From: Rickettsia typhi
GTDB taxonomy: Bacteria > Pseudomonadota > Alphaproteobacteria > Rickettsiales > UBA1997
DNA length: 64,000 nt
Direction of reading: 5' to 3'
NCBI GenBank assembly: GCA_945875925.1
Contig: CAMCME010000002.1
Coordinates: 1,119 to 65,118, forward strand
In this document: positions 1 to 64,000 of the stretch, one piece after another
Layout: each line of letters begins with the position of its first letter
Numbering within the stretch: the first letter of the stretch is position 1
Notes under the pieces: model-generated
The model's input: the letters and a program-made list of their open reading frames with translations, nothing else
Database searches by the model: none
Told to the model about the DNA's origin: nothing
Position numbers and translations under genes: made by a program

Positions 1-31
1 GGTCGATAGTGATGAGATCTTTAACCATATT

Positions 32-964
32 TTAAACTTTTGATTTAACTAAATGTTTGAATATCTCTTCCAAATCTGGTTGATTAGTTGAGATGTCTTT
101 AATGTGAATTTGGTTACTTGATAAGGTTCCAAGAATTTTTTCCACTGCAATCTTGGCTGGATCATAAGTTATTGAAACGCGATCTTTACCTAAAATTTTA
201 GTCTTCAAATCACCAAATAAATTAGCTGCTTCATCAGGATTAGAACAGCTAATAATCAACTCTTTGCTACTCATCAACTTCATCAAATTCTCTTTGCGAT
301 CATGAGCAATTACTTGTCCATGATTGATAATAGCAATTTCGTCGCACAATTCTTCAGCTTCTTCCAAGTAATGCGTCGTAAGCAAAATTGTAGTTCCTTC
401 CTTGTTTAATTTTTTCACATATTCCCAAAGCTGATTACGAAGTTCAACATCAACTCCTGCTGTCGGTTCATCTAACACCAAAACCTCTGGATTATGCACT
501 AGGGCTTTAGCAACTAATAATCTGCGTCTCATACCTCCAGAAAGACTTCTAGGTGTCACCAGAGCTTTGTCCTTCAATCCTAAAGCATCTATAATCTCAT
601 CAGTTCTGCGATCTTTTTTTCTGATGCCATAATAGCCAGCGTAAATTTCTAAAGTTTCGCGCACATTGAAAAATGGATCGATCACAAGCTCTTGTGGCAC
701 GATGCCAATTTTAAATTTTGCTAATTGTTGATTTTGATCGAGATCGATGCCGGCTATTTTTACTTGCCCAGAAGTTTTATTTACGAGCCCTGCAAGAATA
801 TTGATGATGGTTGATTTGCCTGCACCATTTGGCCCTAAAAGACCAAAAAATGAGCCTTTTTTAACTTCCAAATTAATCGATTTAAGAGCTTCTTTAGCTG
901 CGGATTTATTGGTTTTCTGATAGATTTTATTGAGATTTTTTATCTCAATTGCAAGTTCGGACAT
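32..964 (-). CDS. ABC transporter ATP-binding protein (ABC-2/DrrA-like exporter ATPase)
   Basis: 310-aa ORF with Walker A GPNGAGKST, ABC signature LSGGMRRRL and Walker B LVLDEPTAGVD. A minus-strand ATG at 26-28 suggests a coupled downstream gene running off the window. Confidence 0.9.
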   Translation of the reverse strand: MSELAIEIKNLNKIYQKTNKSAAKEALKSINLEVKKGSFFGLLGPNGAGKSTIINILAGLVNKTSGQVKIAGIDLDQNQQLAKFKIGIVPQELVIDPFFNVRETLEIYAGYYGIRKKDRRTDEIIDALGLKDKALVTPRSLSGGMRRRLLVAKALVHNPEVLVLDEPTAGVDVELRNQLWEYVKKLNKEGTTILLTTHYLEEAEELCDEIAIINHGQVIAHDRKENLMKLMSSKELIISCSNPDEAANLFGDLKTKILGKDRVSITYDPAKIAVEKILGTLSSNQIHIKDISTNQPDLEEIFKHLVKSKV

Positions 965-993
965 TTTATTTCTGACTTAGATTTTTATACACA

Positions 994-1101
994 TGTCACC
1001 CCGCACTTGCCCGCGGGTTCCACTTCATCGCAAGTAAAGTTGTTAATTATTTATAATAACTACTTATCAAAATGGACCCCGCGGGCAAGTGCTGGGTGAC
1101 A
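994..1101. repeat. Palindromic element, family E (TGTCACCCCGCACTTGCCCGCGGG termini)
   Basis: ~25-bp GC-rich terminal inverted repeats flank an AT-rich centre. Intergenic. A partial second copy lies at 35349-35378. Confidence 0.8.
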
Positions 1102-1113
1102 AAGGAGGGAAAG

Positions 1114-1434
1114 TTAAATCACGCCTTTTTCTTTCAGTAATTCTTGCAACTCACCTGATTGAAACATCTCTTTCACGATGTCGCAGCCACCAATGAATTC
1201 GCCTTTAACATAAAGCTGAGGAATGGTCGGCCAATCAGAATATTCTTTAATTCCTTGTCTAATTTCTGGATCACGAAGCACATCCACATCCACAAAATCT
1301 ACACCAACTTGGTTTAACACATGAGACACAGCTGCAGAAAATCCACATTGTGGCATGTCTTTGCTGCCTTTCATATAAAGGACTACAGCATTATTATCGA
1401 TAGTTTCTTGAATTCTATTTAAGGCGTCTGACAT
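1114..1434 (-). CDS. grxD: Grx4-family monothiol glutaredoxin
   Basis: 106-aa ORF with CGFS active site (PQCGFS), WPTIPQLY and GGCDI motifs. Confidence 0.92.
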   Translation of the reverse strand: MSDALNRIQETIDNNAVVLYMKGSKDMPQCGFSAAVSHVLNQVGVDFVDVDVLRDPEIRQGIKEYSDWPTIPQLYVKGEFIGGCDIVKEMFQSGELQELLKEKGVI

Positions 1435-1456
1435 ATTTTTTAATTTATTATTTTTA

Positions 1457-1693
1457 CTAATTTGTAGGAGCGGATGTTTTCAATTGCATCGCGTGAAGCA
1501 CATCACCAAGAATTTCTTTTAGCGCGATATTCACCATCTTATGTTGTTCAATCCTTGTTTTTCCAGCAAAAATTTTATCAGTGATTTTTACACTGTAATG
1601 ATTGTCGTCATCAACCAAAGCAATCACTTCGATTTGGGCGTCAGGAAAAGAATTTTTTAAGAGTTTCTCTAATTCTGTTTTAGCTATTGGCAT
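1457..1693 (-). CDS. BolA family protein
   Basis: 78-aa ORF with BolA-like pattern (F.GK...EQHKMV...LHA). It lies directly upstream of its known partner grxD. Confidence 0.8.
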   Translation of the reverse strand: MPIAKTELEKLLKNSFPDAQIEVIALVDDDNHYSVKITDKIFAGKTRIEQHKMVNIALKEILGDVLHAMQLKTSAPTN

Positions 1694-1727
1694 GGTTGTA
1701 ATTTTAAAATTTCGAGTTTGTACATTC

Positions 1728-1830
1728 TCCCCACTTTCATTTCGAACGCAGTGAGAAATCTCATGACTCTTAAACTCCGAGCCCCAATTTCATGAGATTT
1801 CTCACTGCGTTCGAAATGAAAGTGGGGGGA
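1728..1830. repeat. Palindromic element, family A (..TCATTTCGAACGCAGTGAGAAATCTCATGA.. arms)
   Basis: Near-perfect ~40-bp inverted arms around a ~25-bp centre. Intergenic between bolA and the pnp terminator. Confidence 0.9.
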
Positions 1831-1841
1831 AAATATAGATA

Positions 1842-1874
1842 TAAAAAAGCCCCTGTAGTTTTGGCTACAGAGGC
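1842..1874 (-). terminator. Rho-independent terminator of pnp
   Basis: Minus-strand hairpin GCCUCUGUAG-CCAAAA-CUACAGGGGC (one G-U pair) followed by UUUUUUAU, about 43 nt after the pnp stop. Confidence 0.75.
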
Positions 1875-1916
1875 TAATTTAGAAAGCTTTGTAAAAAAGA
1901 GCTTTAGTTTTTTTGA

Positions 1917-4247
1917 CTAACCAAAAAAACCACGGCGTTTTTTAACTGGCTCACCGCCACTGTTTCTGTCAGAACCGCGATCATCTCTACGATCAGAACC
2001 ACGGTCGTCTCTTCTTTCTCTTCTTTCACCACCACGATCATCTCTACGATCGTCACCTCTTCTGTCATCTCTTCTTTCTCTTCTTTCGCCACGATCTTCT
2101 CTTTCATCCATTTGCGGTCTAACTGCAAGGGTGCTAGAAATATCTTCGCCGGTTTTTTGATCAACACAACGGTAGCTTAATTTTGGACGACCTTTTTTGT
2201 CGAAACCAATAACTTTAACTTTAACGATATCGCCTTCATTGATTACATCTTCAACGAAATCAACTCTATATTCAGCAAGTTCAGAAATGTGAACGAAGCC
2301 ATCACGGTTATTTGAAATGCTAATGAACGCACCAGCATCAATAACTTTAACAACTGGGCCTTCATAAATATCACCAACTTCTGGTTCGAAAATAATTTCG
2401 TTAACCATAGTCACGGCTTTTTTGATAGCGTCATTACTGTTAGAAGTGATTTTAACTGTTCCATCATCTTCAACATCCATAACCACACCAGCAACAGCGC
2501 AAATTTCTTTAATAACTTTGCCGCGAGAACCGATTACTTCACGAATTTTTTTCGGTGGAATATTCATGATTTCAACTCTTGGTACATTTGAGTTAAGCTC
2601 AGCTCTAGGAGTAGCCATAACTGCAACCATTTTTTCCAAGATATGCATTCTGCCAGCGTAAGCTTGCTCAAGGGCTTTGCCCATGATTTCAGAATTGATG
2701 CCGTTTATTTTGATATCCATTTGTAAAGAAGTGATACCATTTTTAGTGCCAGCAACTTTAAAATCCATATCACCAAGATGATCTTCATCACCCATGATGT
2801 CAGAAAGAACTACATATTCATTTCCTTCTTTGATAAGGCCCATAGCGATACCAGAAACTGGTTCTTTAAGTGGAACACCAGCATCCATAAGAGATAGTGA
2901 ACCGCCGCAAACTGTGGCCATTGAAGAAGAACCGTTTGATTCAGTGATTTCTGAAACAACTCTAGTTACATAAGAGAAAGCTTCGCTGTTTTTTGGAAAT
3001 ACTGGGTTCAAAGCTCTGAAAGCTAATTTACCGTGACCGATTTCTCTTCTTCCAGCTGGCTTCAATTGACCAGTTTCGCCTACTGAGTATGGAGGGAAAT
3101 TGTAATGTAACATGAAAGAATCTTTAGTCATAGCGTCTAATCCTTCGATCATTTGCTCGTCTTTTGTAGAACCAAGAGTTGTGATAACCAAAGCTTGAGT
3201 TTCGCCACGAGTAAATAATGCAGAACCGTGAACTTGTGGCAATAGACCAACTTCAATTTCGATTTGTCTGATTTGATCAGGGCTACGGCCATCAATTCTA
3301 GAACCGCTTTTCAAGATGTCATTACGCACGATATCTTTTTCAAGATGTTTGAAAATTGATGAAACTTTATTTTTAGAAATGCCAGCTTCTTCGTTAACGA
3401 ATTTAGAAACAACATCAGTTTTGATAGCATCAAGCTCGCTAGATCTGATTTGTTTTTCGCGTTTTTTGTAAGCAGACATCATTCTTTCGCCGATGAAAGC
3501 TGTGATTTCTTTTTCTAAAGCAGAATTATCTTCTGTAACAACTTCGATTTTTGCTTTACCAGCTGCAGCAGCGAATTCTTTAATTAATTCGATTACTGGT
3601 TGGAATTGTTGGTGACCAAAATTTACAGCTTCAAGCATTTGAGCTTCTGTAAGTTCTTGAGCTTCTGATTCGATCATCAAAACAGATGATTCGGTACCAG
3701 CAACAACTAGATCTAATTTGCTTTGTTTAACTTCTTCATTGCTTGGGTTAACAACATATTGATCATCAATTATACCAACTCTGATACCAGCAACTGGTTC
3801 CAAGAATGGAGCTTCTGAAATTGCTAAAGCTGCAGAAGATGCAATTAAAGCTAGAATATCAGGAGTGCAGCTAGAATCGTAAGAAAGAACTGTACAAACT
3901 ACATTCACTTCATTGTGGAAATTGCTTGGGAAAAGTGGTCTGATCGGACGATCAATCAATCTTGCAGTAAGAGTAGCGGCATCTGAAGGCTTAGCTTCTC
4001 TTTTGAAGAATCCACCTGGAATTTTTCCAGCAGCGTATGATTTTTCTAGGTAGTTCACAGTAAGAGGAAAAAAATCAACTCCTTCCATTGCTTTTTTAGC
4101 AACTGTTACCGCACAAAGAATTGTAGTATTACCAAGTTTTGCAACAACTGCTCCACCAGCTTGACGGGCAATTTTGCCAGTCTCAAGGGAAAGCATTTTA
4201 CCATTCCAATTGATTTCTTTTTTAACGATATTGAACATATTTTTCAT
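1917..4247 (-). CDS. pnp: Polyribonucleotide nucleotidyltransferase (PNPase) with unusual charged C-terminal tail
   Basis: 776-aa ORF with two RNase PH-like halves plus KH and S1 regions (GDIYEGPVVKVIDAGAFISI). Conserved truB-rpsO-pnp order. The start may be MFNIV at 4238. Confidence 0.95.
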   Translation of the reverse strand: MKNMFNIVKKEINWNGKMLSLETGKIARQAGGAVVAKLGNTTILCAVTVAKKAMEGVDFFPLTVNYLEKSYAAGKIPGGFFKREAKPSDAATLTARLIDRPIRPLFPSNFHNEVNVVCTVLSYDSSCTPDILALIASSAALAISEAPFLEPVAGIRVGIIDDQYVVNPSNEEVKQSKLDLVVAGTESSVLMIESEAQELTEAQMLEAVNFGHQQFQPVIELIKEFAAAAGKAKIEVVTEDNSALEKEITAFIGERMMSAYKKREKQIRSSELDAIKTDVVSKFVNEEAGISKNKVSSIFKHLEKDIVRNDILKSGSRIDGRSPDQIRQIEIEVGLLPQVHGSALFTRGETQALVITTLGSTKDEQMIEGLDAMTKDSFMLHYNFPPYSVGETGQLKPAGRREIGHGKLAFRALNPVFPKNSEAFSYVTRVVSEITESNGSSSMATVCGGSLSLMDAGVPLKEPVSGIAMGLIKEGNEYVVLSDIMGDEDHLGDMDFKVAGTKNGITSLQMDIKINGINSEIMGKALEQAYAGRMHILEKMVAVMATPRAELNSNVPRVEIMNIPPKKIREVIGSRGKVIKEICAVAGVVMDVEDDGTVKITSNSNDAIKKAVTMVNEIIFEPEVGDIYEGPVVKVIDAGAFISISNNRDGFVHISELAEYRVDFVEDVINEGDIVKVKVIGFDKKGRPKLSYRCVDQKTGEDISSTLAVRPQMDEREDRGERRERRDDRRGDDRRDDRGGERRERRDDRGSDRRDDRGSDRNSGGEPVKKRRGFFG
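1920..2110 (-). repeat. Coding low-complexity repeat (R/D/E/G tail of PNPase)
   Basis: Reiterated CGATC/TCTCTTCTTTC units encode REDRGERRERRDDRRGDDRRDDRGGERRERRDDRGSDRRDDRGSDR. Confidence 0.85.
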
Positions 4248-4292
4248 CTTATGATTAATTACTAGGACAACAAAACACTTTGTTGTGTTTTT

Positions 4293-4405
4293 GCAGCAAA
4301 CAATAATGACACCTAAATTTATTTGCTGCGTGGGATACCTGTTTAAGGGTAAGGTATTAGCACCTTGATCGAGATTAGCTCTATTTTAAGTCAATAGAGC
4401 TAATC
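4293..4405 (-). promoter_or_regulatory. rpsO-pnp intergenic hairpins (candidate pnp leader / processing site)
   Basis: Two strong hairpins: 4373-4405 (GATTAGCTCTATT/AATAGAGCTAATC) with no U-tract, and 4293-4329 (GCAGCAAA..TTTGCTGC). The position matches the autoregulated pnp leader known in other bacteria. Confidence 0.45.
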
Positions 4406-4414
4406 CAAATTTAA

Positions 4415-4696
4415 CTATTTTCTGATTTCTAATTTTTTGATTAGATCTTCATAGCGTTGCACTGATCTAGATTTTAGATAGTCAAGCAAGCTTCTTCTTC
4501 TTCCAACCAAAATCAACAGACCTCTTCTTGATGAAAAGTCGCTTTTGTGAACTTTAAGATGCTCTGTAAGATTATTGATTTGTTTAGTGATAACTGCGCA
4601 TTGTACTTCAGTTGAACCTGTATCTTGCTTGCCTTTAGGGCTGGTTACAGCAAATGCTTTTACAACTTCTTTCTTTGATTGTGTAAGAATCGACAT
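4415..4696 (-). CDS. rpsO: 30S ribosomal protein S15
   Basis: 93-aa ORF with S15 hallmarks DTGSTEVQ and HLK.HKKD-like HLKVHKSDFSSRRGLL. Confidence 0.95.
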   Translation of the reverse strand: MSILTQSKKEVVKAFAVTSPKGKQDTGSTEVQCAVITKQINNLTEHLKVHKSDFSSRRGLLILVGRRRSLLDYLKSRSVQRYEDLIKKLEIRK

Positions 4697-4722
4697 TCTT
4701 TTTTCCTCATCTATTACTTTAA

Positions 4723-5742
4723 TTAACTAAAAACATTGACTGGGCTAAGTAGATTTTCTTCAAACTTACCTAAACCAATTAATTCACCATTATTAACAAC
4801 GCGAGCATTACTTAAACAAGATGGCTTGAGAGATGCATGATTTAAATCTGCAGTAGAATCTGAAACAAAATAATTGCCTGAAACAACATTGATTGTGACA
4901 ACCTGACCATTTTTGAACCTAGCGGCATCCAGATCATTTAAGCTGATCTCTATCATAAAATCTAAGACATCGTGCAAACAAAGCATCGAGCTATCAAGAA
5001 AACGGCCGCCATAATTAGCCAGCGTTTTTAACTTAGCAAGTGAAATTGTTTTGTCGTAAAAAAATTTTCCAACTTGCAGCCTAGTAAGCTCAGATACATA
5101 TCCGCAAACGCTAATTTTTCTGCATAAATCACGAGCAAAAGATCGCACATAAGTGCCTTTGGAACATTCAATTTCGAAGTCACCGAATTCTGCAGTATTT
5201 TGAATTAATTTGGCCGAAAAAATTGTCACTTCGCGTTCTTTAATTTCAAAATCTATATCTTTACGAGCCAATTCATAAGCTCTTACACCATTAATTTTTA
5301 TGGCTGAAAATCGCGAAGGAACTTGTCTGATTTTGCCGATAAAATGTGGTAAAGCCGAAATTATTGCCGCAGTTTTTGGCCTTGCTTCACTGGTTTCCAT
5401 AACTTTTCCTTCAATATCATCACTATCACGAAACTCACCCCAAGAAATTCTAAAAAAATATTTCTTCTGAGCTCCTTCAATATATTGGCAAGTTTTAGTG
5501 GCTTTATTTAAAGCTATAGGAAGAACGCCCGAGGCAAATGGATCAAGAGTTCCGGCGTGTCCAACTTTTTTGGCACCCGTAAGTCTTTTTACAATCGCCA
5601 CAACTTTAGCTGATGAATAGCCCAGAGGTTTGTCAATATTAAGCCAGATATTTTGGGATTGGAGATTCAAGGATTTGGGAGATTGGAAATTGCGATCTGT
5701 TATGCATCTTAGCAAAAAAAGAGATTTATGTAAGAAACACAA
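4723..5742 (-). CDS. truB: tRNA pseudouridine(55) synthase TruB
   Basis: Motifs WLNIDKPLGYSS and GHAGTLDPFASGVLPIAL (catalytic Asp). The ORF-track start is TTG. The true start is uncertain (alternative TTG at 5670). Confidence 0.88.
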   Translation of the reverse strand: MCFLHKSLFLLRCITDRNFQSPKSLNLQSQNIWLNIDKPLGYSSAKVVAIVKRLTGAKKVGHAGTLDPFASGVLPIALNKATKTCQYIEGAQKKYFFRISWGEFRDSDDIEGKVMETSEARPKTAAIISALPHFIGKIRQVPSRFSAIKINGVRAYELARKDIDFEIKEREVTIFSAKLIQNTAEFGDFEIECSKGTYVRSFARDLCRKISVCGYVSELTRLQVGKFFYDKTISLAKLKTLANYGGRFLDSSMLCLHDVLDFMIEISLNDLDAARFKNGQVVTINVVSGNYFVSDSTADLNHASLKPSCLSNARVVNNGELIGLGKFEENLLSPVNVFS

Positions 5743-5762
5743 ATCTCTTTTTCTTAAATTTA

Positions 5763-6653
5763 TTAAACCGTATTGGCACCAGAAATGATGTCGATAAGTT
5801 CCTTAGTGATATTAGCTTGTCTAGTTCTGTTATAAACCAGAGTAAGATTTTTGATCATCTTACCAGCATTATTTGAAGCGGCTTCCATGGCGGCCATTCT
5901 GGCACCTTGTTCAGAAGCGCTATTTTCTAGCAATTCATTATAGATTTGCATGGTCAAACTTTTTGGCAAAAGGTCATGAAGAATTTCTTCTTGATCAGGC
6001 TCATATTGCATTGGTGATTCAAGAGCAGTCTCTTGATCAAGTTTAATATTAGCTTGTACAGGAATTAATTGCTTACAAACTTGCTCTTGCAAAATTGCTG
6101 ATTTGAATTTGCTGTAGATAACTTCGCAAACATCGAATTCATGATTAGCGTATTTTTCTACTAATTTTTGAGAGATTTCTTCAGCACTTTTATGCTCAAT
6201 AATGCCTCTGAAAATTCCAAAAACATGATCAATGATTCTTTTTCCGTAAAGTGATTTCAATTGTTCGTAGGCTTTTTTACCAACACAAAGAATTTTTACT
6301 TCGCGGCCTTCAGAGATCAAGTTATTGATGTGATTCTTAGCAAATTTTACAGTAGCGGTATTTAAACCACCGCATAAACCACGGTCAGAAGATAAAATTA
6401 CTACTAAGTGGGTAGTATTTTTACCATTGCCGGTAAGAAGTGGGAATTTTTCACTTAAATTTCCACGCACTGCAGCATTTGAAGCTAGCTCAGAAACAAT
6501 CTCGTGAATTTTTTCAGCATAAGGGCGAGAAATTTCAACCGCATGCTTAGCTTTTTTCAAACGAGAAGCCGCAACCATTTTCATGGCTTTGGTCATTTTT
6601 TGTGTCGATTTTACCGACTTAATTCTGAGTTTTAGCGATTTTAAATTTGCCAT
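5763..6653 (-). CDS. atpG: F0F1 ATP synthase subunit gamma
   Basis: 296-aa ORF with N-terminal IKSVKSTQKMTKAMKMVAASRL and C-terminal NRTRQANITKELIDIISGA. Confidence 0.93.
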   Translation of the reverse strand: MANLKSLKLRIKSVKSTQKMTKAMKMVAASRLKKAKHAVEISRPYAEKIHEIVSELASNAAVRGNLSEKFPLLTGNGKNTTHLVVILSSDRGLCGGLNTATVKFAKNHINNLISEGREVKILCVGKKAYEQLKSLYGKRIIDHVFGIFRGIIEHKSAEEISQKLVEKYANHEFDVCEVIYSKFKSAILQEQVCKQLIPVQANIKLDQETALESPMQYEPDQEEILHDLLPKSLTMQIYNELLENSASEQGARMAAMEAASNNAGKMIKNLTLVYNRTRQANITKELIDIISGANTV

Positions 6654-6667
6654 TGTCCTAGAATTAT

Positions 6668-8257
6668 TTACTGATGAGATAATCTATCATTAAGACCAGC
6701 ATGGTCGAATGAAGCAGAAGGAGTTTGATTCAAGAAAATTGCTAAAAATTCTTCAATCGCTTTTTTAAGAGCAACTTCTGTAGTTTCAGAAATTTTTTGC
6801 TCTTGTTTGATTGAAGCCAAAATTTCTGGATGTTGAGATTTTAATTTGCGTAAGAATTCTTTTTCAAAACGCACAACATCTTTAACCGGAACATTATCTA
6901 AGTAACCTTTAACACCAGTGTAAATTGAAGCAACTTGGTCTTCTAAAGTAACTGGAGAATATTGTTCTTGTTTCAAAAGCTCGGTTAATTTGCGACCTTT
7001 ATCAAGCAATTTTTGAGTAGCTTGGTCAAGATCAGAACCGAATTGAGCAAAAGCTTCAAGCTCACGGAATTGCGCCAAGTCAAGCTTAATAGTTCCAGCA
7101 ACTTGCTTCATAGCTTTCGTTTGTGCGGCAGAACCTACACGAGAAACTGAAAGACCTACATTCACCGCTGGTTTGATACCTTTGTAGAATAATTCTGTTT
7201 CTAAGAAAATTTGTCCGTCAGTAATCGAAATTACATTGGTTGGAATGTAAGCAGATACATCGCCAGCTTGAGTTTCGATGATTGGAAGTGCGGTTAATGA
7301 ACCACCACCCATTGCATCAGACATTTTAGCAGCGCGCTCTAATAAACGAGAGTGAACATAGAATACATCTCCCGGATAAGCTTCGCGTCCTGGTGGGCGA
7401 CGAAGAAGAAGTGACATTTCGCGATAAGCAACAGCGTGCTTAGAAAGATCATCATAAGCAACCAAAGCATGCATGCCATTGTCGCGGAAATATTCGCCAA
7501 CTGTACAACCAGTATAAGGAGCGAAGAATTGTAGAGCCGCACTTTCAGAAGCAGTTGCAGAAACAACCACAGAATATTTCATCGCACCAGCATCTTCCAA
7601 AGTTTTAACGATTTGGGCAACTGTTGATCTTTTTTGGCCGATCGCAACATAGATACAGAAAAGTTTTTGCTTTTCATCATTATCAGCGTGAGCTTTAGCT
7701 TGGTTGATGAATGTATCTAACACGATTGCAGTTTTACCAGTTTGACGATCCCCAATGATCAATTCTCTTTGTCCACGACCAATTGGAATCAAACTGTCAA
7801 TTGCTTTGATACCCGTTTGCATTGGTTCGCCAACTGATTGACGAGCGATAATTCCAGGAGCTTTAACTTCAACACGACGATATTCAACATCTTGTAACGC
7901 ACCTTTTCCGTCGATTGGATTTCCAAGAGCGTCAATAACGCGGCCCAAAAGACCTTTTCCAACTGGAACTTCTACAATTTTACCAGTTCTTTTAACATCA
8001 GAACCTTCCTTGATTGTTTGAGCATCACCGAAAACTACGATACCAACATTGTCAGTTTCAAGGTTAAGTGCCATGCCTTTAACACCAGAAGCAAATTCAA
8101 CAAGTTCACCAGCCTGAACATTATCAAGGCCATAAACTTTTGCAATTCCGTCACCAATTTTAACTACTTCACCGATTTCTTTAAGTTCCGCAGAAGTTCT
8201 GAAATTCTCGATTCTTTTTTGTAGGATGTTGGAAAATTCTTCGACTCTAAATTCCAT
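6668..8257 (-). CDS. atpA: F0F1 ATP synthase subunit alpha
   Basis: 529-aa ORF with P-loop GDRQTGKT and conserved [22 protein letters not shown]. Confidence 0.95.
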
Positions 8258-8302
8258 AATATTTTGATTTTTGGTTGTTATGAATTTTGTTAATTAAGAC
8301 TT

Positions 8303-8851
8303 TTAATTAATGGCGCTGGCGAATTCTTGACTCAAATTCAGCAACTGATTTTTCAGACTTGCATCAATGACATCAGAACCGATTCTAACTTGAAAACCAC
8401 CTAGAATTTGTTGATTGATGGTTTTTTTAACTTCGATCACTTTATCCGAATATTTCTTTTCGATTAAAGCTTTTATTTGGCTTAACTGCGCTGCTTCAGG
8501 CTCGGCAGCAAAGGTTATTTCTGCTTCTAAAATATTTTTTTGTTTTTTTAGTAACACAGAAAATTCTGCGTAAACTTCTAAAAATAAACTCAATCTTTTA
8601 TTGTCAGCAAGAGTTAGAAAGAAGCTAGAAACAATTGGCTCAAAAGAAAATTTTTGAGTAATTTCTTCCATAATTTTAACTAAATCATTTCTTGAAATTA
8701 CCGGATTTTGCAATTCATTAGCAAAATCATAAGTAAAATGACTTTTGAAAACTTCTAATTCTGCTGCGATTTTATCAACAGCATTATTTTTTTTAGCTGC
8801 TGATAACAAGGCTTTAGCATAATTTCTAGCAATGACAGAGGATTTTAGCAT
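8303..8851 (-). CDS. atpH: F0F1 ATP synthase subunit delta (OSCP)
   Basis: 182-aa ORF starting ..IARNYAKAL, with the GG..V.IG....D.S pattern near the C-terminus. Positioned upstream of atpA. Confidence 0.85.
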   Translation of the reverse strand: MLKSSVIARNYAKALLSAAKKNNAVDKIAAELEVFKSHFTYDFANELQNPVISRNDLVKIMEEITQKFSFEPIVSSFFLTLADNKRLSLFLEVYAEFSVLLKKQKNILEAEITFAAEPEAAQLSQIKALIEKKYSDKVIEVKKTINQQILGGFQVRIGSDVIDASLKNQLLNLSQEFASAIN

Positions 8852-9017
8852 TATAGATATTTTCTAAATTCTTTAGGGCTGGAACATCGACTAAGACGAC
8901 GAAAAGGCTGCGCAAATTACTTTTTTGGAAATAAAAAGCAACCCGCGATATGTGATAATTAGACTTTCTATATTCTAAATGTATTTAGAAAGATTTCACA
9001 ATTCACGAGATATTATT

Positions 9018-10976
9018 CTATCTGCCTTTATCCCACACAATAAAAGGAGAAAGACCGAGTTTCCACTTAATATAATCTTTTGAAATAATGCGCACCCATC
9101 TTATTATTATATCGTCAACTTCATTATTAAGTGCTTGTGCTATAGATAATTTTTCAATCTCAGTTGCCCAAGATCCACAGCTAAATAAAAATATTTTATC
9201 AGCATGATCTTTGATCATTTCATGATTTAAGATTTCTTGATAACTACTATGATTCCGATAGCTCTCTCCACCATCGTTAATAATATCTGCAGTTATTCTT
9301 AACATCATTTCTTGTAATAATTTTTCACCATCTGCAATTTCAGAAAAGGCCGATTTTAGAATTGCGAAACTCACTTCCATTTTATCAAAAATTTCTCTTC
9401 TTAATTTTGACATTTTATCTCGGTGCCAATCCATAAAGAAGGCAATGTCGGATATTTTATAAAGAGAAATAAAATGATGATCTTCGTCACCAGAAATTTT
9501 CAGAATTGGTTCTGGAAAATAAAATGGGGCCTGAGACAAATTAATAGATCTTTTTTGCGAATTATCAGAGTTAATTTCCAGATCATTAATCTTTTCATCA
9601 TAGCTATCGAAGATAAAATATTCAGATTCACTATCGCGAATATTCTCAAGAAGAGACCAAATATTGGCAATTGGCAAATATGGCGCTACATCTAAACAAA
9701 CAACTAAATCAGCTTTTGGAATAAACTCATTACTCGCATCTAAAGTGATGAAAGTTTTATTTTCTTCACCTGCGAAATATTTACAATTATCACGGATAAT
9801 TTCTTCAGAAATATTCACCCCAATATAGCGCAAATTTTTGTCGGAAATCAGCTGATTATTTGCAATTTCGTCTCTATTTCCGCATTGAATTTCTAGAATG
9901 GAGCTGATGTTTTGAAGATGCTGTTTGATTGCATCAAAATATGGTTTTACCTGTGAATTGTTAGTCGATTTAGCAAAAATATTTTTTACTTTCTCAATAT
10001 TTGAGACCTCTTGCCATTCTTCAAAAAGACCCTGTTTAGAATGTTCGCGTATTTTTCTGTTTCTAAAATCAAGACCAGAAAATCTTTCGTAATCTCGCAA
10101 AGTTCTTACATTTCCATGAGAATATTTTTCAATATCTTGTAACGCTTCTGGATTAGAAGAAATCTTGGTTCCAGTAATATGCAAAACTCTTTCTTTAGAG
10201 ATCGCATCTCTTTTATTGATTGCAGGATTATCATCCCAAACCAAGGCTCTGTCTTGTTGCCCAACTCCTATAGGATTATAAAGATGAAAAATTATAATAC
10301 GGTGAGGAACAAACAGATCATATCCAGATGTCCAGAGCCTTATCGCCGTAGTTATTTCTTCACCTAAAAAGAAAATAAATGGATCATATGGAATATTTCT
10401 GACATCAGATAAGGTAAAAGAAAATCCTGCTGAAAATAAGGCGTGATGAATTGGAGCGCTAAGATTTAAAGCATATCCTCCCGTAGTTCTGGCGACTCCT
10501 TCATGGCTAAAAAACACTCTTGAATTAGGAGTGTGACCACGAAGTTCTTGACCTATTTCATATCCACATACTGCGGTTGTTAGAAGCGGTTTATGGCCTT
10601 TATCAATAAGATCTTTGCAAGATATTACGCAGGTTTCATCCCAATTTTCTTCAAATCTCATATGAGAATCGATGGTTAGAAACCATTTCTCACCTTGCCA
10701 TAATTTTTGTATTTGGCTTCTTGCCCAACCAACTCCTTTGCTTTCCAAATGATGTATATTTTCAATTCTTAATTGATTTGGTCTTGGAAAAGGAATCTGA
10801 AAAAGACGAGCATCAGAGTCATCTTGCATATTATATTGGTGACATATTCCGATAAAAATATTTTCCGGTCTTTTGGCTTTTTTAAAAATATCTTGAAGAG
10901 TGTGTTGTAATTCTGGATCTCTATAGCTGGCTATTGAAACAAAAATACTATCGTCATCACTATATAAGTTCTGCAT
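9018..10976 (-). CDS. Multidomain protein: GlcNAc-transferase-like (GT60/PF11397-like) N-domain fused to a class-I SAM-methyltransferase-like domain and a helical C-terminus
   Basis: 652 aa. N-terminus has FVSIASYRDPEL..T..DI...A..PENIFIGICHQ and LTIDSHMRFEENWD, as I recall for the cytoplasmic Skp1 HyPro GlcNAc-transferase family. The middle has ILEIQCG..(19)..YIGVNIS...DLVVCLDV, a Rossmann MTase-like pattern. The domain calls are from memory. Confidence 0.55.
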   Translation of the reverse strand: MQNLYSDDDSIFVSIASYRDPELQHTLQDIFKKAKRPENIFIGICHQYNMQDDSDARLFQIPFPRPNQLRIENIHHLESKGVGWARSQIQKLWQGEKWFLTIDSHMRFEENWDETCVISCKDLIDKGHKPLLTTAVCGYEIGQELRGHTPNSRVFFSHEGVARTTGGYALNLSAPIHHALFSAGFSFTLSDVRNIPYDPFIFFLGEEITTAIRLWTSGYDLFVPHRIIIFHLYNPIGVGQQDRALVWDDNPAINKRDAISKERVLHITGTKISSNPEALQDIEKYSHGNVRTLRDYERFSGLDFRNRKIREHSKQGLFEEWQEVSNIEKVKNIFAKSTNNSQVKPYFDAIKQHLQNISSILEIQCGNRDEIANNQLISDKNLRYIGVNISEEIIRDNCKYFAGEENKTFITLDASNEFIPKADLVVCLDVAPYLPIANIWSLLENIRDSESEYFIFDSYDEKINDLEINSDNSQKRSINLSQAPFYFPEPILKISGDEDHHFISLYKISDIAFFMDWHRDKMSKLRREIFDKMEVSFAILKSAFSEIADGEKLLQEMMLRITADIINDGGESYRNHSSYQEILNHEMIKDHADKIFLFSCGSWATEIEKLSIAQALNNEVDDIIIRWVRIISKDYIKWKLGLSPFIVWDKGR

Positions 10977-11010
10977 TTCTATCTAGTTTATTTTTACCTT
11001 ATTGAAAATT

Positions 11011-12072
11011 CTATCTATTTACCGGATCAACATTTTCTAAATTCTCATAATGCCCTGAATCAAGTTCGTGTTTTTTATCAGTCTTGGTGCTAGCAATGTG
11101 AAATAAAGCATCTCCTTTATTGGCCAAAGGCAGCATTGACATGCCAACAATTATTCCATCTTCATTGGCTTTTATTAGAGTTCTGTGATCGCCAAAAGGA
11201 TTGGCAATTTCGCCAAGCACTTCACCTTTTTTAACTAATTTACCTAATTTTTGATGAGGAATATGAATGCCACTTCTTGGAGAGCGCACCCATGAACTTG
11301 AACGAGCAACAAAGATTTTTTTCTTAGAAACTTCGCAAACTTTGGCTTTGATCATGCCAATTTCGCGCATGAAATTTAAAATTCCTTCAACTCCAATATT
11401 AATTACTTCTTCGCTAAATCTTAAAGCTTCACCACCTTCATAAAGCAGCATCGGAATGTCTAAACCAGCTACAGATTCTCGCAAAGAACCGTCGCGCAAA
11501 TTAGAGTCGATAATTACAGGAGCGCCGAAGGCTTTGGCTAAATTAAAAGTTTTTTCATTATCGATATTAGCGCGAACTTGTGGATAATTATTGCGATGAA
11601 AAGCACCAGTATGAAGGTCAATTCCGTAGTCAGATTGCATCACAACTTCACGCATAAATTTATAAGCAAGTTGCGAAGCCAGAGAACCATTTTTCAAACC
11701 CGGAAAACAACGATTTAAATCGCGACGATCTGGCAAATAACGCGAACGATCATTAAAGCCAAAAATATTAACAATTGGAATCGCAATCAAAGTGCCGCGA
11801 ATATTTTTAATAACGCCCGATTTTAAAATTCTTTTAACAATTTCAATGCCGTTAATTTCATCACCATGAATTGTGGAAGAGATGAAAAGAGTTGGACCAT
11901 CTTTTTTCCCGCAAACAACTTCGATAGGAATTTTTACATCGGTGAAATCATAAATCGCACCCATGTCGATATTAACGCGTTTGCGTTCACCTCTTTTGAC
12001 AGAAACACCATCAATCTTAATAACAGTTTTATTTGATAGATTGGCAGATTTGCTAGAAATTTTATCCTGCAT
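11011..12072 (-). CDS. Succinylglutamate desuccinylase/aspartoacylase-family (M14-like) zinc deacylase
   Basis: 353-aa ORF with zinc-binding HGDEINGIE, a later DLHTG histidine, and a C-terminal beta-rich extension typical of this family. Confidence 0.75.
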   Translation of the reverse strand: MQDKISSKSANLSNKTVIKIDGVSVKRGERKRVNIDMGAIYDFTDVKIPIEVVCGKKDGPTLFISSTIHGDEINGIEIVKRILKSGVIKNIRGTLIAIPIVNIFGFNDRSRYLPDRRDLNRCFPGLKNGSLASQLAYKFMREVVMQSDYGIDLHTGAFHRNNYPQVRANIDNEKTFNLAKAFGAPVIIDSNLRDGSLRESVAGLDIPMLLYEGGEALRFSEEVINIGVEGILNFMREIGMIKAKVCEVSKKKIFVARSSSWVRSPRSGIHIPHQKLGKLVKKGEVLGEIANPFGDHRTLIKANEDGIIVGMSMLPLANKGDALFHIASTKTDKKHELDSGHYENLENVDPVNR

Positions 12073-12214
12073 TATTTTTGCATTAAATTGTTAGTCATAT
12101 CAAAATATAAAGGCTTGCCGCTTGAGAATTTTGGCTCATAAAGCGCATTGACAAAGTGGATTTCTTTTTCACAATCGCACCTTCTCTCATAAGTCTTCCG
12201 AACCAATTGCAATC

Positions 12215-12718
12215 TTGATTCAAAATAACATGACCATTACAGATAATAAAATCCTAATCATAGACAATGTTTTTACGCAAGCCGAATGTTCAGCCTTAAT
12301 TGAATATTATAATATTAGCGGCCCCACCCATAAATGGCAGAATTTTCTGCCGATGACTATAAAACAAAATGATGAGTTTTTAAGCCCTAGAATTAAGAAA
12401 ATAGAAAATTTAGCAAAAAATAATTTTGATCAAAATATAGTTATCGATTGGTGTGAAATTGTTAGATGGCCTGTTGAAGCTTTCCAAAATTTGCATTTGG
12501 ACACTTCAAATAAAAACACCATTTTAACATCAATCACTTATTTGAATAATGAATATGATGGCGGCCAAACTTTTATATATGAAGATATTGAGGTCATTCC
12601 AAAAATAGGCAGAACGGTGATTTTTAACGGCCAATTTTACAAACATGGTGTGAGAAAAATTCTATCAGGATCAAGATATACTTTACCAATTTGGTATAAA
12701 ATGAATGATGCTGTTTAA
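12215..12718 (+). CDS. 2OG-Fe(II) dioxygenase, prolyl 4-hydroxylase-like (paralogue 1)
   Basis: HxD...H...R triad (HLDTS, YKHGV, SGSRYTLPIWY) and YLNNEYDGGQT motif. The likely start is the ATG at 12230 rather than the TTG at 12215. Confidence 0.7.
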   Translation: MIQNNMTITDNKILIIDNVFTQAECSALIEYYNISGPTHKWQNFLPMTIKQNDEFLSPRIKKIENLAKNNFDQNIVIDWCEIVRWPVEAFQNLHLDTSNKNTILTSITYLNNEYDGGQTFIYEDIEVIPKIGRTVIFNGQFYKHGVRKILSGSRYTLPIWYKMNDAV

Positions 12719-12850
12719 GCTAAAATTTATAGCATGTTTTTGCTGCTAAAAAATCTAGGAATGAAGCAATTTATCTTTGCTTGATTATTTCCAAGCTGGA
12801 TCCTAGAAGGAAATCAAATTTACAATTACTCGAAAATAAATAAGTTCAAA

Positions 12851-13372
12851 ATGTCCTCTACAAACAATAAAATCATAGTCCTAGATAATGTTTTTACCAA
12901 AGAAGAATGTTTATCAATGACCTCTTATTATGATAACAACATCTCATCTTCTCAATTCAGCAAAGAAACTCTAAATAACTTTATCGACATCAATCTAAAT
13001 GATAGTTTTTTATCTCCTAAAATTAGAAAAGTAGAAAACATCGCCAGAAATAATTATGATCCAAATATAGGAATTGATTGGGGCCATGTTGTAAATTGGC
13101 CAGTTGGAGCTTCTCATAATTTGCATCTTGATTTCAGAAAACAAGACACCGTTTTATCATCAATAACATATTTAAATGATGATTACACTGGCGGAGAAAC
13201 CTTCATAAAAGATGATTTACAGATTATTCCAAAGGTGGGCAGAACTATATTTTTTAATGGTCAGCAATATGTACATGGTGTGAAAAAAATCTTATCAGGA
13301 TCAAGATATTCTTTACCACTTTGGTATAAAATGTATGACCCTGCTTTAAACGGACCGAAAATTACGCGTTAG
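12851..13372 (+). CDS. 2OG-Fe(II) dioxygenase, prolyl 4-hydroxylase-like (paralogue 2)
   Basis: 173 aa. Collinear with the preceding ORF (HLDFR, YVHGV, SGSRYSLPLWY, YLNDDYTGGET). Tandem duplicate. Confidence 0.7.
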   Translation: MSSTNNKIIVLDNVFTKEECLSMTSYYDNNISSSQFSKETLNNFIDINLNDSFLSPKIRKVENIARNNYDPNIGIDWGHVVNWPVGASHNLHLDFRKQDTVLSSITYLNDDYTGGETFIKDDLQIIPKVGRTIFFNGQQYVHGVKKILSGSRYSLPLWYKMYDPALNGPKITR

Positions 13373-13375
13373 AAT

Positions 13376-14323
13376 TTATATTTTTGGACGATTTAAAAAC
13401 GCATAAGATAAAATTTTATAGCATAATTTCGCCGCCAAGAAATCGCATGAATGTAACAATTTTACAGGCGCTAATTCTACCACATCGGCGCCCACAATAT
13501 TACAAATTTTACTAGCTTCGCGAATAATATCTAAAGCATCTTCCCACATCATTCCACCTGGTTCTGGAGTTCCTGTTGCTTGCATTAAACTTGAATCGAA
13601 TCCATCCAAATCAAAGGTTACAAAAACTGGGCGACCTCTTAAAGATTCCACAATTTTTTTGGCATCCCAAGTTCTTTTATCTTTGGCAAAGTGAATGGTG
13701 ATGCGGTGCGCATTGGCTTCAAGATAAGGAATTTCGCTGGCTGAAATATTGCGAATTCCGCAAGAAATTAAAGTTGAGATTGGATTGTCCATCACACGGC
13801 GAAGTGCGGCGGCGTGAGAATAATGTTCGCCATCATAACCATCGCGAAGATCAGCGTGAGCATCAAAATGCAAAATTGCCAAGTCCGGATATTTTTTTAC
13901 AAAAGGACGAATTGAACCCGCGGTGATTGAATGTTCGCCACCCAAAATTAAAGGAAATTTTCCAGCATCTAAAATTTTCTCAGTGATTTTTTCTAACTGT
14001 TTTAAAGATTTTACAACTGAACTTTTATCAATTTTTGGTTCTTTCAAAGTGGCCACGCCATATTTGCGGAAAGCTTCGCACCAAAATTCTTCATCAAAAA
14101 GTTCAACTTGTTTTGAAGATTTAATAATTGCCTTCGCACCATTTTTTGTGCCGCCGCCATAACTAACAGATGCTTCTAAACCAAATGGCACAACGATTAC
14201 TTTCGCTTCATCAATTGATTTTAAATATTTCTCTTCAACACCCAAAAAACCACTTTTTTGCGATACAAATTCTAATGAATCGAGTGGCGATTTTACTGAA
14301 TTTTTAGCAATTATTTTTGTCAT
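13376..14323 (-). CDS. speB: Agmatinase (arginase/ureohydrolase family)
   Basis: 315 aa with Mn-binding motifs GGEHSIT, HFDAHADLRD and VTFDLDGFD. Confidence 0.85.
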   Translation of the reverse strand: MTKIIAKNSVKSPLDSLEFVSQKSGFLGVEEKYLKSIDEAKVIVVPFGLEASVSYGGGTKNGAKAIIKSSKQVELFDEEFWCEAFRKYGVATLKEPKIDKSSVVKSLKQLEKITEKILDAGKFPLILGGEHSITAGSIRPFVKKYPDLAILHFDAHADLRDGYDGEHYSHAAALRRVMDNPISTLISCGIRNISASEIPYLEANAHRITIHFAKDKRTWDAKKIVESLRGRPVFVTFDLDGFDSSLMQATGTPEPGGMMWEDALDIIREASKICNIVGADVVELAPVKLLHSCDFLAAKLCYKILSYAFLNRPKI

Positions 14324-14332
14324 TTTTTGCCC

Positions 14333-15412
14333 TTATTTAGAATTTAAAATATTTACATGTCCCATCTTTCTACCTTCAGCAACCTTGTCTTTGCCATAAA
14401 GATGAATTTTAGCGCGGGGGTTTTTGGTGAATTCTTCTAAGTTATTTACTTCCTGCCCAATCAAATTTTTCATGTGACCTTCCGAGTGAAACTGCGTTGA
14501 TCCTAAAGACAATCCTGAAATTGCGCGAATTAATTGCTCAAATTGTGAAGTAATTGACGCATCCATTGAAAAGTGGCCAGAATTGTGTGGGCGTGGCGCC
14601 AACTCATTTACTAAAAGAGTTTCATCATTCATCACAAAAAATTCTACGGCCAAAACGCCAATCAAATTTAATTTATCGGCAATTTTAATTGCGGTTTTTT
14701 GAGCTTCGATTTTTAAATTTTCTGAGATTTTTGCTGGATAAATACTTTGATCTAAAATGGCGTTTTTGTGAATGTTCGTAAGTGGTTCGTAGCAAGTGAT
14801 TTCATTGTTTTTTGAGCGCGCTACAATTGCTGAAATTTCGCTGGTGAAAGGACAAAATTTTTCTAAAATTAATTTTTGCGAACCAGCTGATGACCAAGCA
14901 TTCTCGGCGTCAGCAGCATTTTCTAAAACAAATTGTCCTTTGCCATCATAACCCATTGTGGCAGTTTTTAAAATGGCTTTACCGAATTTTGTAAGATTTT
15001 TCTGCAAATCTTCCAAGCTTTTAACTTCAGCAAAATCAGCTGTTTTCACATCAATTTCATTCAAAAAACTTTTTTCTAGAATGCGATGTTGCGTAGTTTT
15101 TAAAACATCAGCATTTGGATAAACTGCTTTTAAAGAACTTAAGAATTCCACAGTTGCAGCCGGAATATTTTCAAATTCAAAAGTGGCAACATCAATTAAA
15201 GAGGCGAATTTTTTTAGAGCTTCTTTATCATCATAATCAGCAACAATAGTTTGGTTGGTGACAAAACTGGCGGGCGAATTTTTTTGATCGGTAAAAATTA
15301 CCGTACGAAATCCAAGACTATGCGCCGCAAAGCAAGCCATTCGACCAAGCTGTCCGCCACCAATTATGCCGATGGTTGAATTTGTTTTCAAAATTGTTTC
15401 TTGATTGGGCAT
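14333..15412 (-). CDS. purK: N5-carboxyaminoimidazole ribonucleotide synthase
   Basis: ATP-grasp with IGIIGGGQLGRM at the N-terminus and ELAPRPHNSGH. I place the start at the ATG at 15412. The track ORF extends to 15496 through non-conserved sequence. Confidence 0.88.
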   Translation of the reverse strand: MPNQETILKTNSTIGIIGGGQLGRMACFAAHSLGFRTVIFTDQKNSPASFVTNQTIVADYDDKEALKKFASLIDVATFEFENIPAATVEFLSSLKAVYPNADVLKTTQHRILEKSFLNEIDVKTADFAEVKSLEDLQKNLTKFGKAILKTATMGYDGKGQFVLENAADAENAWSSAGSQKLILEKFCPFTSEISAIVARSKNNEITCYEPLTNIHKNAILDQSIYPAKISENLKIEAQKTAIKIADKLNLIGVLAVEFFVMNDETLLVNELAPRPHNSGHFSMDASITSQFEQLIRAISGLSLGSTQFHSEGHMKNLIGQEVNNLEEFTKNPRAKIHLYGKDKVAEGRKMGHVNILNSK

Positions 15413-15608
15413 TAGCTGTTGAAATAGCTTTATATAGAGAATAGATTGATCTGATTCGATATAAAAATTCATCAGATTCAATGGGGATCCCTGCAAAGCG
15501 GGGCGCGACTCGTGTCGCGTAAAATTTAGAAATATATTTAATCTTGATTAAAGATATTTAAAAGAAGCGCGGGAAAATAGTTTTTACGCAAAATTAATCA
15601 ATAAATTT

Positions 15609-15788
15609 ATGGAAAAAAGAATATCGCCGGAATTATTGGAAATACTGGCCTGCCCTTTATGTAAAGGAGATCTTATTTATGATGAAAAAAACTCAGAATT
15701 ACTTTGCTTGAACGACAAACTTGCTTACAAAATTATTGATGGAACTCCGATCATGTTGATTGATCAAGCGAGAAAAATAGAAGAATAA
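15609..15788 (+). CDS. Trm112/UPF0434-family small protein
   Basis: 59-aa ORF below the track cutoff: MEKRISPELLEILACPLCKGDL..L.C....LAYKIIDGTPIMLIDQA. This is the typical Trm112p-like sequence. Confidence 0.7.
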   Translation: MEKRISPELLEILACPLCKGDLIYDEKNSELLCLNDKLAYKIIDGTPIMLIDQARKIEE

Positions 15789-15801
15789 ATTAATTAAAAA
15801 C

Positions 15802-16485
15802 ATGGGCCGCAAATTTATACCCGTTAGAAAAGCCAAAAGAATGAAGAAATCTTCGCGTCAATGGCTGCTGCGTCAAATTAATGATCCATTTGTGGAAAAG
15901 GCTAAATCTGAAGGCTGGAGATGTCGCGCTGCTTTTAAAATTATCGAAATTGATGAGAAATTTAAGCTGTTTAAAAAAGGCAAAATTGTGGTCGATTTAG
16001 GTGCGGCACCGGGCGGCTGGAGTCAATATGTTGTAACCAAAGTTGGCGACGGAAGAGTTGTGGCAATTGACTTGCTTGAAATGGATGGCCTTCCTGGAGT
16101 TCTTTCTTTTCAGCAAGATTTTTTGGTTCCCGAAGCTTCAGAAAAAATTATCGAACTTCTTAAAACTATTGAGAGAAATAAAATTGGTCGCTGCGATGTA
16201 GTATTGTCGGACATGGCGGCAAACACCACGGGAGACGCTGGAACTGACCATTTACGCATCATTGATCTTTTGGAAGGCGCACTAGATTTGTCAGCAAAAA
16301 TTTTAACCAATGGCGGAAGTTTTGTTGGCAAAATTTTCCAAGGCGGAAGCTCTGATGAAATAATCAAAAAACTGCGTCAAAATTTTTCAATCGTGAAATA
16401 TTTCAAACCAAATTCTTCAAGAAAAGATTCAACTGAAACTTATTTGGTGGCTCTTGGATTTAGGAGCAACCTAAACATTAATTAG
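15802..16485 (+). CDS. rlmE: 23S rRNA (uridine2552-2'-O)-methyltransferase RlmE/FtsJ
   Basis: 227 aa with SSRQWL.RQ..D.FV..AK..GWR.RAA.K, SAM motif VVDLGAAPGGWSQ and DVVLSDMA. Confidence 0.92.
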   Translation: MGRKFIPVRKAKRMKKSSRQWLLRQINDPFVEKAKSEGWRCRAAFKIIEIDEKFKLFKKGKIVVDLGAAPGGWSQYVVTKVGDGRVVAIDLLEMDGLPGVLSFQQDFLVPEASEKIIELLKTIERNKIGRCDVVLSDMAANTTGDAGTDHLRIIDLLEGALDLSAKILTNGGSFVGKIFQGGSSDEIIKKLRQNFSIVKYFKPNSSRKDSTETYLVALGFRSNLNIN

Positions 16486-16490
16486 AAGTA

Positions 16491-17546
16491 ATGAAAACTT
16501 ATACAGAATTGCCATCGTCCAAAAAAACAACTCTTCCTGAAATAGAGAATTTATCAGGAGTAGTTGAAGAAAAGATTAAGAATGTCTTTATAAAAAATAT
16601 TGTAAAAAAATTTCTTGAAAATCTAGAATCACAAGAAGAAATATATGAAATCAACTCATTTATCGATACTTATAGTGAAGATCACGGGCAGAAATGTGAG
16701 GCATTTGTCCGAGCCATTAAAATGATGCGTTCCTTTACAGAAGGAAAATCAAAACCTAGCAATAGGGATATTGATAGGTTTGATAGTTTTGTAAAAAGTG
16801 TTGGAGTAGATTTTTGTTTTCAACTTACCAATGAGAGTAATGGATTGCTGCATTGCTTAACTCAGATTGGTGGACCACTAGAATTTCTAGAAGTTCTAAA
16901 AAATAATAATGCCGATTTTGCTTCCTCTAAAAGCGATTACCTTAACACACCGCTTCTTTGGGCAATAGCAAATGCCCAAAATGATTTCGCTGTAAGTTTT
17001 CTAGATTTCTCTTCTACCAATAATCTAGATGTCGGAATTGATCATCGCGCTTATGGTCACAATACCGCCTTGCATTTGGCCGCTGCAAAGGGATATGTCG
17101 ATCAAGATTATGACAAGGTAAAATTAAGAACATCAAGCGCCCAACTTACTCAAAATCTTATTAACAACGGCGCCAATCCTAATATTCTAAATGATCTTCA
17201 GTATAGCCCTCTTGACTTGGCGGTAATTCGTGGGGATTTAGAAACTACTCAAGCAATTTGTTCATCTTCAATTCTCAGCCACGAAACAATTACAAAGGCA
17301 CAAACTATAATTGAGGAAAGACAAAAAAATTCTCAGAACAATCCTGAATCTGCTAAAGAAGTAATATCTTTAATAACCCCAGAAAAAACTTTTCTAAATC
17401 CAAATGCAGGCAATTTTACAATAGAAAATATTCAAGAATTACAGAATTTATTAGAACAGACAAAATCTAAAGGACCAAGTAGCGCTATATCTCTATCAAA
17501 AGCAAATTCACTTATGCCCATCTCTGAACGCTGCATAATTTCATAA
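16491..17546 (+). CDS. Ankyrin-repeat protein (candidate host-interaction effector)
   Basis: 351 aa with at least three ANK-like units (TPLLWAIANAQNDFAVSFL; NTALHLAAAKGY; SPLDLAVIRGDLETTQAI preceded by LINNGANPN). No signal peptide. Confidence 0.7.
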   Translation: MKTYTELPSSKKTTLPEIENLSGVVEEKIKNVFIKNIVKKFLENLESQEEIYEINSFIDTYSEDHGQKCEAFVRAIKMMRSFTEGKSKPSNRDIDRFDSFVKSVGVDFCFQLTNESNGLLHCLTQIGGPLEFLEVLKNNNADFASSKSDYLNTPLLWAIANAQNDFAVSFLDFSSTNNLDVGIDHRAYGHNTALHLAAAKGYVDQDYDKVKLRTSSAQLTQNLINNGANPNILNDLQYSPLDLAVIRGDLETTQAICSSSILSHETITKAQTIIEERQKNSQNNPESAKEVISLITPEKTFLNPNAGNFTIENIQELQNLLEQTKSKGPSSAISLSKANSLMPISERCIIS

Positions 17547-17582
17547 ATGCTTTTGAAAATCTTTTTTGTGATCAATGTTTAA

Positions 17583-18521
17583 TTAAACAACATTTCCACC
17601 GGAAATAATTGCTAAAATTTTCGGATTTTTTAATTGAGGATTTTTTTGTAAAAACTGCACTGCGCCAGCAATTGTAAGGGCCGAAGTCGTTTCAATTTTT
17701 TGATCCAACATTTCTGATAATTTTTTTTGCCAGAATATTATTTCTTCTTCACTGATTTCGCAAAAGCCAGCTAGTTTTTTTAAGTAACTAAATGACTGCG
17801 GCAAAACCTTTAAAGTTCTAGCTCCGTCAGCAACTGTGTTTGGCGTATCTTCATAACCAACAATTTCTCCTCCGCGCACTGATCTTGCTGCATCATTGCC
17901 ATTCAAAGGTTCGCAGGCAAAAACTTGAGCTTTTGGTGAAAGACCCAAACTTGCTAAATAAGTTCCCGAAGCCAAACCGCCGCCGCCACATGATGCAAAA
18001 ATTGCATCCATTTTACCAATTTCTGAAAGAGCTTCAAAGGCTGCAGTTGCTTGGCCTAAAATTATATCATCGCCATCATTTGGATGAATAAAAACGAAAC
18101 CTTCTTTTTGTTTATCTTCGGCAGCTTTATTCACATCCGCTCTTTTTTCTAATAACACCACTTCAGCGCCGAAGCTTCTGGTGGCAGCAATTTTCACGGG
18201 TGAAGCTTTGGTAATCATGTAAATTAAGGCTGGCACCCCAAACTCTTTACAAGCACAAGCAATTGCCTGAGCGTGGTTTCCCGAACTTTGCGCCACAACT
18301 TTATCTGGAAATTTTCCGAATTTTTCTTTGTAAGCCAAAAGAGAATTGAAAGCGCCGCGAGCTTTGAAAGACTTGGTTTTTTGCTGATTTTCCATTTTCA
18401 GAAAAATCTGCGCGCCCAATTCTTGATTTAATTTTTCGTTAGAAATTACAGGAGTTTTTTCGATGTAATTTTCAAGGCGTCTAGCTGCAATTTTTACTTG
18501 CTCAAAATTTAATTCGGTCAT
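17583..18521 (-). CDS. PLP-dependent threonine/serine dehydratase-family enzyme
   Basis: 312 aa with PLP-lysine motif KSFKARGAFN, the SSGNHAQA pattern and a GGGGL glycine loop. Confidence 0.8.
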   Translation of the reverse strand: MTELNFEQVKIAARRLENYIEKTPVISNEKLNQELGAQIFLKMENQQKTKSFKARGAFNSLLAYKEKFGKFPDKVVAQSSGNHAQAIACACKEFGVPALIYMITKASPVKIAATRSFGAEVVLLEKRADVNKAAEDKQKEGFVFIHPNDGDDIILGQATAAFEALSEIGKMDAIFASCGGGGLASGTYLASLGLSPKAQVFACEPLNGNDAARSVRGGEIVGYEDTPNTVADGARTLKVLPQSFSYLKKLAGFCEISEEEIIFWQKKLSEMLDQKIETTSALTIAGAVQFLQKNPQLKNPKILAIISGGNVV

Positions 18522-18530
18522 TGCTTGAAG

Positions 18531-18944
18531 TTATTTAGCAAATAATTGGGATATGTCTTTAAAGGCTTTAAATTCAAGGGCGTTGCCACTTGGATCACAA
18601 AAAAACATCGTGGCTTGTTCGCCAGTTTGGCCTTTAAATCTAATGTAAGGTTCGATCACAAATTTTACATTGTGAGACTTTAAGCGATCTGCAAAGTCGT
18701 GCCATTGTTGCCAATCTAAAACTACGCCGAAATGAGGAACCGGAACGCCGTGGCCGTCAACTGCATTTACAATTGTTTCGCTTTTTTGGGGATGTAAATG
18801 AGTGACAAATTGATGACCGAAAAAATTCCAATCAATCCAAGACTCGCTTGAGCGACCTTCAGAGAAGCCGAGAAATTCACCGTAAAATTGACGAGTTTTT
18901 TTTAGATCACTGACAGGAACCGCTAAATGAAAGGGCTGAAGCAT
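18531..18944 (-). CDS. VOC (glyoxalase/dioxygenase-fold) family protein
   Basis: 137 aa starting FHLAVPV.DL...R.FY...LG, with a C-terminal [10 protein letters not shown] pattern. Confidence 0.7.
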
Positions 18945-18973
18945 GAGGATTACTTAACAATTTATTCGTGAAT

Positions 18974-19056
18974 GAGATCCCGAAACAAGTTCGGGATGAC
19001 GAAGTCTTGGGTATAGATATTACCACTTTCGTCATCCTGAACTTGTTTCAGGATCT
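18974..19056. repeat. Inside-out pair of palindromic-element arms (..GGGATGAC - spacer - GTCATCC..)
   Basis: Two copies of the arm GTCATCC(C/T)GAACTTGTTTC(G/A)GGATC face away from each other across a 30-bp spacer. A compensatory C/T-G/A change keeps each mini-hairpin. Confidence 0.75.
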
Positions 19057-19063
19057 TTTGCAA

Positions 19064-19528
19064 CTACTTAATTTCGAAAATTGCATCAACTTCAACTGCA
19101 ACTCCGAAAGGCAAAGAACCAGATCCAACAGCCGCGCGAGCATGTTTTCCAGCATCACCCAAAACTTCAACCATCAAGTCAGAAGCGCCATTTGCAACTG
19201 CAGGGTGATCTTTAAAATTAGCATCACCATTAACGAAGATTCCAAGTTTTACGCAGCGAACCACACGCTCTAAATCTCCATCGCAAGCCACTTTCAATTG
19301 AGCCAAAAGACCAATTGCACAAAGACGCGCCGCTTTTTTTGCATCTTCCGCAGAAATTTCTGAACCAACTTTTCCAATTGCCTGCAATTTGCCAGCTTCA
19401 AATGGAAGTTGACCAGAAACGATAACTTGGTTGCCCGATTTCACAAATCCAACATAGTTAGCAACTGGCGCCGCTGGAGTTGGTAGAATGATTCCAAGTG
19501 CTGATAATTTTGCTTCAATTTTTGACAT
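19064..19528 (-). CDS. RidA/YjgF-family reactive intermediate deaminase
   Basis: 154 aa with the typical layout ..G..V.VSGQLP... and a C-terminal R.AVG...LP....VE.D.I.E. Confidence 0.85.
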   Translation of the reverse strand: MSKIEAKLSALGIILPTPAAPVANYVGFVKSGNQVIVSGQLPFEAGKLQAIGKVGSEISAEDAKKAARLCAIGLLAQLKVACDGDLERVVRCVKLGIFVNGDANFKDHPAVANGASDLMVEVLGDAGKHARAAVGSGSLPFGVAVEVDAIFEIK

Positions 19529-19546
19529 TTTTACTCCGTTTTTTGA

Positions 19547-20047
19547 TTAATTTTTTAGTCCAAGATTTTTAACTCTAATTTCTAAAGCTCTCTCAGAAGC
19601 CTGAAAAATTACAGACATCTCCCTTAGAGATTTTTTTTCTTCACAATAATAATATTCTACAGCATCTTTCGGCATTAAAAGAGCGGCCGCAAAAGCATTC
19701 GCTTCAGATTCATGTTCTGAGGTAATATTGGGATTGAAAAGTTCGTCTGCCTTAGAGGTTCTATAAGCGGGGGTATCGTTTACGCCGTCTCCTATTTTAT
19801 CTTTGTGAAGCAAGAAATGACCTAGCTCGTGAGCCATGGTGAAGCGCTTTCTATAATAAAACTCACTTTTTTGGAGTGAAATTTTATAATCTTCTTCTCC
19901 CACTTTTCTAATCTCGCCACTTAGCCCATCGGCCAATTCAGCATTCTTATCGAGCTGAATACCATGAAGACGAATCATGCCCTCGATGTTCACTGGAAGA
20001 CTGTTTAATAACTCTTTTAAGTTTTGGTTTTTCATATTTTGCCTCAT
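19547..20047 (-). CDS. ImmA/IrrE-family zinc metallopeptidase (COG2856-like)
   Basis: 166 aa with HEXXH motif TMAHELGHFLLH and the downstream E.EAN.FAAALLMP motif characteristic of ImmA/IrrE. Confidence 0.75.
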   Translation of the reverse strand: MRQNMKNQNLKELLNSLPVNIEGMIRLHGIQLDKNAELADGLSGEIRKVGEEDYKISLQKSEFYYRKRFTMAHELGHFLLHKDKIGDGVNDTPAYRTSKADELFNPNITSEHESEANAFAAALLMPKDAVEYYYCEEKKSLREMSVIFQASERALEIRVKNLGLKN

Positions 20048-20049
20048 AT

Positions 20050-20499
20050 TTACAAATTTTCGTACTCTTCTTTCATGTCTTTCTTCGCTTCTTGCTTTGC
20101 TTCTTTAACTATGTCAACTCCCATTAAAATCTTTCCCACCACCTCTTCTTTTATTCTCTCTCCATTTTCTCTAATCCATACCGCGGCTACAGACCTAGCA
20201 ATATCCTCAGAGCTTTCCTTAATGTGCAAAAATCCAAAAATCGCTCCAAATCCAATAACTATCCCAAATAAAGCAAGCACTAATGTAATTGTATCAAGCC
20301 TGCCAAGCTGACTAGCATAAGAAATTGAATCAGCAACACTCTCCAACTTTATGCATTTCAAACTTTTTAAATAATATTCCTTAGATTCTTCAATTTTATA
20401 TTTCTCATCTCCTATTTTTAAAAGCATCCAAAGAAAACTTAAGCAGAAGACATTTGTTAGTAAGCTTAGACCAATAAAAAAGTTTTTTAGAATTTTCAT
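20050..20499 (-). CDS. Small membrane protein of unknown function (two predicted TM helices, charged coiled C-terminus)
   Basis: 149-aa ORF ending 2 nt before the ImmA-like start. It has hydrophobic segments FFIGLSLLTNVFCLSFLWMLL and ITLVLALFGIVIGFGAIFGFL. No recognisable family. Confidence 0.55.
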   Translation of the reverse strand: MKILKNFFIGLSLLTNVFCLSFLWMLLKIGDEKYKIEESKEYYLKSLKCIKLESVADSISYASQLGRLDTITLVLALFGIVIGFGAIFGFLHIKESSEDIARSVAAVWIRENGERIKEEVVGKILMGVDIVKEAKQEAKKDMKEEYENL

Positions 20500-20551
20500 G
20501 ATTCGGATTTGTTTGTGATGTTTGCGTCGCCGAGTTGCTCTAGTTTTTTAA

Positions 20552-21553
20552 TTATCTACCAACAATCCCCAATTTTTCAAACAATTTCTGATCCTTCTCA
20601 GCTTCAGGATTAGAAGTAGTTAACAATTTTTCACCATAAAAAATTGAATTAGCGCCCGCCAAGAAACACAAAGCTTGAGTCTGTTCATTCATATTTTCTC
20701 TGCCTGCCGACAAACGCACCACCGATTTTGGCATCATGATTCTAGCAACGGCAATGGTGCGAATAAATTCAAATTGATCTAATTCTGCCACTTCTTCCAT
20801 TGGCGTGCCTTTAACTTTCACCAACATGTTAATTGGAACTGATTGCGGATGTTGTGGCAAATTGGCCAAAATGATCAACATTTTTGCGCGATCTTCAAGC
20901 TTTTCTCCCATACCAACAATACCGCCAGAACAAACATTTAAGCCAGCTTCGCGCACATTTTTTAAAGTGTTTAAACGATCTTCAAAATTTCTAGTTGAGA
21001 TAATTTCAGAATAAAATTCTGGAGAAGTGTCGATATTGTGATTGTAAAAATCTAAGCCCGCTTCCTTCAATTTCTTGCTTTGCTCATCTGTCAACATTCC
21101 CAAAGTCATGCAAGTTTCAAGACCTGTATTTTTAACTTCTCCAATAATGTTACAAATTGTTTCAACATCGCGATCATTAAGATTTCTCCAAGCGGCACCC
21201 ATGCAAAACCTTGAGGCTCCTGCTTCTTTAGCATTTTTAGCGGCATCTAAAATTTTACTAATTTCCATCAAAGATTCTTTTTCTAGGCCAGTGTTGTAAT
21301 GGGCTGATTGCGGACAATATTTACAATTTTCTGGGCAAGAACCAGTTTTAATGCTGAGAAGCGTGCTAATTTGCACGGCGTTTTGATTGTGATTAGCGCG
21401 ATGTATTTGGGCAGCTTTGAAAATTAAGTCGTTAAAAGGCAAATTAAAAAGATCTATAACTTCCTCAACCTTCCAATCATGCTTGGTTTCATTGCCAATT
21501 AAAGTGTCGAAAAGCTGCTTGGCTAAATTTTGTATTTCATGAACTTGTTGCAT
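20552..21553 (-). CDS. bioB: Biotin synthase
   Basis: 333 aa with radical-SAM CxxxCxxC ([11 protein letters not shown]) and the conserved GA.W, YNHN.DTS and NVCSGGI.G.GE motifs. Confidence 0.93.
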
Positions 21554-21612
21554 GCGTTCTTTGTGAGAAATTTATTTATCAGAAATATTGGGAGAAGGCG
21601 AAATTATCAATT

Positions 21613-22818
21613 TTACTTCCAAATAATCAAACACTTAAAAAGCTTGCCCATTTGCTTTTTATCAATCAGGCGATCGATTTCGCTATTGATTTCGTCTTGT
21701 TGCTGAAGCGATTTATTTTCGAGCAGAATTTTTCGGCGCTCTTCAATTCCAAGACTCAAGAAAAAATCTGCTTGTGAAATTAGTGAAGAATTTAGGCTGT
21801 AATTTTTTGCAATATTTTCAAGCATTGGGAAATTGACTAGAGCTGTAATATCAGCCTCTCCTGGAGTTTTTAGACAATCGTAGAATTGATGATTTTTTAA
21901 GGCTTGAAGTGTGTTTACGAAGTCGTTTTTTATGTAACCGTAATCGATGATAAGAGCAATTCCGCCTTGTTTTTGTAAGGCCAAAGACAATTCCTGCATG
22001 AAGTTCGCTGCAGAAAAACTATGTTCAAAAACTGCGCCTTCCCCTACAACCTCGTCATCCTTGGATGCTTCAGCATCCGAGGATCTCATAAGTTCAGCCT
22101 CCGAGCTTGCTGAGTTTAAGATTCCTGAGATCCTCGGCACTGCATGCCAAGGATGACGAGTGTTGGAATTGGTAAGTAATTTCTCAATAATGCCATTTTT
22201 TATTGGATCAAATTTTTCAGTAAAAAATCCTAATTCTTCACCATTAATTCCAACGGTTTTTTCGCACCAGCCTTGAGAATTTTTAATAAATTGATTGATG
22301 GCAAAGCAGTCAAATAGCTCGTTGGCGATGAAATAAATTTCTCTTTCTGGAATATTTTTTTCTAGGGAATTTGTAAAATCTTGAAAATTGCTAAACCAAT
22401 TTATTTGAACACCAATTTCACTTAAATTTTCTTGCTGATTTTTTTGTAAAGCAGGGCTGATTTCAACAATATTAAAAGTGGTTTTTCTTAAAAAATTCTG
22501 TGCTTCTGGAATATTTTTTTCTGCTAATTTTTTTATAACTTGAAGCAAATCTTTAAATAAATTGCCGCGTCCAGCACCCATTTCAACCAGCGCTATTGGC
22601 CTCTTTGCGTGACTTGCCAAATTTATAAAATAAATGGCAATTAACTCGCCAAAAACTTGGCTAATTTCTGGAGCTGTTGTGAAGTCGCCCGCTTTTCCGA
22701 TGGGAATTTTTTTTTGGTAATAGCCATAAGTAGGATTGAACAAAGCCTCATTCATAAATTCGGCGATTGTGATTGGTCCGTTAATTTTGATGAGGGATTT
22801 GAGGCTGTTGATTAGCAT
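21613..22818 (-). CDS. SAM-dependent methyltransferase, MidA/NDUFAF7 (DUF185) family, carrying an in-frame palindromic-element insertion
   Basis: N-terminus GPITIAEFMNEALFNPTYGYY....IGKAGDFTTAPEISQVFGE and EMGAGRG. Residues TRHPWHAVPRISGILNSASSEAELMRSSDAEASKDDEV are encoded by repeat 22051-22160. Confidence 0.8.
   Translation of the reverse strand: MLINSLKSLIKINGPITIAEFMNEALFNPTYGYYQKKIPIGKAGDFTTAPEISQVFGELIAIYFINLASHAKRPIALVEMGAGRGNLFKDLLQVIKKLAEKNIPEAQNFLRKTTFNIVEISPALQKNQQENLSEIGVQINWFSNFQDFTNSLEKNIPEREIYFIANELFDCFAINQFIKNSQGWCEKTVGINGEELGFFTEKFDPIKNGIIEKLLTNSNTRHPWHAVPRISGILNSASSEAELMRSSDAEASKDDEVVGEGAVFEHSFSAANFMQELSLALQKQGGIALIIDYGYIKNDFVNTLQALKNHQFYDCLKTPGEADITALVNFPMLENIAKNYSLNSSLISQADFFLSLGIEERRKILLENKSLQQQDEINSEIDRLIDKKQMGKLFKCLIIWK
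22051..22160. repeat. Palindromic element, family C, inside the MidA-like CDS
   Basis: 14-bp perfect termini CTCGTCATCCTTGG/CCAAGGATGACGAG, inner CGAGGATCTCA/TGAGATCCTCG stem and two side mini-hairpins. The host ORF stays open across it. Confidence 0.9.
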
Positions 22819-22833
22819 GGGAAAATATATTAT

Positions 22834-22922
22834 CTGTCATTTCGAGAACAGCGAGAAATCTCGGGAAGCTTAAACTCCAAGTTTCAATCTCATGAGATTT
22901 CTCGCTGCGCTCGAAATGACAG
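22834..22922. repeat. Palindromic element, family A
   Basis: CTGTCATTTCGAG..GCGAGAAATCTC arms with an inverted partner. Intergenic between hisH and the MidA-like gene. Confidence 0.9.
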
Positions 22923-22957
22923 CTTGGTTAGAAAGATAGTCTGTGTTAAAGACTAAA

Positions 22958-23584
22958 TTAAAAACTAAGAAAATTTTTCAGAATTTTTAAACCTGTTTCG
23001 CCGCTTTTTTCAGGGTGAAATTGCAGGCCGATGATATTGTATTTGGCGACTATGGCGCAGATATTTGAACCATATTCCACAAAAGCCAATTCTTGATTTT
23101 TATCTGCGCATTTAAAGTGATAGCTATTTGCAAAATAAAGGTGATCGCCGCTTTTAACACCTTGTAATATTTTGTGATTTTCGTCCTTAACCACCAATTC
23201 ATTCCAGCCCATATGTGGAACTTTTATTGTTTCGCTAGCTATAATTTTTTTCACCTCACCTTTAATAAATCCAAGGCCTTCATGCTCGCCATCTTCATAA
23301 CCAATTGAAGCTAAAACTTGCATGCCAACGCAGATTCCAACGAAAGGTTTTTTTTCAACCAAAACTTGTTGTTTGATTTCTTCAAGCAAGCCCGAAACTG
23401 ATTTTAAACCAGCCATACAATCAGCAAAAGCGCCAACTCCAGGTAAAATCAAAAGATCGGCAGATTTAATTTCATTAGGATTTTTGGAGATGATAATTTT
23501 GTGATTTTCTTTGATCTTCTCTAGCGAGTTAAGAACCGATTTTATATTTCCCGAACCATAATCAATTATGACAACTTTTTTCAT
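22958..23584 (-). CDS. hisH: Imidazole glycerol phosphate synthase, glutamine amidotransferase subunit HisH
   Basis: 208 aa with IIDYGSGN, the catalytic GICVGMQ cysteine and the QFHPEKS histidine. Confidence 0.88.
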   Translation of the reverse strand: MKKVVIIDYGSGNIKSVLNSLEKIKENHKIIISKNPNEIKSADLLILPGVGAFADCMAGLKSVSGLLEEIKQQVLVEKKPFVGICVGMQVLASIGYEDGEHEGLGFIKGEVKKIIASETIKVPHMGWNELVVKDENHKILQGVKSGDHLYFANSYHFKCADKNQELAFVEYGSNICAIVAKYNIIGLQFHPEKSGETGLKILKNFLSF

Positions 23585-23588
23585 AATT

Positions 23589-24089
23589 TTAGACGGTAAA
23601 ATATGGTTCCTGTTTTTTCAGCTTCATCATTTTGCGATGTAATTTTGGATTCATAATCGCGTCATCAAATTCTATGTCATCAAGCTCGCCTTCAAGGCTT
23701 TTTATAAAACGCATTTTGGCGTTAACTCTGTCACTTCCAAAAACCAAACCTACAAATTCGTAACCTCTTTTTTTCAAATCTTCGGCAAGCCAAAAATTAG
23801 CATTAAGCGCAATGATAAGAAGCAAAGATATTTCAAGCATTGTTTCATCAAAACCCGACAAAGATCCAGACGCACAAAAAGCTGCGAAGAAAATACTAGT
23901 TGCCATCAAGACAAGAGACTCTTTCCACATTTTGTGATATAAAAACCAAAAACTACTGAATATGAATGCTGCGCAGGAAAATCCTTCTTTGAGAAGAATG
24001 ATATCTTCTATTTTTCCTTCTTTATTTTTTTTGATTAGGGCGTTGTAGAGTTTCATGGATGGGAATATTTCTTCTACATTGCGCTCCAC
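23589..24089 (-). CDS. DUF2628-like membrane protein (his-operon associated in alphaproteobacteria)
   Basis: 166 aa with the pattern LLKEGFSCAAFIFSSFWFLYHKMW plus a second TM segment. It lies immediately upstream of hisH, as I recall for alphaproteobacterial his clusters. Confidence 0.5.
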   Translation of the reverse strand: MERNVEEIFPSMKLYNALIKKNKEGKIEDIILLKEGFSCAAFIFSSFWFLYHKMWKESLVLMATSIFFAAFCASGSLSGFDETMLEISLLLIIALNANFWLAEDLKKRGYEFVGLVFGSDRVNAKMRFIKSLEGELDDIEFDDAIMNPKLHRKMMKLKKQEPYFTV

Positions 24090-24142
24090 TGATAAGAGCG
24101 GGAAAAGAGCTTTGGGGCGAGCTTAAAGCCCGCCCTACTAAC

Positions 24143-24502
24143 TTATGCTTTTAAAGCTGATTTAGCTTTTTCAACAATTTTAGCGAAAGTTTCTGGCTCT
24201 CTGATCGCAAGATCAGAAAGAACTTTACGATCTAAATCGATATTAGCCAATTTTAGACCATTGATGAATTTTGAATAAATTAAACCATGCTCTCTAACAG
24301 CAGCGTTGATTCTTTGAATCCAAAGAGCGCGGAAGTCTCTTTTTCTAGCTCTACGATCGCGGTAAGCGTAACGCAATGCTTTTTCAACTTTTTGAATTGC
24401 AATGCGGAAGCAATTTTTTGCTCTGCCGCGATAGCCTTTAGCAAGTTTAAGAATTTTTTTGTGTCTAGCTTTTTTAGTGACACCTCTTTTTACACGACTC
24501 AT
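24143..24502 (-). CDS. rplT: 50S ribosomal protein L20
   Basis: 119 aa: [27 protein letters not shown]...YAYRDRR.RKRDFR.LWI.RINAA. Confidence 0.95.
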
Positions 24503-24527
24503 ATTTTGTCCTTCTTTAAGTTATAAT

Positions 24528-24731
24528 TTAGTGGCTGTAAGGCATTTTGAATTTCATAATGCTGTGAGAATGTCCAGGAGAAAGTACTGCTTGATTACGC
24601 AGCTGTCTGATTCTTCTGTTACTCTTCTTACCTAAATTATGCCTTTTTCCGGCTTGTTTATGAACAAGTTTTCCTGTTCCGGTAACTTTGAATCTCTTCT
24701 TAGCCCCGCTGTGTGTTTTCATTTTCGGCAT
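24528..24731 (-). CDS. rpmI: 50S ribosomal protein L35
   Basis: 67 aa: [21 protein letters not shown].....AGKRH. Directly upstream of rplT. Confidence 0.93.
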
Positions 24732-24930
24732 ATCGTTTTGGTAATTTAAATTTTAAATTAAAGCAGTTTTGAGGCCGCTAATGGACTAGTGCTAACGCAT
24801 AAGTCACTTCTTCAGGCGCAAAGGTAGAAAGCCTTAACCTAGGAACCTAGAGACCACGAAAAACATCTTCGTGGATTATTCTCGAGTATTTTAAAATCAG
24901 CATCCGCCGATATTAAAATTCAAAGAATTT

Positions 24931-25007
24931 TGGTGGGATTGATAGGACTCGAACCTATGACCAAGACGTTATGAGCATCCTGCTCTAACCAACTGAGCTA
25001 CAATCCC
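24931..25007 (-). tRNA. tRNA with CAU anticodon (elongator Met-type or lysidine-modified Ile2; not initiator, as 1:72 is paired)
   Basis: Manual cloverleaf: GGGATTG TA GCTC-AGTTGGTTA-GAGC A GGATG-CTCATAA-CGTCT TGGTC ATAGG-TTCGAGT-CCTAT CAATCCC A CCA. Confidence 0.9.
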
Positions 25008-25074
25008 GTAAAAACTACAACTCCTACCGACCTCAGTTGGTAGTTTAATTTTGCGCTGCTAATGCAGACGGGGG

Positions 25075-25090
25075 CTGAGCTACAATCCCG
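25075..25090 (-). repeat. Duplicated 16-nt copy of the tRNA(CAU) 5' end
   Basis: CTGAGCTACAATCCCG occurs at 24993-25008 (inside the tRNA) and again at 25075-25090, 82 nt upstream on the tRNA strand. Confidence 0.85.
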
Positions 25091-25212
25091 CTGCTGAAAA
25101 ATTCCCAAGCAAAGTAAGTCGGTTTTTTTGAAAAACTATCTTGAATTACATGGAAAGGGCCGCGCAAATTATCGGCCTTGTTGGTTTTTGCAAGGAATTT
25201 GTTGAACCAGCC

Positions 25213-25297
25213 TTGTCATCTCGAACTTTAGTGAGAGATCTAATGAGGCTCCTGCCGACAAACTCATGAGATCTCTAGCTTCGCTCGAGATGACAGG
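25213..25297. repeat. Palindromic element, family A (GTCATCTCGAAC variant)
   Basis: Inverted arms TTGTCATCTCGAAC..GTGAGAGATCT / AGATCTCT..CTCGAGATGACAGG, 18 nt downstream of the grpE stop. Confidence 0.85.
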
Positions 25298-25314
25298 TTG
25301 CATTTAGAATTTAA

Positions 25315-25908
25315 TTAAGCTTTAGGCTTCGCAACTCCAACTAGCGCTGGGCGAATCAAGCGATCAGAAATTGAATATCCAGCTTGAATAACTTGTACAA
25401 CAGTTCCTTTTTCAGCGTCACTTTCAATTTGGGCGATTGCTTCGTGGAAATTGTGATCGAATTTTTCGTTAAGTGGCGAAAGTCTTTTGATCTGATTTTT
25501 TTCTAGAACTTTCATCATTTCTTTTTTGGTCATATTCATGGCCTCGAAGAAATTTTTGAAAGTTGGAGATTTTTCAATTTCTGCTTGTGGAGAATTGTCA
25601 GTGGCTAAAAAGAAATTTTCTACAACCACAACTAAATCTCCAGCAAATCCTGAAATAGCATATTTGCCGATTTTTTCCATTTCTTCACGAGAACGCCTTC
25701 TGACATTTTCAGTTTCAGCCATAGCGCGCAAAACTTTGTCATTTAAATCGATGACAGCTTTTTCTAACAAAGCGATTTTTTCGTCTTTTGCTGATTCAAG
25801 ATTTTGTTCTGGCTGATTTTGCTCAGCTAAATTTTCCTCAGACAAATTTTCTTCAGGCAAATTTTCCTCAGGCAAGTTTTCCTCAGGCAAGTTTTTATTT
25901 TCTTCCAT
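25315..25908 (-). CDS. grpE: Nucleotide exchange factor GrpE with N-terminal pentapeptide repeats
   Basis: 197 aa with a GrpE core (LRA.AE.EN.RRR; C-terminal GY...DR.IRPA.VGV). The N-terminus is (P/S/A)E(E/Q)N(L/Q) repeated six times. Confidence 0.9.
25801..25890 (-). repeat. Tandem 15-bp coding repeat (about 6 units) in the grpE 5' region
   Basis: Consecutive units ATTTTCCTCAGGCAA and variants, in frame, encoding NLPEE-type pentapeptides. Confidence 0.9.
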
Positions 25909-26068
25909 TTTATGTGTAACTCCAAAAAGATTTTTAAAATTGATCTACAAAAGATATGAACCAACCAGCGAATATTCAATAGACAAATTTCGTTGCTTTA
26001 TTTCTGCTAAATATCTTAAATCGCAGACCTTGAACACACACTTCTCCAATACAAAATTAATTACAGAC

Positions 26069-26680
26069 ATGTCAGAAAGAATTATTGAACAGGCCAATTA
26101 TTTGGTCCCGATGGTGGTTGAACAAACAGCTAAAGGCGAAAGATCATTCGACATCTATTCTCGTCTTTTAAAAGAAAGAATCATCTTCTTATCTGGCCAA
26201 GTTAATGACCAAGTTTCTTCTCTGGTAGTGGCGCAATTGCTTTTCTTAGAATCTGAAGATCCAAAAAAAGATATTTATTTTTACATCAATTCACCTGGAG
26301 GCGTTGTAACTTCTGGCCTTGCGATGTATGACACTATGCAATATATTCGTCCAGATGTAGCAACTCTTTGCATCGGACAAGCTGCTTCAATGGGTTCACT
26401 TTTGCTTTGCGCGGGTGCTGCTGGAAAAAGATTTTCTCTACCACATTCTCGCATCATGATTCACCAGCCTTCTGGCGGATATCAAGGTCAAGCAACTGAC
26501 ATTGAAATTCACGCTCAAGAAACTTTGGCTTTAAAAAGAAGATTGAATGAAATTTATGCTAAACATACCGGACAAAAGCTAGCTCATATTGAGAAATCAA
26601 TGGAACGCGACAATTTTATGTCACCTGAAAAAGCTAAAGAATTTGGAATAATTGACGAAGTTATCGAAAAAAGAATCTAA
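26069..26680 (+). CDS. clpP: ATP-dependent Clp protease proteolytic subunit
   Basis: [29 protein letters not shown], catalytic GQAASMGS serine and IHQP histidine. I place the start at the ATG at 26069. The track ORF begins at an upstream TTG (25940). Confidence 0.93.
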
Positions 26681-26697
26681 AAATAAAATCATAAATC

Positions 26698-28005
26698 ATG
26701 TCAAAGAAAGATAACGAAACTCAAGATCTTTGCTGCTCTTTTTGCGGTAAAAATCAAAATGAAGTAAAAAAATTAGTTGCAGGTCCTACTGTTTTCATTT
26801 GCAACGAATGTATCGGACTATGTACTGACATTCTTCGTGAAGACACTAAAAAATCTCCTTTAAATAAAGGCGACGGTTTAAAGCCAACTCCAAAAGAAAT
26901 CATTAAAGTTTTAGATGATTATGCGATTGGTCAAGAATATGCCAAAAAAGTTTTGGCCGTAGCCGTTTACAATCATTACAAACGCATAGATTCTGGCTTC
27001 ACTTCTGCTAATGGTGAAGTTGAACTTAGCAAATCTAACATCTTAATGATTGGGCCAACCGGCTGTGGTAAAACTTTGCTTGCGCAAACTTTAGCTAGAA
27101 TTTTGGATGTGCCTTTCACTATGGCTGACGCCACTTCTTTAACTGAAGCTGGTTATGTTGGTGATGATGTAGAAAATATTATTTCTCGTCTTTTACAAGC
27201 TGCCAATTTTGATATTGAAAAAACTCAACGCGGCATTGTTTACATTGATGAAATTGATAAGATTGCTAGAAAATCTGAAGAAGGCGCGAGAAGTCGCGAC
27301 ATTTCAGGTGAAGGCGTGCAACAAGGTTTGTTAAAAATTATTGAGGGCACGGTGGCTTCTATTCCAACTCAACCTGGAAAAAGAAATTCACAACAAGAAT
27401 ATGTGCAAGTTGATACTCGCAATATTTTATTCATTTGTGCTGGTGCTTTTTCTGGTCTTGAAAAAATTATTGCAACTCGCGGTAAAGGCTCTTCAATTGG
27501 TTTTGGCGCTGATGTTAGAGCTAAAGATGACCATGAAAGAAAAGATATTTTCAACCATGTTGAGCCGGATGATTTAATTAAATTTGGTTTGATTCCTGAA
27601 ATTGTAGGAAGACTTCCGGTAATTGCTCCTTTAGAAGGTTTGACTGAAAAAGATTTAGTAAAAATTTTATCTGAACCAAAAAATTCTGTTTCCAAACAAT
27701 ATCAAAAACTTTTCAGTTTAGATAAAGTTGAACTGAATTTTGAAGAAGATGCTTTGGTAGAAATTGCTAGAAAAGCAATTGACCGCAAAACTGGCGCCAG
27801 AGGTTTGAGAGCTATTGTTGAGAATGTATTACTTGATACAATGTTTGAAGTTCCTTCGAAGAAAGGAGTTAAATCAGTTAAAGTATTTAAAGAAGTTATT
27901 ACTGAAGATAAGAAACCTGAAATCACTTATCTTTCTAAGGATGAGCTTGAGAAAGAAGAAACTACTTCTTTAGCGATTGTTCCAGCAAAGGAGAAGAAGG
28001 CTTAA
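26698..28005 (+). CDS. clpX: ATP-dependent Clp protease ATP-binding subunit ClpX
   Basis: 435 aa with the zinc-finger CSFCGK...FICNECI, Walker A GPTGCGKT, and the [10 protein letters not shown] and GARGLR motifs. Confidence 0.95.
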
Positions 28006-28030
28006 ACTATTCTCTTTTACATCTACACAA

Positions 28031-28115
28031 CCTGTCATCCCGAACGCATGCGAGGGATCTCTTGAGTATTAGCACCGAAACTCAAAAGATCCCTCACTAT
28101 GTTCGGGATGACAGG
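28031..28115. repeat. Palindromic element, family A (GTCATCCCGAAC variant), probable clpX terminator
   Basis: Inverted arms CCTGTCATCCCGAACGCATGCGAGGGATCT / partner. It lies 26 nt after the clpX stop and is followed by TTTTTTT on the plus strand. Confidence 0.85.
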
Positions 28116-28134
28116 TTTTTTTATGTCCAGATCT

Positions 28135-28386
28135 TTACTTCCTTATCTTTATTTCCAGCGCATGCAGACCTTTTTTAAACTCATCTTCTAGCAATTTATT
28201 AACTTCTCGATGTGCATTAACTGGGCTTAAATTCTGAAATTTATCTGCAGAAATAATCACCGCAAAATGTGTTTCGTTAGTACCATTATCTCCAGCGTGG
28301 CCCTGATGTAGGTGAGAATTATTTTTCACTTCTAGAAATTTGGGCTGAAGATTTTTTTCTAACTTCTCAATTATTCTTTCTTTCAT
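28135..28386 (-). CDS. BolA-family protein (second copy)
   Basis: 83 aa with N.SHLH.GHAG....THF...I.S..F...S.V..HR.V...L......LHAL. Confidence 0.75.
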   Translation of the reverse strand: MKERIIEKLEKNLQPKFLEVKNNSHLHQGHAGDNGTNETHFAVIISADKFQNLSPVNAHREVNKLLEDEFKKGLHALEIKIRK

Positions 28387-28647
28387 TGTTAGTAAATCTG
28401 TTGATAAATTGTTAATAACTATCGACTTACCAACAGATAAAATTTTTCATCAAAACTTATCAAATTTTCCAACATTTTATTAACAGTTTTACTAGATGTT
28501 GATAAAGTTTTTTAGAAAAATTTTGCCTGTTAATAACTTTTTTATAAACACTATTTTCAAGTGTTTTGAGGTTTTTAATCTGTTAATAAAATTGTTAGTA
28601 AATTCTAATTAACCAATCAACAGCTCAATTATATTTATAATAATTAA
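28387..28647. other. Candidate chromosomal replication origin (oriC): DnaA-box-like cluster upstream of hemE
   Basis: Exact TGTT(G/A)ATAA (= TTAT(C/T)AACA, one mismatch from TTATNCACA) at 28399-28407, 28410-28418, 28477-28485 (reverse), 28497-28505, 28528-28536 and 28581-28589. Near matches at 28457-28465 and 28593-28601. A very AT-rich tract at 28626-28670 abuts hemE. Confidence 0.55.
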
Positions 28648-29694
28648 ATGAATAAATTAATTAATACTCTTCTCAAGAAAGAGAATCTTGATCAAGAAAA
28701 AATAAATCCGCCAATTTGGATTATGAGACAAGCCGGAAGATATTTACCAGAATATCGCGCCGTAAGATCGAATGTAACTAATTTTTTAGAACTTTGTTAC
28801 ACACCAAAATTAGCTTCAGAAGTTACTCTACAACCAATCTCTAGATTTGATTTTGATGCAGCAATTATATTTTCAGATATTCTTGTAATACCTGACGCTC
28901 TAGGAGTTAAGGTTGAATTTGTAAAAAATGAAGGACCGAAATTACAAAAAATTTCTAAGTTAGAAGATTTAAAAAACTTAAAGACGGGCAATATTAAAAG
29001 ACATTTGCAGCCAGTTTTTGAAGCTCTAGCACTTACCAAATCAAAATTAGATAGCAGTAAAGCCTTAATTGGATTTTCAGGCTCTCCTTGGACTTTAGCT
29101 TGTTATATGATTGAAGGTGGTGGATCGAAAAATTTCGAAAATACTCGTAAAAGTGCAATCAAAGATGAAGAATTTTTTGCACAGTTAATTGAAATTTTAA
29201 CCCAAAGTATAATTGAATATCTATCTCACCAAATCAATGCTGGTGCGGATGTGGTAAAATTATTCGATTCTTGGGCGGGAGTTTTGCCACCATCACAATT
29301 AAGAAAATGGGTGATTGAACCGACTAAAAAAATTGTTTCTGAATTGAGAAAACTTCATCCAAACACTCCTTTAATTTGCTTCCCGCGCGGCATTGGCATT
29401 ATGTATGAAGAATTTTCTAGAGAAGTCGGATCAGCTGGTTTGGCTTTAGATCAAACGGTTGAAAAAAATTGGGCGAAGAAAAATTTGCAGGAAAATTTAG
29501 GACAAGTGGTGCAAGGAAATTTGGATAATATTTTGCTTGCTTGTGGATCGAAAAAAGAAATTGAAAAAGAGGTTTTGAGTATTTTAGAAACTTTTGGAGA
29601 TCAGCCTTTTATTTTCAATTTGGGTCATGGAATTATTCCTGAAACTCCGATTGAAAATGTGGAGTTGGTGATGAAGTTGGTTAGAGGGAATTAG
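28648..29694 (+). CDS. hemE: Uroporphyrinogen decarboxylase
   Basis: 348 aa with PPIWIMRQAGRYLPEYR and the FSDILVIPDALG and DSWAG motifs. Confidence 0.92.
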   Translation: MNKLINTLLKKENLDQEKINPPIWIMRQAGRYLPEYRAVRSNVTNFLELCYTPKLASEVTLQPISRFDFDAAIIFSDILVIPDALGVKVEFVKNEGPKLQKISKLEDLKNLKTGNIKRHLQPVFEALALTKSKLDSSKALIGFSGSPWTLACYMIEGGGSKNFENTRKSAIKDEEFFAQLIEILTQSIIEYLSHQINAGADVVKLFDSWAGVLPPSQLRKWVIEPTKKIVSELRKLHPNTPLICFPRGIGIMYEEFSREVGSAGLALDQTVEKNWAKKNLQENLGQVVQGNLDNILLACGSKKEIEKEVLSILETFGDQPFIFNLGHGIIPETPIENVELVMKLVRGN

Positions 29695-29721
29695 TATAAT
29701 TTGGGGTTATATACTTAAATT

Positions 29722-29829
29722 ATTTCTCGTTGTCATCCTCGCGAAAGCAGGGATCCAGTGCGATTTTTAAACATTTAGGAAACTAACTTCTGGATCCCAG
29801 CTTTCGCGAGGATGACAACGAGAAGAAAT
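29722..29829. repeat. Palindromic element, family B (GTCATCCTCGCGAAAGCAGGGATCCAG..)
   Basis: Long inverted arms including the flanks ATTTCTCGTTGTCATCC/GGATGACAACGAGAAGAAAT. It lies between the convergent hemE and nucleotidyltransferase genes. Sister copy at 60727-60837. Confidence 0.9.
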
Positions 29830-29841
29830 ATTATAACATTC

Positions 29842-30603
29842 CTAAAGATTTTCCTCGGTCATTTTCACCGCATCCACAGTTCCAATGTGAAAATATTTTC
29901 CTTTTAGTTCAATTCCATGAACGCGGTGTAATAGGCCATTTTCTCCAACCGCAGATTTGTAGAAATGTGACATTGAAAAACAATTTCCTGTCACTTCTTT
30001 TTTAGCGCGATTCAAAATTTTTGGATTGATAATTTGTAGCCCCACAAAAACATGGCTCATCGCTTGGTCAGAATATCTAAGTAAAGTTCCGCCGGCAAAA
30101 TTAAAATCTCCGCCACCGTGAATATTTCCGTCATAACCTAAATAATCTTCAGTCTTTTTTAGGCCTAAAAGAATATCACACTGCCCAGGGTTCCAAGCCT
30201 TAGAAATTAAATCAATGTCAGAATTTAATCCTTCATCTTGCCATAAAATATCGCCATTTATGGTAAGAAGTGGTTCGTCAAAATTGATTTTATCTTTAGC
30301 AAATAAAAGCCCGCCACCAGTTTCAACTTTTTCAACTTCGCGAGAAAAAATAATTTTCGGATTATTTAATTTTTTAATGTGAGCTTCCAGCTGATCAGCC
30401 AAATAAAATCCGTTAATAATAATTTTTTTAATATCAGGAATTTGATCTAATTTTTCGATTGAATAATCGATGATAGATTTGTTTTTGATTTTAATAAGTG
30501 GTTTGGGAGTTGTTTCAGTTAAAGGTCTCATGCGTTCTCCGCGACCTGCTGCAAAGATGAAACTTTGTGTAATTTTAGTCATTATTTTCACTGTTATTTT
30601 CAA
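29842..30603 (-). CDS. Sugar-phosphate nucleotidyltransferase (MurU/mannose-1-P guanylyltransferase-like)
   Basis: N-terminal FIFAAGRGERMRPLTETTPKPL nucleotide-binding motif. The likely start is the ATG at 30582 (MTKITQS), giving an 8-nt overlap with the upstream ABC gene. Confidence 0.7.
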   Translation of the reverse strand: MKITVKIMTKITQSFIFAAGRGERMRPLTETTPKPLIKIKNKSIIDYSIEKLDQIPDIKKIIINGFYLADQLEAHIKKLNNPKIIFSREVEKVETGGGLLFAKDKINFDEPLLTINGDILWQDEGLNSDIDLISKAWNPGQCDILLGLKKTEDYLGYDGNIHGGGDFNFAGGTLLRYSDQAMSHVFVGLQIINPKILNRAKKEVTGNCFSMSHFYKSAVGENGLLHRVHGIELKGKYFHIGTVDAVKMTEENL

Positions 30604-32464
30604 TTATAAATCCACCCACTTGTGAATCCCAAAGTTTTTTGTAAATGCCATTAAGATTAAGTAAATCTTGATGTGAACCATCTTCAATAATTTTACCAGC
30701 ATCAAAAACTAAAATGCGATCCATGCGTTTCAGTGTTGAAAGACGATGAGCCACAACCAGTGTGGTTTTATCTTTCATTAAATTTTCTAAACTTTCTTGA
30801 ATTAAATTTTCAGTGATTGAATCAAGTTGGCTGGTTGCTTCATCTAAAATTAAAATCGGTGCATTTTTTAAGAAAGCTCGCGCAATAGCAATTCTTTGGC
30901 GCTGTCCTCCAGATAATTTTACGCCGCGCTCGCCAACTAAAGAATCATAGCCTTCAGGTAAATTCTCGATAAATTCATGAGCGTGGGCTTTTTTAGAAGC
31001 TTCAATGACGGCTTTACTATTTTCGCCGTCATCCTTGGACGCATCTGCGTCCGAGGATCTTTTGAAGTTGAACTCATGAGATCCTCGATGCTGCGCATCA
31101 AGGATGACGAGGTTGGGGTTATTTATGATGACGGATGGGAAAATTCCATAAGAAATATTTTCCAAAAGGCTGCGATGAAAAAGCGACGGATCTTGCGGAA
31201 TCATGCCAATTTTCGCGCGCAGAGATTCTTGCGTAACTTTAGAAATATCTTGTCCGTCAATTAAAATTTTCCCCGAATCAATATCAAAAAATCGTAAAAT
31301 TAAATTTACAAAAGTGGTTTTCCCACTTCCAGAATGACCAACTAAACCAACCTTCTGGCCCGATTTTATTGTAAGAGATTTATTAGAAAAAAGAGGCGAT
31401 AAATTTTTGTAATAATTGAAACCAACATTTTCAAAAATGATTTCTCCGCGATCAACCACAAGAGTTTTAGCGCCTTCAATATCCTTTATTTGCAAAGGTT
31501 CATTGATCACAGATAAAGCCTGATTAATTGTTCCAACATCTTCCAAAAATCCACTCATTTCATTGGCCGACATCCACATTAAATGAATGATCCAATTATT
31601 AATTGTGAAGAGCATTAGAAAATCGCCAAGAGTGACAAGGCCTTCAGAATAAAGCCAAATTAAACCGACAATGCAGAAGATAAAATAAGCGGTAAAAGTG
31701 AAGGAGTGATAGATGTAGAATTTAATCAAAAAAGCGTTTCGGCGTTTAGAAAGTTTGGAATATTCATCTTGAAAAATATTAATTCTATCTCTTTCAAAGC
31801 GTGATCTGGCAAAGAGTCTAACATTTGCAATATTGCTTAAAACATCAACCAAATTACCCATAATTTTGGTTTGTTGATCGGCGGCGGCAACAGAAAGAGG
31901 ATCAGAAATTTTCGCCGCTTTTAGCGCCATTAAAATAAAAATTATGGCCCAAAAAATTAAGGCAAAAGCGAAGGCTTTGTGAATTGAGAAAAGTGCAACA
32001 AAGGCAATTACTAAACTTAAAAATACATTTAAGAAACTGTAAAGAATACGCCCAAGCATTGTTGGCGTGCAGCTCGCAAGATCACGAACTTTATTTGCTA
32101 AAGAACCAGAAAAATTATTTTGGAAAAAATTATGCGAATGTTGCATGGCATAATCCATTGATTCAGCAGTAATTTTTTTCTTCATTGCGGGCGTTAAATG
32201 CATCCAAGAAAAATCACAAAGTCGCCAAACTAAACCCGGCAAGATTGTAAAAATAATCAGCAATAGCGAAATTCCCCAAGTTTCAGAAACTGCATTTTGA
32301 TAAGGTGTGCTGGCTAATTTATCGAGCAGAAGTTTGGAAAGATAAGGCCAAAGAGAAAGATCAACGGCATTATAAAACACCACAAAAAGATGCAGGCCAA
32401 CATAGAATTTGAAAGGCCTGATCGAATTTATAAGAAATGAAAATGCGGTGTATTTTTTGGGCAT
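30575..32464 (-). CDS. ABC exporter, fused permease/ATPase (MsbA/multidrug type), carrying an in-frame palindromic-element insertion
   Basis: 629 aa with six TM segments, Walker A GHSGSGKTT, LSGGQRQRIAIARA and ILILDEATS. The peptide VILDAQHRGSHEFNFKRSSDADASKDD between ENISYG and the AHEFI..LP.GYD region is encoded by repeat 31027-31110. Confidence 0.9.
   Translation of the reverse strand: MPKKYTAFSFLINSIRPFKFYVGLHLFVVFYNAVDLSLWPYLSKLLLDKLASTPYQNAVSETWGISLLLIIFTILPGLVWRLCDFSWMHLTPAMKKKITAESMDYAMQHSHNFFQNNFSGSLANKVRDLASCTPTMLGRILYSFLNVFLSLVIAFVALFSIHKAFAFALIFWAIIFILMALKAAKISDPLSVAAADQQTKIMGNLVDVLSNIANVRLFARSRFERDRINIFQDEYSKLSKRRNAFLIKFYIYHSFTFTAYFIFCIVGLIWLYSEGLVTLGDFLMLFTINNWIIHLMWMSANEMSGFLEDVGTINQALSVINEPLQIKDIEGAKTLVVDRGEIIFENVGFNYYKNLSPLFSNKSLTIKSGQKVGLVGHSGSGKTTFVNLILRFFDIDSGKILIDGQDISKVTQESLRAKIGMIPQDPSLFHRSLLENISYGIFPSVIINNPNLVILDAQHRGSHEFNFKRSSDADASKDDGENSKAVIEASKKAHAHEFIENLPEGYDSLVGERGVKLSGGQRQRIAIARAFLKNAPILILDEATSQLDSITENLIQESLENLMKDKTTLVVAHRLSTLKRMDRILVFDAGKIIEDGSHQDLLNLNGIYKKLWDSQVGGFIIENNSENND
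31027..31110. repeat. Palindromic element, family C, inside the ABC exporter CDS
   Basis: 84 bp (28 codons) with termini CGTCATCCTTG/CAAGGATGACG and side hairpins GGACGC-ATCT-GCGTCC and GATGC-TGC-GCATC. I translated the whole element by hand and it reads through. Confidence 0.9.
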
Positions 32465-32471
32465 GAATTAA

Positions 32472-33173
32472 TTATTTATTCAAATCAAATAACAAAAATT
32501 CTGAATCTTTTTCAGCTTTTATCCGAATCATTTTTTCTTCTGAAATAGCTGCGGCGTCTCCTGCTTCAAGCTTTGAGCCGTTAACTAAAATTTCTCCTGA
32601 AATTATTTGAATCCAAATTTTTCTTTCAGATTTTGTTTGAAAAATCATTTCTTTGCTAGCGGCAAATTTTGCTACAAAAATTTCTGCATCTTGATTAATT
32701 GCAATTGAGCCGTCTCTTCCAGAAGCAGAAACCACAAGCACAAAATCTTCGGTTTCAAAATTTTTGGTGAAAGATTTTTGACCGTAAGTTGGGGTAATTT
32801 GTTTTTCTTTTGGCAAAATCCAAATTTGCAAAAGATGAGTTTCGCTATTTTTTTCATGATTAAATTCAGAGTGAAAAACTCCACTTCCAGCGCTCATGGT
32901 TTGCACTTCACCAGGTAAAATAACTGATGAATTTCCCATGGAATCTTGATGTGCTAAGGCGCCTGAAATTACATAAGTTATAATTTCCATATCCTTGTGT
33001 GGATGCTTACCAAAGCCAGTTCCAGCAGCAATATAATCTTCATTAATCACACGAAGATCGCTGAAACCCATGTGTTTTTTGTCGTAATAATCGGCGAAAG
33101 AAAATGTGTGAAAAGATTTTAACCAACCGTGATCGGCTTGTCCTCTTTCAAGAGATTTGCGAATTTTTAACAT
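32472..33173 (-). CDS. Pirin-family protein
   Basis: 233 aa with cupin motifs GFGKHPHKDMEIITYV..G...H.DS.GN and GVFHSE.N. Confidence 0.9.
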   Translation of the reverse strand: MLKIRKSLERGQADHGWLKSFHTFSFADYYDKKHMGFSDLRVINEDYIAAGTGFGKHPHKDMEIITYVISGALAHQDSMGNSSVILPGEVQTMSAGSGVFHSEFNHEKNSETHLLQIWILPKEKQITPTYGQKSFTKNFETEDFVLVVSASGRDGSIAINQDAEIFVAKFAASKEMIFQTKSERKIWIQIISGEILVNGSKLEAGDAAAISEEKMIRIKAEKDSEFLLFDLNK

Positions 33174-33251
33174 CCGTGCTTTAAAAAAAAAATATAACCA
33201 TTAGATAACTGCCGCGCACTTCAAACTATTTCCAAAAAACCTTAAAATAAA

Positions 33252-33863
33252 ATGAAAACTCTCATAATAAAATATTTGCCGACTGGTGAAAATTCAAAAA
33301 CTAAAAAACTTTTGGATTTATTTTTACAAGAAGCTGCAGGGCAAAAAATCGAAACAGTTGATTTGCTTAAAGAAAAAATACCACTTTTTGATGAAAATAG
33401 CATTCAGGCTTATTACAAAAGAAATTATGGTGGCCAAAAATTAAATGAATCTGAAGCAAAACTTTTAGAGCAAAATGATAAATTGGTGGCTCAATTAAAA
33501 TCGGCTGATGTGATTGTGATGGCTTATCCGATGCATAATTTTGGCATGCCAGCTGCTGTTAAAGCTTATTTAGATGCAGTTGTAATGAAGGGTGAAACTT
33601 TTGATTATGGCCAAAAAATGATGGCTGGGAAAAAAGTTTTGACTCTTTTCACTTCGGGTGGAATTTATAGCGAAAACACCTTCAATTTTGATTATCCAAA
33701 CTGGAATAGTATTACTTTGATGACCAAAGCTAATTTCTCTTTCATGGGATTTGACGAGTCAGAAATTATCGGAACTTCACTTAGAGATGAGGCTACAGAA
33801 GCTGAAAGATTGAATGAAGCGAAAAGCAAGATTTCGACAATTGTAAAAAAATGGTATAACTAA
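33252..33863 (+). CDS. azoR: FMN-dependent NADH-azoreductase / flavodoxin-like quinone reductase
   Basis: 203 aa with a flavodoxin-like-fold pattern (S.T..L...F......AD.IV...PM.NFG.PA..KAY.D). Confidence 0.7.
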   Translation: MKTLIIKYLPTGENSKTKKLLDLFLQEAAGQKIETVDLLKEKIPLFDENSIQAYYKRNYGGQKLNESEAKLLEQNDKLVAQLKSADVIVMAYPMHNFGMPAAVKAYLDAVVMKGETFDYGQKMMAGKKVLTLFTSGGIYSENTFNFDYPNWNSITLMTKANFSFMGFDESEIIGTSLRDEATEAERLNEAKSKISTIVKKWYN

Positions 33864-33874
33864 TTTTTTTAAAT

Positions 33875-34528
33875 ATGAGCTTTGAGCAAGATAAATATGC
33901 AATAATAAGAGGGGCAATTTCTGCGGAATTGGCCGATTTTATTTATGATTATTTTTTGAATAAAAGAATGGTGTCCAAAACTTTACTTGAGGCAAATTTT
34001 GACTTTTATTCTAAAACTGGACTTGTGGGGACTTGGGGGGATACTCAAATTCCTAACACTTATTCTAACTATTCTGACATTGTGATGGAAACTCTGCTGC
34101 AAAGAGTGAAGCCAGTTATGGAGAAAGCAACTCGCTTAAGCCTGATTGAAACTTATTCTTACGCCAGAATTTATAAAAAAGGCGATACTCTTTTTAGACA
34201 TAAAGACAGACCATCTTGCGAAATATCAACTACTTTGAATTTGGGTGGTCCTGCTTGGTCTATATTTTTAGATCCAGATCCGACAATGGGGGGAATGCAA
34301 GATAATAAATATGTTGCTGGCGGCAGAGCTGGTGTGGAAGTTCATCTTAATCCAGGAGACATGTTAATTTATCGCGGATGTGATTTAGAACATTGGAGAG
34401 AACCATATCATTCTGACGGTTGTGCGCAGGTGTTTTTGCATTACAATAATGTCAATTCGCCAAATGCGATAGAAAATAGATTTGATAAAAGACCTCACAT
34501 TGGTCTTCCACCATCATTTAAGAGATAA
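33875..34528 (+). CDS. 2OG-Fe(II) oxygenase superfamily protein (distinct from the 12.2-13.4 kb pair)
   Basis: 217 aa with HxD (RHKDR), a distal His (DLEHWRE) and PGDMLIYRG, typical of the double-stranded beta-helix core. Confidence 0.6.
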   Translation: MSFEQDKYAIIRGAISAELADFIYDYFLNKRMVSKTLLEANFDFYSKTGLVGTWGDTQIPNTYSNYSDIVMETLLQRVKPVMEKATRLSLIETYSYARIYKKGDTLFRHKDRPSCEISTTLNLGGPAWSIFLDPDPTMGGMQDNKYVAGGRAGVEVHLNPGDMLIYRGCDLEHWREPYHSDGCAQVFLHYNNVNSPNAIENRFDKRPHIGLPPSFKR

Positions 34529-34568
34529 ATCTAGAAATTGTTTTTAAGAAAATATTTAAGTTTCTAAC

Positions 34569-35786
34569 TTAAATATTTTCTCCCGCCGCTTTGCCGCTGG
34601 CCCAAGCCCATTGAAAATTAAAGCCGCCAAGCCAGCCAGTTACATCCAAAACTTCTCCGATGAAAAATAAATTTGGTACGGATTTTGCTTCAAAGTTTTT
34701 GGAAGAAATTTCGTTGGTGTCGATGCCGCCAATGGTTACTTCAGCTTTGGCAAATCCTTCCGTACCTTTAGGAATAAAGCTCCAAGCATTTACTGAATTT
34801 GCAATTTCTTTAATTTTTAGATTAGAAAGATCGGCTAAGTTTCCGTTGTGACCCGCTTTTTGTGCTAAATAATGAGATAGGCTTTTTGGTAAAAATTGAC
34901 CGAGAAAATTCTGCAATTCTTGTTTTGGTTTTAGTCTTTTTTCTTCTTGTAATTTTTCAAAAACATTAATGTCGGGCGCTAAATTTATTGAGATTTTTTC
35001 ACCTTTTTTCCAGTAAGATGAAATTTGCAAAATGGCTGGGCCGCTAAGTCCAAAATGGGTGAAAAGAATTCCTTCGCGAAAATTTATTTTGCCGCAAGTT
35101 GCAATGCCATTTACCGAAACGCCAGAGAGATTTTTGGTTTGTTCAAGAGTTTCTTCATCCAAAGCTAAGGGCACTAAAGCGGGAAGAGTTTCGATTATTT
35201 TTAAGCTGAATTTTCGTGCGATGTCATAGCCAAAGCTGGTGGCGCCCATTTTTGGAATTGAGAGTCCGCCAGTGGCGATTACTAAGGATTCGCAGGTTAT
35301 TAGTTCGTCGTCGATTTTTAGTTCAAAGTTATAATTAGACTCCGAGCCAATGGACCCCGCAACAAGTGCGGGGTGACAAGGAGAGATGTTGCTAACCTTA
35401 GTCTCAAGCCTTATCTCAACATTCCCATCGGCGCATTCGGCAAGCAACATTTCAATAATTTGCTTCGAAGAAATATCGCAAAAAAGCTGCCCTAAAGTTT
35501 TTTCATGAAAGGCGATTTGATGTTTTTTTACTAAATTTATGAAGTCGTGTTGAGTAAAGCGTTTCAAGGCCGAAACACAGAAATGAGGATTTTGAGAAAG
35601 GAAGTTTTTTGGAGTGGTGTGAAGATTGGTGAAGTTGCATCGGCCACCACCAGAAATGCGAATTTTATCGCCGACAGATTTGGACGCGTCAATAAGCAAA
35701 ACCTTGCGACCTCTTTGACCAGCGGTGGCGGCGCACATTAGGCCAGCAGCGCCAGCGCCTATGATGATGGAATCGTAAAATTTCAT
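34569..35786 (-). CDS. NAD(P)/FAD-dependent oxidoreductase, HI0933/BaiN family
   Basis: DSIIIGAGAAGLMCA dinucleotide fold, SGGGRCNFTN and C-terminal GGFNFQWAW.SG. I place the start at the ATG at 35786. It contains a translated fragment of a family-E element. Confidence 0.85.
   Translation of the reverse strand: MKFYDSIIIGAGAAGLMCAATAGQRGRKVLLIDASKSVGDKIRISGGGRCNFTNLHTTPKNFLSQNPHFCVSALKRFTQHDFINLVKKHQIAFHEKTLGQLFCDISSKQIIEMLLAECADGNVEIRLETKVSNISPCHPALVAGSIGSESNYNFELKIDDELITCESLVIATGGLSIPKMGATSFGYDIARKFSLKIIETLPALVPLALDEETLEQTKNLSGVSVNGIATCGKINFREGILFTHFGLSGPAILQISSYWKKGEKISINLAPDINVFEKLQEEKRLKPKQELQNFLGQFLPKSLSHYLAQKAGHNGNLADLSNLKIKEIANSVNAWSFIPKGTEGFAKAEVTIGGIDTNEISSKNFEAKSVPNLFFIGEVLDVTGWLGGFNFQWAWASGKAAGENI
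35349..35378. repeat. Solo terminal fragment of a family-E palindromic element inside a CDS
   Basis: AATGGACCCCGCAACAAGTGCGGGGTGACA matches the right end of 994-1101. It is translated as CHPALVAGSI in the flavoprotein. Confidence 0.7.
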
Positions 35787-35835
35787 TAATAAATTTATAT
35801 TGCAAATGCCATAAACCGCTAGGTTGAACCACAAA

Positions 35836-35948
35836 AGACCGCCGGTTGAGCGGAGTCGAAACCAGCGGAAGATTTCTGCTGCGGACTTTATAAAACACTA
35901 TACGGCAGGAACCTTCCGCTGGTTTCGACTCCTCTCAACCGGCGGTCT
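35836..35948. repeat. Palindromic element, family F
   Basis: ~36-bp arms AGACCGCCGGTTGAGCGGAGTCGAAACCAGCGGAAG and the inverted copy, starting 5 nt after the purB stop. Confidence 0.85.
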
Positions 35949-35952
35949 CAAC

Positions 35953-37266
35953 TTATTTTCCGAAAACTTGCGTAAAAATATGATCCACATTTTTAGTGTG
36001 GTAAGACAAATCAAAAATCGAGGCCAATTTTTCATCACTAATTTTTCCTTGAACTTCTGGGTCAGTTTTTAGCAATTCTAAGAAATCTATATTTTCTTTC
36101 CAAACTCTCATAGCATTGGTTTGAACTATGCGGTAAGCGTCCTCGCGAGAAATTCCAGCATCTTCAATTAAAGTTAAAAGCACGCGCTGCGAAAACACTA
36201 GGCCTTTCAAACGATCTAAATTTCTTTTCATATTTTCTGGATAAACCAAAAGATTTTCGATCAATGAAGTCAGACGATTCAGCGCGAAATTTAAAGTTAC
36301 AGTGGCGTCAGGCGCGATCATTCTTTCAACTGAAGAATGAGAAATGTCGCGCTCATGCCATAAAGCAACATTCTCTAAAGCTGGCACAACGGCGCTACGC
36401 ACAATTCTGGCAAGACCCGTTAGATTCTCACTTAAAACTGGATTGCGCTTATGTGGCATTGCTGAGGAGCCTTTTTGGCCTTTAGAGAAAAACTCTTCAA
36501 CTTCTAAAACTTCGGTGCGTTGTAAATGGCGAATTTCGATGGCTAAGTTTTCAACTGAAGAAGCGATAACGCCAAGAACTGAGAAGAAAAATGCGTGACG
36601 ATCTCTAGGAATAACTTGAGTTGAAACTGGCTCTTCAGCAAGGCCCATTTTTTCAGCAACATGTTTTTGCACTGAAGGATCGATGTTAGCGAAAGTGCCA
36701 ACAGCGCCAGAAATTGCGCAAACTGCGATTTCTTTTCTAGCAGCTTTTAAGCGGGCTAAATTTCTTTCAAACTCGGCGTAAAAGCGCGCTAGCTTTAAGC
36801 CGAAAGTTACAGGTTCAGCGTGAATTCCGTGAGAGCGGCCTACACAAACTGTGTCTTTATGTTCAAAAGCGCGTTTTTTTAAGGCGGCTAAAAGCCTTTC
36901 TAAATCGGCAATTAAAATATCTGAAGCTTGAGAAAGTTGCACAGAAAGGCAGGTGTCAAGCACATCTGAGCTGGTCATGCCAAGATGCACGAAGCGAGAA
37001 TTGTCACCAACTAATTCAGCTAAATGAGTTAAAAAAGCGATCACATCATGTTTTGTAACTGATTCAATTTCATCAATGCGGGCCGCATTAAATTTGCCGC
37101 CAGATTTTTTGAAATTTTCGCGAATGGTTGCAGCTGCACCTTGAGGCGCCACACCAATTTCTTCAAATGCTTCCAAAGCATAAGTTTCAATATCAAACCA
37201 AATTTGATATTTATTTTCTTCCAACCAAATTTTGGTCATTTCAGGGCGTGAATAGCGAGGGATCAT
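35953..37266 (-). CDS. purB: Adenylosuccinate lyase
   Basis: MIPRYSRPEM.. start, fumarate-lyase signature GSSAMPHKRNP. The track ORF extension to 37359 reads through repeat 37307-37362 and is rejected. Confidence 0.93.
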   Translation of the reverse strand: MIPRYSRPEMTKIWLEENKYQIWFDIETYALEAFEEIGVAPQGAAATIRENFKKSGGKFNAARIDEIESVTKHDVIAFLTHLAELVGDNSRFVHLGMTSSDVLDTCLSVQLSQASDILIADLERLLAALKKRAFEHKDTVCVGRSHGIHAEPVTFGLKLARFYAEFERNLARLKAARKEIAVCAISGAVGTFANIDPSVQKHVAEKMGLAEEPVSTQVIPRDRHAFFFSVLGVIASSVENLAIEIRHLQRTEVLEVEEFFSKGQKGSSAMPHKRNPVLSENLTGLARIVRSAVVPALENVALWHERDISHSSVERMIAPDATVTLNFALNRLTSLIENLLVYPENMKRNLDRLKGLVFSQRVLLTLIEDAGISREDAYRIVQTNAMRVWKENIDFLELLKTDPEVQGKISDEKLASIFDLSYHTKNVDHIFTQVFGK

Positions 37267-37306
37267 GGGATTTAAAAATAATTTAATAACAAATTTTATC
37301 CGGGCC

Positions 37307-37362
37307 GTCATGTCGACCGCAGTGAGACATCTCATGAGATGTCTCACTGCGTTCGACATGAC
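37307..37362. repeat. Palindromic element, family A, minimal form (arms only)
   Basis: 56-bp hairpin GTCATGTCGACCGCAGTGAGACATCTCAT|ATGAGATGTCTCACTGCGTTCGACATGAC with a single mismatch and no central spacer. Confidence 0.9.
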
Positions 37363-37373
37363 AAAAAGGAGAA

Positions 37374-38744
37374 TTACAAAATAAATTTCGATAAATCAGT
37401 TTTACCTGAAATTAAATCTCCCAAATGAGCATCAACATAAGATTCGTCAATCTTGATGGCCGCACCTTTTTTCATTTCGCTGGCTTCAAAACTTACATCT
37501 TCAAGAATTTTCTCAAGCAAAGTGTGCAGGCGGCGCGCGCCGATATTTTCAACTTCAGAATTCACTTTATAAGCAATTTTTGCAATTTCTTTAATGCCAG
37601 CTTCAGTGAAATCTAATGTTACATTTTCAACCCCAAGTAGCGCCACATATTGTTTAATTAAACTAGATTCTGGCTCGGTTAAAATGCGCACTAAATCATT
37701 TTCGGTAAGCGGTTTTAATTGCACGCGAATTGGGAATCGGCCTTGTAATTCAGGAAGTAAATCTGCAGGTTTGGCAATGTGAAATGCGCCAGAAGCGATG
37801 AATAAAATATGATCGGTTTTAATTAAACCATATTTAGTGCTGACTGTAGTTCCTTCAACCAAAGGTAGAAGATCGCGCTGCACTCCTTCACGGCTGACAT
37901 CGCCGCCTTTAGAGTGATTGCGTACACAAATTTTATCAATTTCATCAATAAAAACTATGCCGTCATTTTCGACAGATTTGATGGCGGTTTTGATAATTTT
38001 ATCTTCATCAATCATCTTTTCAGATTCTTCGTCGATCAAAGTTTTAAGTGCATCTTCGACAGTCATTTTAGCCTTTTTGGTCTTTTCACCATTCATGGCT
38101 TTGCCCAGCATTTCGCTAAGATTGATCATGCCAACTTGACCACCCGGAACTTCAAAAGAACTGGCGAAAGAATTGCCAGAATCTAGAACTTCAATTTCAA
38201 TTTCGCGCTCGTTCATCTCGCCATTTTCAAGCATTTGCGAGAATTTTTCTTTGGTGTCTTCGGAAGAACTTTCGCCAACTAAAATATTAAGAATCTTTTT
38301 CTTAGCATTTTTTTCTGCCTTGTCGCGAACTTCTTTTTTTGTAGCGCTTTTGAGAGTTTTAATCGCCACTTCTGCCAAATCGCGAATGATAGACTCTACA
38401 TCGCGTCCCACATAGCCAACTTCAGTAAATTTAGTTGCTTCAACTTTGATGAAAGGTGCATTAGCAAGCTTGGCTAAACGGCGCGCCACTTCGGTTTTAC
38501 CCACGCCAGTTGGGCCCACCATTAAAATATTTTTTGGCACAATTTCTTCGCGCAGCGGGCTATCAACCAGCTTTCTGCGATAGCGATTTCTTAAGGCAAT
38601 TGCCACGGCTTTTTTAGCCTCATCTTGGCCGATGATGTAGCGATTCAACTCTTCAACTATTTGTTTTGGAGTGAGATTTTGTCCTAAATTTTTGTCAGTA
38701 ATTTTGGCAGTATTTTTCACAGTCGTTTTTTTACTTTTTGTCAT
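37374..38744 (-). CDS. hslU: ATP-dependent protease ATPase subunit HslU
   Basis: 456 aa with [41 protein letters not shown] and [10 protein letters not shown]. Confidence 0.95.
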
Positions 38745-38890
38745 TTTTTAAATTATCTTTTGTAGAGAGCGTTTCTTTTGAATTGGAAGAGCCATTGTAA
38801 CTTGCGGAATTCAATAAAAACATCAAAAAAATTATTACTAAGCTGGTTAGCAGAATTGTTAAAATCATTCTCATGGAAGTAATAAATTAG

Positions 38891-39520
38891 CTAACAATGC
38901 TGCAAAATTTCGACAATTGCATTTTGCAAATCATGAATACCAATTTTGTGAACGCTGCTGGTTCTAATAATTCCTGGATAAAGAGCTGCCCATTTTTTGG
39001 AAGCGGCTAAAATTTGATCTTCGGTTTTTTTAATTTCATGTTCTTTAAGTTTATCAACTTTGGTAAGCACAATTTGAAAACTGACGCCCAAAGTATTGAA
39101 CATATTGATGATGTCTTCGTCTGATTCTTTTAGGCCTTTTACAGGATCAATCAGCAAAAAAACTCTCTTCAAATTGGCGCGTTTGGCTAGATATTCAAAG
39201 CTAGTTTTTTGCCAGCTTTCTACATCTTTTTTACCAGCTTTGGCATAGCCATAACCCGGCATATCCACAAGCACCACGCTGTCGGTTAGCATTTTATCGC
39301 TGCTGAAGAAATTTAATTGGCGAGTGCGCCCTGGTGTGTTTGAAACAATCGCCACTTTGCGCCCCAGAAGCGCATTGATGATGCTAGATTTTCCAACATT
39401 AGAAGCGCCGATAAAAGAAATTTCAGGGTTGCGATGATCAGGAAATTGTTTTGGATGAGCTGCACCAAGAAGGAAATCCCATTCTTTGGAGAATAATTTT
39501 TTTGGGTCGATTTTTTTCAT
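38891..39520 (-). CDS. engB: Ribosome biogenesis GTP-binding protein YihA/EngB
   Basis: 209 aa with G1 GASNVGKSS, the TPGRT.Q.NFF pattern, DMPGYGYA and TKVDK. Confidence 0.9.
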   Translation of the reverse strand: MKKIDPKKLFSKEWDFLLGAAHPKQFPDHRNPEISFIGASNVGKSSIINALLGRKVAIVSNTPGRTRQLNFFSSDKMLTDSVVLVDMPGYGYAKAGKKDVESWQKTSFEYLAKRANLKRVFLLIDPVKGLKESDEDIINMFNTLGVSFQIVLTKVDKLKEHEIKKTEDQILAASKKWAALYPGIIRTSSVHKIGIHDLQNAIVEILQHC

Positions 39521-39570
39521 TTTTGTTTTTAGTTATTTATTTTTTGCAAACATCAAATTTTGTAAATGTT

Positions 39571-39676
39571 CGTCATCCTTGGGCGCTTTAGCGTCCGAAG
39601 ATCTCAGGAGTTCGTCTGATAATTAAAATGGAGTTCAAACTCATGAGATCCTCGGCCACAGGGGCCAAGGATGACG
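39571..39676. repeat. Palindromic element, family C (intergenic)
   Basis: CGTCATCCTTGG..CCAAGGATGACG termini, side hairpins GGGCGC-TTTA-GCGTCC and GGCC-ACAG-GGCC, and the CTCATGAGATCCTCGG core. Confidence 0.9.
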
Positions 39677-39691
39677 AGAATGGCTTAATGA

Positions 39692-40570
39692 CTAACGGCG
39701 TTTTTCTTCCATAAATTTCACAATTGCTTCAGCCACATCAACGCCAGTCGCTGCTTCAATTCCTTCTAGCCCTGGTGAAGAATTTATTTCTAGAATTTTT
39801 GGGCCGTTATCTGATCTAACCATGTCGACTCCCGCCACTTCTAGGCCGATGATTCTTGCGGCGTTGATCGCCATTTCTCTTTCTTCATCAGTAATGTCAG
39901 CAGCGGTGGCAGTGGCGCCTAAGTGAATATTAGCGCGGAATTCTCCTTCTTCGGCTTGGCGCTGCATTGAGGCCACAACTTTATCGCCAATTACAAAACA
40001 TCTAATGTCTTGGCCGCGAGATTCTTTGATGTAATGCTGAACCAAAATATCGGCTTTAAGACTGCGGAAAGCGTTGATCATGCTTTCGGCGGTTTTGGAA
40101 TTTTCGGCTAGAACCACGCCAACGCCTTTAGTTCCTTCAAGCAATTTAACCACCAATGGCGAGCCACCAACCAGCCTGATCAAATCTTTAGTTTCGTAAG
40201 ATGAATTGGCAAAACTGGTGGTTGGAATGTTTAAATTATGTTTCGCCAAAATTTGCAAAGTGTGAAATTTGTCGCGTGATTTTGTAATTGAATAAGAATC
40301 GTTTAAGCAAGGTGTATTCATAGTTTCGAACTGTCTCACCACGGTGGTTCCGTAAAAGGTCATGGCGGGCTTAATACGCGGCACAACATAGTCGATATTT
40401 TCTAACTTGATGCCTTCGCCGTGAAAAATCTCTGAACCGTTAGAAGCGACTTTAATGTAGCAAGAGCCGATATTAATAAATTCAGCATCGTGGCCGCGCT
40501 TCTGCGCTGCTTCGATGATTCTTTGATTGGAGTATAAATTTGGATTTGAAGCCAAAACTATGATTTTCAT
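39692..40570 (-). CDS. rimK: Ribosomal protein S6 L-glutamate ligase RimK (ATP-grasp)
   Basis: 292 aa with LVVKLLEGT.G.GV.LAE, DIRCFVIGDKVVA.M.R and the NSSPGLEGIE C-terminal motif. Confidence 0.9.
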   Translation of the reverse strand: MKIIVLASNPNLYSNQRIIEAAQKRGHDAEFINIGSCYIKVASNGSEIFHGEGIKLENIDYVVPRIKPAMTFYGTTVVRQFETMNTPCLNDSYSITKSRDKFHTLQILAKHNLNIPTTSFANSSYETKDLIRLVGGSPLVVKLLEGTKGVGVVLAENSKTAESMINAFRSLKADILVQHYIKESRGQDIRCFVIGDKVVASMQRQAEEGEFRANIHLGATATAADITDEEREMAINAARIIGLEVAGVDMVRSDNGPKILEINSSPGLEGIEAATGVDVAEAIVKFMEEKRR

Positions 40571-40649
40571 ATTTTATTTTTTTAATTATTGAGCTTGTTG
40601 TTGGTGTCTTGTTTGTTCCTTTTTCACTTCTCTGGGATCACATGCGACT

Positions 40650-41129
40650 TTAATTTTTTTTGTAAAGTTTGCGCACTTGAGCTTTTTTCTGTTTGCCTTG
40701 TAAAAAAGCTTGCGACGGATCAACCAATAATCCAAATTGCTTAATTGCATCGCGGCCCAGCAGCATGCGAAACGACATTGAATCGCGATTTACCAAAGTG
40801 ATTTCAATTTTTATTTTCGTGTCGCAAATACAAACTTCCGACTCGATAACTATTCTTTCTTCTTTTTTCCCGCCTGAATCTGAAACTAATCTGCGATCAA
40901 TAATTTTGGCGATGCAACTTCTTTCTAACTCTAAGTTTTTTTGCAATGGATGAATGTCGAATTTTACATATTCCACGTCATTAACAAAAAAAGTTTCGAT
41001 ATTGAAAGCGTGCAAAGCGGAAGTTTTTGCGCCGGTGTCGATTTTGCCTTTAATGGCTGGAAGGCCCAAGCATTCAAGGTTGAACCATTCTTTCCAGCCA
41101 ATGATCTTTGTTGTTGAATAAATTTCCAT
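40650..41129 (-). CDS. Retropepsin-like 'ATP-dependent zinc protease' family protein (DUF785/RimB-like)
   Basis: 159 aa with the KIDTGAKTSALHA aspartic-protease-like motif. It lies immediately upstream of rimK, the conserved partner arrangement. Confidence 0.7.
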   Translation of the reverse strand: MEIYSTTKIIGWKEWFNLECLGLPAIKGKIDTGAKTSALHAFNIETFFVNDVEYVKFDIHPLQKNLELERSCIAKIIDRRLVSDSGGKKEERIVIESEVCICDTKIKIEITLVNRDSMSFRMLLGRDAIKQFGLLVDPSQAFLQGKQKKAQVRKLYKKN

Positions 41130-41876
41130 TTAGCTTGATGCGATCAATTTTGTTGCGGCCGCAAGGTCTTCTGCTGTATCAACAGAAAGCGGATGAGCAT
41201 CAACAATTTTAACAAAAATTTTCATGTCATTTTCTAGTGCGCGCAGTTGTTCAAGGCTTTCGCGCTTTTCTAAAATTGATGGTTCAAGCTTTACGAATTT
41301 TTCTAAAGCTGATTTTTTATAAGCGTAAATTCCGATGTGATGGTAATAGTCGCCAATATTTTCTTTGTTGTAAGGAATTGGACAGCGCGAGAAATACAAA
41401 GCTTGGCCAAGATTTTTTTCTTTGAAAGCTATTGAGATTTTTACCACATTTGGATTGGTAATTTCTTCAGAATTTTTAATTTTTGAAGCAACTGTGGCAA
41501 TGTCGCAATTGTTTTGAAGAGAGGCTTCAGCTGCGGCCTTGATAACTTCTGGATCGATATTTGGCAAGTCGCCTTGTAAATTAATTATCGCAGAAAAATC
41601 TTCATCTCTAAATTTTTGATAAGCAGCAAAAATACGGTCAGTTCCTGATGGCAAATTTGGATCGGTGATTACAAATTCTGCACCGATTTTTCTAGCTTCT
41701 GCGGCAATTTCTTCGCCGTCGCAGGCAATAATCACTTTTCCTAAATTAGCTTTGATGGCTTGTTCGTAAACTCTTGCAATCATGCTTTTGCCTAAAATAT
41801 CCGCCAAAGGCTTATTTGGAAGGCGCATTGAAGCAAGGCGAACAGGGATGATGATTAGGAATTTGTTATTTGTCAT
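41130..41876 (-). CDS. kdsB: 3-deoxy-manno-octulosonate cytidylyltransferase
   Basis: 248 aa with IIPVRLASMRLPNKPLADI.GK.MI, the INLQGD.P pattern and a C-terminal LEQLR.LENG-like motif. Confidence 0.9.
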   Translation of the reverse strand: MTNNKFLIIIPVRLASMRLPNKPLADILGKSMIARVYEQAIKANLGKVIIACDGEEIAAEARKIGAEFVITDPNLPSGTDRIFAAYQKFRDEDFSAIINLQGDLPNIDPEVIKAAAEASLQNNCDIATVASKIKNSEEITNPNVVKISIAFKEKNLGQALYFSRCPIPYNKENIGDYYHHIGIYAYKKSALEKFVKLEPSILEKRESLEQLRALENDMKIFVKIVDAHPLSVDTAEDLAAATKLIASS

Positions 41877-42176
41877 TTTGTCAGATTTTTTGCTTGTAAG
41901 TTCTTCTTGCAGAAAGCCTTAATAAAAAATATTCGGCTCGAGAATTTTTATTTATCCGTATAGCGTCAGGCTAATTAAATGAGCTTATCTGAGAATTCCA
42001 CAAAATTGTTGCTTTTTACAATCTTTACTCTTTAATGCGCCGCTCTTCTGGCCTTTTTCAAAGGCACAACAGTTGAATCTCTAAAAAGAAATCTCTCGAA
42101 GACCCTCATTTTAGTAAGATAAATCCGATTTTCTCTTCTTTAAATTTAGAATTTATTTTTAAATTTATTTTCAAGG

Positions 42177-42252
42177 GAGCACGTAGCTCAGTCGGTAGAG
42201 CACCTGACTTTTAATTAGGTGGTCGTTGGTTCGATTCCAACCGTGCTCACCA
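42177..42252 (+). tRNA. tRNA-Lys (UUU)
   Basis: Manual cloverleaf: GAGCACG TA GCTC-AGTCGGTA-GAGC A CCTGA-CTTTTAA-TTAGG TGGTC GTTGG-TTCGATT-CCAAC CGTGCTC A CCA. Confidence 0.93.
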
Positions 42253-42366
42253 AAATCTTTTCAAAAGATTTTGTGAATATTTCCCCAAATTAGTTTTTGT
42301 TTTGCCTCGATTTTTTGTGCTGGGTGTTTTTTCCGTTATTTCTTCTTTGCTGTTATTTCTCCTCTG

Positions 42367-42449
42367 CTGTCATTTCGAACGCAGTGAGAAATCTCATTAG
42401 GCTTTACGGATGAACTTATGAGATTTCTCACTGCGTTCGAAATGACAGG
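42367..42449. repeat. Palindromic element, family A
   Basis: CTGTCATTTCGAACGCAGTGAGAAATCTCAT arms. The arm sequence is identical to copy 1728-1830 from TCATTTCGAAC inward. Confidence 0.9.
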
Positions 42450-42459
42450 TTGTAAAAAA

Positions 42460-42513
42460 AGCCAAAAAAAAGCTAAAAAAAAGAGGGGTGAACTTTTTTA
42501 AGTTCACCCCTCT
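42460..42513 (-). terminator. Rho-independent terminator of the DEAD-box helicase gene
   Basis: Perfect 12-bp stem AGAGGGGTGAAC/GTTCACCCCTCT (42482-42513), followed on the minus strand by a long U-rich tract. It lies 22 nt after the stop. Confidence 0.85.
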
Positions 42514-42535
42514 TCTCAGAAACTTATCCGATCAA

Positions 42536-44341
42536 TTAATCGTTAAATTTACCACCTGGTTTTTTGTCTTTAGCTCTAGAAACCAAAGATCTTCCACTGC
42601 TGGAATTTTTTTGGAAACAGTTAAGGATTCTTTCAGCATCTTCGAAAGGAGCAGCGAAGAAAGAGAAAGCGTCGAAGATTTTAACATCATCGATTTTTCT
42701 TTGTTCAACACCTGATTCTTTTTGGATAAAATCAACCAATTTTCTAGGATCCATATTGTCATTTCTGCCTTTAGCGATGAAAAGACGCGCAGTTCCTTTG
42801 CGGTCAACATAGCCTTGGCGATCATTGCCACCTGGTCTGTAATCATCACGATCATCATCACGATCACGATCACGACGATTGAAATCACGGCCACCACGAT
42901 TTCCGAAATTGTCACGATCACGGCCACCATCTCTTCCGCCATCACGAGAGAATTTGTCTTTTTTGTAATTACCGTCAGAACCTCTTCCGCCAGTAACATT
43001 AATTTGGCTGTAGCTTCTTTCGTTAAGCTCGTCTTTGAAGGCAAGTTTTAACAAAGCAGCTAGAACTACTTTAGGATCTGTAAGTTCAGCTGAATGATCA
43101 GTGTTAAGCAAAATTTCTTCTGCAATAACTTCTAAGTCAGAGAATCCGCCAGTTGCAATGATGTCTGCAATAGTGTTTTTAATGCGTTGTTTTTTGCTGT
43201 TAATTACATCCTGAACATTAGGAACAGTTTGTTTAGTAATAGTGGTATTGGCCATTTTTTGGATGGCAATCAATTTACGATATTCTGAAGGAGTGATTAG
43301 AGTAATCGCAGTTCCAGTTTTACCAGCTCTTCCAGTTCTTCCGATTCTGTGAACATAGCTTTCAGGATCTTGAGGAAGAGAATAGTTAATTACATGAGTA
43401 AGATTATCCACATCAATTCCGCGCGCAGCAACATCAGTTGCAACTAGAACTGTAAGTTTTTTATCACGGAATTTTTGTAAGATTTTTTCTCTTTGGCCTT
43501 GTGAAATATCGCCATGCAAAGCTTCAGCGCGGCAACCGCGATTGGTCAATTTGTGAGCAATATCATCAGCATCTAATTTAGTGCGGCAGAAAACTAGACC
43601 GTAGAAACTAGCTTCCACATCGATGATGCGGAAAAGAGCTTCGAATTTATCTGATTGAGAAACTTCAAAATAGATTTGTTGAATATTGTCGCGATTAGTA
43701 GTGTCAGACATTACTGAAATCACTTCATAATCATTCATGTATTTTTTCGCTAAGCGTTCAATGTGAGAAGGCATTGTAGCTGAGAAAAGTACAGTTCTTC
43801 TGTTTTTTGGAGCAGCTTGTAAAATGGTTTCGATATCTTCAACGAAGCCCATGTTCAACATTTCATCAGCTTCATCCAAAATGATGTGAGAAACTTTCGA
43901 AATGTTCAAAGTGCCGCGGCTCAAGTGATCCATAACTCTGCCAGGAGTGCCGACAACGATGTCCACACCTCTTTGAAGTCTTGAAATTTGACGATCAATT
44001 GGTTGGCCTCCGTAAATTGCAACGATGCGAGTTCTTTGAACTTCAGCAAATGAAGCGATTTCTTCAGCAACTTGAATAGCAAGTTCACGAGTTGGTGCAA
44101 GAATGATGGCTTGAACATGTCCAGAATTTGGAACCAAGCTTTCAATAAGCGGAATACCAAATGCAGCTGTTTTACCAGTTCCGGTTTGAGCTTTACCGAT
44201 CAAATCTTTTTCATTAGCTAAAAGAAATGGAATGGCTTTGGCTTGAATTGGAGATGGTTCTTCAAAACCTTTCTTGCGAAGAGATTCAAGCATTACATCA
44301 GAAAGACCTAAGTCTCTGAATTTGACTAAGTTTGTAGGCAT
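42536..44341 (-). CDS. DEAD-box ATP-dependent RNA helicase (DeaD/CsdA-like) with R/D/G-rich linker and DbpA-type C-terminal RNA-binding domain
   Basis: 601 aa with Q-motif F..LGL......L...GFEEPSPIQ, then AQTGTGKT, DEAD, SAT and HRIGRTGRAG. The linker GGRDGGRDRDNFGNRGGRDFNRRDRDRDDDRDD is encoded at 42809-42995. Confidence 0.92.
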   Translation of the reverse strand: MPTNLVKFRDLGLSDVMLESLRKKGFEEPSPIQAKAIPFLLANEKDLIGKAQTGTGKTAAFGIPLIESLVPNSGHVQAIILAPTRELAIQVAEEIASFAEVQRTRIVAIYGGQPIDRQISRLQRGVDIVVGTPGRVMDHLSRGTLNISKVSHIILDEADEMLNMGFVEDIETILQAAPKNRRTVLFSATMPSHIERLAKKYMNDYEVISVMSDTTNRDNIQQIYFEVSQSDKFEALFRIIDVEASFYGLVFCRTKLDADDIAHKLTNRGCRAEALHGDISQGQREKILQKFRDKKLTVLVATDVAARGIDVDNLTHVINYSLPQDPESYVHRIGRTGRAGKTGTAITLITPSEYRKLIAIQKMANTTITKQTVPNVQDVINSKKQRIKNTIADIIATGGFSDLEVIAEEILLNTDHSAELTDPKVVLAALLKLAFKDELNERSYSQINVTGGRGSDGNYKKDKFSRDGGRDGGRDRDNFGNRGGRDFNRRDRDRDDDRDDYRPGGNDRQGYVDRKGTARLFIAKGRNDNMDPRKLVDFIQKESGVEQRKIDDVKIFDAFSFFAAPFEDAERILNCFQKNSSSGRSLVSRAKDKKPGGKFND

Positions 44342-44741
44342 ATTTTATTTTTAAAATTGTGTAGAAAAGTTGGTATTTAGAAGAGTGTTCTAGCAGCTAT
44401 TTTATCAAGACTTCAAATGAATCCGTTTTAATATTATATCTAAAGCATCAAGTTTGATTGGCTTTGATATTGTATCTTCCCCCGAATTTAGGGCCACCAG
44501 ATATGGCTTTGAGAACTTGATTGTGAAACAAGTCGCGAGTTTATTTACAAACTAATTATTGTAAAAAACCGATTTGGGAAAAAATTAGAAAACTTCAAAA
44601 GATAAATTAATCATCTAACAGCAGCGTGGGAGATTCTAGGTGGCGTGTTTTCAAAGCACAAGTTGTTATTGGTTAGAATGTGGGATGGAGAATCTAAGGA
44701 GAAGGATTAGAAGTGTATTTATCAATCGTTATTTCTAACAT

Positions 44742-44755
44742 CTGTCATCTCGAAC
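44742..44755. repeat. Solo left end of a family-A palindromic element
   Basis: CTGTCATCTCGAAC with no inverted partner nearby. Confidence 0.5.
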
Positions 44756-44775
44756 TAATTATTAATTCCGATGCA

Positions 44776-44877
44776 GGACTGGGTTTGTAACCCTGTCCTC
44801 ACTTTCAGTTCTATTGTTAAAATCTTCTAAAATTTAAAGAGGGTATGAACATTTGGACGGGGTTACAAACCCCGTCC
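44776..44877. repeat. Palindromic element, family G
   Basis: 23-bp inverted repeats GGACTGGGTTTGTAACCCTGTCC / GGACGGGGTTACAAACCCCGTCC separated by ~56 bp of AT-rich sequence. Confidence 0.75.
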
Positions 44878-44890
44878 AGCTGGGGGCACC

Positions 44891-45010
44891 TTTTCGAACT
44901 TTTTCTCCAAGTGGTCGGAAGCGTTGATGCTTAAGGCTTTAGGACTTGGTCGGCAATTTCGATATTTTTTAACCGCAGGAGCGGATGATCCTTTTTCGAA
45001 CTTTTTCTCC
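44891..45010. repeat. 18-bp direct repeat pair TTTTCGAACTTTTTCTCC
   Basis: Exact copies at 44891-44908 and 44993-45010. The second ends 4 nt before the stop codon of the orphan ORF. Confidence 0.8.
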
Positions 45011-45013
45011 GTT

Positions 45014-46678
45014 TTATTGATGTAGATTTAGATAGTGCTTTGTTGCTTCAGTATCCAAAAATTTAGGATAAGTTTTTACTAGCCTCTTTCCATTCTCATC
45101 GAAGCTCATTGCTTCCATTAAACCGCTTTCAGCAACATCAATATTTTTTTCTCTTATTCTTAAATAGTTCTTTTGAGTCCATCCTAAAATACATTTATGA
45201 AGAGCTTTAACTGCTCTATAATCAGGCATAATTGTTTTACTTTCCATTTGAAGACCCATGACATTTAGACATAGCCCTAAAATTTTTATAGATAGGTAAT
45301 TAGGGAATTCTTCCATCCTTTTTATTTCTGAATAAATACGGCGACATAGTCGGGAATGAATTATTTTTTGGGCATGATTTCTTTGATCAACAAAGCTAAA
45401 ATAATTATTCCATACTGTATTATGCTGCACTTGCCAGCTAGTATCAAAAGGAGCTTTAACGGAAGCAACATTGGACAAGACATCAAACATCGATTCGACT
45501 AGAACATCATAGTAGTCATTAAAGTGACCACTAGATTTTAATTTTCTCCTAATTGCTGATCCGTCTTTTTCTTTTAACAGCTTTACTAGATCTTTAATAA
45601 AATCTGAAACTACCTCAAGTCTTCGATAAGCATCAGTATTATAAAAATCGGAAACATTATTGATTTTATAAATATCAGTACATCTTCCAGTAATGAATCC
45701 TAGCGTTCTGTTAAAAGTGGTTTGATGAGTATCGATAGTGCTATTCTCTAAGCAGTCTTTTACAAAAATCAGAAAAGATTTTGTGTAAACTTTTAACTGC
45801 GATGCGTCTAAGCTCGACAGTGTTTTGTAGTCTATGTCAAAGGGAGTTTGATGAGATAAAGAGCTGACTAATTTACAGTTTCCAAAAACTGCTTTACTGA
45901 ATGGTTTTATATAGCCAATTAGACCTGAATTATATCCCTCATCTTCATGATACAAAATTGAGTCTTTATCAAGCAATGCTTCAGCAGCAATGTTGGTTGC
46001 AAAAGTACCAATCGGCAGTTGATATTTTCTATTTCGAGTCATTTCCTCAAAGAATGCTATGGCTGTAATCGGAGTGTTAGATACAATGTATTTGCAGAGC
46101 TTTCTATTTCCGATTAACAGAAGTATTTCGTATGCACATTGACCAATATCAAATTTATTTTTTGTGTTACGATTTTTTTCATCCTTCTTTTGCCAGCTTG
46201 GAATAACAATATTTGAATATTTAACAATATTTGGGGCTGATCGATTTAACTCGTTGGCGATAATGGGTAAATCTACTGCTGATCCTTTTACAATCTCCCG
46301 ATAAAGCTCTTGAATAAATCTGGTATAATTTTTCTTAGAAAAAACCGGAGGTATTATGAATGCATACCGAATCCAGCTAGATAATAAGATAACAAAAAAA
46401 GTAGCGAAGCTTGATTGCCAATAAGCCTGAACACTTAAAAAGCTTGGCATCATCCATCCTTTTTCAAACCAAACGTCACTTAATAAAGTTCCAACCGCAA
46501 TTAACAGGGTCAGTAAAAAGGTTTCCGTTAGCAAAGATATCTTTTCGAACGATGTTGGAGCTATAGAGATACGAAATTTGTAGCGCGTATCAGTGATTGT
46601 ATATAGCACCATTAAAAGCGAAAATGCTGCGATAAATTCAGCAAAACCAAAAATCGGATTTTTTATTGGGATTGGCAT
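45014..46678 (-). CDS. Orphan membrane-anchored protein (about 4 N-terminal TM helices plus ~420-aa soluble helical region), no recognisable family
   Basis: Long uninterrupted ORF (554-569 aa depending on the start; ATG at 46678 preferred). It has hydrophobic N-terminal segments and I recognise no catalytic motif. Confidence 0.55.
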   Translation of the reverse strand: MPIPIKNPIFGFAEFIAAFSLLMVLYTITDTRYKFRISIAPTSFEKISLLTETFLLTLLIAVGTLLSDVWFEKGWMMPSFLSVQAYWQSSFATFFVILLSSWIRYAFIIPPVFSKKNYTRFIQELYREIVKGSAVDLPIIANELNRSAPNIVKYSNIVIPSWQKKDEKNRNTKNKFDIGQCAYEILLLIGNRKLCKYIVSNTPITAIAFFEEMTRNRKYQLPIGTFATNIAAEALLDKDSILYHEDEGYNSGLIGYIKPFSKAVFGNCKLVSSLSHQTPFDIDYKTLSSLDASQLKVYTKSFLIFVKDCLENSTIDTHQTTFNRTLGFITGRCTDIYKINNVSDFYNTDAYRRLEVVSDFIKDLVKLLKEKDGSAIRRKLKSSGHFNDYYDVLVESMFDVLSNVASVKAPFDTSWQVQHNTVWNNYFSFVDQRNHAQKIIHSRLCRRIYSEIKRMEEFPNYLSIKILGLCLNVMGLQMESKTIMPDYRAVKALHKCILGWTQKNYLRIREKNIDVAESGLMEAMSFDENGKRLVKTYPKFLDTEATKHYLNLHQ

Positions 46679-46701
46679 AACATGGCATATGCTCAAAACT
46701 A

Positions 46702-47155
46702 TTAATTTACATGCTGGTTCCATACTAGATACTTGTTTAGTCCCCTTGAATAATGGACAGGGTTTTGGTGAAAAACTTTCGAGTTTTTCTTAAACTCTTG
46801 GATAAGAAATTCAAAAGGTGTTTTAAAGGCAAGTGATTTTAGTTTTTTCGCAAAATTATAGGCAAGCATGAATTGATTCAGATGCTTTTCCAAATGCTCT
46901 AAACTGTCATAGTGATAGGTTTTTGTAGTGGCGTCTTTAATCGTTCGATTGGTTCGCTCTACTTGTCCATCTACTTGTCCATTGGTCCAAGGGTGTCTGA
47001 ACTTTGTGAGCTTATGTTTAATCGCATGTTTTTTGCAGAGTAAATCAAATGGGTGAAACGATTTGGGGCGCAAGTGTTTGACTAGCAAAGCGTAAGTGAA
47101 CTGAGCTCCGTTTTCCGTTAAAATTCTGTGAATCTTGTAAGGACAAAGCTCAATT
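46702..47155 (-). mobile_element. Remnant of an IS481/IS3-type transposase (DDE 'rve' integrase core, C-terminal part only)
   Basis: PYKIHRILTENGAQFT...HPWTNGQV(DGQV)ERTNRTIK...YNFAKKLKSLAFKTP. There is no N-terminal HTH part and no terminal inverted repeats were seen. The 5' junction position is approximate. Confidence 0.7.
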
Positions 47156-47304
47156 ACTTCCTGCAAAAACTCAATCACCTTTTCATCTTGATTAATCAAA
47201 GCAAAAACTTCCGCATCATCTTCGCGCCATTGTCGCAGAATTAATCTTTTAGTTTCGATGTTTTTTTGATTATTTGCATGAAACTCCAACTGCCTGCGAA
47301 ACAT
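47156..47304 (-). pseudogene. N-terminal fragment of a GNAT (RimJ/RimL-like) acetyltransferase fused in frame to the IS remnant
   Basis: TKRLILRQWREDDAEVFALINQDEKVIEFL resembles GNAT N-termini. The rest of the acetyltransferase is absent. It overlaps the pyrD 3' end. Confidence 0.45.
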
Positions 47305-48340
47305 TCTTAAACCCATCTTTTTTCACCAGCTCATTCAAGTCTTTTTTAATTCTTTCAACCAGTCCAAATCCTTCATAAATAAAGGCAGAATAAATTTGCA
47401 CCAAAGATGCGCCACTTTTAATTTTTTCGTAAGCATCCGCAGCGCTCGCAATTCCACCCACACCAATCAAAGGAATTTTGCCGCCAGTTAATTTGTAAAA
47501 ATTCTGCAACACTTCATTAGATTTTTTAAGTAAAGGCGCGCCACTTAATCCGCCAGTTTCAGACGCATATTTACTTTTCAAATTCAGGTCGCGCGAAATT
47601 GTAGTATTGCTGATAATCACGCCATCAATTTGGTTTTTTAAAACAGTTGCAGCAATTTGCTCTTGCTCGGCTGTTGTCAAATCTGGCGCTATTTTAAGTA
47701 ATATCGGAACTTCACGATTATATAATTTTTTAAGCTGAGATTTTTTCTTAATAATCTCGCCCAAAAATAAATCCAATTGATCTTCTTTTTGTAAATCACG
47801 CAGATTCTTGGTATTTGGCGAAGAGATATTAATGGTGATGTAAGATGCTGGAGAATAAAACCTGTCCATCAGCTTCAAATAGTCGCTCACAGCATCTTCT
47901 GTATCTTTATTTTTGCCGATATTGGCGCCTAAAATTAGATTATCATTTTTTTCAGAAGCAGTTTTAAAAAGATTTTCAGCAAAATTTATTTCGCCTAAAT
48001 TGTTAAAACCCAAACGATTAATAATCGCTTTATCTTCTTCAAGGCGAAAGATTCTGGGTTTGTTATTTCCGCTCTGCGCTAAAGGCGTCACAGTTCCACA
48101 TTCCACAAATCCAAAACCAAATTTAGACAATTTTCTGACAACTTGGGCATTCTTATCAAAACCAGCGGCCATGCCAATAGGGTTTTTAAAATCAAGGTTC
48201 AGCAACTTCTGATTGAGATTTTCATATTCCTTAACTTGTGGAAAACATGGATTAAATTTTAGAAATTTAATGGCTAAATTATGAGCAGTTTCTGGTTCAA
48301 TTTTGAAAATCAGTGGACGAATAATTTGATAAAAATTCAT
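47270..48340 (-). CDS. pyrD: Dihydroorotate dehydrogenase (quinone), class 2
   Basis: 356 aa with N-terminal MNFYQIIRPLIFK..PE.AH, the GFNN.G pattern, NISSPNT and a C-terminal GAS.VQ.YSA..Y.G. Confidence 0.92.
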   Translation of the reverse strand: MNFYQIIRPLIFKIEPETAHNLAIKFLKFNPCFPQVKEYENLNQKLLNLDFKNPIGMAAGFDKNAQVVRKLSKFGFGFVECGTVTPLAQSGNNKPRIFRLEEDKAIINRLGFNNLGEINFAENLFKTASEKNDNLILGANIGKNKDTEDAVSDYLKLMDRFYSPASYITINISSPNTKNLRDLQKEDQLDLFLGEIIKKKSQLKKLYNREVPILLKIAPDLTTAEQEQIAATVLKNQIDGVIISNTTISRDLNLKSKYASETGGLSGAPLLKKSNEVLQNFYKLTGGKIPLIGVGGIASAADAYEKIKSGASLVQIYSAFIYEGFGLVERIKKDLNELVKKDGFKNVSQAVGVSCK

Positions 48341-49053
48341 TAATTGGTTTCCGGTTTTTTTCTTGATAAAAGCAGTAAAGTTGTGGACACAGCCACTATA
48401 ATTAAAATCACATCTGAAGAGCGTTTAAGCAAAAAATTATCAGATAATTTATCTTTCAAGCGCGTCCATTTTTTTTCATCAACTTCAAAAGTTTGAGATT
48501 TATTTAGCCACACATCTTGGTCTTCTAGTTTTTTGCCTAAATAATATTTTTCAATTTCGCGATGCACAGGATGATTGGTTGAAGTCATAGGATTTTCTGA
48601 CAAAATGTCCTGAGTTTCAACTTTTTGATCATCAACCAAATTAGCAATTTCCGCGACATTTCTGGCCACTAAAAATAAGGCCACAAAAACTATTAAAACA
48701 ATTGCTGCGATGGAAATTGTGCCGAAAAAGATCTCTATCAAAGACTGATTTTCTGTTCTTTTAGGAGATTTTACAAAAATTGTGCTGTGAGTTGAAATCA
48801 AAAATAAAACCACCATCGAATAAGCCACCAAACCCAAAACAATTTCTTTAAAACTATTATAGCTGGAAATAGAAATGCTTAAAAAAAGCACTAAAATTAA
48901 ATGAGAAATTATCAGGCTGATGATAGTGGAAGTGCGAGTTTTGACTTTGGTGATGATCAAAAAATTGATTACCACAAAAACCAATATCACTAATAATTTG
49001 GGGTCAAAAAGCATTGATATATTAGGTTGGTTTTGGATCACAACTGCTGTCAT
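48340..49053 (-). CDS. Polytopic membrane protein of unknown function
   Basis: 237 aa with about five hydrophobic helices. Its TAA overlaps the pyrD ATG by 1 nt (TAATG). The annotated ATG lies inside repeat 49047-49132, and an alternative start MLFDPK lies 13 codons in. Confidence 0.5.
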   Translation of the reverse strand: MTAVVIQNQPNISMLFDPKLLVILVFVVINFLIITKVKTRTSTIISLIISHLILVLFLSISISSYNSFKEIVLGLVAYSMVVLFLISTHSTIFVKSPKRTENQSLIEIFFGTISIAAIVLIVFVALFLVARNVAEIANLVDDQKVETQDILSENPMTSTNHPVHREIEKYYLGKKLEDQDVWLNKSQTFEVDEKKWTRLKDKLSDNFLLKRSSDVILIIVAVSTTLLLLSRKKPETN

Positions 49054-49132
49054 CTCGAACGCTAGTGAGAGATCTCATGAGGCTTTAACTCGATAAACTC
49101 ATGAGATCTCTCACTAGAGTTCGAGATGACAA
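49047..49132. repeat. Palindromic element, family A (GTCATCTCGAAC variant)
   Basis: CTGTCATCTCGAACGCTAGTGAGAGATCTCATGAG arms with an inverted partner, between the dapD stop and the membrane-protein start. Confidence 0.9.
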
Positions 49133-49152
49133 GTGCCTGAAAGGAAAAAAAT

Positions 49153-49992
49153 TTAATCCCTCAACAATTCATTAATCGAAGTTTTAGAACGAGTTTTTTC
49201 ATCAACTCTTTTCACAATAATTGCTGCATAAAGTGACAAATTTTTTGCACCTTTTTCTGAACTCACATTGCCAGGAACCACAACTGAGTAGGCTGGAACG
49301 CGGCCATAGAAAACTTCACCAGTTTCGCGATCAATAATTTTTGTTGAAGCGCCAATATAAACGCCCATCGAAATTACCGAACCTTCTTCCACAATCACGC
49401 CTTCAGCAATTTCACTGCGCGCGCCAATAAAGCAATTATCTTCAATGATCACAGGGTTTGCTTGCAAAGGTTCTAGAACCCCGCCAATTCCAGCGCCACC
49501 AGAAATGTGACAATTTTTTCCAATTTGTGCGCAAGAACCAACTGTCGCCCAAGTATCAATCATCGAACCTTCATCAACATATGCGCCAAGATTTACGAAT
49601 GATGGCAGCAAAACTACATTTTTAGCAATGAATGCTGAATGACGCACAACCGCGCCAGCAACTGCTCTGAATCCTGCTTTTTTGAAATCTTCATCGGTCC
49701 AATTAGCAAATTTCAAAGGCACTTTATCATAATTCACTAGTGAATTTCCATGAGCTGCTTGTTGTTTGCTTAAGAAATTATCATTCAATCTGAAAGACAA
49801 TAAAATCGCTTTTTTGATCCATTGATTTACTTGCCAAACGCCATTTATTTTTTCACAAATTCTAATTTTGCCGGCATCAAGCAAGTTTAGAGTTTCAACA
49901 ACTGCATCACGAATTTCGCCGCCAGTGTTAAGGTTGATTTCGGCTCTATTTTCAAAAGCTTTTTCGATGATTTGTGAAAGATTATTTGTCAT
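49153..49992 (-). CDS. dapD: 2,3,4,5-tetrahydropyridine-2,6-dicarboxylate N-succinyltransferase
   Basis: 279 aa with left-handed beta-helix hexapeptide repeats ([40 protein letters not shown]) and a typical N-terminal helical domain. Confidence 0.92.
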
Positions 49993-50030
49993 AAATTTTG
50001 ATTATTTTTTATTTTCTGTTTTGTAATTTT

Positions 50031-50128
50031 CGTCATCCTTGAGCCTGAAAGGCTCGAGGATCTCATGACTCTTAGTCTCTGAAGCTAAAACTCATGAGAT
50101 CCTCGGCCGCGTGCGGCCAAGGATGACG
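50031..50128. repeat. Palindromic element, family C (intergenic)
   Basis: CGTCATCCTTG..CCAAGGATGACG termini with side hairpins GAGCC-TGAAA-GGCTC and GGCCGC-GT-GCGGCC. Confidence 0.9.
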
Positions 50129-50153
50129 AATCTTTCTTTTGAATTAATTTCTC

Positions 50154-50963
50154 TTAAAACCCAACCGTTAAATCGCCATTTTCAATTTTACTTTCAAAGA
50201 AAAATTTAGTTGTCGATTTTACTGTTTCTTGATTCAAAACCACTTCCAAACTTTCTCCTAAGGTTTGTTCTTGAATGTAAGTTGCAAACTTTTTTGCCAC
50301 TTCCAAAGTTTGGCTATTGGTCGAAAAAATCTTCAAATTAATTCGATCAGAAACATTTAAATCTGCCTCTTTACGATTTTGTTGAATTGCGCGCACGATG
50401 TCTCGCGCCACACCTTCTTCTTCTAATTCTTTAGTCACTTCAATATCAAGTTGAATCAAGCAATCATTGCTTGGAAGTGCCATGATAATATATTTTTTAT
50501 CATCAGTATTTTTGGTGGTAAGTTTAATTTCAAACTCATCATCCACCAAATTAACGCCAGCAATGGCAATTTCTTTATCAGAAATTTTCACCCATTCACC
50601 TTTCTTAATCGCTTCCATAATTTCTTTAACTTTCGAGCTATATTTAGCGCCAATTTTTTTGAAATTTATCTGCAATTTTAATTCAGCCAAATCGCTAATT
50701 TCTTCTTTAATTTCAACGCTTTTTACATTCACTTCTTCAGCGATAATGTCTTTGAAATTAAGGATGCGCGAAGCATTTTTGCCAATCACAATCAATTGGT
50801 TTAAAGGCAATCTCACGCGAAGATTTTTATTATCGCGAATACTCAAAGTTGTGCTGCAAATGCTGCGCACCAAATCCATTTGCATGACCAAATCTTTTTC
50901 ATCATTCAAAAAAGAAACATCAGGAAAATCTTGTAAATGGACGGAAATTTTACGGTCTATCAT
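50154..50963 (-). pseudogene. ileS: 5'-truncated isoleucyl-tRNA synthetase (type 2) - C-terminal ~270 aa only
   Basis: SVHLQDFPD, NLRVRLPLNQL, EEVNVKSVEI......L.INFKKIGAKY and EGVARDIVRAIQQNRKEADLNVSDRI match the C-terminal region of ~1050-1100-aa type-2 IleRS. The purM stop lies 9 nt upstream, so the catalytic body is missing. Confidence 0.7.
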
Positions 50964-50972
50964 GTCTGTAAA

Positions 50973-51971
50973 TTATATTAGTGAACCAATGACAAAAACT
51001 TCTTCACCAGCTTGTCTCAAGATTTCTTGCACTTCTTCAACATCATTTTTATCAACCACTAAAACCATGCCAATTCCGCAATTGAAGGTGCGATGCATTT
51101 CTTCATCAGCCACATTTCCAGTTTTTTGTAACCAAGCAAAAATTTCTGGGGCTTTCCAAGATTTATAATCAATTTTTACCTCAACACCTTCACTCAAAAC
51201 TCTTGGTAAATTTTCTACCAAACCGCCACCAGTAATGTGCGCTAAAGCTTTTACTTTTCCAGTTTTAAGCGCAGCAAGACAAGATTTAACATAAATTTTT
51301 GTTGGAGTTAACAAAACTTCGCCAATCGATTTTCCACCAAGTTCAGCAATTTTATCTTCGAAATTAATGTTATTTTTTTGCAAAATAAATCTGGCTAAAG
51401 AATAGCCATTTGAATGTACACCGCTTGAAGTTAAGCCGATTAGAACATCGCCAGCTTTGGTTTGTGTTGGTAAAATTAAATCGCGCTCAACCGCGCCAAC
51501 TGCGAATCCAGCTAAATCATAATCTCCTTCTTTATACATGCCGGGCATTTCTGCAGTTTCGCCGCCAATTAAAGCGCAACCTGCCAATTTACAACCATCT
51601 GCAATTCCTTTGATTACATCGCTTGCAACTTCTAAAGAAAGTTTTGAACAAGCAAAATAATCTAAAAAGAATAATGGTTCAGCGCCTTGTGCAAGTAGGT
51701 CATTCACTGACATTGCAACTAAGTCAATTCCGATTGTGTCATGCTTATTTAAGTCGATTGCAACTTTTAATTTTGTGCCAACGCCATCAGTTGAAGAAAC
51801 TAAAATTGGATCTTTATAGCCACATTTTTTCAAATCGAAAAGCGCACCAAAGCCACCTAATTCTGAATCGGCACCAATTCTTCTAGTAGATTTTGCAAAA
51901 GGTTTAATGCGATTAATCAGTTCATTGCCTGCATCAATATCAACGCCCGCTTGTTTATAATTTAAAGACAT
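50973..51971 (-). CDS. purM: Phosphoribosylformylglycinamidine cyclo-ligase (AIR synthetase)
   Basis: 332 aa with [26 protein letters not shown] and the TGGG motif. Confidence 0.93.
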
Positions 51972-52106
51972 AATTTTAGATAAATTGAATGGATTTTTTT
52001 TTGCACTAGTTCTAAGTTGCGGGGATCTTTACAGAGCTTGGCTGCAGTAAGACGCAAAGCGCTCGCGCATGTTATGCAGCCGCAAATCCAATGTCAATTT
52101 AAGATT

Positions 52107-53258
52107 ATGTTTCAGCAGCAATTCAGAGTTTTTTTTAGAAACTTTCTAATATTCTTCATTTTTCTCGCAACAAGCTTAGTTAGCGCAAATGCTCAGCAAT
52201 CAAATATTTACATGATTGAAGGCACTGCAATTAGCGCTTCGGCAAAATCATCTGGCGAAGCAAAAGTTGTGGCCACAAATAACGCCAGAAGAAATGCTTT
52301 TATCACTTTACTTTCTAGTCTTTCAATCAATCCAAGCGCCGCAGATACAATCTCTAATGACCGTATTTTTGATATGGTGAGATCAGAACAAATCACTGAA
52401 GAGAAAATTTCAGGTAGCACTTATTCGGCCACTTTTAATATTTTATTTTCTAAAAGTGCGGTTGAGAAAGTTATTAATGTGCAAAAAAATATCGCTAATG
52501 AAGAAAATTATTTATTAATTCCAGTGAAAATTTTGCAGAAGAAAGAAATCAAAGCAGATGCTTATCCAAGCAAATATGCCATATGGGAAGAACATAACGA
52601 TTGGAAAATTGCGATTGCGGAAAAGTTAAAAGAGAAAGCTTTAACAAAATTCATCATTCCTGAAAATGACATCAATAATATCGCCATCATCAATCAAGAT
52701 AATATTGATCATATTGAATATAGCGATCTTGAGCCGATCTTAAATAAATATAAAGTTACAGAAGCTTTCGTGGTGTTTTTTGCTTTTGATGACATTGAAA
52801 ATAAAGTCAGCATTTCAGTACAAAATATTAAAAAATTACAAAAGAAAAAAGTTAAGCTTAGCTTCGTGAATGTCGATTTATTGAATTATAAAGCCTTGCT
52901 GAAAAAGGTTTCAGAAAAAACAATCGATTATCTAATTAGCTCAAAAAGCACTGAAGCTGTGAAGATGGAAACTAGTTTGGTGAAGATTGAAATTCCAATT
53001 TCTAACTTGGTGCAATGGATGGGAATTAAGAATAAAATCGAAACTAGCAATCTAGTAAGTCAGATGAATATCGATTCTATTTCTAAAGATTTTGCGATGA
53101 TCTCGGTAGGCTATGTTGAAGGTCAGGTGGATATTGTGGATGCTTTTGCAAAAGTGGATTTTACTTTAGAAAGAAAGTCAGAAAATTCTTATAAACTTTA
53201 TACATCATCTCCAAAAAAATTAGCGACCATGCCCGCAACTATAACAGAGCAGCAATAA
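52107..53258 (+). CDS. Secreted protein of unknown function (possibly DUF2066-like)
   Basis: Signal-peptide-like start MFQQQFRVFFRNFLIFFIFLATSLVSANA. Divergent from purM and followed by an AI-2E transporter, a context I recall for DUF2066 proteins. The family call is weak. Confidence 0.45.
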   Translation: MFQQQFRVFFRNFLIFFIFLATSLVSANAQQSNIYMIEGTAISASAKSSGEAKVVATNNARRNAFITLLSSLSINPSAADTISNDRIFDMVRSEQITEEKISGSTYSATFNILFSKSAVEKVINVQKNIANEENYLLIPVKILQKKEIKADAYPSKYAIWEEHNDWKIAIAEKLKEKALTKFIIPENDINNIAIINQDNIDHIEYSDLEPILNKYKVTEAFVVFFAFDDIENKVSISVQNIKKLQKKKVKLSFVNVDLLNYKALLKKVSEKTIDYLISSKSTEAVKMETSLVKIEIPISNLVQWMGIKNKIETSNLVSQMNIDSISKDFAMISVGYVEGQVDIVDAFAKVDFTLERKSENSYKLYTSSPKKLATMPATITEQQ

Positions 53259-54313
53259 TGAAATCAAAAGAGAAATTAGTTTATGCAGCCATAATTTTGG
53301 CGGTAATTTTCTGGCTGCTTTATTCGGTTAAATCAATTTTGGCGCCATTCATTTGTTCTTTAATTATCTCTTATTTCCTCGATCCATTGGTGGATCGTCT
53401 TGTTGTAAAACATAAGATGAAACGCCTTAAAGCAACCAGTTTAATTCTTGGTTTGTTTTTTGCTTTATTCATCAGTTTTTGTTTAATATTGCTGCCAATA
53501 ATTTACTCGCAATCGGTTGCTTTATTTGAGGCCATACCAGAATATTTAGAAATTATTACAGTAGATTCTTATCCAAAAATCGCCACTTTTCTCAATAAAT
53601 TTGGATTCAAATTAGATACAGACTTTTCTCATGTGATGCAAAAAGAGCAAGTGAATGAAAGCCTTATCGATTTTTTCCGAAACATTTTAGACAATGCTAT
53701 CAGCTCTTCAGTGTTTTTAATCAACATTCTGTCACTAATTTTTGTCACCCCAATTTTGATTTTTTATCTACTTAATGATTGGGATGTGATGGTAGAAAAA
53801 ATTTCTAATTATTTACCTCGCAATCTTTCTGCACAAATTAAATCAATCTCTAAAGAAATAGATAAAACCCTGTCTGGTTATATTCGCGGCCAGTTTAATG
53901 TTTGTTTAATTTTGGGCATTACTTACGCCACTTTGCTAAGTTTTACAGGCCTTAATTTTGGATTTTTAATTGGCTTATTAACTGGTTTGCTTTCTTTCAT
54001 TCCTTATTTGGGAATGTTTACGGGAGTTACAATCGGAATTGTGGTGGCGCTATTTCAATGGGGTTTTGACGCGACTAATATTTCGACCGTGGGCATTGTG
54101 TTTTTATTCGGACAAATTCTTGAATCGAATTTCTTAACTCCAAAATTAATCGGCTCAAAAATTGGCCTACATCCAGTGTGGATGATTTTTGGCTTATTCT
54201 TTTTTGGAACTTTATTTGGATTTATTGGAGTGTTAGTTGCAGTGCCTTTGACGGCTGTGTGCGGTGTGATAATTAAATATTTCGCTTTGGAATATAAGAA
54301 GAAATATGTGTAG
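53258..54313 (+). CDS. AI-2E (PerM/YdiK) family transporter
   Basis: 351 aa with about eight TM helices and a typical LAPF....II.Y.L.P.V..L N-terminus. Its start overlaps the upstream stop (ATGA-type coupling). Confidence 0.8.
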   Translation: MKSKEKLVYAAIILAVIFWLLYSVKSILAPFICSLIISYFLDPLVDRLVVKHKMKRLKATSLILGLFFALFISFCLILLPIIYSQSVALFEAIPEYLEIITVDSYPKIATFLNKFGFKLDTDFSHVMQKEQVNESLIDFFRNILDNAISSSVFLINILSLIFVTPILIFYLLNDWDVMVEKISNYLPRNLSAQIKSISKEIDKTLSGYIRGQFNVCLILGITYATLLSFTGLNFGFLIGLLTGLLSFIPYLGMFTGVTIGIVVALFQWGFDATNISTVGIVFLFGQILESNFLTPKLIGSKIGLHPVWMIFGLFFFGTLFGFIGVLVAVPLTAVCGVIIKYFALEYKKKYV

Positions 54314-54373
54314 GTAAGGAGGGAGTCTTTAATTGCTACCCTCCTTGAAAAGGAGGGGCTTTAGTTCGAAGAA

Positions 54374-54817
54374 CTAAATAAACCTCGCATCAAACCCATA
54401 AAAAACCAGTGCGTAATAGTAACAAACCTTCCCGATTACAACCAAAATCAAAAACTTCTTCAAATCGGTTTTAAGAAAGCCAGCCAGCACAGCAAAAGGA
54501 TTGCCAATCACGCTGACCCAAGAAAGAAGCAAAATATAAACTAAAAATTTATTCCATTTTCTCTCGGCTTCCAAAAGTTCTTTTTCTTTATTTTTCAGAA
54601 ATTCAGTTTTTTTCACAAATTGAAAATATTTGCCAATCCACCAATCTACACAAGATCCGAGACAGCTGCCAACGCAGGCTAAAATGAAGATTAGATGAAG
54701 ATTATATCCCGAAAAAATTGCCATTAAATGCACCACCATTTCACTTCTTGGGGGCAGAATTAATGCAGAGAAAAAGCTGTCAAAAAATAGGAAGGAGTAA
54801 GATTCGAAAATATCCAT
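54374..54817 (-). CDS. YqaA/DedA-like small membrane protein
   Basis: 147 aa with four hydrophobic helices and the pattern SALILPPRSEMVV...GSCLGS..DWWIGKY. Confidence 0.6.
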   Translation of the reverse strand: MDIFESYSFLFFDSFFSALILPPRSEMVVHLMAIFSGYNLHLIFILACVGSCLGSCVDWWIGKYFQFVKKTEFLKNKEKELLEAERKWNKFLVYILLLSWVSVIGNPFAVLAGFLKTDLKKFLILVVIGKVCYYYALVFYGFDARFI

Positions 54818-54848
54818 GAGTTTTTAAAATGGGTTTCTATTAGGCAAC

Positions 54849-54975
54849 CTGTCATTTCTCAATTTGTCATTTCGAGCGTAGCGAGAAATCTTATGAAATT
54901 GAAGCTCGGAATTTTAGCCTCATGAGATTTCTCGCTACGCTCGAAATGACAAAGTGGAGAAAGCAAATGACAAAG
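54849..54975. repeat. Palindromic element, family A, with duplicated outer ends
   Basis: Core TGTCATTTCGAGCGTAGCGAGAAATC..GATTTCTCGCTACGCTCGAAATGACA (54865-54951) is flanked by extra TGTCATTTCTC / AAATGACAAAG half-sites. Confidence 0.85.
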
Positions 54976-55015
54976 CGGAGAAACGAAATAATAGTTGGTG
55001 AAATAGATTCTTAAA

Positions 55016-55912
55016 CTATTTAGTGCGACCAATCACAAACTCGGCTAGGCGTTCTAACAAAACAGCTTTGCCGCCAAAAATATCTAAGTGAGCCACGGCT
55101 TGTTCTTTAAGCAGGGCTAATTGTTTAACAGCACTTTCCATGCCAATCACATCCACAACGCTGGCATTTTCTGTAGGTTTTTTATGAATTTGTTCATCAA
55201 TATTAATCTTAGCAAAATCAAGGCCGTGATGGTCTAAAATGTCATCTTTAATTTGAAAAGCTAAACCAAGGTCATGAGCGTAATAACGCAAAGCTTTTCT
55301 TTCTTCAACTGAAGCGCGACCAAGAAACGCCCCCATTTCGCAAGCTGCCATAAATAATTCGCCAGTTTTTAAACGATGTAATTTGGCTAATTTTTCTTTA
55401 GAAATTTTTTGATTGGCAGTTTCTAAATCCATCATTTGTCCACCAGCCATGCCTTTAAATCCGGCGGCTGAGGCAGCAACTTTAATTAATTCGCATCTAA
55501 CGAAAGCATCGGCGTGAGTTTCTGGTTCAGCAAGAATTTCAAAAGCGTAAGTTAATAAAGAATCGCCCGCTAAAATTGCAGTGGCTTCATTAAATTTTTT
55601 GTGACAAGTAGGCAGGCCGCGACGCATATCATCATTATCCATCGCTGGCAAATCATCATGAATTAAAGAATAAACATGGATGAATTCTAAAGCTGTGGCC
55701 GCGTTCAAAGAAGCCAAAGGCTGAACTCCTAGAATTTGTGCTGAAACAATAGTTAAAAAGGGGCGAATTCTTTTACCATCCGACATTGCGCTGTAACGCA
55801 TTGCTTCTACTAATTTTGTTTCATCAAAACTATCAGGAAGCAATTCATCCATTCTTTTTTGCACAAGAATTGAACAAGCCAGCAAAGCTTCGGTAATAGT
55901 TCTATCTAACAT
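55016..55912 (-). CDS. ispA: Farnesyl/geranyl diphosphate synthase (polyprenyl synthetase family)
   Basis: 298 aa with the first DDxxD-type motif LIHDDLPAMDNDDMRRG and the second FQIKDDILD. Confidence 0.9.
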   Translation of the reverse strand: MLDRTITEALLACSILVQKRMDELLPDSFDETKLVEAMRYSAMSDGKRIRPFLTIVSAQILGVQPLASLNAATALEFIHVYSLIHDDLPAMDNDDMRRGLPTCHKKFNEATAILAGDSLLTYAFEILAEPETHADAFVRCELIKVAASAAGFKGMAGGQMMDLETANQKISKEKLAKLHRLKTGELFMAACEMGAFLGRASVEERKALRYYAHDLGLAFQIKDDILDHHGLDFAKINIDEQIHKKPTENASVVDVIGMESAVKQLALLKEQAVAHLDIFGGKAVLLERLAEFVIGRTK

Positions 55913-55914
55913 AA

Positions 55915-58776
55915 TTAACCATTTAATGTTTTTGCTAAGAAACTTCCTGTCACAGATTTTTTATTTTTTATAATTTGTTCTGGAGTGCCTTCGGCCACAA
56001 TATATCCGCCTTTTTCACCACCATGAGGTCCAACATCGATAATCCAATCGGCGGTTTTCAAAACATCTAAATTATGTTCGATCACTAAAATTGAATTTCC
56101 AGTTTCAACCAATTTATGTAAAACTTTTAGAAGTTTGCTGATGTCTTCAAAATGCAAACCAGTTGTAGGTTCGTCCAAGATATAAAGCGTGTCTCCAGTT
56201 GCTTTACGGCTTAATTCTTTAGCTAGTTTAATGCGCTGTGCTTCACCACCAGAAAGTGTTGTGGCGCTTTGACCAATTTTCATATAGCCCAAACCCACAT
56301 CGCATAAAGCTTTAAACTTGTCATAAATGTGCGACATGCTTGAGAAGAACGCAGCAGCATCTTCCGCAGTCATTTCCAAAACATCAGAAATAGATTTGTC
56401 TTTATATTTCACTTCCAAAGTTTCGCGATTATAGCGTTTGCCATGACAAGTTTCGCATTTCACATAAACATCGGGCAAGAAATGCATTTCGATTTTAATC
56501 AAACCATCGCCTTGGCAAGTTTCGCATCTTCCACCTTTCACATTGAAAGAGAAGCGGCCAACTTTGTAACCGCGAGCTTTTGACTCAGGAAGCGCGGTAT
56601 AAAATTCACGAATGAAAGTGAAAGCGCCGATATAAGTACAAGGATTTGATCTTGGAGTTCTACCAATTGCTGATTGATCAATCTCAATAATTTTATCAAT
56701 TAAATGAGAGCCAGAAATTGATTCATAAGGCCCTGGAGTAACTTTGGCTTTATTAACAATTTTATCCAAAGCGCGATAAAGAGTTTTAATGATCAAACTT
56801 GATTTTCCGCCACCAGAAATTCCGGACACGGCAGCGAAAACTTTTAATGGTAAATTCAGAGTAACATTTTTCAGGTTATTGGCTGTTGCACCTTTCAAAA
56901 CAATCATCTTTTTTGGATCAAGCTTGCGGCGAGTTTTTGGAATTTCTATTTGTTTTTTGCCGCTTAAATATTGTCCAGTGATACTTGCTGGATTGTTAAT
57001 TACATCATTTGGTAAACCTTCAGCAATAATGCTGCCTCCGTGAACCCCCGCACCCAAACCCACATCGATTAGATAATCTGCTTCACGCATCATTTCTTCA
57101 TCATGTTCAACCACGATTACAGAATTTCCTAAATCGCGAAGATTTTTTAGCGTGGCGATTAGCTTGTTATTATCAGATTGATGCAGCCCAATTGAAGGCT
57201 CGTCTAACACATAAAGAACGCCAGAAAGGCCCGAACCAATTTGTGAGGCAAGGCGAATTCTTTGTGCTTCACCACCAGACAAAGTTCCAGATTCGCGATT
57301 CACGGTTAAATATTCCAAACCAACATTTTTCAAAAAACCTAAGCGGCGACAAATTTCTTTCAGCACGCGTTCAGCAATTTTTTGATGAGTTGGATTAAGT
57401 TTTGAGTTAAGTTCTTCAAACCATTCATTGGCTCTTTCAACCGACATGGCACTAACTTCGCCAATGTGAAGACCAGCGATTTTGATCGATAAAGATTGTT
57501 CGTTTAAGCGATGACCATTACAAGTTTCGCAAGTTTTAAGAGTTTGGAATTTTACTAATTCTTCTCTCATCCACTCACTTTCACTGTCAGAAAATTTCTT
57601 TTTTAAACCGTTAATAATGCCGTCAAAAGGCTTCTTAACTTTGAAAGATTTAAGTCCGTCTTCATATTTAATTTCTACTTCTTCTTCGCCAGTTCCGTAG
57701 AAAATTTTATCTTTAATTTCGCGAGTCAAAGTTTTGAAAGGAACATCTAAACTGAATTTGTATTTTTCAGATAAAGCCTGTAAAACTTGTTGATAGAAGC
57801 GGGCTTGCACACCTTGCCAAACTGCAACTGCACCTTGACGCAGAGAAAGATTTTCATCTTCAATCAGCAAATCTTCGTTAAAATAAAATTCAGTTCCAAG
57901 ACCATCGCAAGATTTACATGCGCCGTATGGGCTGTTGAAAGAGAAGATGCGAGGCTCGATTTCAGAAATTGTAAAACCAGAAATTGGGCAAGAAAATTTT
58001 TGGCTAAATATTAGAATTTCACCTTCTTTGAATTTACTTTTTTTGTCAGGAAGACCGACAATTTCTACTAAAAGTAATCCTCCAGAAATTTTCAAAGCGG
58101 TTTCAACCGAGTCAGCTAAACGGTTGCCAAGATCTTGAGAAACAACGATACGATCAATTACAATCTCAATATCATGTTTTTTATTCTTATCTAAAACTGG
58201 CAGAATTTCGTTAAGATCATGAATTTCTCCGTCAACTTTAATGCGTTGAAAGCCTTGCTTTCTAGCGCTCATCATTTCTTTGCGATATTCACCTTTTTGG
58301 CCGCGAACAATTGGCGCTAGCAAATAAATTTTAGCTTTATTTGGAAGTTCCAAGATTTTTTCCACCATTAAAGATGAAGATTGGCTTTCAATTGCTTTGC
58401 CAGTAGCAGGAGAAAATGGCACTCCGATGCGCGCAAAAAGCAGGCGGAAGTGATCATAAATTTCGGTAACTGTACCAACTGTCGATCTAGGATTTCTAGA
58501 AGTGGTTTTTTGATCAATAGCAATTGAAGGAGAAAGACCTGTGATTGATTCAACATCTGGCTTGTCTTGTAGATCAAGAAATTGACGAGCGTAAGAAGAC
58601 AGACTTTCGATAAAACGGCGTTGTCCTTCGGCATAAATTGTATCGAAAACCAAAGAAGATTTGCCCGAACCACTGAGGCCCGTAACTACAACTAACTGGT
58701 TTTTAGGAATTTCGATACTGACATTTTTTAAATTATGCTCTTTTGCACCAACAACTTTGATGAATTTTTCTTCCAT
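55915..58776 (-). CDS. uvrA: Excinuclease ABC subunit A
   Basis: 953 aa with two ABC modules (GLSGSGKSS; GISGGGKSS; LSGGEAQRI twice) and zinc-finger CxxC pairs. Confidence 0.96.
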   Translation of the reverse strand: MEEKFIKVVGAKEHNLKNVSIEIPKNQLVVVTGLSGSGKSSLVFDTIYAEGQRRFIESLSSYARQFLDLQDKPDVESITGLSPSIAIDQKTTSRNPRSTVGTVTEIYDHFRLLFARIGVPFSPATGKAIESQSSSLMVEKILELPNKAKIYLLAPIVRGQKGEYRKEMMSARKQGFQRIKVDGEIHDLNEILPVLDKNKKHDIEIVIDRIVVSQDLGNRLADSVETALKISGGLLLVEIVGLPDKKSKFKEGEILIFSQKFSCPISGFTISEIEPRIFSFNSPYGACKSCDGLGTEFYFNEDLLIEDENLSLRQGAVAVWQGVQARFYQQVLQALSEKYKFSLDVPFKTLTREIKDKIFYGTGEEEVEIKYEDGLKSFKVKKPFDGIINGLKKKFSDSESEWMREELVKFQTLKTCETCNGHRLNEQSLSIKIAGLHIGEVSAMSVERANEWFEELNSKLNPTHQKIAERVLKEICRRLGFLKNVGLEYLTVNRESGTLSGGEAQRIRLASQIGSGLSGVLYVLDEPSIGLHQSDNNKLIATLKNLRDLGNSVIVVEHDEEMMREADYLIDVGLGAGVHGGSIIAEGLPNDVINNPASITGQYLSGKKQIEIPKTRRKLDPKKMIVLKGATANNLKNVTLNLPLKVFAAVSGISGGGKSSLIIKTLYRALDKIVNKAKVTPGPYESISGSHLIDKIIEIDQSAIGRTPRSNPCTYIGAFTFIREFYTALPESKARGYKVGRFSFNVKGGRCETCQGDGLIKIEMHFLPDVYVKCETCHGKRYNRETLEVKYKDKSISDVLEMTAEDAAAFFSSMSHIYDKFKALCDVGLGYMKIGQSATTLSGGEAQRIKLAKELSRKATGDTLYILDEPTTGLHFEDISKLLKVLHKLVETGNSILVIEHNLDVLKTADWIIDVGPHGGEKGGYIVAEGTPEQIIKNKKSVTGSFLAKTLNG

Positions 58777-58908
58777 GGTTTTACTTAATTTCGGAGTTTT
58801 TTGAATTTTTGCAAAGCGGGCAAATCTAGGAGACTGAGGCTTAATTGCAAGTGGAGATGGCTGGGTAATTTGGGGTATTTTTCCTGATGCTGTTATTCTT
58901 ATCTTGTT

Positions 58909-59140
58909 GTCATTAACTCCGAATCGGGAATCTAGAAGTTAAGATATTATGGCACTGTCGTAAATCAACTTTTTCGTCGAATTTTTCGCAATTCAAAATT
59001 TTTTGGAACGCACGTACATCTAGGTAAGCTTACCTTCCAAAAAATTTTGAATCACAAAAACTTCTTAGAAAAACTTGATTTGCGACAGTGCCATTATTCG
59101 TTGCAAAATCGCACTAGATTTACTCTTTCGTGGGAATGGA
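58909..59140. repeat. Degenerate, reverse-oriented family-B element with a 146-bp palindrome nested in its centre
   Basis: Outer arms GTCATTAACTCCGAATCGGGAATCTAGAAG / CGCACTAGATTTACTCTTTCGTGGGAATGG align to the family-B arms with roughly 30% divergence. The inner 60-bp arms 58949-59008 and 59035-59094 show 8 mismatches over 60 positions around a GGTAAGCTTACC-containing loop. Confidence 0.7.
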
Positions 59141-59180
59141 AAGTAGATAGATGCCTAATTTTATTGGGCAAAAGCCAATT

Positions 59181-59196
59181 TTATCCATGTGGATAA
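59181..59196. promoter_or_regulatory. Palindromic DnaA-box pair (contains a perfect TTATCCACA on the minus strand)
   Basis: TTATCCATGTGGATAA. Positions 59188-59196 are TGTGGATAA, the exact consensus complement. Function unknown. Confidence 0.4.
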
Positions 59197-59220
59197 AATT
59201 CAAATTGTTACTTCTGCACC

Positions 59221-59259
59221 AAAAAATAAAAAACCCGCCACAGAAATTTCTGTGACGGG
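59221..59259 (-). terminator. Rho-independent terminator, minus strand, about 250 nt downstream of pstS
   Basis: CCCGUCACAG-AAAUUU-CUGUGGCGGG (the single non-Watson-Crick position is G-U only on the minus-strand RNA), followed by UUUUUUAUUUUUU. Confidence 0.75.
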
Positions 59260-59511
59260 CCTTCGCCAAATTAGAAATCTGGCTTGTGTAAGAAGCTATC
59301 GCTTGGATAAACTCCTCATCTTTTCAAGAGAAAAGAGCAATTACGCTATCTTAGGTCAATGAAGAAACTACAGATAGGGTAACCAATACAATTAGAGGTA
59401 TAAAAACCATGATTAGTTACGATAGTGAGTAGTTATTAAGACAAGAAATTTATCACAAAACCAGCTTTTAGAAACTGGCTAAGCAACGACTTCTAAATAA
59501 ATGACTGTTTG

Positions 59512-60576
59512 TTATAACAAACTAGCAGTCACCTCATTCCGGACTTTTTTCAATTCAGAATCAGTCAGTGGAATAAGTCCTTTTTGCAGCAAATAGCCAT
59601 CTGGCCCAATTGTATCTTTGCTGATAATTTCTTTTGCAAATTCACGCATTTGCGGAATTAAATCTAAATGTTCTTTCTTGAAATAAATGAAAAGAGGACG
59701 CGAAACCGGATAAGCGCCAGAGACAATATTATTAAAGCTTGGAAGAGTGTTATTAATTAAAGCTGGTTGAATTACTTCGTGATTTTCTTCTAAGAAACTA
59801 AAGCCAAAAATTCCTAAAGCTTGGGCATCATTTTTTAATTTTTGTACAATCAAATTATCATTTTCTCCCGCTTCAATAAATTTGCCGTCACTTCTAATTA
59901 CGCTGCATTTTTTCTTTCTGATTTTGGCATCTGGATAAGCATCTTTAAATGCAGGCATTTTATCACAAGCATCTTGCATAACCAATTCTACAAAGGCATC
60001 GCGAGTTCCTGAAGTTGATGGTGGGCCGTAAATTGCAATATTAGTTTCTGGTAAATTAGCATCAATATCACTCCATTTTTGATAGCGATTTTCTACTAAT
60101 TTTCCGTTTTTCTGATCAGGAGTTTTTTCAGCTAGAGCCAAAAATATTTGTTCTTTAGTTAGGCTGTATTTCACGCCTTTGGTTGAATTGGCTAGCACAA
60201 TTCCGTCATAGCCGATTTTAATTTCGACAATTCCGGCCACGCCATTTTCATTACATTTTTTGATTTCGCTTTTTTCAATTCTTCGTGAAGCATCAGAAAA
60301 ATCTGGATAGTTGTAACCAACACCTGAGCAAAATAATTTAAATCCACCGCCAGTTCCAGTTGATTCAACGATGGGAGTTTTAGTTTTAGGTTTGTTACTA
60401 CGACCAAATTCTTCGGCAATTGCAGCAGTGAAAGGATAAACAGTAGAAGAGCCAACCACATTAATGTGATTGCGGGCAGCAACTTTAAAATCAAACGCTA
60501 GGGCTTGGTTGCCAAGGGAAAAAACTGAGATAAGAGAAATTACAATTCGCAACATAACCGCAAAATTATTTATCAT
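59512..60576 (-). CDS. pstS: Phosphate ABC transporter substrate-binding protein (PstS family)
   Basis: 354 aa with a signal peptide and the VVGSSTVYPF, ESTGTGGGFK and GTRD motifs of the PBP-like-2 phosphate binders. No pstCAB genes are adjacent. Confidence 0.82.
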   Translation of the reverse strand: MINNFAVMLRIVISLISVFSLGNQALAFDFKVAARNHINVVGSSTVYPFTAAIAEEFGRSNKPKTKTPIVESTGTGGGFKLFCSGVGYNYPDFSDASRRIEKSEIKKCNENGVAGIVEIKIGYDGIVLANSTKGVKYSLTKEQIFLALAEKTPDQKNGKLVENRYQKWSDIDANLPETNIAIYGPPSTSGTRDAFVELVMQDACDKMPAFKDAYPDAKIRKKKCSVIRSDGKFIEAGENDNLIVQKLKNDAQALGIFGFSFLEENHEVIQPALINNTLPSFNNIVSGAYPVSRPLFIYFKKEHLDLIPQMREFAKEIISKDTIGPDGYLLQKGLIPLTDSELKKVRNEVTASLL

Positions 60577-60726
60577 TAACTAGCAAAATTGAGAGACTCA
60601 AAAACTAGGCGGATACATCGCCATCAGGGCTGAACTTTCGCGCATCATTCAGATTGATCTCTAAAAGTCAACCCACTTAATTAACTACTATAATTAACCA
60701 CTAAAGTCTTATCCAATCTTCATCCC

Positions 60727-60837
60727 CTCTTTCTCGATGTCATCCCCGCGAAAGCGGGGATCCAGTGCGATTTTTAAACAATTTGGAAACTCACTTCTGG
60801 ATCCCCGCTTTCGCGGGGATGACATCGAGAAAGAAAG
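60727..60837. repeat. Palindromic element, family B
   Basis: CTCTTTCTCGATGTCATCCCCGCGAAAGCGGGGATCCAGTGCGA..TCTGGATCCCCGCTTTCGCGGGGATGACATCGAGAAAGAAAG, between the divergent pstS and bamA. Confidence 0.92.
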
Positions 60838-60953
60838 ACGATTTTGTGTGTGATTATTTCTTTAGATTAAAAAATTGTAGAGTTGAAAATCAAAAACCCG
60901 TCAATATTGTGCAATCTTTTCTTTCCTACCAAAGCCACGCTTATCTAATTTAA

Positions 60954-63302
60954 ATGCGAATAAAAGCAGTCACAAATAGTCATTTTCTTGCTCTGTTTTT
61001 GTTGTGCCTCTTTTTTAATTCTGCTGTTTTTGCCAAAGCTGCCAAACGCCATGTTAAAACTGCTCCAGAAAAAATTACCATTACTGTTAAAGGCAATGAA
61101 AGGGTTGATAATGACAGTGTAGCCTCTTATTTGGCTGTTAGTGACGGCAAGAAATTCTCTCAAAAAAACATAGATGAATCTCTTAAAAAACTTTATGAAT
61201 CGGACCTGTTTTCAGAAGTAAAAATTTATGAAGAAGATGCTAGTGGCAAAAATCTGATCATCGAAGTTAAAGAAAATCCTGTAATCAGCGATATTAAATT
61301 TGTTGGAAATAAAAAGATTGAAGATGACGCTTTGCAAAGTGAAATCAGTTTGAAAAAGCGCTCGGTTTTCACTAAATCTAAGCTGCAATCTGACTTAAAA
61401 AGAGTTAATGAAATCTATCTCAAATCGGGTCGTTTCTTAACTAAAATCGAGCCGAAAATTATTCAAAAAGATCAAAATAGAATTGAATTAATTTTTGAGA
61501 TTTTTGAGGGCCAAAAAGCTAAAATTTCGGATATTTATTTTGTGGGAAATCAGGCTTTTTCTACACAAGATTTATTCGATGAAATTTCTACCAAAAAATC
61601 TAAATGGTATAAATTTTTCTCCTCTTCTGACACTTACGATTCTGATCGCGTAGAATTTGATAAAGAAAAATTACGCCGATTTTACGGCTCTAAAGGTTAC
61701 GCCGATTTCAGCACCATCTCTTCCATTGCCCAAATTTCTCCTAATAAAGAAAAATTCTTCATCACATTTTTAATTGAAGAAGGCATTAAATATAATCTAG
61801 GCGAAATAAATATTATCAATCATGTAGCCAAGTTTGATGCTTCAATTTTAGAGAAAGAAATTCTGATCAAAAAAGGCAAAGTTTATAACTCTGATTTGAT
61901 CGATAAAACAGTTGATAGAATGGTGGAAGTGATGTCACAAAAATCTTACGCTTTCGCTCATATCGAGCCAGTTTTGAAGAGAAATAAAGAAGACAAAATC
62001 ATTGATGTTGACTTCGTGATTAACGAAACGCCGCAAATTTATATTGAGCAAATTGTGATCACGGGAAATACCAGAACCATCGATGAAGTGATTAGAAGAG
62101 AGTTAAGATTTCGGGAGGGCGATCCTTATAACATAACTAAAATTAACCGTTCGAAACAAAGAATTCAAAATTTGGGTTTCTTCGAAAAAGTAGAATTTAA
62201 AACTAAAAGAATTGCCACCGCTGGCATTGATTCGGATAAAGTGATTTTGGAAATTGAAGTAAAAGAAAAAAAGACGGGAGAATTAAATTTGGGTATTGGC
62301 TATTCTACAGTTGATCGAGCCACCGCCAATATTGGTATTAAAGAGCGAAATCTTTTTGGTACGGGGCGCGAAGTTGGAATTAATGTGCAAAAATCATCTC
62401 TAAGATTTACTACCGAACTAAGCTATACCAAGCCTTATTTTATGGGTCGCGCCATTGATGTGGGTTTTGATATTTCCAAATATCAATTAAATAAATTGGC
62501 TACTTTAGTTTATGATCAAAGCTCTGACGCCATAGTTTTTCGTGGCGATTATTCGATGACAGAATTTTTGAAACATCAAATTCGCTATTCCTATCGTGAT
62601 GAAACTGTTAGTAATATCAGCGACACCGCTTCACAAAATATCAAAAATCTGCAAGGTAATTTCACAACTTCTTTGGTTGGGCAAAGTTTCTTTTATGATA
62701 AAAGAGACAGCCGAATTGACCCAAAAGACGGCTATTATGTTTCGATTAGCCAAGATTATGCTGGAGCTGGCGGCACGGTTCACAATATGAAATATGAAGG
62801 CTCTGCTGGATATTATTTACCAACTTTCACCGAGGATTATGTTTTAAAATTCTTAGCTCGCGGCGGTGCAATTGATGGTATCGGCCAAGATGTGCGAAGT
62901 AACTTTGGTTTCTTTTTGGGTGGAAATACTTTCAGAGGTTTCCAATATGCAGGTTTAGGCCCGCGTACTCAAGCCACCAGCACAACTTCTGGCGGCGATG
63001 TAGTTGGTGGTAAATCTTATTATGTAGGAACGGCAGAATTTAGATTCCCGATGGGACTTCCAAAAGAACTCGGAATTAACGGTATTTTATTCAGTGATAA
63101 TGGTACTGTGAAGGGAGTCGATCAAATCAACAAAAATGGCGGCCCTGTTTCAGATACAGGCTCTCTAAGATCTTCTTATGGTTTAAGCATCTCATGGTCT
63201 TCGCCTTTAGGGCCAATCCGCCTAGACTTCTCACGCGTGGCCAAAAAAGAAGCCTTTGACCGCACACAAGCTTTCAGATTTAGTTTTGGCAGCAGCTTTT
63301 AA
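60954..63302 (+). CDS. bamA: Outer membrane protein assembly factor BamA
   Basis: 782 aa with a signal peptide, five POTRA-like units (I.I.GN.....), a C-terminal beta-barrel and a terminal FRFSFGSSF aromatic motif. Confidence 0.93.
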   Translation: MRIKAVTNSHFLALFLLCLFFNSAVFAKAAKRHVKTAPEKITITVKGNERVDNDSVASYLAVSDGKKFSQKNIDESLKKLYESDLFSEVKIYEEDASGKNLIIEVKENPVISDIKFVGNKKIEDDALQSEISLKKRSVFTKSKLQSDLKRVNEIYLKSGRFLTKIEPKIIQKDQNRIELIFEIFEGQKAKISDIYFVGNQAFSTQDLFDEISTKKSKWYKFFSSSDTYDSDRVEFDKEKLRRFYGSKGYADFSTISSIAQISPNKEKFFITFLIEEGIKYNLGEINIINHVAKFDASILEKEILIKKGKVYNSDLIDKTVDRMVEVMSQKSYAFAHIEPVLKRNKEDKIIDVDFVINETPQIYIEQIVITGNTRTIDEVIRRELRFREGDPYNITKINRSKQRIQNLGFFEKVEFKTKRIATAGIDSDKVILEIEVKEKKTGELNLGIGYSTVDRATANIGIKERNLFGTGREVGINVQKSSLRFTTELSYTKPYFMGRAIDVGFDISKYQLNKLATLVYDQSSDAIVFRGDYSMTEFLKHQIRYSYRDETVSNISDTASQNIKNLQGNFTTSLVGQSFFYDKRDSRIDPKDGYYVSISQDYAGAGGTVHNMKYEGSAGYYLPTFTEDYVLKFLARGGAIDGIGQDVRSNFGFFLGGNTFRGFQYAGLGPRTQATSTTSGGDVVGGKSYYVGTAEFRFPMGLPKELGINGILFSDNGTVKGVDQINKNGGPVSDTGSLRSSYGLSISWSSPLGPIRLDFSRVAKKEAFDRTQAFRFSFGSSF

Positions 63303-63415
63303 AACCTAAATTATTTTATTGATAAAGGGGAGCATTTTTAAGTTAAATGCATGTATTTCAAGGATAGCAAATAAAAATATGCTCAGAAAATTATTAATTA
63401 TGTATAATAAAGTTT

Positions 63416-64000
63416 ATGACTTCAGTAACGATAGATCTAAATAGCGAAGAATTTTTAAGAAATTTCCTATCAGAATTTGAGAGTAAGGCCAGAAAAGATG
63501 AGAATGGAGTCGAATTTTGGTTTGCTCGAGATCTACAAAATCTCTTGGGTTATGAGGCCTCTTGGCAAAACTTCGAGCAAGTTATTGAAAAGGCTAAAAT
63601 AGCTTGTGAAGGATTCGGACAGAAGGTCGAAGACCATTTTAATGATGTCATTAAAATGGTGAAAAGTGGTGTGGCTCCTAAGCCGACAAAAGATTTAAAA
63701 CTCAACAGGTATGCTTGTTATTTAATAGCTCAAAATGCTGATGTAAGAAAAAAACCAGTGGCATTTGCTCAAACTTATTTTGCAGTTCAAACAAGAAGAA
63801 GAGAGTTAGATGATATTGAATTAAATAAGCTGAGTGAGAATGAAAAAAGAATTCAACTTAGGTCTGATATAAAAAAACATAATGCTCTTCTTTCTGGAGT
63901 AGCTAAAAGTGCAGGAGTTGTGCAGCCCTTGGATTACGCTATTTTCCAAAACCATGGTTACAAAGGTTTGTACGGCGGTTTAGATAAGAGTGGAATTGCA
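63416..64000 (+). CDS. dinD: DNA damage-inducible protein D (DinD-like), 3' end beyond the window
   Basis: Open frame from the ATG at 63416 to the window edge (195 codons): FE..ARKDENGVEFWFARDLQNLLGY..W.NF..VI.KAK.AC, LNRYACYLIAQNAD..K..VAFAQTYFAVQTRR and GYKGLYGGL match my recollection of DinD. Confidence 0.7.
   Translation, partial: MTSVTIDLNSEEFLRNFLSEFESKARKDENGVEFWFARDLQNLLGYEASWQNFEQVIEKAKIACEGFGQKVEDHFNDVIKMVKSGVAPKPTKDLKLNRYACYLIAQNADVRKKPVAFAQTYFAVQTRRRELDDIELNKLSENEKRIQLRSDIKKHNALLSGVAKSAGVVQPLDYAIFQNHGYKGLYGGLDKSGIA

Follow-up and report, generated by a model that had tools for sequence, protein, structure and literature searches.

A GT60-methyltransferase-like protein and tandem prolyl-hydroxylase-type oxygenases on either side of a core deacylase gene

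Genes and predicted proteins at the locus

The window, i.e. the whole 64-kb stretch of DNA that was analysed and to which all positions refer, contains four ORFs at the coordinates given in the original prediction. The gene for a 652-residue accessory GT60-methyltransferase-like fusion protein (GT60-MT; 9018..10976, minus strand) lies between astE and atpH, and astE itself (11011..12072, minus strand) encodes a 353-residue AstE/AspA-family zinc deacylase. Two small standalone P4H-type 2OG/Fe(II) oxygenases are encoded on the plus strand, i.e. Oxy1 (12215..12718; ORF of 167 residues) and its paralogue Oxy2 (12851..13372; 173 residues). Public contigs call Oxy1 from the ATG at 12230, the likely start, giving 162 residues. 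The oxygenase insertion is flanked by the backbone gene speB (13376..14323, minus strand), the product of which matched agmatinase (TIGR01230) with 197.9 bits (cut-off 174). The divergent intergenic region between astE and Oxy1 (12073..12214) contains promoter-like hexamers on both strands, all of them consensus matches only: TTGACA-16-CACAAT at 12148-12175 on the plus strand, and sites at 12103-12074 and 12098-12071 on the minus strand. Because astE and the GT60-MT gene, on the same strand, are separated by 34 nt and no terminator-like site is present at their junction, the GT60-MT gene is probably read through from astE. None of the four proteins has a TM segment or a signal-like N terminus, and all four appear to be soluble and cytoplasmic. 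The ankyrin gene mentioned in the original prediction is real (16491-17546, Pfam). No Pro/Thr-rich ORF is present within the 64-kb window, and no substrate is visible there.

Residues 1-320 of GT60-MT (10017..10976, minus strand) form a GT-A catalytic domain that matched PF11397 (GlcNAc/GT60; E 3.2e-56, 191.8 bits, cut-off 21), as had been proposed for the N-terminal domain, and that contains the motifs SYRD at residue 17 and DSH at residue 103. The DxH motif (D103-S-H105), E206-E207, R213 and H231 fall in columns that do not vary across the alignments (19 and 59 homologues). In the AF2 model of the protein (pLDDT 85.7, pTM 0.86), the best Foldseek matches of the GT60 domain were GalNAc-T2/T12/T7, PGANT9 and TgGalNAc-T3 (E 2e-10 to 4e-07); collagen Hyl-galactosyltransferase was also among the best structural neighbours, and polysaccharide glycosyltransferases ranked lower. 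The predicted GT27-like fold is thus nearest that of the polypeptide GalNAc-transferases, and GT60 has been placed beside GT27, with which it has the DxH motif and polypeptide O-glycosylation in common (bioRxiv 10.1101/2019.12.31.891697).

Residues ~340-507 (9456..9959, minus strand) had been described as a Rossmann SAM-methyltransferase-like domain. The assignment to class-I SAM-methyltransferase-like proteins is upheld by phrog_3382 (methyltransferase, E 2e-16) and by Foldseek matches that include PH0226, ToxA, ChlM, NodS and EvdMO1; in Pfam, the match to Methyltransf_12 (E 7e-6, 27.1 bits) is slightly below the cut-off of 30. The domain is from a divergent subfamily with EIQCG as motif I; the acidic residue that normally follows this motif is replaced by Asn388, and methyltransferase activity in the window copy is uncertain. 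The C-terminal domain (residues ~508-652; 9018..9455, minus strand), with no assigned function and no match in Pfam, is predicted to be helical with lower pLDDT. It is a constant companion of this methyltransferase subfamily, either fused to it or in a separate MT-CT gene adjoining GT60, and was found only in P0004/L001, L012, L013, L014 and L019. The best non-self match of GT60-MT has 42% identity.

Oxy1 and Oxy2 are 55% identical, and each matched PF13640 (2OG-FeII_Oxy_3) with ~40 bits (cut-off 27). Both contain the HLD, YLN, HGV and SGSRY motifs and an intact HxD…H…R set, of which H92, D94, H142 and R152 in Oxy2 are invariant throughout the family. With the AF2 model of Oxy2 (pLDDT 95.4), all of the 50 top Foldseek matches in the PDB were prolyl hydroxylases; the fold resembles PBCV-1 vCPH, P. 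putida PPHD (TM 0.77) and PHD2, and the best match of the family profile was B. anthracis P4H (E 3e-13). Among solved structures, the closest relatives in both profile and fold comparisons are all prolyl hydroxylases, and the P4H-type assignment of the small ORFs holds. Moreover, Oxy1 matched phrog_2297 (E 2e-37), the best non-self match of Oxy2 (45% identity) is on a phage contig, and 2,111 representatives of the family were counted at E<=1e-10, almost all of them 150-180 residues long. Judged by predicted fold, Oxy1 and Oxy2 are Fe(II)/2-oxoglutarate protein prolyl-hydroxylase-like proteins from a very large, phage-rich standalone family of ~160 residues. The best fold matches, B. anthracis P4H (3itq/5hv0), PPHD (4j25/4iw3) and vCPH (5c5t), with TM 0.70-0.77, have PF13640 and the HxD…H plus basic residue in common with the window oxygenases; by contrast, the window oxygenases are ~40-50 residues shorter (162-173 residues), only 17-22% identical to them, and represent a separate very large phage-rich subfamily, here as tandem copies that vary in number.

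Synteny of the deacylase and the accessory genes

The astE product matched AstE_AspA_cat (PF24827; E 2.6e-39) and contains the zinc-site motifs HGDE (residue 69) and DLH (residue 152), in agreement with the deacylase originally predicted. Its orthologues, of about 64-76% identity, make up more than 120 clusters across many MAGs, in contrast to the far lower identity of the best non-self matches of GT60-MT (42%) and Oxy2 (45%). In L255-L258, the gene order is speB-astE-atpH with speB overlapping astE, and neither an oxygenase nor GT60 is present at the locus. Because relatives keep purK-speB-astE-atpHAG with the speB/astE overlap, we conclude that astE belongs to the core backbone, was ancestrally in an operon with speB and does not count among the accessory elements. 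The deacylase would act with agmatinase in core metabolism, unconnected to the other three proteins. Hence, of the four accessory genes supposed to be wedged between the atp operon and speB, three are accessory while the deacylase is native to its position. The proposed Skp1-modification-like cassette of four genes was accordingly abandoned, as the deacylase is paired with speB and, in our comparison sample of 80 other bacterial GT60 genome loci, the 10 kb on either side of GT60 contain no AstE-like gene.

The GT60-MT gene is missing from the astE-atpH position in relatives L252-L258, L260 and L261; in L252-L254, L260 and L261, the locus contains a single oxygenase with 85% identity to Oxy1. 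The sister species has this Oxy1 orthologue as its single oxygenase, without a GT60 gene here. GT60-MT is carried alike by three strains of the window species, in which the number of oxygenases is one (L002, Oxy2 only, Oxy1 having been deleted), two (the window) and three (L259). Because the sister species has the Oxy1 orthologue without GT60, and because copy number varies among strains, two independent insertions are indicated rather than the single acquisition originally envisaged. On balance, we lean towards the region being a mosaic and not a cassette, i.e. a conserved backbone with two separate accessory insertions. The backbone purK-speB-astE-atpH-atpA-atpG would have received one small oxygenase (Oxy1) between speB and astE, after which the oxygenase array would have grown and shrunk between one and three copies; the gene for the GT60, methyltransferase-like and C-terminal domains would have entered the astE-atpH interval, either afterwards or independently.

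Two rare types of accessory gene lie ~1.2 kb apart and flank a single core gene, an arrangement that counts against a mosaic and is improbable by chance unless the site is an insertion hotspot.

Relatives in bacteria and phages, and rival explanations

The search of bacterial species representatives for GT60 gave 513 matches, and phages, too, carry GT60 in abundance, with at least 558 viral contigs; no characterised bacterial GT60 was found in the searchable literature. Fusion of GT60 to a methyltransferase, originally thought to be undescribed, is widespread, being present at ~35 of the 80 loci and in dozens of protein clusters. GT60 is linked to a P4H-type PF13640 domain in 31 of the 80 loci, in the same ORF in 24 and in an adjoining gene in 7. 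Pfam independently confirmed 6 GT60-P4H fusions, fusion proteins include P0085, P0086, P0094 and P0104, and some linkages are giant proteins with several GT60 domains. Moreover, GT60, MT and OXY occur together in L029, L056, L065 and L072; in L009, a GT60-P4H fusion and a gene of the HPAT (Hyp O-arabinosyltransferase) family (38.8 bits, cut-off 23.9) are two genes apart; and in L062, a PT-tailed protein is followed by GT60 and an adjoining OXY gene. Through the domain fusions, a functional link between P4H-type domains and GT60 in bacteria generally is strongly supported. These observations, together with the nearness of the two accessory elements in the window, also speak for a coupled system without the deacylase, in which Oxy1/2 hydroxylate a proline of a cytoplasmic protein, of the bacterium or the host, and GT60 adds GlcNAc to the Hyp by PhyA-then-Gnt1 chemistry. 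This explanation is tentative, however: with the HMM of the small family, the window oxygenases score 190-200 bits and the GT60-fused P4H-type domains only 26-53 bits; fusion to GT60 is lacking in all of the top 150 relatives of the window oxygenases, among which the multidomain proteins are Oxy-Oxy or DUF6065-Oxy; at 81 viral Oxy loci, the surrounding 6 kb contained neither GT60 nor MT; oxygenases are missing from the 10 kb around the closest GT60-MT-CT relatives (L001, L011-L014 and L019); and the Oxy1 orthologue is kept in the sister species lacking GT60 at the locus. The P4H/GT60 pairing of the original prediction has comparative support in bacteria generally, but the window oxygenases are from a different subfamily, otherwise without a link to GT60. 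Given the frequency of linkage among the 80 loci, a reading in which the two insertions have no functional tie may nevertheless understate real coupling.

Alternatively, GT60-MT could build or decorate a non-protein glycan (LPS, capsule or glycolipid), with the methyltransferase capping a sugar and the oxygenases unrelated, and several observations are in line with this: some relatives are named 'glycosyltransferase involved in cell wall biosynthesis' in source databases, three GT2 genes are ~5 kb away in L001, sulfotransferases (L011) and an FkbM/RfbT-like MTase (L014) are neighbours, fusions to Glycos_transf_2 domains occur, and the sugar methyltransferases NodS and EvdMO1 are, among many others, similar in fold to the methyltransferase-like domain. 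Such decorating enzymes, however, suit a protein-linked glycan just as well, and the structural ranking of the GT60 domain, the lack of a TM segment and the repeated fusion of GT60 to protein-hydroxylase-type domains all render this explanation unlikely. Moreover, a Pro/Thr-repeat protein is directly upstream of GT60(-MT) in 11 loci, one with RTX repeats, and T1SS genes are nearby; these mucin-like, secreted proteins support a protein acceptor for GT60. The suggestion that NodB/NodS-like chemistry unites all four genes, e.g. GlcNAc transfer, de-N-acetylation by the AstE-like enzyme and N-methylation by the methyltransferase, draws on the short same-strand gap between astE and GT60-MT and on the match to the N-methyltransferase NodS; it is highly improbable, as astE overlaps speB in relatives without either accessory element, lacks homologues near GT60 in the comparison sample and has orthologues 65-76% identical in many MAGs. 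This candidate is already contradicted by synteny. Least probable of all is a host-directed mimic of Skp1 modification, of eukaryotic-host or giant-virus origin and secreted to act on Skp1 or another host protein, even though the genome encodes ankyrin-repeat proteins, an ankyrin plus U-box protein is directly upstream of two GT60 genes in L011, and the Pfam family description places the protist Skp1 enzyme Gnt1 in GT60. Among GT60 relatives, proteins of alphaproteobacteria (46-50% identity) and of phages (35-41%) are nearest, and no eukaryotic name is present among the sources for the best 120 protein matches. The base composition that was to be compared is unremarkable, as GC and GC3 of the accessory genes are within the core-gene range and the core gene atpH has a GC below that of all three accessory genes. 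Finally, Skp1 and the downstream glycosyltransferases PgtA/AgtA are not evident in the region by ORFs and Pfam, and evidence for secretion is absent.

Known systems and proposed mechanism

The window GT60 is in the same Pfam family, far over threshold, as Gnt1 and the protist polypeptide alpha-GlcNAc-transferases (CAZy GT60, PF11397), with which it has DxH instead of DxD, a GT27-like GT-A fold and a soluble, cytoplasmic nature in common; by contrast to Gnt1, the Skp1 hydroxyproline alpha-GlcNAc-transferase, it is in a bacterial/phage clade and is fused to methyltransferase-like and helical C-terminal domains. In LH3/PLOD3, mimivirus L230 and the PhyA-Gnt1 relay, a 2OG oxygenase makes a hydroxyl that a GT-A glycosyltransferase then glycosylates. 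The GT60-P4H fusions of other bacterial genomes follow the same logic, although GT families and domain order differ from LH3/PLOD3 and L230; in the window, the activities are in separate genes with separate histories, and coupling is putative. In Gram-positives, the gene for the cytoplasmic O-GlcNAc-type glycosyltransferase GtfA/GtfB is beside that for a huge low-complexity serine-rich-repeat adhesin, which is later exported. This likeness holds for the related GT60/PT-repeat loci only, as the window has no such substrate, and GT4, Ser-rich repeats and accessory Sec in the one case contrast with GT60, Pro/Thr-rich repeats and T1SS in the other.

Within the mosaic that we favour, the GT60 domain would be an intact DxH-type retaining GT-A enzyme that uses a UDP-sugar to add HexNAc, probably GlcNAc, to a protein hydroxyl (Thr/Ser or Hyp), with donor and acceptor extrapolated from distant eukaryotic enzymes. 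The methyltransferase-like and C-terminal module, as an obligate partner of this GT60 subfamily, may methylate the product or aid substrate recognition. Hydroxylation may feed glycosylation; that Oxy1/2 and GT60 act consecutively on one substrate in this organism is possible, at distinctly less than an even chance, and it is plausible that the two accessory elements work together.

Gene content and synteny of the locus

ORF calling confirmed the four ORFs that the original prediction had read as a Skp1-modification-like cassette consisting of a pair of prolyl 4-hydroxylase (P4H)-type oxygenases, a GT60-methyltransferase (MTase) fusion and an M14 deacylase, and the domain assignments all hold (PF11397, a Methyltransf-like fold, PF24827 and PF13640). 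On the minus strand, a GT60-MTase-like protein of 652 aa (9018-10976) matches PF11397 and, more weakly, Methyltransf_12, and astE (11011-12072) encodes an AstE/AspA-type deacylase of 353 aa. On the plus strand, the tandem ORFs Oxy1 (167 aa; 12215-12718) and Oxy2 (173 aa; 12851-13372) both match PF13640 (2OG-FeII_Oxy_3) above threshold. All four proteins lack a TM segment and a signal-like N terminus. The flanking genes are atpH, atpA and atpG, speB (agmatinase; TIGR01230 above cut-off), purK, rlmE and one ankyrin gene.

The deacylase scores 135.2 bits on PF24827 (cut-off 25; E 2.6e-39), contains the zinc motifs HGDE (residue 69) and DLH (residue 152), and has 3cdx (E 6e-25) and the DoeB deacetylase 6twl as its nearest solved structures. 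Moreover, hundreds of orthologues with 64-76% identity are present in 'Rickettsiales'/alphaproteobacterial MAGs. In one group of relatives (L255-L258), the gene order is purK-speB-astE-atpH-atpA-atpG-truB-rpsO-pnp, with speB and astE overlapping, and neither an oxygenase gene nor a GT60 gene is present at the locus. In the sister species (L252-L254, L260 and L261), astE is 76% identical, a single oxygenase gene, i.e. the orthologue of Oxy1 (85% identity), lies between speB and astE, and a GT60 gene is absent from the locus. Within the window species, the GT60-MTase gene is kept and the oxygenase copies number one in strain L002, in which a ~670-bp deletion took out Oxy1 and left Oxy2 alone, two in the window and three in strain L259. 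Finally, an AstE homologue was found within 10 kb of GT60 in none of the best 80 loci from bacterial species representatives. Thus, co-localization of the four genes is not conserved, and because relatives have astE either without the other genes or with one oxygenase gene and no GT60 gene, we conclude that the locus consists of a conserved backbone into which accessory elements were inserted twice, independently of each other. It is a mosaic and not a Skp1-like cassette, and the deacylase goes with the agmatinase instead of being a cassette partner. The difference of one to three oxygenase copies between close strains suggests a fast-evolving accessory function.

The ankyrin-repeat gene beside rlmE (16491-17546) is itself accessory; in relatives, its position is taken by an ORF of ~100 aa (L252-L254), by a gene for a large M23 peptidase (L255) or by nothing (L257). 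At 4726-8851, truB-rpsO-pnp directly follow atpH-atpA-atpG and no atpD or atpC is present there; the F1 operon is split in the window genome as well as in every relative examined.

The GT60-MTase protein and the small oxygenases

The N-terminal domain of the 652-aa protein scores 191.8 bits on PF11397 (cut-off 21; E 3.2e-56) and also matches phrog_24687 (E 3e-63); for the entire protein, the best non-self identity is 42%. Searches of the PDB with the 652-aa sequence and the GT60 profile returned no relatives, and the PDB contains no GT60 structure; therefore, the fold comparison was based on an AF2 model (alignment-based; pLDDT 85.7, pTM 0.86). The model has three parts, of which the first (residues ~1-320) is of the GT-A type, the second (~340-507) is of the Rossmann type and the C-terminal one (~508-652) is helical. 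The top 13 Foldseek matches of the modelled GT-A domain are GalNAc-T2, T12 and T7, PGANT9 and Toxoplasma GalNAc-T3 (E 1.8e-10 to 4e-07); collagen Hyl-galactosyltransferase ranks below these GT27 enzymes, and polysaccharide GTs come after. The DxH motif (D103-S-H105) is invariant in alignments of 19 and 59 sequences, as are E206-E207, R213 and H231 across 59 homologues. GT60 has been placed beside GT27, with a common DxH motif and polypeptide O-glycosylation, and its distribution has been given as 'prokaryotes and protists' (bioRxiv 10.1101/2019.12.31.891697). The window domain shares with the GT60/PF11397 polypeptide GlcNAc-transferases the profile and the DxH motif and, as modelled, the GT27-like GT-A fold.

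In the second domain, the match to Methyltransf_12 (residues 362-448; 27.1 bits) is slightly under the cut-off of 30; the domain also matches phrog_3382, and its Foldseek neighbours include the class-I SAM methyltransferases PH0226, ToxA, ChlM, NodS and EvdMO1. MTase motif I is 'EIQCG' compared to 'DAGCGD' in most relatives. Because 'EIQCG' is kept throughout the subfamily (protein cluster P0004; L012-L014 and L019), this variant does not reflect decay. At the acidic position after motif I, Asp is found in 49 of 59 sequences and in five of five subfamily relatives; only the window protein has Asn (Asn388). Thus, the strong form of a decayed MTase domain is ruled out, N388 alone being window-specific; given Asn388 at a usually acidic position, activity of the domain is uncertain. 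In the closest GT60 relatives (46-50% identity; L012, L013, L014 and L019), the MTase and the C-terminal part are encoded by a separate gene adjoining GT60. Thus, the three parts belong to one conserved functional module, the members of which are fused in some cases. The GT-MTase fusion had been thought to be undescribed; this was not borne out, as such fusions are found in ~35 of 80 genome loci.

Oxy1 and Oxy2 are 55% identical and each matches PF13640 with about 40 bits (cut-off 27). Across 60 family members, the iron triad HxD…H and the basic 2OG-binding residue do not vary (H92, D94, H142 and R152 of Oxy2). Among solved structures, the family profile matches the B. anthracis P4H (3itq/5hv0) first (E 3e-13, nearly full length), followed by P3H1, PHD2, PiuC and the PBCV-1 P4H. 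Moreover, the top 50 PDB neighbours of the Oxy2 model (pLDDT 95.4) are prolyl hydroxylases only, including PBCV-1 vCPH, P. putida PPHD (TM 0.77, rmsd 2.8), B. anthracis P4H, PHD2, P3H1 and an algal P4H. Together, the invariant residues and the modelled fold justify the label 'P4H-type' for fold and motifs.

At E<=1e-3, an exhaustive search of the small-oxygenase family yielded 10,050 representatives, and 2,111 remained when the threshold was E<=1e-10. The best 150 relatives are nearly all standalone proteins of 150-180 aa; the rare multidomain members are Oxy-Oxy tandems or DUF6065-Oxy proteins, and none of the 150 is fused to GT60. An HMM built from the small family only still picks up the oxygenase domains fused to GT60 (E 1e-14 to 4e-6), which indicates that the small standalone and the GT60-fused oxygenases are related, yet distinct, subfamilies. 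The closest non-self relative of Oxy2 shares 45% identity with it and is encoded by a T4-like phage (contig L091), where the regions 2730-5169 and 8001-8495 hold the Oxy2 homologue and the genes for the gp45 clamp, its gp44/62 loader and RegA; this contig also has genes for a UDP-glucose dehydrogenase and an epimerase. The best PHROG for Oxy1 and Oxy2 is phrog_2297 (E 1e-31 to 2e-37), the label of which, 'DNA endonuclease', is probably wrong because its members have the complete 2OG/Fe(II) motif set and the P4H fold.

GT60 relatives were found in 513 stretches from bacterial species representatives, mostly from Alphaproteobacteria/'Rickettsiales' MAGs, magnetotactic bacteria, Oxalobacteraceae and Gallionellales, and on at least 558 viral contigs, where the protein is standalone and ~415 aa long. 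The nearest relatives found for GT60 and the oxygenases are bacterial or from phages. A recent foreign origin by composition was dropped because GC and GC3 of the accessory genes are within the spread of the window genes; core atpH even has a lower GC than every accessory gene. In total, neither the relatives found nor the base composition supports the proposed acquisition from a eukaryote or a giant virus.

Coupling of P4H-type oxygenases and GT60

Using an iterative profile, we detected a P4H-type domain and GT60 in one ORF in 24 of 80 genome loci and in adjacent genes in seven more, and Pfam independently confirmed the fusions. These include simple GT60-P4H proteins and giant proteins of 1,300-2,450 aa, in which two to five GT60 domains are combined with AhpC/TSA, 2OG-FeII_Oxy_3 and 2OG-FeII_Oxy_4 domains. 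Thus, a coupling of P4H-type oxygenases with GT60 in bacteria in general is well supported. In addition, a GT60-P4H fusion at L009:922-7096 is two genes away from a gene of the hydroxyproline O-arabinosyltransferase (HPAT) family (PF23452; 38.8 bits against a cut-off of 23.9), and GT60, MTase and P4H occur together in L029, L056, L065 and L072, both of which hint at hydroxyproline glycosylation.

The L009 contig additionally carries a sugar epimerase gene and a second GT60 gene. The giant single ORFs are found among L020-L083 ('Rickettsiales'/alphaproteobacterial MAGs), e.g. at L021:7994-14020, L083:5957-13324 and L028:9815-13924, and at 19 loci a gene of ~270 aa lies divergently upstream, which lacks a Pfam match and contains the sulfotransferase-like P-loop 'GMHRSGTS'. 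The neighbour families around the giant fusions were rejected as partners, since they comprise only lysS, HAD, argH, lysA, M23 peptidase and photolyase genes, i.e. clade synteny; one further apparent family is an antisense artefact of GC-rich genomes.

For the window, the link is weaker than for bacteria at large because neither GT60 nor an MTase was found within 6 kb of the small oxygenase in any of 81 viral loci, the closest relatives with the GT60, MTase and C-terminal parts have no oxygenase nearby, and Oxy1 is present without GT60 at the locus in the sister species. On the other side, chance is unlikely to have placed two rare types of accessory gene ~1.2 kb apart, unless insertions accumulate at this site as a hotspot. 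Compared with the Skp1 pathway (PhyA, Gnt1, PgtA and AgtA), no further GT gene, such as would be needed to extend the glycan, is present between atpH and purK in the window. Altogether, we find it doubtful, although conceivable, that the oxygenases and GT60 act consecutively on one substrate in this organism. Of the original interpretation, the enzyme classes stood and hydroxyproline O-glycosylation is plausible as a mechanism, while no support was obtained for a cassette, for a part played in it by the deacylase, for an undescribed fusion or for an origin in eukaryotes. The result for the window itself is, therefore, mostly deflationary, a mosaic in place of a Skp1-like cassette, in which known kinds of enzyme occur in a new variant. 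A wider reading, to which we give limited credence, is that the small P4H-like oxygenases and GT60 form a bacterial cytoplasmic Hyp-O-glycosylation relay, which would be a loose instance of a much wider, apparently undescribed prokaryotic and phage 'hydroxylate-then-glycosylate' toolkit and possible source of the protist Skp1 pathway; if true, this toolkit would include fused forms, among them giant ones such as (GT60)x2-5 + AhpC/TSA + P4H + 2OG-FeII_Oxy_4.

Candidate acceptors of the bacterial GT60 family

At 11 loci (L031, L042, L047, L049, L050, L051, L054, L062, L066, L075 and L078; e.g. L049:4625-9973), the gene that directly precedes GT60(-MTase), ending a median of 9 nt before it, codes for a very large mucin-like Pro/Thr-repeat (PT-repeat) protein. 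These loci are from Pseudoduganella, Duganella, Noviherbaspirillum, Gallionellales, Azospirillum and others. The proteins reach 1,783 aa, contain 15-20% Pro and up to 25% Thr, and have repeats such as 'APTDTP' and 'EPPVTT'; the Azospirillum protein (L066) has RTX GGxGxD Ca-binding repeats too, and in L062 the protein encoded ahead of GT60 and an adjoining P4H-like gene is TadE-like and has a PT-rich tail. Type I secretion genes (HlyD, TolC-like and ABC) lie within 5 kb at 5-8 loci, and recurrent neighbours that could decorate glycans are sulfotransferases, an FkbM-type MTase and the sulfotransferase-like P-loop gene divergent from the giants. In total, these gene neighbourhoods favour a protein as the acceptor of the bacterial GT60 family, with the PT-repeat proteins as candidate glycosylation substrates in culturable genera.

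In the best genomic match to the window GT60 (L011:7331-13767), two GT60 genes and, after them, two sulfotransferase genes are directly preceded by a gene for an ankyrin + U-box protein, the architecture of which resembles that of eukaryotic E3 ligases. In the 64-kb window, no Pro/Thr-rich or Pro-rich ORF was found. Local Pro density is highest in the ORF at 45017-46789, which was rejected as a substrate because it is an ordinary orphan; it has hydrophobic segments at the N terminus and, like the ORFs at 48343-49074 and 51984-53255, has no Pfam match (591, 244 and 424 aa, respectively, stop-to-stop).

Literature searches on GT60/PF11397, on bacterial P4H-GT fusions and on a prokaryotic Gnt1 turned up no description of them, and neither a bacterial GT60 enzyme nor a member of the small phage-rich P4H-like family was found to have been characterized. 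The P4H-GT60 fusions and the PT-repeat neighbours are, as far as the searchable literature shows, undescribed, and this wider family picture is of more interest than the result for the window. The repeated fusion of P4H and GT60 in bacteria argues for hydroxylation-dependent protein glycosylation outside eukaryotes. Moreover, because the PT-repeat/GT60-MTase loci are present in culturable genera, i.e. Pseudoduganella, Noviherbaspirillum and Azospirillum, they open substrate and function to genetics and glycoproteomics.

Follow-up and report, generated by a model that had tools for sequence, protein, structure and literature searches.

Evidence for a CGTC-tagged palindromic repeat inserted in frame into midA in an uncultured freshwater alphaproteobacterium

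How does a 110-bp palindrome come to lie within the uninterrupted coding sequence of a conserved enzyme, and what kind of repeat is it? The question is raised by a locus in a 64,000-nucleotide stretch of DNA (hereafter the window), in which an earlier note, made from the letters alone, had recognized a palindromic element translated as part of a methyltransferase and had likened it to the Rickettsia palindromic elements (RPEs). When palindromes within coding sequences were first described, they were regarded as peculiar to Rickettsia. The host examined here is an uncultured freshwater alphaproteobacterium outside that genus. Its sequences come from lake and river metagenomes, and runs from lake samples rich in the lineage contain 89 to 100% of the locus. 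Metagenome-assembled genomes (MAGs) that carry the repeat, for example JBIKKP01, CAIYMZ01, CAMDMO01, and GCA_947440615.1, bear the labels Rickettsiales, Alphaproteobacteria, or mislabelled names, and the nearest MidA protein outside the strain cluster is metagenomic and 64% identical. The features of the locus are as follows.

21613–22818, minus strand: MidA/NDUFAF7-type SAM-dependent methyltransferase, 401 aa, intact ORF
22051–22160, no strand assigned: palindromic element (family C), 110 bp, ending in perfect inverted repeats of 14 bp
22053–22087, plus strand: monomer 1, with CGTC tag at 22053–22056, loop TTCA, and tail CTC
22085–22129, no strand assigned: spacer between the monomers, 45 nt, with imperfectly complementary ends; family consensus CTCATGAG...CTCATGAG
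22127–22158, minus strand: monomer 2, with its own CGTC tag, reading CGTC + ATCCTTGGCA, a TGCAG loop, and TGCCGAGGAT + CTC

The palindrome and its host gene

The host gene is a MidA/NDUFAF7 (PF02636) methyltransferase by profile match, family fold, and conserved motifs. Pfam PF02636 (Methyltransf_28, formerly DUF185) matches the translation with an E value of 1.9e-48 in one stretch, residues 59 to 342, that spans the insert, which bears out the previous description of the flanks as conserved DUF185 sequence. The invariant columns of the family are retained without exception (38/38; 120 homologues). An AF2 model of the protein matches the MidA structures 5zu0, 5ztz, and 1zkd with TM scores of 0.73 to 0.78, and the Foldseek match to 5zu0_A has an E value of 2.5e-32 and a TM score of 0.78. 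The gene order rplT-DUF2628-hisH-midA-bioB is conserved among relatives.

The terminal sequence CTCGTCATCCTTGG (22051–22064) and its exact reverse complement CCAAGGATGACGAG (22147–22160) delimit an element of 110 bp, in agreement with the length of ~110 bp and the perfect 14-bp termini given previously. It lies wholly inside the minus-strand ORF at 21613–22818 and adds zero stop codons, as had also been proposed, and its minus-strand reading corresponds to MidA residues 220 to 256. The peptide formerly credited to the element was quoted with the right letters, but its V257 belongs to the flank; the element itself gives two nucleotides of T220 and codons 221 to 256. At the protein level, the junctions read ...LLTNSNTR/HPW... 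and ...KDDEVVGEG..., with the junction-crossing stretches ...NSNTRHPWHAVPR... and ...ASKDDEVVGEGAVFEHSFSAANFMQELSLALQK. Because 110 is not a multiple of three, the net inserted unit must differ from the palindrome by ~1 base.

As a single strand, the 110-bp element folds with predicted energies of −64 kcal/mol as RNA (z = −7.4 versus shuffles) and −33.8 kcal/mol as DNA (z = −7.0), and each half forms a hairpin of its own. Monomer 1 has a 12-bp stem, ATCCTTGGATGC/GCATCCGAGGAT, in which 22057–22068 pair with 22073–22084 and include one T·G wobble, closed by a 4-nt loop; its DNA hairpin is predicted at −10.0 kcal/mol (z = −5.0), versus −7.9 (z = −2.8) for the complementary strand. The corresponding values for monomer 2, with a 10-bp stem and a 5-nt loop, are −8.2 kcal/mol (z = −4.0) and −6.2 (z = −2.5). 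Since the tips of the two monomers are unlike, the element is a heterodimer. Because each half consists of a CGTC tag and a hairpin, we assign the whole to the CGTC-tagged REP superfamily as an inverted dimer. A search of Rfam at gathering and permissive thresholds yielded two tRNAs in the window, a noise match on the element, and nothing else, which places the element outside the known RNA families. The explanation that best accounts for the locus, and that we hold to be probable, is that of a non-autonomous palindromic repeat, 110 bp long, in which two inverted CGTC-tagged REP hairpins flank a 45-nt spacer.

A dispersed family with covarying hairpins

The element is not alone in the window. 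The core CGTCATCCTTGG occurs eight times with two or fewer mismatches, versus 2.15 occurrences expected, a number reached in none of 100 shuffles. The eight sites form four inverted pairs, 59 to 82 nt apart, and thus define four copies of what we call family C, two in frame and two intergenic. The additional copies are the following.

31027–31109, no strand assigned: second copy, 83 bp measured from tag to tag, in frame within an ORF (30575–32464, minus strand) for an ABC exporter
39570–39677, no strand assigned: third copy, intergenic, between engB (38891–39520) and rimK (39692–40570)
50029–50130, no strand assigned: fourth copy, intergenic, between dapD (49153–49992) and a DUF5915 ORF (50154–50963)

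The copy in the ABC exporter lies in the nucleotide-binding domain, where it forms part of a clean 38-aa insertion; the residues on either side of that insertion are neighbours in homologues of solved structure. All four copies are dimers whose tags face outward, and the ends of their spacers follow CTCATGAG/CTCATGAG. In the MidA copy, the minus-strand reading of the spacer contains TCAGGA at a position where the consensus TCATGA would place an in-frame stop. A second repeat family is also present in the window, at 29719–29829 and 60728–60834, with the structure TGTC + ATCCCCGC GAAA GCGGGGAT + CCA.

Searches of GTDB genomes returned at least 101 family-C loci, corresponding to at least 116 unique copies, with more than 100 of them in about 15 low-GC freshwater MAGs. 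Among the matches listed, the carriers are nearly all low-GC lake MAGs, and other lake MAGs are without the family. Also among the matches listed, long stop-free frames contain 15 of the 116 copies, and for 10 or more of these the frame is a housekeeping gene recognizable by Pfam. Host genes with Pfam support comprise midA and the ABC exporter gene in the window and eight more in related MAGs, where in-frame copies are found in ArgRS, IleRS, LeuRS, UvrC, MacB, ABC ATPases, an M24 peptidase, and a MiaB-like enzyme. The search pattern also matched GC-rich Mesorhizobium, Agrobacterium, and Bradyrhizobium sequences and a few GC-rich MAG contigs, including one Mesorhizobium match in a long open frame without Pfam support. 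These do not parse as family C and were taken to be CGTC-type repeats of another sort that have the terminus in common with it.

Across the family, the monomers behave as conserved hairpins. In the monomer alignment, 97.5% of cells were paired, versus 30 to 45% in slid controls, and changes on both sides of a hairpin affected 66 cells, versus 20.9 ± 3.2 in shuffles (0/500). The stem is composite, with 7 conserved bp followed by 4 to 6 variable bp, and is capped mainly by GAA, GCA, AAA, or GTA loops; the T·G wobble at stem position 6 is conserved. The tips are hypervariable, with 144 distinct sequences among 201, and only 5 of 89 elements carry the same tip in both monomers. Of the two strands, the one that starts with CGTC forms the more stable fold. 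Alignment columns 5 and 29 pair as A-U and columns 6 and 28 as U-A in 50 of 50 monomers, where the 5′ side was set by the search pattern and the 3′ side was free. CGTC likewise starts all eight monomers of the four window copies, whereas at loci outside the window the tag is imposed by the pattern. The tail is CTC, or CTT in a few copies (50 monomers).

Origin and fate of the MidA insert

Alignment with orthologues that are free of the insert, a check recommended when the element was first described, revealed that 118 of 120 MidA homologues have a short loop at the site. The loop measures 45 aa in the window protein versus a median of 8 and a mode of 6 aa among the 120 homologues, whose loops span 5 to 52 aa. 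Alignment with the solved homologue 1zkd covers residues 3–207 and 261–397 of the query and leaves ~38 residues extra. Mapping onto structures, which had likewise been recommended, placed the insert in the only low-confidence loop of the AF2 model and between the aligned blocks of 1zkd and 5ztz. The model has a mean pLDDT of 88.7; residues 222–254 are its sole segment below 50, and the insert is positioned between a helix (205–217) and a strand (263–266). The insertion site, as modelled, is a fold-compatible variable surface loop, and the insert is predicted to be a disordered, hydrophilic loop of ~37 residues.

The same loop has received other sequences. Filled and empty alleles of other palindrome families occur at this position (L106 versus L107, a difference of 78 bp) and also in the hisH-midA spacer, and the single MidA loop has been colonized independently by two, possibly three, different palindromes. 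No empty-site allele of the family-C insertion itself was found among the orthologues, of which the nearest insert-free one is 64 to 69% identical. A scan of JGI metagenomes gave zero matches to such an allele, a weak negative of low power because the positive control recovered only one filled allele in the collection.

The insert is kept in nine of nine strain variants at 96 to 100% identity, each with an intact ORF. Between the window strain and strain L112, both of which carry the insert, midA differs at 28 synonymous and 14 non-synonymous positions (pN/pS 0.13). Purifying selection thus acts on midA in strains that have the insert, which speaks against the untranslated pseudogene that would have overturned the original proposal. 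Within the insert, the two strains differ at 3 positions in 114 nt, too few to judge neutrality or constraint, and one terminal-repeat base of L112 is mismatched and uncompensated. A metatranscriptome contig from an L112-type strain runs across the boundary between hisH and midA and includes no more of midA than its first 143 nt; one metatranscriptome run contains only the midA 5′ end and a piece of another family-C copy.

Could the segment instead be a native, lineage-specific MidA loop whose likeness to the repeat is coincidental, or from which the repeat was derived? The natural variability of the loop and the lack of an empty-site allele at high nucleotide identity would fit such a history. 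However, the segment is a full-length family member that has its termini, internal boxes, and hairpin architecture in common with the other copies, two of which are intergenic in the window and more than 100 of which lie elsewhere, and nearly all homologues lack it; we consider a native origin close to refuted and hardly credible. Still less weight can be given to a repeat-induced chimera. Short repeats can confuse metagenome assemblers, but the locus was recovered from independent assemblies and samples, with an identical MidA protein on independent ENA, Logan, NCBI MAG, and JGI contigs, and contigs of diverged strains that span the whole gene also carry the element, which makes an assembly artefact vanishingly improbable.

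Two further readings accept the insertion and concern its consequences. One holds that midA is a pseudogene, that the insert is removed from the mRNA or polypeptide, or that the hairpin blocks translation. The transcript contig covers only the start of midA, and an mRNA hairpin of −64 kcal/mol could conceivably impede ribosomes or attract RNase III. A dead gene is nevertheless difficult to reconcile with nine intact ORFs and the low pN/pS, or with in-frame copies in the essential ArgRS, IleRS, and LeuRS elsewhere, which cannot all be dead. Removal is opposed by the absence of intein or intron features and of an Rfam match, and excision of the exact 110-nt palindrome would shift the frame. We judge this reading very unlikely. 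The other proposes that the insert has been co-opted, either for a new interaction or regulation of MidA or as an mRNA stability or processing signal in the operon. Its presence in all sampled strains would be expected in that case, as would the low number of synonymous changes within it (1 in 26.5 sites versus 27 in 218 in the rest of the gene), but these counts are too small for significance. REPs elsewhere do act as RNA elements (PMC3733652). Conversely, the uncompensated mismatch in L112 points to decay, the loop is predicted to be disordered, and the unrelated palindromes found at this loop in other lineages suggest a site that tolerates insertions, not a function under selection. Co-option of this copy seems to us very improbable.

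Insertion of a family-C copy therefore remains our preferred account. Such a copy would have landed in the variable surface loop of MidA in an ancestor of the strain cluster, and survived because it contains no stop in the frame of the gene and because its net length left the reading frame intact downstream. It would now be transcribed and translated together with midA as a loop of ~37 residues that the methyltransferase tolerates but does not need. We infer that the insert is retained in mRNA and protein, and that it is nearly neutral. The earlier comparison with in-frame RPE insertion is supported by membership in a dispersed repeat family, the rarity of the insert among homologues, its loop position, purifying selection on the gene, and the other in-frame copies.

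Mobility and relation to known repeats

Target-site duplications were not found: among the matches listed, direct repeats of 3 nt or more flank 1 of 116 copies versus 0.86 expected, with none at 4 to 7 nt. A target is predicted to carry a C-T or C-C dinucleotide 5′ of CGTC. The lack of target duplication would fit a mechanism of the IS200/IS605 type or the RAYT type. The genes of the 64-kb window include no Y1/HUH transposase and no RAYT, and no parent insertion sequence (IS) with matching termini was seen there. The sole transposase-like match in the window is an rve_3 integrase-core fragment (46702–47316) with no visible link to the repeat. Viral contigs in IMG/VR gave zero family-C matches, and PLSDB plasmids, which should include those of Rickettsia, likewise gave none; neither collection hints that a phage or plasmid carries the family. 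Spread would likely proceed through a folded single strand; a trans-acting enzyme would read the 5′-CGTC tag and the conserved base of the stem, and would sense no more than the shape of the tip. A bolder proposal is that family C is a CGTC-tagged REP of a fifth type that remains active, built from a fixed tag, a stem base with a conserved T·G wobble, and a freely covarying tip with a GNA-like triloop; such a design would reflect recognition of one folded DNA strand by a trans-acting enzyme. In a weaker version, some in-frame copies, such as that in the MidA loop, would have been co-opted. We regard the proposal as unlikely. If it is true, presence and absence across lake MAGs could identify the enzyme that mobilizes CGTC repeats and, by extension, RPE-4 and RPE-6; such a comparison could find the mobilizing enzyme because family C is abundant in a dozen or more related lake MAGs and absent from others.

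Our findings suggest that an RPE-type process is at work in uncultured freshwater alphaproteobacteria, where a distinct family has entered at least 10 housekeeping genes. Whereas in-frame behaviour of palindromes is known from RPEs, what is new here is the composite hairpin, with its conserved T·G-wobble base and hypervariable covarying tip, and the host lineage. Taken together, the copies amount to a natural inventory of the places where conserved enzymes tolerate insertions, and they provide a population of related genomes in which to seek the mobilization mechanism of CGTC repeats. Such inserts also lengthen proteins and split domain matches, and can mislead the annotation of MAGs.

Classical MITEs (ERIC, Correia/NEMIS, BOX) produce target-site duplications and derive from ISs with the same termini. 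Family C is similarly short, has terminal inverted repeats, and occasionally forms in-frame fusions, but its copies showed no target duplication, and the window contained no recognizable IS with the same ends.

RPE-1 to RPE-10 (Ogata et al. 2000, 2002) are palindromic repeats of ~100 to 150 bp, as summarized in PMC10969869 and PMC3733652. Like these, family C is a dispersed palindromic repeat of which a sizeable minority lies in frame, at fold-compatible positions in unrelated housekeeping genes, and for which no transposase of its own is known; the hosts in both cases include tRNA synthetases, Uvr proteins, and transporters. The differences are the host, a freshwater alphaproteobacterium rather than Rickettsia, the composite hairpin with its hypervariable tip, and apparently the sequence family, in which the comparison with RPEs went through the peptide table of PMC3733652 only. 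Searches of NCBIfam, a library that may lack RPE peptide models, with five peptides encoded by the elements gave no match at E values up to 10.

The CGTC-tagged REPs of alphaproteobacteria, a superfamily that includes RPE-4 (CGTC-4) and RPE-6 (CGTC-1) of R. conorii, form inverted dimers, include intragenic units, and have no dedicated transposase (Di Nocera, De Gregorio, Rocco 2013, PMC3733652). Family C shares with them the 5′-CGTC tag, for which the superfamily also allows TGTC or CCTC, a stem that opens with A-T and then T-A, outward-tagged inverted dimers and heterodimers, a spacer of 20 to 100 bp with complementary ends, units that lie inside genes, and, as far as the window shows, no transposase gene next to the repeats. 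The peptide frames are parallel as well, with RHPW.../xVIL.../SSSL... entries and ...KDD[EG]/...PRMT exits in family C and RHPG.../VIPA.../SFPRK... entries and ...GND/...GMT exits in the known CGTC families. In contrast, the stem of family C is 11 to 13 bp (7 conserved and 4–6 variable) versus 8 to 9, its loops are mostly GNA-type triloops versus 4 to 5 nt, its tail is CTC versus mostly CCA, and it has the conserved wobble at stem position 6; the comparison with CGTC-1 to CGTC-4 was made by description rather than by published consensus sequences.

REPINs are mobilized by RAYT transposases (Bertels and Rainey 2011, PMC3116915), of which alphaproteobacteria generally have few or none (PMC6006769). 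As in REPINs, two inverted REP hairpins and a spacer can form one long hairpin in family C, which is non-autonomous, leaves no target duplication, and exists as sequence populations within genomes. The tag differs (CGTC versus GTAG), and a single-copy RAYT flanked by REPs was not seen in the 64-kb window. By analogy, then, the element in midA resembles a REPIN in its architecture and an RPE in its behaviour.

Position and retention of the palindrome in MidA

The element within the gene for the MidA/NDUFAF7-type methyltransferase (MidA) is delimited on the + strand by CTCGTCATCCTTGG (22051-22064) and CCAAGGATGACGAG (22147-22160), which are perfect 14-bp inverted repeats bounding 110 bp, as the earlier note had described. 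It lies wholly within the minus-strand ORF 21613..22818 (401 aa) and introduces no stop codon, in agreement with the claim that the frame is not interrupted. The flanks had been assigned to conserved DUF185 sequence, and Pfam PF02636 (Methyltransf_28, formerly DUF185) matches residues 59-342 in a single stretch across the insert (E 1.9e-48). The peptide quoted for the insert is right in sequence, but its V257 belongs to the flank; the element encodes codons 221-256 in full and supplies 2 nt of codon 220. A length of 110 bp is not divisible by three, so the net inserted unit is slightly unlike the palindrome. The spacer of this copy reads TCAGGA where the consensus TCATGA would be a stop in the MidA frame, and intergenic copies of the same repeat family (family C) among the matches listed often have TCAGGA as well. 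Folded as a single strand, the 110-bp element is far more stable than dinucleotide shuffles, with -64 kcal/mol as RNA (z -7.4) and -33.8 kcal/mol as DNA (z -7.0).

The gene order rplT-DUF2628-hisH-midA-bioB is kept in relatives, and their midA genes are therefore orthologues. Beyond the strain cluster, the closest MidA shares 64% identity. Alignment of 120 homologues revealed that the stretch N217-V263, which comprises 45 residues in the window protein, has a median of 8 residues and a mode of 6 (51 sequences) and is longer only in homologue P0003. MidA aligns to the structure 1zkd in two blocks (residues 3-207 to 8-197 of 1zkd, and 261-397 to 213-350), indicating about 38 extra residues that fall in the gap between them. 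An AlphaFold2 model based on the 120-sequence alignment (mean pLDDT 88.7, pTM 0.87) resembles the MidA structures 5zu0, 5ztz, and 1zkd (TM 0.73-0.78), and the only segment with pLDDT below 50 is residues 222-254, located between helix 205-217 and strand 263-266. The insert would be translated as a disordered, hydrophilic loop that is probably close to neutral.

All nine strain variants, which are 96-100% identical, retain the insert, with three substitutions inside it (W223G, A225E, and A250V). Three shorter entries reflect differing start-codon calls, and one of these also lacks 4 residues at a point well upstream of the insert. For more diverged strains, public contigs spanning the whole gene carry the element. 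Comparison with strain L112 (JGI Ga0114975_10000057) yielded 28 synonymous and 14 nonsynonymous codon differences (pN/pS 0.13), of which 1 and 2, respectively, reside in the insert and are too few to interpret; one of the differences in the insert breaks a terminal-repeat pair with no compensating change. All 38 invariant columns of the MidA family are kept. These values argue against an untranslated pseudogene, the alternative raised earlier, and show that the host gene is under purifying selection with an in-frame repeat copy in a permissive loop. The one RNA run found provides a contig, from an L112-type strain, that runs from the hisH end through 143 nt of the midA start and does not reach the insert, which suggests that hisH and midA are co-transcribed.

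Palindromes at the MidA loop and elsewhere in the window

The MidA loop is a repeated target of palindromes. An in-frame 78-bp palindrome of 26 codons, ATGGACCCCGC...GCGGGGTCCAT, occupies the same loop in homologue P0003 (406 aa) and distinguishes it from the closely related P0004 (380 aa), giving a clean filled and empty pair (L106:777-1997 versus L107:1501-2643, loci from other genomes). The right end of the L106 palindrome (TCCAT) is provided by the target sequence. A third homologue, P0103, encodes ...IPTCVGMT... at this loop, and judging from that peptide its insert looks like a CGTC-type monomer. Upstream, the 139-bp hisH-midA spacer of the window holds a family-A palindrome (22834-22922, TGTCATTTCGAG...CTCGAAATGACA). 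L112 has neither the spacer nor the palindrome, since its hisH stop and midA ATG overlap (TAATG); the two are therefore a recent gain.

Other palindromes in the window
994-1101, family resembling the 78-bp palindrome of L106
29719-29829 and 60728-60834, dimer copies 91% identical, TGTC ATCCCCGC GAAA GCGGGGAT CCAG
1725-1831, TGTC-tagged
25212-25299, TGTC-tagged
28033-28117, TGTC-tagged
37294-37374, TGTC-tagged
42354-42461, TGTC-tagged
49048-49131, TGTC-tagged
54860-54956, TGTC-tagged
35836-35948, long palindrome of another sequence type, intergenic, AGACCGCCGGTTGAGCGGAGTCGAAACC...
58946-59097, long palindrome of another sequence type, intergenic, 63-nt-arm inverted repeat

A TGTC ATTTC...GAAAT family is also present. 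The roughly seven additional TGTC-tagged palindromes have covarying stems (ATTTC/GAAAT, ATCTC/GAGAT, ATCCC/GGGAT, and ATGTC/GACAT), and each one is intergenic or sits at a gene end, with two overlapping annotated N-termini (37305-37362 and 49048-49131). Separately, the tandem paralogous ORFs 12215-12718 and 12851-13372, of the 2OG-Fe(II) oxygenase type, share 71-72% nucleotide identity over 300 nt, and the MAG contig annotation assigns one of them to PF13640.

Structure, carriers, and gene hosts of family C

The core CGTCATCCTTGG occurs at 8 window sites (≤2 mismatches) versus 2.15 expected, a count reached by no shuffle. These sites form four inverted pairs, which were also picked up as repeat families D8 and D10.

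Family-C copies in the window (inverted core pairs)
22053-22158, in the MidA ORF
31027-31109, ABC exporter, in frame in ORF 30575..32464
39571-39676, intergenic, engB/rimK
50031-50128, intergenic

Each half of the element consists of 5'-CGTC, ATCCTTG, a variable hairpin, CGAGGAT, and CTC; the halves are inverted with their tags outward, and the spacer ends are complementary. In a set of 50 distinct monomers of equal length, 97.5% of cells in the 11-bp stem are paired (30-45% in slid controls), the four tip pairs each use 3-5 pair types, and two-sided changes number 66 cells versus 20.9 ± 3.2 in shuffles (0/500). Tips of all monomers form a mean Watson-Crick run of 4.0 consecutive pairs versus 0.4 in shuffles. 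Among the matches listed, the 201 monomers show 144 different tips and only 5 of 89 elements carry the same tip in both halves, and a single MAG reuses a limited set (e.g. AAGCC, AATTGC, and GATGC) in varying combinations. Loops are mostly GAA, GCA, AAA, or GTA. Of the 50 monomers, 48 have a T·G wobble at stem position 6, and this conserved wobble makes the CGTC-first strand the more stable of the two (-10.0 and -8.2 kcal/mol for the hairpins of the MidA copy, versus -7.9 and -6.2 for the complementary strand). Immediately 5' of CGTC, most copies have a C followed by T or C, within a G-poor 5' flank.

The pattern CGTCATCCTTGR-N55-85-YCAAGGATGACG, searched against a single genome for each GTDB species, matched at least 101 loci, with 116 unique family-C copies among the matches listed. 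Nearly all of them belong to about 15 lake MAGs (33-44% G+C; lakes include Mendota, Loclat, and Erken). The window itself derives from lake and river metagenomes and from MAG GCA_947440615.1. A few matches in GC-rich Rhizobiales were rejected because the internal family-C layout is missing. Carrier records are labeled Rickettsiales, Alphaproteobacteria, or with evidently wrong species names. Those titled 'Rickettsia typhi' or 'Rhizobium sp.' include L003, L010, L017, and others (CAMDMO01, CAMDRL01) and L014, L020, and others (CAYUHG01, CAMCMF01, CAZDLU01); given 33-40% G+C and lake samples, these titles are almost certainly wrong.

Fifteen of the 116 copies among the matches listed lie in frames that continue without a stop for 50 codons or more to either side. 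Hosts with Pfam support are ArgRS (two MAGs), IleRS, LeuRS, a two-domain ABC ATPase, MacB, UvrC, an M24 aminopeptidase, a MiaB-like radical-SAM enzyme, and the two window genes; there is no such support for three short ORFs and one Mesorhizobium ORF. All three entry frames are used (RHPW, xVIL, and SSSL), and exits are confined to KDD[EG] or PRMT, the third exit frame being closed by a TGA within GGATGACG. Since copies among the matches listed average 1.4 stop-free frames of six, those in genes are a filtered subset. The ABC exporter is a clean case: its residues 440 and 479 align to 1109 and 1111 of 8woi, so that the nucleotide-binding domain contains 38 inserted residues. This insertion exceeds the 83-bp element, and the extra codons at 31110-31140 (minus-strand reading IFPSVIINNPN) include CCGTCATCAT, which looks like a remnant of another CGTC-tagged unit beside the dimer.

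In addition to its family-C element, the IleRS of L049 (JBIKKP010000002.1) has within the synthetase a complete DUF559 (Vsr-like endonuclease) domain (residues 490-598, E 7e-40) bordered by low-complexity, repeat-like sequence. The M24 aminopeptidase of L081 (CAIYMZ010000106.1), which likewise carries a family-C insert, has three tandem copies of VTSLEMHSHLVTPSSAK that, by their sequence, resemble a different repeat of the TGTC type (TCGAAATGACA-like) clustered in frame.

Spread and relation to known repeats

The combination of an invariant tag and stem base with a tip free to covary, the difference between the two strands, and the absence of a detectable target-site duplication around family-C copies point to spread in which one folded strand would be recognized by a trans-acting enzyme, by analogy with RAYT/REPIN and IS200/IS605 systems. 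Perfect yet diverse tips could instead result from template-switch correction of quasi-palindromes, without selection. No RAYT/IS200/IS605-type enzyme is encoded within the 64-kb window. The only transposase-like sequence there is an rve_3 fragment (ORF 46702-47316, minus strand, 204 aa, integrase-core domain E 8e-8). It adjoins a 569-aa ORF without a Pfam match (45014-46723, minus strand) and may represent a decayed IS or integrated element.

Family C matches no NCBIfam model, Rfam family, IMG/VR contig, or PLSDB plasmid, and no paper in the literature searched links RPE-type elements to metagenome-assembled Rickettsiales. A superfamily of REPs tagged with CGTC (or TGTC), mostly alphaproteobacterial, has been described (Di Nocera et al. 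2013, PMC3733652). Its stems open with A-T then T-A, and its members are mostly inverted dimers, often heterodimeric, with spacers that often have complementary ends; they are sometimes intragenic and have no dedicated transposase (PMC3733652). R. conorii CGTC-1 and CGTC-4 were equated with RPE-6 and RPE-4, respectively (PMC3733652). The CGTC-1 description, with an 8-bp stem, a 4-nt loop, and a CCA tail, fits the 29719-29829 and 60728-60834 family, which is textbook CGTC-1-like.

The earlier comparison with Rickettsia palindromic elements, based on insertion into genes with the frame kept, is supported, and CGTC-tagged REP dimer is the more precise name. Family C shares the tag, stem start, dimer layout, and intragenic habit of CGTC REPs, and its encoded peptides follow a logic like that of the published intragenic units (VIPAKAGI...IPAFAGMT, SFPRKRES...DSRFRGND, and RHPGGGRDD; PMC3733652). 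In contrast, its composite 11-13 bp stem, mostly 3-nt loop, CTC rather than CCA tail, and conserved wobble set it apart. Family C is a new family, in a new host lineage, of a known phenomenon.

Follow-up and report, generated by a model that had tools for sequence, protein, structure and literature searches.

hemE is a conserved marker of the alphaproteobacterial origin of replication: an origin directly beside it has been mapped experimentally in Caulobacter crescentus (Cori), and others have been predicted in Rickettsia (PMC1914354, PMC6393856). The hemE gene in the 64-kb stretch of DNA analysed here (referred to below as the window) poses the question of whether the short spacer upstream of it, shared with a divergent bolA-like gene, is the place at which this chromosome begins to replicate. 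A preliminary description of the sequence had proposed as much, appealing to the same two precedents, and the proposal is now supported by the conservation of the sequence boxes in the spacer, a local step in strand skew, the association of a double box with dnaA elsewhere, and a low-stability element. We consider it very likely, judging from sequence comparison, that an uncultured freshwater alphaproteobacterium has its chromosomal replication origin (oriC) in the bolA-like/hemE spacer.

The spacer and its genomic setting

The predicted oriC core is the spacer at 28387-28647, which is 261 bp long with 20.7% GC and extends from the ATG of the bolA-like gene on the left (complement of 28384-28386) to the hemE ATG at 28648 on the right. 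The bounding genes are:

28135..28386, minus strand: bolA-like gene, 83 aa; left boundary, with transcription directed away from the spacer
28648..29694, plus strand: hemE (uroporphyrinogen decarboxylase); right boundary, TIGR01464 at 392.6 bits, above cutoff

The bolA-like assignment comes from a Pfam match (PF01722, BolA) on an identical product, the NCBIfam BolA match being weak. From left to right the gene order is grpE(-), clpP(+), clpX(+), a palindromic element with perfect 17-nt arms, bolA-like(-), the spacer and hemE(+), followed by a murU-like nucleotidyltransferase gene(-) and an ABC exporter(-), and the remainder of the window consists of ordinary chromosomal housekeeping genes (pnp, truB, atpHAG, purK, purB, purM, pyrD, uvrA, bamA and others). 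We found no dnaA, parAB, gidAB, rho or COG1806 gene in the 64 kb; a tblastn search with an E. coli DnaA sequence as query gave no dnaA match in the window or in the first 80 loci of the comparison set, and no DUF299 or CBS-domain gene is present among the ORFs scanned in the window. Rfam and tRNA scans returned just two tRNAs, both distant from the spacer.

The hemE product is identical to those encoded on freshwater-metagenome contigs and in the MAG GCA_947440615.1, and the MAGs that stand closest at species level carry the labels Rickettsiales, Pelagibacterales or alphaproteobacteria. Elsewhere in the window a 351-aa ankyrin-repeat protein is encoded near two 2OG-Fe(II) oxygenase paralogues arranged in tandem (the coordinates given for this group are 16491-17546 (+) and 12215-13372 (+)); an ankyrin-repeat protein is unusual for bacteria that live freely, and its presence is a hint of association with a host. 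In other strains a 335-aa CbiA/AAA_31 (ParA/MinD-like) gene lies between rpmI and grpE (5515-6522 in L081), and the window at 24731-25315 is without this gene and has a tRNA-Met and a palindromic element there instead.

Palindromic elements of this type form a dispersed intergenic family of about 85-90 nt, with arms CCTGTCATCCCGAAC and GTTCGGGATGACAGG, whose arms match at 12 places, where 0.5 would be expected:

25212-25297: palindromic element
28031-28115: palindromic element, the clpX/bolA copy, with its perfect arms, an inner 16-nt hairpin and a T-run
42366-42449: palindromic element
44741-44755: palindromic element
49046-49133: palindromic element
992, 18989 and 35366: lone arms

They look like MITEs or Rickettsia palindromic elements, and they may double as bidirectional terminators. 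A further structural difference is seen at about 35.9 kb, where the HI0933-like gene is followed in the window by purB, an AAA ATPase gene, engB and rimK, and in L082 (17281-21047), which encodes an identical hemE product, by proB, ompA and rho. The two gene orders reflect either a rearrangement that distinguishes near-identical strains, no more than about 7 kb from the putative origin, or a chimeric assembly.

A conserved cluster of DnaA-like boxes

Six perfect copies of the 9-mer TGTTRATAA had been noted in the spacer, five in one orientation and one reversed, and they lie where the preliminary description placed them: at 28399, 28410, 28497, 28528 and 28581 on the plus strand and at 28477 on the minus strand, all within 28399-28589. 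The window as a whole contains 10 copies against 2.4 expected; the four outside the spacer are scattered singletons, and elsewhere in the 64 kb no segment of 261 bp has two or more. The spacer would be expected to contain 0.05 copies on average, and none of 100,000 simulations under a first-order Markov model, with the spacer's own sequence as training set, reached six, so that the earlier claim of an enrichment beyond composition stands. Where two further one-mismatch variants had been reported we count four (28387 and 28593 on the plus strand, 28427 and 28542 on the minus strand), and there are in addition two weaker, conserved box-like sites, at 28466-28474 and 28614-28622.

Read on the opposite strand the 9-mer is TTAT(C/T)AACA, in which the variable base falls at position 5, the N of the DnaA consensus. 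In that reading, with the conservation of the alignment columns that each one covers, the sites are as follows:

28387..28395, minus strand: DnaA-box variant TTACTAACA, one mismatch; column conservation 0.77
28399..28407, minus strand: DnaA box TTATCAACA; conservation 0.94, kept at about -249 from hemE in relatives
28410..28418, minus strand: DnaA box TTATTAACA; conservation 0.93, alignment columns T34-A41 invariant
28427..28435, plus strand: DnaA-box variant TTACCAACA, one mismatch; conservation 0.81, TTATTCACA or TTATTAACA in relatives
28466..28474, plus strand: weak box TTTCCAACA; aligned to a perfect TTTTCCACA in L002/L003
28477..28485, plus strand: DnaA box TTATTAACA, the sole reversed copy; a perfect TTATCCACA in L002, L003 and L005
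28497..28505, minus strand: DnaA box TTATCAACA; conservation 0.86
28528..28536, minus strand: DnaA box TTATTAACA; conservation 0.94
28542..28550, plus strand: box-like TTATAAACA; poorly conserved (0.63), possibly a chance match
28581..28589, minus strand: DnaA box TTATTAACA, the best-conserved box; conservation 0.98
28593..28601, minus strand: DnaA-box variant TTACTAACA, one mismatch; conservation 0.88
28614..28622, plus strand: proximal box-like CAATCAACA, directed at an AT-rich element; TAATTCACA or AATTAACA in relatives

About 10-12 predicted boxes make up a conserved layout. Counted from the hemE start, it begins with a distal head-to-tail triple at -261, -249 and -238 (28387, 28399 and 28410, phased by 12 and 11 bp) and continues with an oppositely oriented group around -221 to -171, single boxes at -151 and -120, a hemE-proximal pair at -67 and -55 (28581 and 28593, with 12-bp phasing) and the box-like site at -34. 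In this last site the ACA is invariant, as are alignment columns A244, C245, A246 and C248, and it points to a short GC cluster (GCTC, 28623-28626) that follows directly, and then to a 40-bp element of about 93% AT across the hemE start. A cluster of at least three to four boxes in a short non-coding region is the usual mark of an oriC, and here six exact and four to six near matches to TTATN(A/C)ACA are contained in 261 bp. The canonical TTATNCACA box does not occur in the window's spacer, and scans of it for strict CtrA, IHF, GATC and GANTC sites returned zero sites. An Irr/ICE-like half-match, TTTAGAA at 28511-28517, was considered and set aside, as it is not conserved in alignment A1.

About 20 species-level relatives, whose hemE is 60-86% identical, have the divergent bolA-like/hemE pair with a spacer of about 250-300 bp. 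These carry 2-12 copies of the 9-mer per locus, compared with 0-0.2 per 500 bp elsewhere, and nearly all of the exact 9-mers in the 10-21 kb available from each relative fall less than 350 bp upstream of hemE. Both offset and orientation are shared with the window at about -261, -249, -238, -171 (the reversed box), -151, -120, -67 and -55, and in a 17-sequence alignment the box columns have a conservation of 0.86, against 0.68 for the rest of the spacer (Mann-Whitney p = 8e-14). The left neighbour differs in L006, L010, L018 and L019, and the boxes remain with hemE. In L006 about 2.4 kb is inserted between bolA (7099-7335) and the box cluster, with the boxes directly upstream of hemE (10001).

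The spelling of the box departs from the canonical one, and it was described at the outset as a near-DnaA box. The alignment strengthens this reading, since canonical TTATCCACA and TTTTCCACA occupy the sites in relatives that correspond to the window's reversed TTATTAACA (28477; L002, L003 and L005) and its weak TTTCCAACA (L002/L003), and other aligned positions switch between TTATTCACA and TTATTAACA. Because the window's boxes align with canonical boxes in relatives, a clade consensus of TT(A/T)TN(A/C)ACA can be derived, and we take the 9-mer, on this comparative basis, to be the clade's DnaA box, TTAT(C/T)(A/C)ACA, a form of the canonical TTATNCACA in which position 6 accepts or favours A. 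At the equivalent place upstream of hemE, alphaproteobacteria that are further removed (L047, L050, L051, L055 and L058) have 3-4 canonical TTATNCACA boxes, and the gammaproteobacterial hemE loci have no canonical boxes there.

A scan of metagenomes for the tandem double box TGTTRATAA-NN-TGTTRATAA provides a separate view of what the 9-mer does. Of the 120 places returned, 25 lie within 500 bp of dnaA, on contigs that span a wide range of G+C content; had the motif no connection with DnaA, well below 1% of the places would be expected to fall near dnaA. Four of the 120 lie next to hemE, two of them in this clade and two on contigs of about 25% GC whose hemE is about 41% identical. On these last two (L099 and L175, at 25-26% GC and with 41% hemE identity) the double box with A at position 6 is about 110 bp upstream of hemE, which suggests, from the sequences, that hemE-linked origins with this type of box extend beyond the window's clade. 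Another contig, L096 (Ga0272448_1000492, 24% GC), contains 124 copies of TGTTRATAA in 13 kb, with 24 of them within 600 bp; the copies probably form an array of tandem repeats, in an AT-rich genome unrelated to the window's. The TTATCAACA spelling has been used before in the context of replication origins, being present in oriC-derived oligonucleotides of Thermoanaerobacter tengcongensis (PMC1888806) and predicted as a DnaA box in the oriC of the Cyanothece linear chromosome (PMC4674748).

Strand skew, helix stability and competing explanations

In most relatives the raw GC skew switches sign, and in the window it passes from -0.054 to +0.015. In the window, raw skew is confounded by gene orientation, and we therefore used an orientation-corrected regression in which the top-strand GC skew at third codon positions (GC3) of each ORF is fitted on its orientation and on the side of the breakpoint on which it lies. 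At the spacer this side term is positive for 19 of 20 relatives: on the hemE-sense strand the skew is negative to the left and positive to the right, which is the polarity of an origin; one relative (L023) has the opposite step. When the 14 genomes with full ±10-kb flanks are pooled, a breakpoint scan has its optimum at -100 from the hemE start, with a weighted RSS of 635 compared with 984 without a breakpoint and a step of +0.23, and the window's own best origin-polarity breakpoint is at 28326, the scan point beside the spacer. As a negative control, 17 gamma/beta-proteobacterial hemE loci gave a mean of -0.009, with 9 positive, and as a positive control distant alphas with canonical boxes gave +0.10 to +0.17. 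The right flank is non-syntenic among the relatives and several loci have neither flank in common; because the step is kept in L010, L013, L018 and L019, whose flanks differ, it is positional rather than gene-specific. The skew switch looked for at an oriC thus takes the form here of a local GC3 step, seen in the individual relatives, in the pooled scan and against the controls.

Gene orientation itself shows no obvious strand-bias switch at this locus, as the preliminary description had cautioned when it pointed to the many minus-strand genes on both sides: over the first 10 kb on the right of the spacer, a rightward fork would be co-oriented with only 24% of coding bases, and most genes are head-on. 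The caution was correct and carries little weight, because strand bias is weak across the clade (pooled values of 0.56 to the left and 0.50 to the right).

The AT-rich stretch that had been pointed out next to the hemE start does exist, and it corresponds to the following feature:

28627..28666, no strand: candidate DNA-unwinding element, about 93% AT, spanning the hemE start codon and adjoining the box cluster

Among all 40-mers in the 64 kb this one is the least stable, with a nearest-neighbour dG of -34.2 compared with -37.6 for the runner-up, and in 13 of 17 relatives the minimum of stability over -700..+400 from hemE falls at this same position. On computed stability, the spacer is therefore accompanied by a candidate for the AT-rich element that an oriC would use for unwinding, and at a conserved position. 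We make no claim of a DnaA-trio motif for the window: after the GC cluster the relatives have TAATAAAAT and the window has AATTATATT, so that the trio reading (TAATAA after the GC cluster) is suggestive in the relatives and not convincing in the window.

A cluster of DnaA boxes need not be an origin. In E. coli, datA and DARS are sites that titrate or reactivate DnaA, and the spacer could be a site of that kind, or a DnaA-regulated divergent hemE/bolA promoter, with the origin lying elsewhere. The boxes do cover the sole promoter space of two divergent genes, in which promoter-like hexamers are at chance level (four sites against 2.9 expected in a promoter/terminator scan, the one nearest hemE ending 3 nt before its ATG), and the window is without any other origin-linked gene. 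Its skew is also lower again past 44.7 kb: positive skew is confined to 28.6-~44.7 kb and ends at a GC3 step of opposite polarity. Beside this step, at ~44.7-47.3 kb, are two ORFs without a Pfam match (45014-46723 and 46702-47316), and contigs assembled from short reads of the same species stop there or have another gene (211 aa in L087/L089, 554 aa in L088); this region is probably a strain-variable island. Against an origin elsewhere, the step at the spacer has origin polarity in nearly all relatives, including loci with different flanks, a conserved low-stability element adjoins the boxes, and linkage of oriC to hemE is the alphaproteobacterial rule (PMC1914354). We regard a DnaA-binding cluster that is not the origin as quite improbable.

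It is less probable still that the 9-mers are not DnaA boxes at all and are half-sites for CtrA or another TTAA-reading factor. The attraction of this explanation is that TGTTAATAA holds a TTAA, so that two such boxes in tandem at 11-bp phasing also spell the full CtrA site TTAA-N7-TTAA; one or two strict sites of this form are present in 13 of 17 spacers against 0.30 expected, most of them made by tandem boxes and chiefly by the pair at alignment column 43, and CtrA sites feature in the Caulobacter and Rickettsia origins (PMC1914354, PMC6393856). The window's spacer, however, has no strict CtrA site, and two of its six exact boxes read TTGA, a change that breaks the half-site and falls at the degenerate position 5 of the DnaA box. 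Moreover, the homologous TTATCCACA and TTTTCCACA of relatives are without TTAA, several boxes are isolated and unpaired, and the double box stands beside dnaA in many contigs of wide G+C range. Even if these were CtrA half-sites, the locus would still be an origin. At column 43 of alignment A1 (window 28401-28415) most of L001-L024 have the strict TTAA-N7-TTAA, and the window has TTGA-N7-TTAA.

A single array read by both DnaA and CtrA, in site-for-site competition, is a related idea that we think unlikely; if true, it would be a more compact form of the partial overlap seen in Caulobacter. In a weaker form, the specificity of DnaA domain IV in this lineage would have moved from C to A at box position 6.

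The least probable explanation is the alternative raised in the preliminary description, an operator array unrelated to replication for a local transcription factor (haem or iron acting on hemE, or stress on bolA), with which it agrees that the cluster stays beside hemE in every case, including those in which bolA has been displaced (L006) or is missing (L010, L018, L019); this founders on some twelve sites of mixed orientation and irregular spacing, unlike a dimeric operator, on the equivalence of the sites to canonical DnaA boxes and the dnaA association of the double box elsewhere, on the skew step at the spacer, on the absence of a conserved Irr-type ICE motif on inspection of alignment A1, and on the lack of a second cluster, whether within the window or across the ~1.5 Mb that the related loci cover.

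Predicted operation and comparison with known origins

With oriC as the preferred reading of the spacer, the general DnaA/oriC model offers a sequence of events by which it might act. DnaA-ATP would fill the strong boxes, oligomerise along the arrays phased by 11-12 bp and melt the AT-rich element, and helicase loading would then lead to bidirectional replication; opening may also be aided, if the analogy with Caulobacter holds, by transcription of hemE through the AT element. DnaA binding, the site of unwinding and firing at the spacer are all predictions of this model.

An origin coordinate would be of practical use in a lineage known only from metagenome bins, as it helps in orienting and closing assemblies and also serves coverage-based estimates of growth rate (peak-to-trough ratio) and the design of shuttle vectors. 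Over 64 kb by itself the expected change in coverage is about 2%, which is below noise. Scans restricted to TTATNCACA would miss this origin, since all of its strong boxes have A at position 6.

In its general architecture the spacer resembles other bacterial origins, with a TTATNNACA-oriented box that faces a GC cluster and then an AT element, and with head-to-tail boxes at 11-12-bp phasing. The R1 box of E. coli oriC has the same orientation relative to the 13-mers as the 28614-28622 site has relative to the AT element. It differs from the E. coli arrangement in that dnaA is not adjacent, GATC clusters are absent, and a DnaA-trio is not convincing in the window.

Both this spacer and the Caulobacter Cori lie immediately upstream of hemE, and they differ in most other respects. 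The left neighbour there is COG1806/duf299 and here it is the bolA-like gene; Cori has G-box and W-box classes where TTATYAACA is found here (PMC6393856); and the window's spacer is without the strict CtrA site, IHF consensus and GANTC that would mark a CtrA-controlled origin of the Caulobacter type.

The closer comparison is with the origins predicted by Ioannidis et al. (2007), which lie between hemE and COG1806 in Rickettsia and between hemE and COG1253 for Wolbachia, Ehrlichia and Anaplasma; Neorickettsia deviates from this boundary pattern (PMC1914354). Under the Brassinga/Ioannidis criteria as given in PMC1914354, a hemE-linked origin is an intergenic region bounded by hemE, as this spacer is, and its partner is COG1806 or COG1253, where the partner here is the bolA-like PF01722 gene. 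Those origins are 380-620 bp long, compared with 261 bp here, and have 2-5 boxes, compared with about 10-12; the supplements to that study give box counts, without box sequences (PMC1914354). All of the strong boxes here have A at position 6, and the TTATNCACA scan applied to the Rickettsia group finds none of them. In common with the Rickettsia, Wolbachia, Ehrlichia and Anaplasma origins, this is an AT-rich intergenic region bounded by hemE, with DnaA boxes, an AT-rich element towards hemE and a local shift in skew, and in that group too the partner boundary gene varies by lineage (PMC1914354). The bolA-like gene, with clpP-clpX behind it, would be a third type of boundary gene in the family of hemE-linked origins, and the spacer would in this sense be an ordinary origin of a familiar kind that occurs in a new lineage and spells its boxes a little unusually, and that leaves the understanding of replication initiation unchanged.
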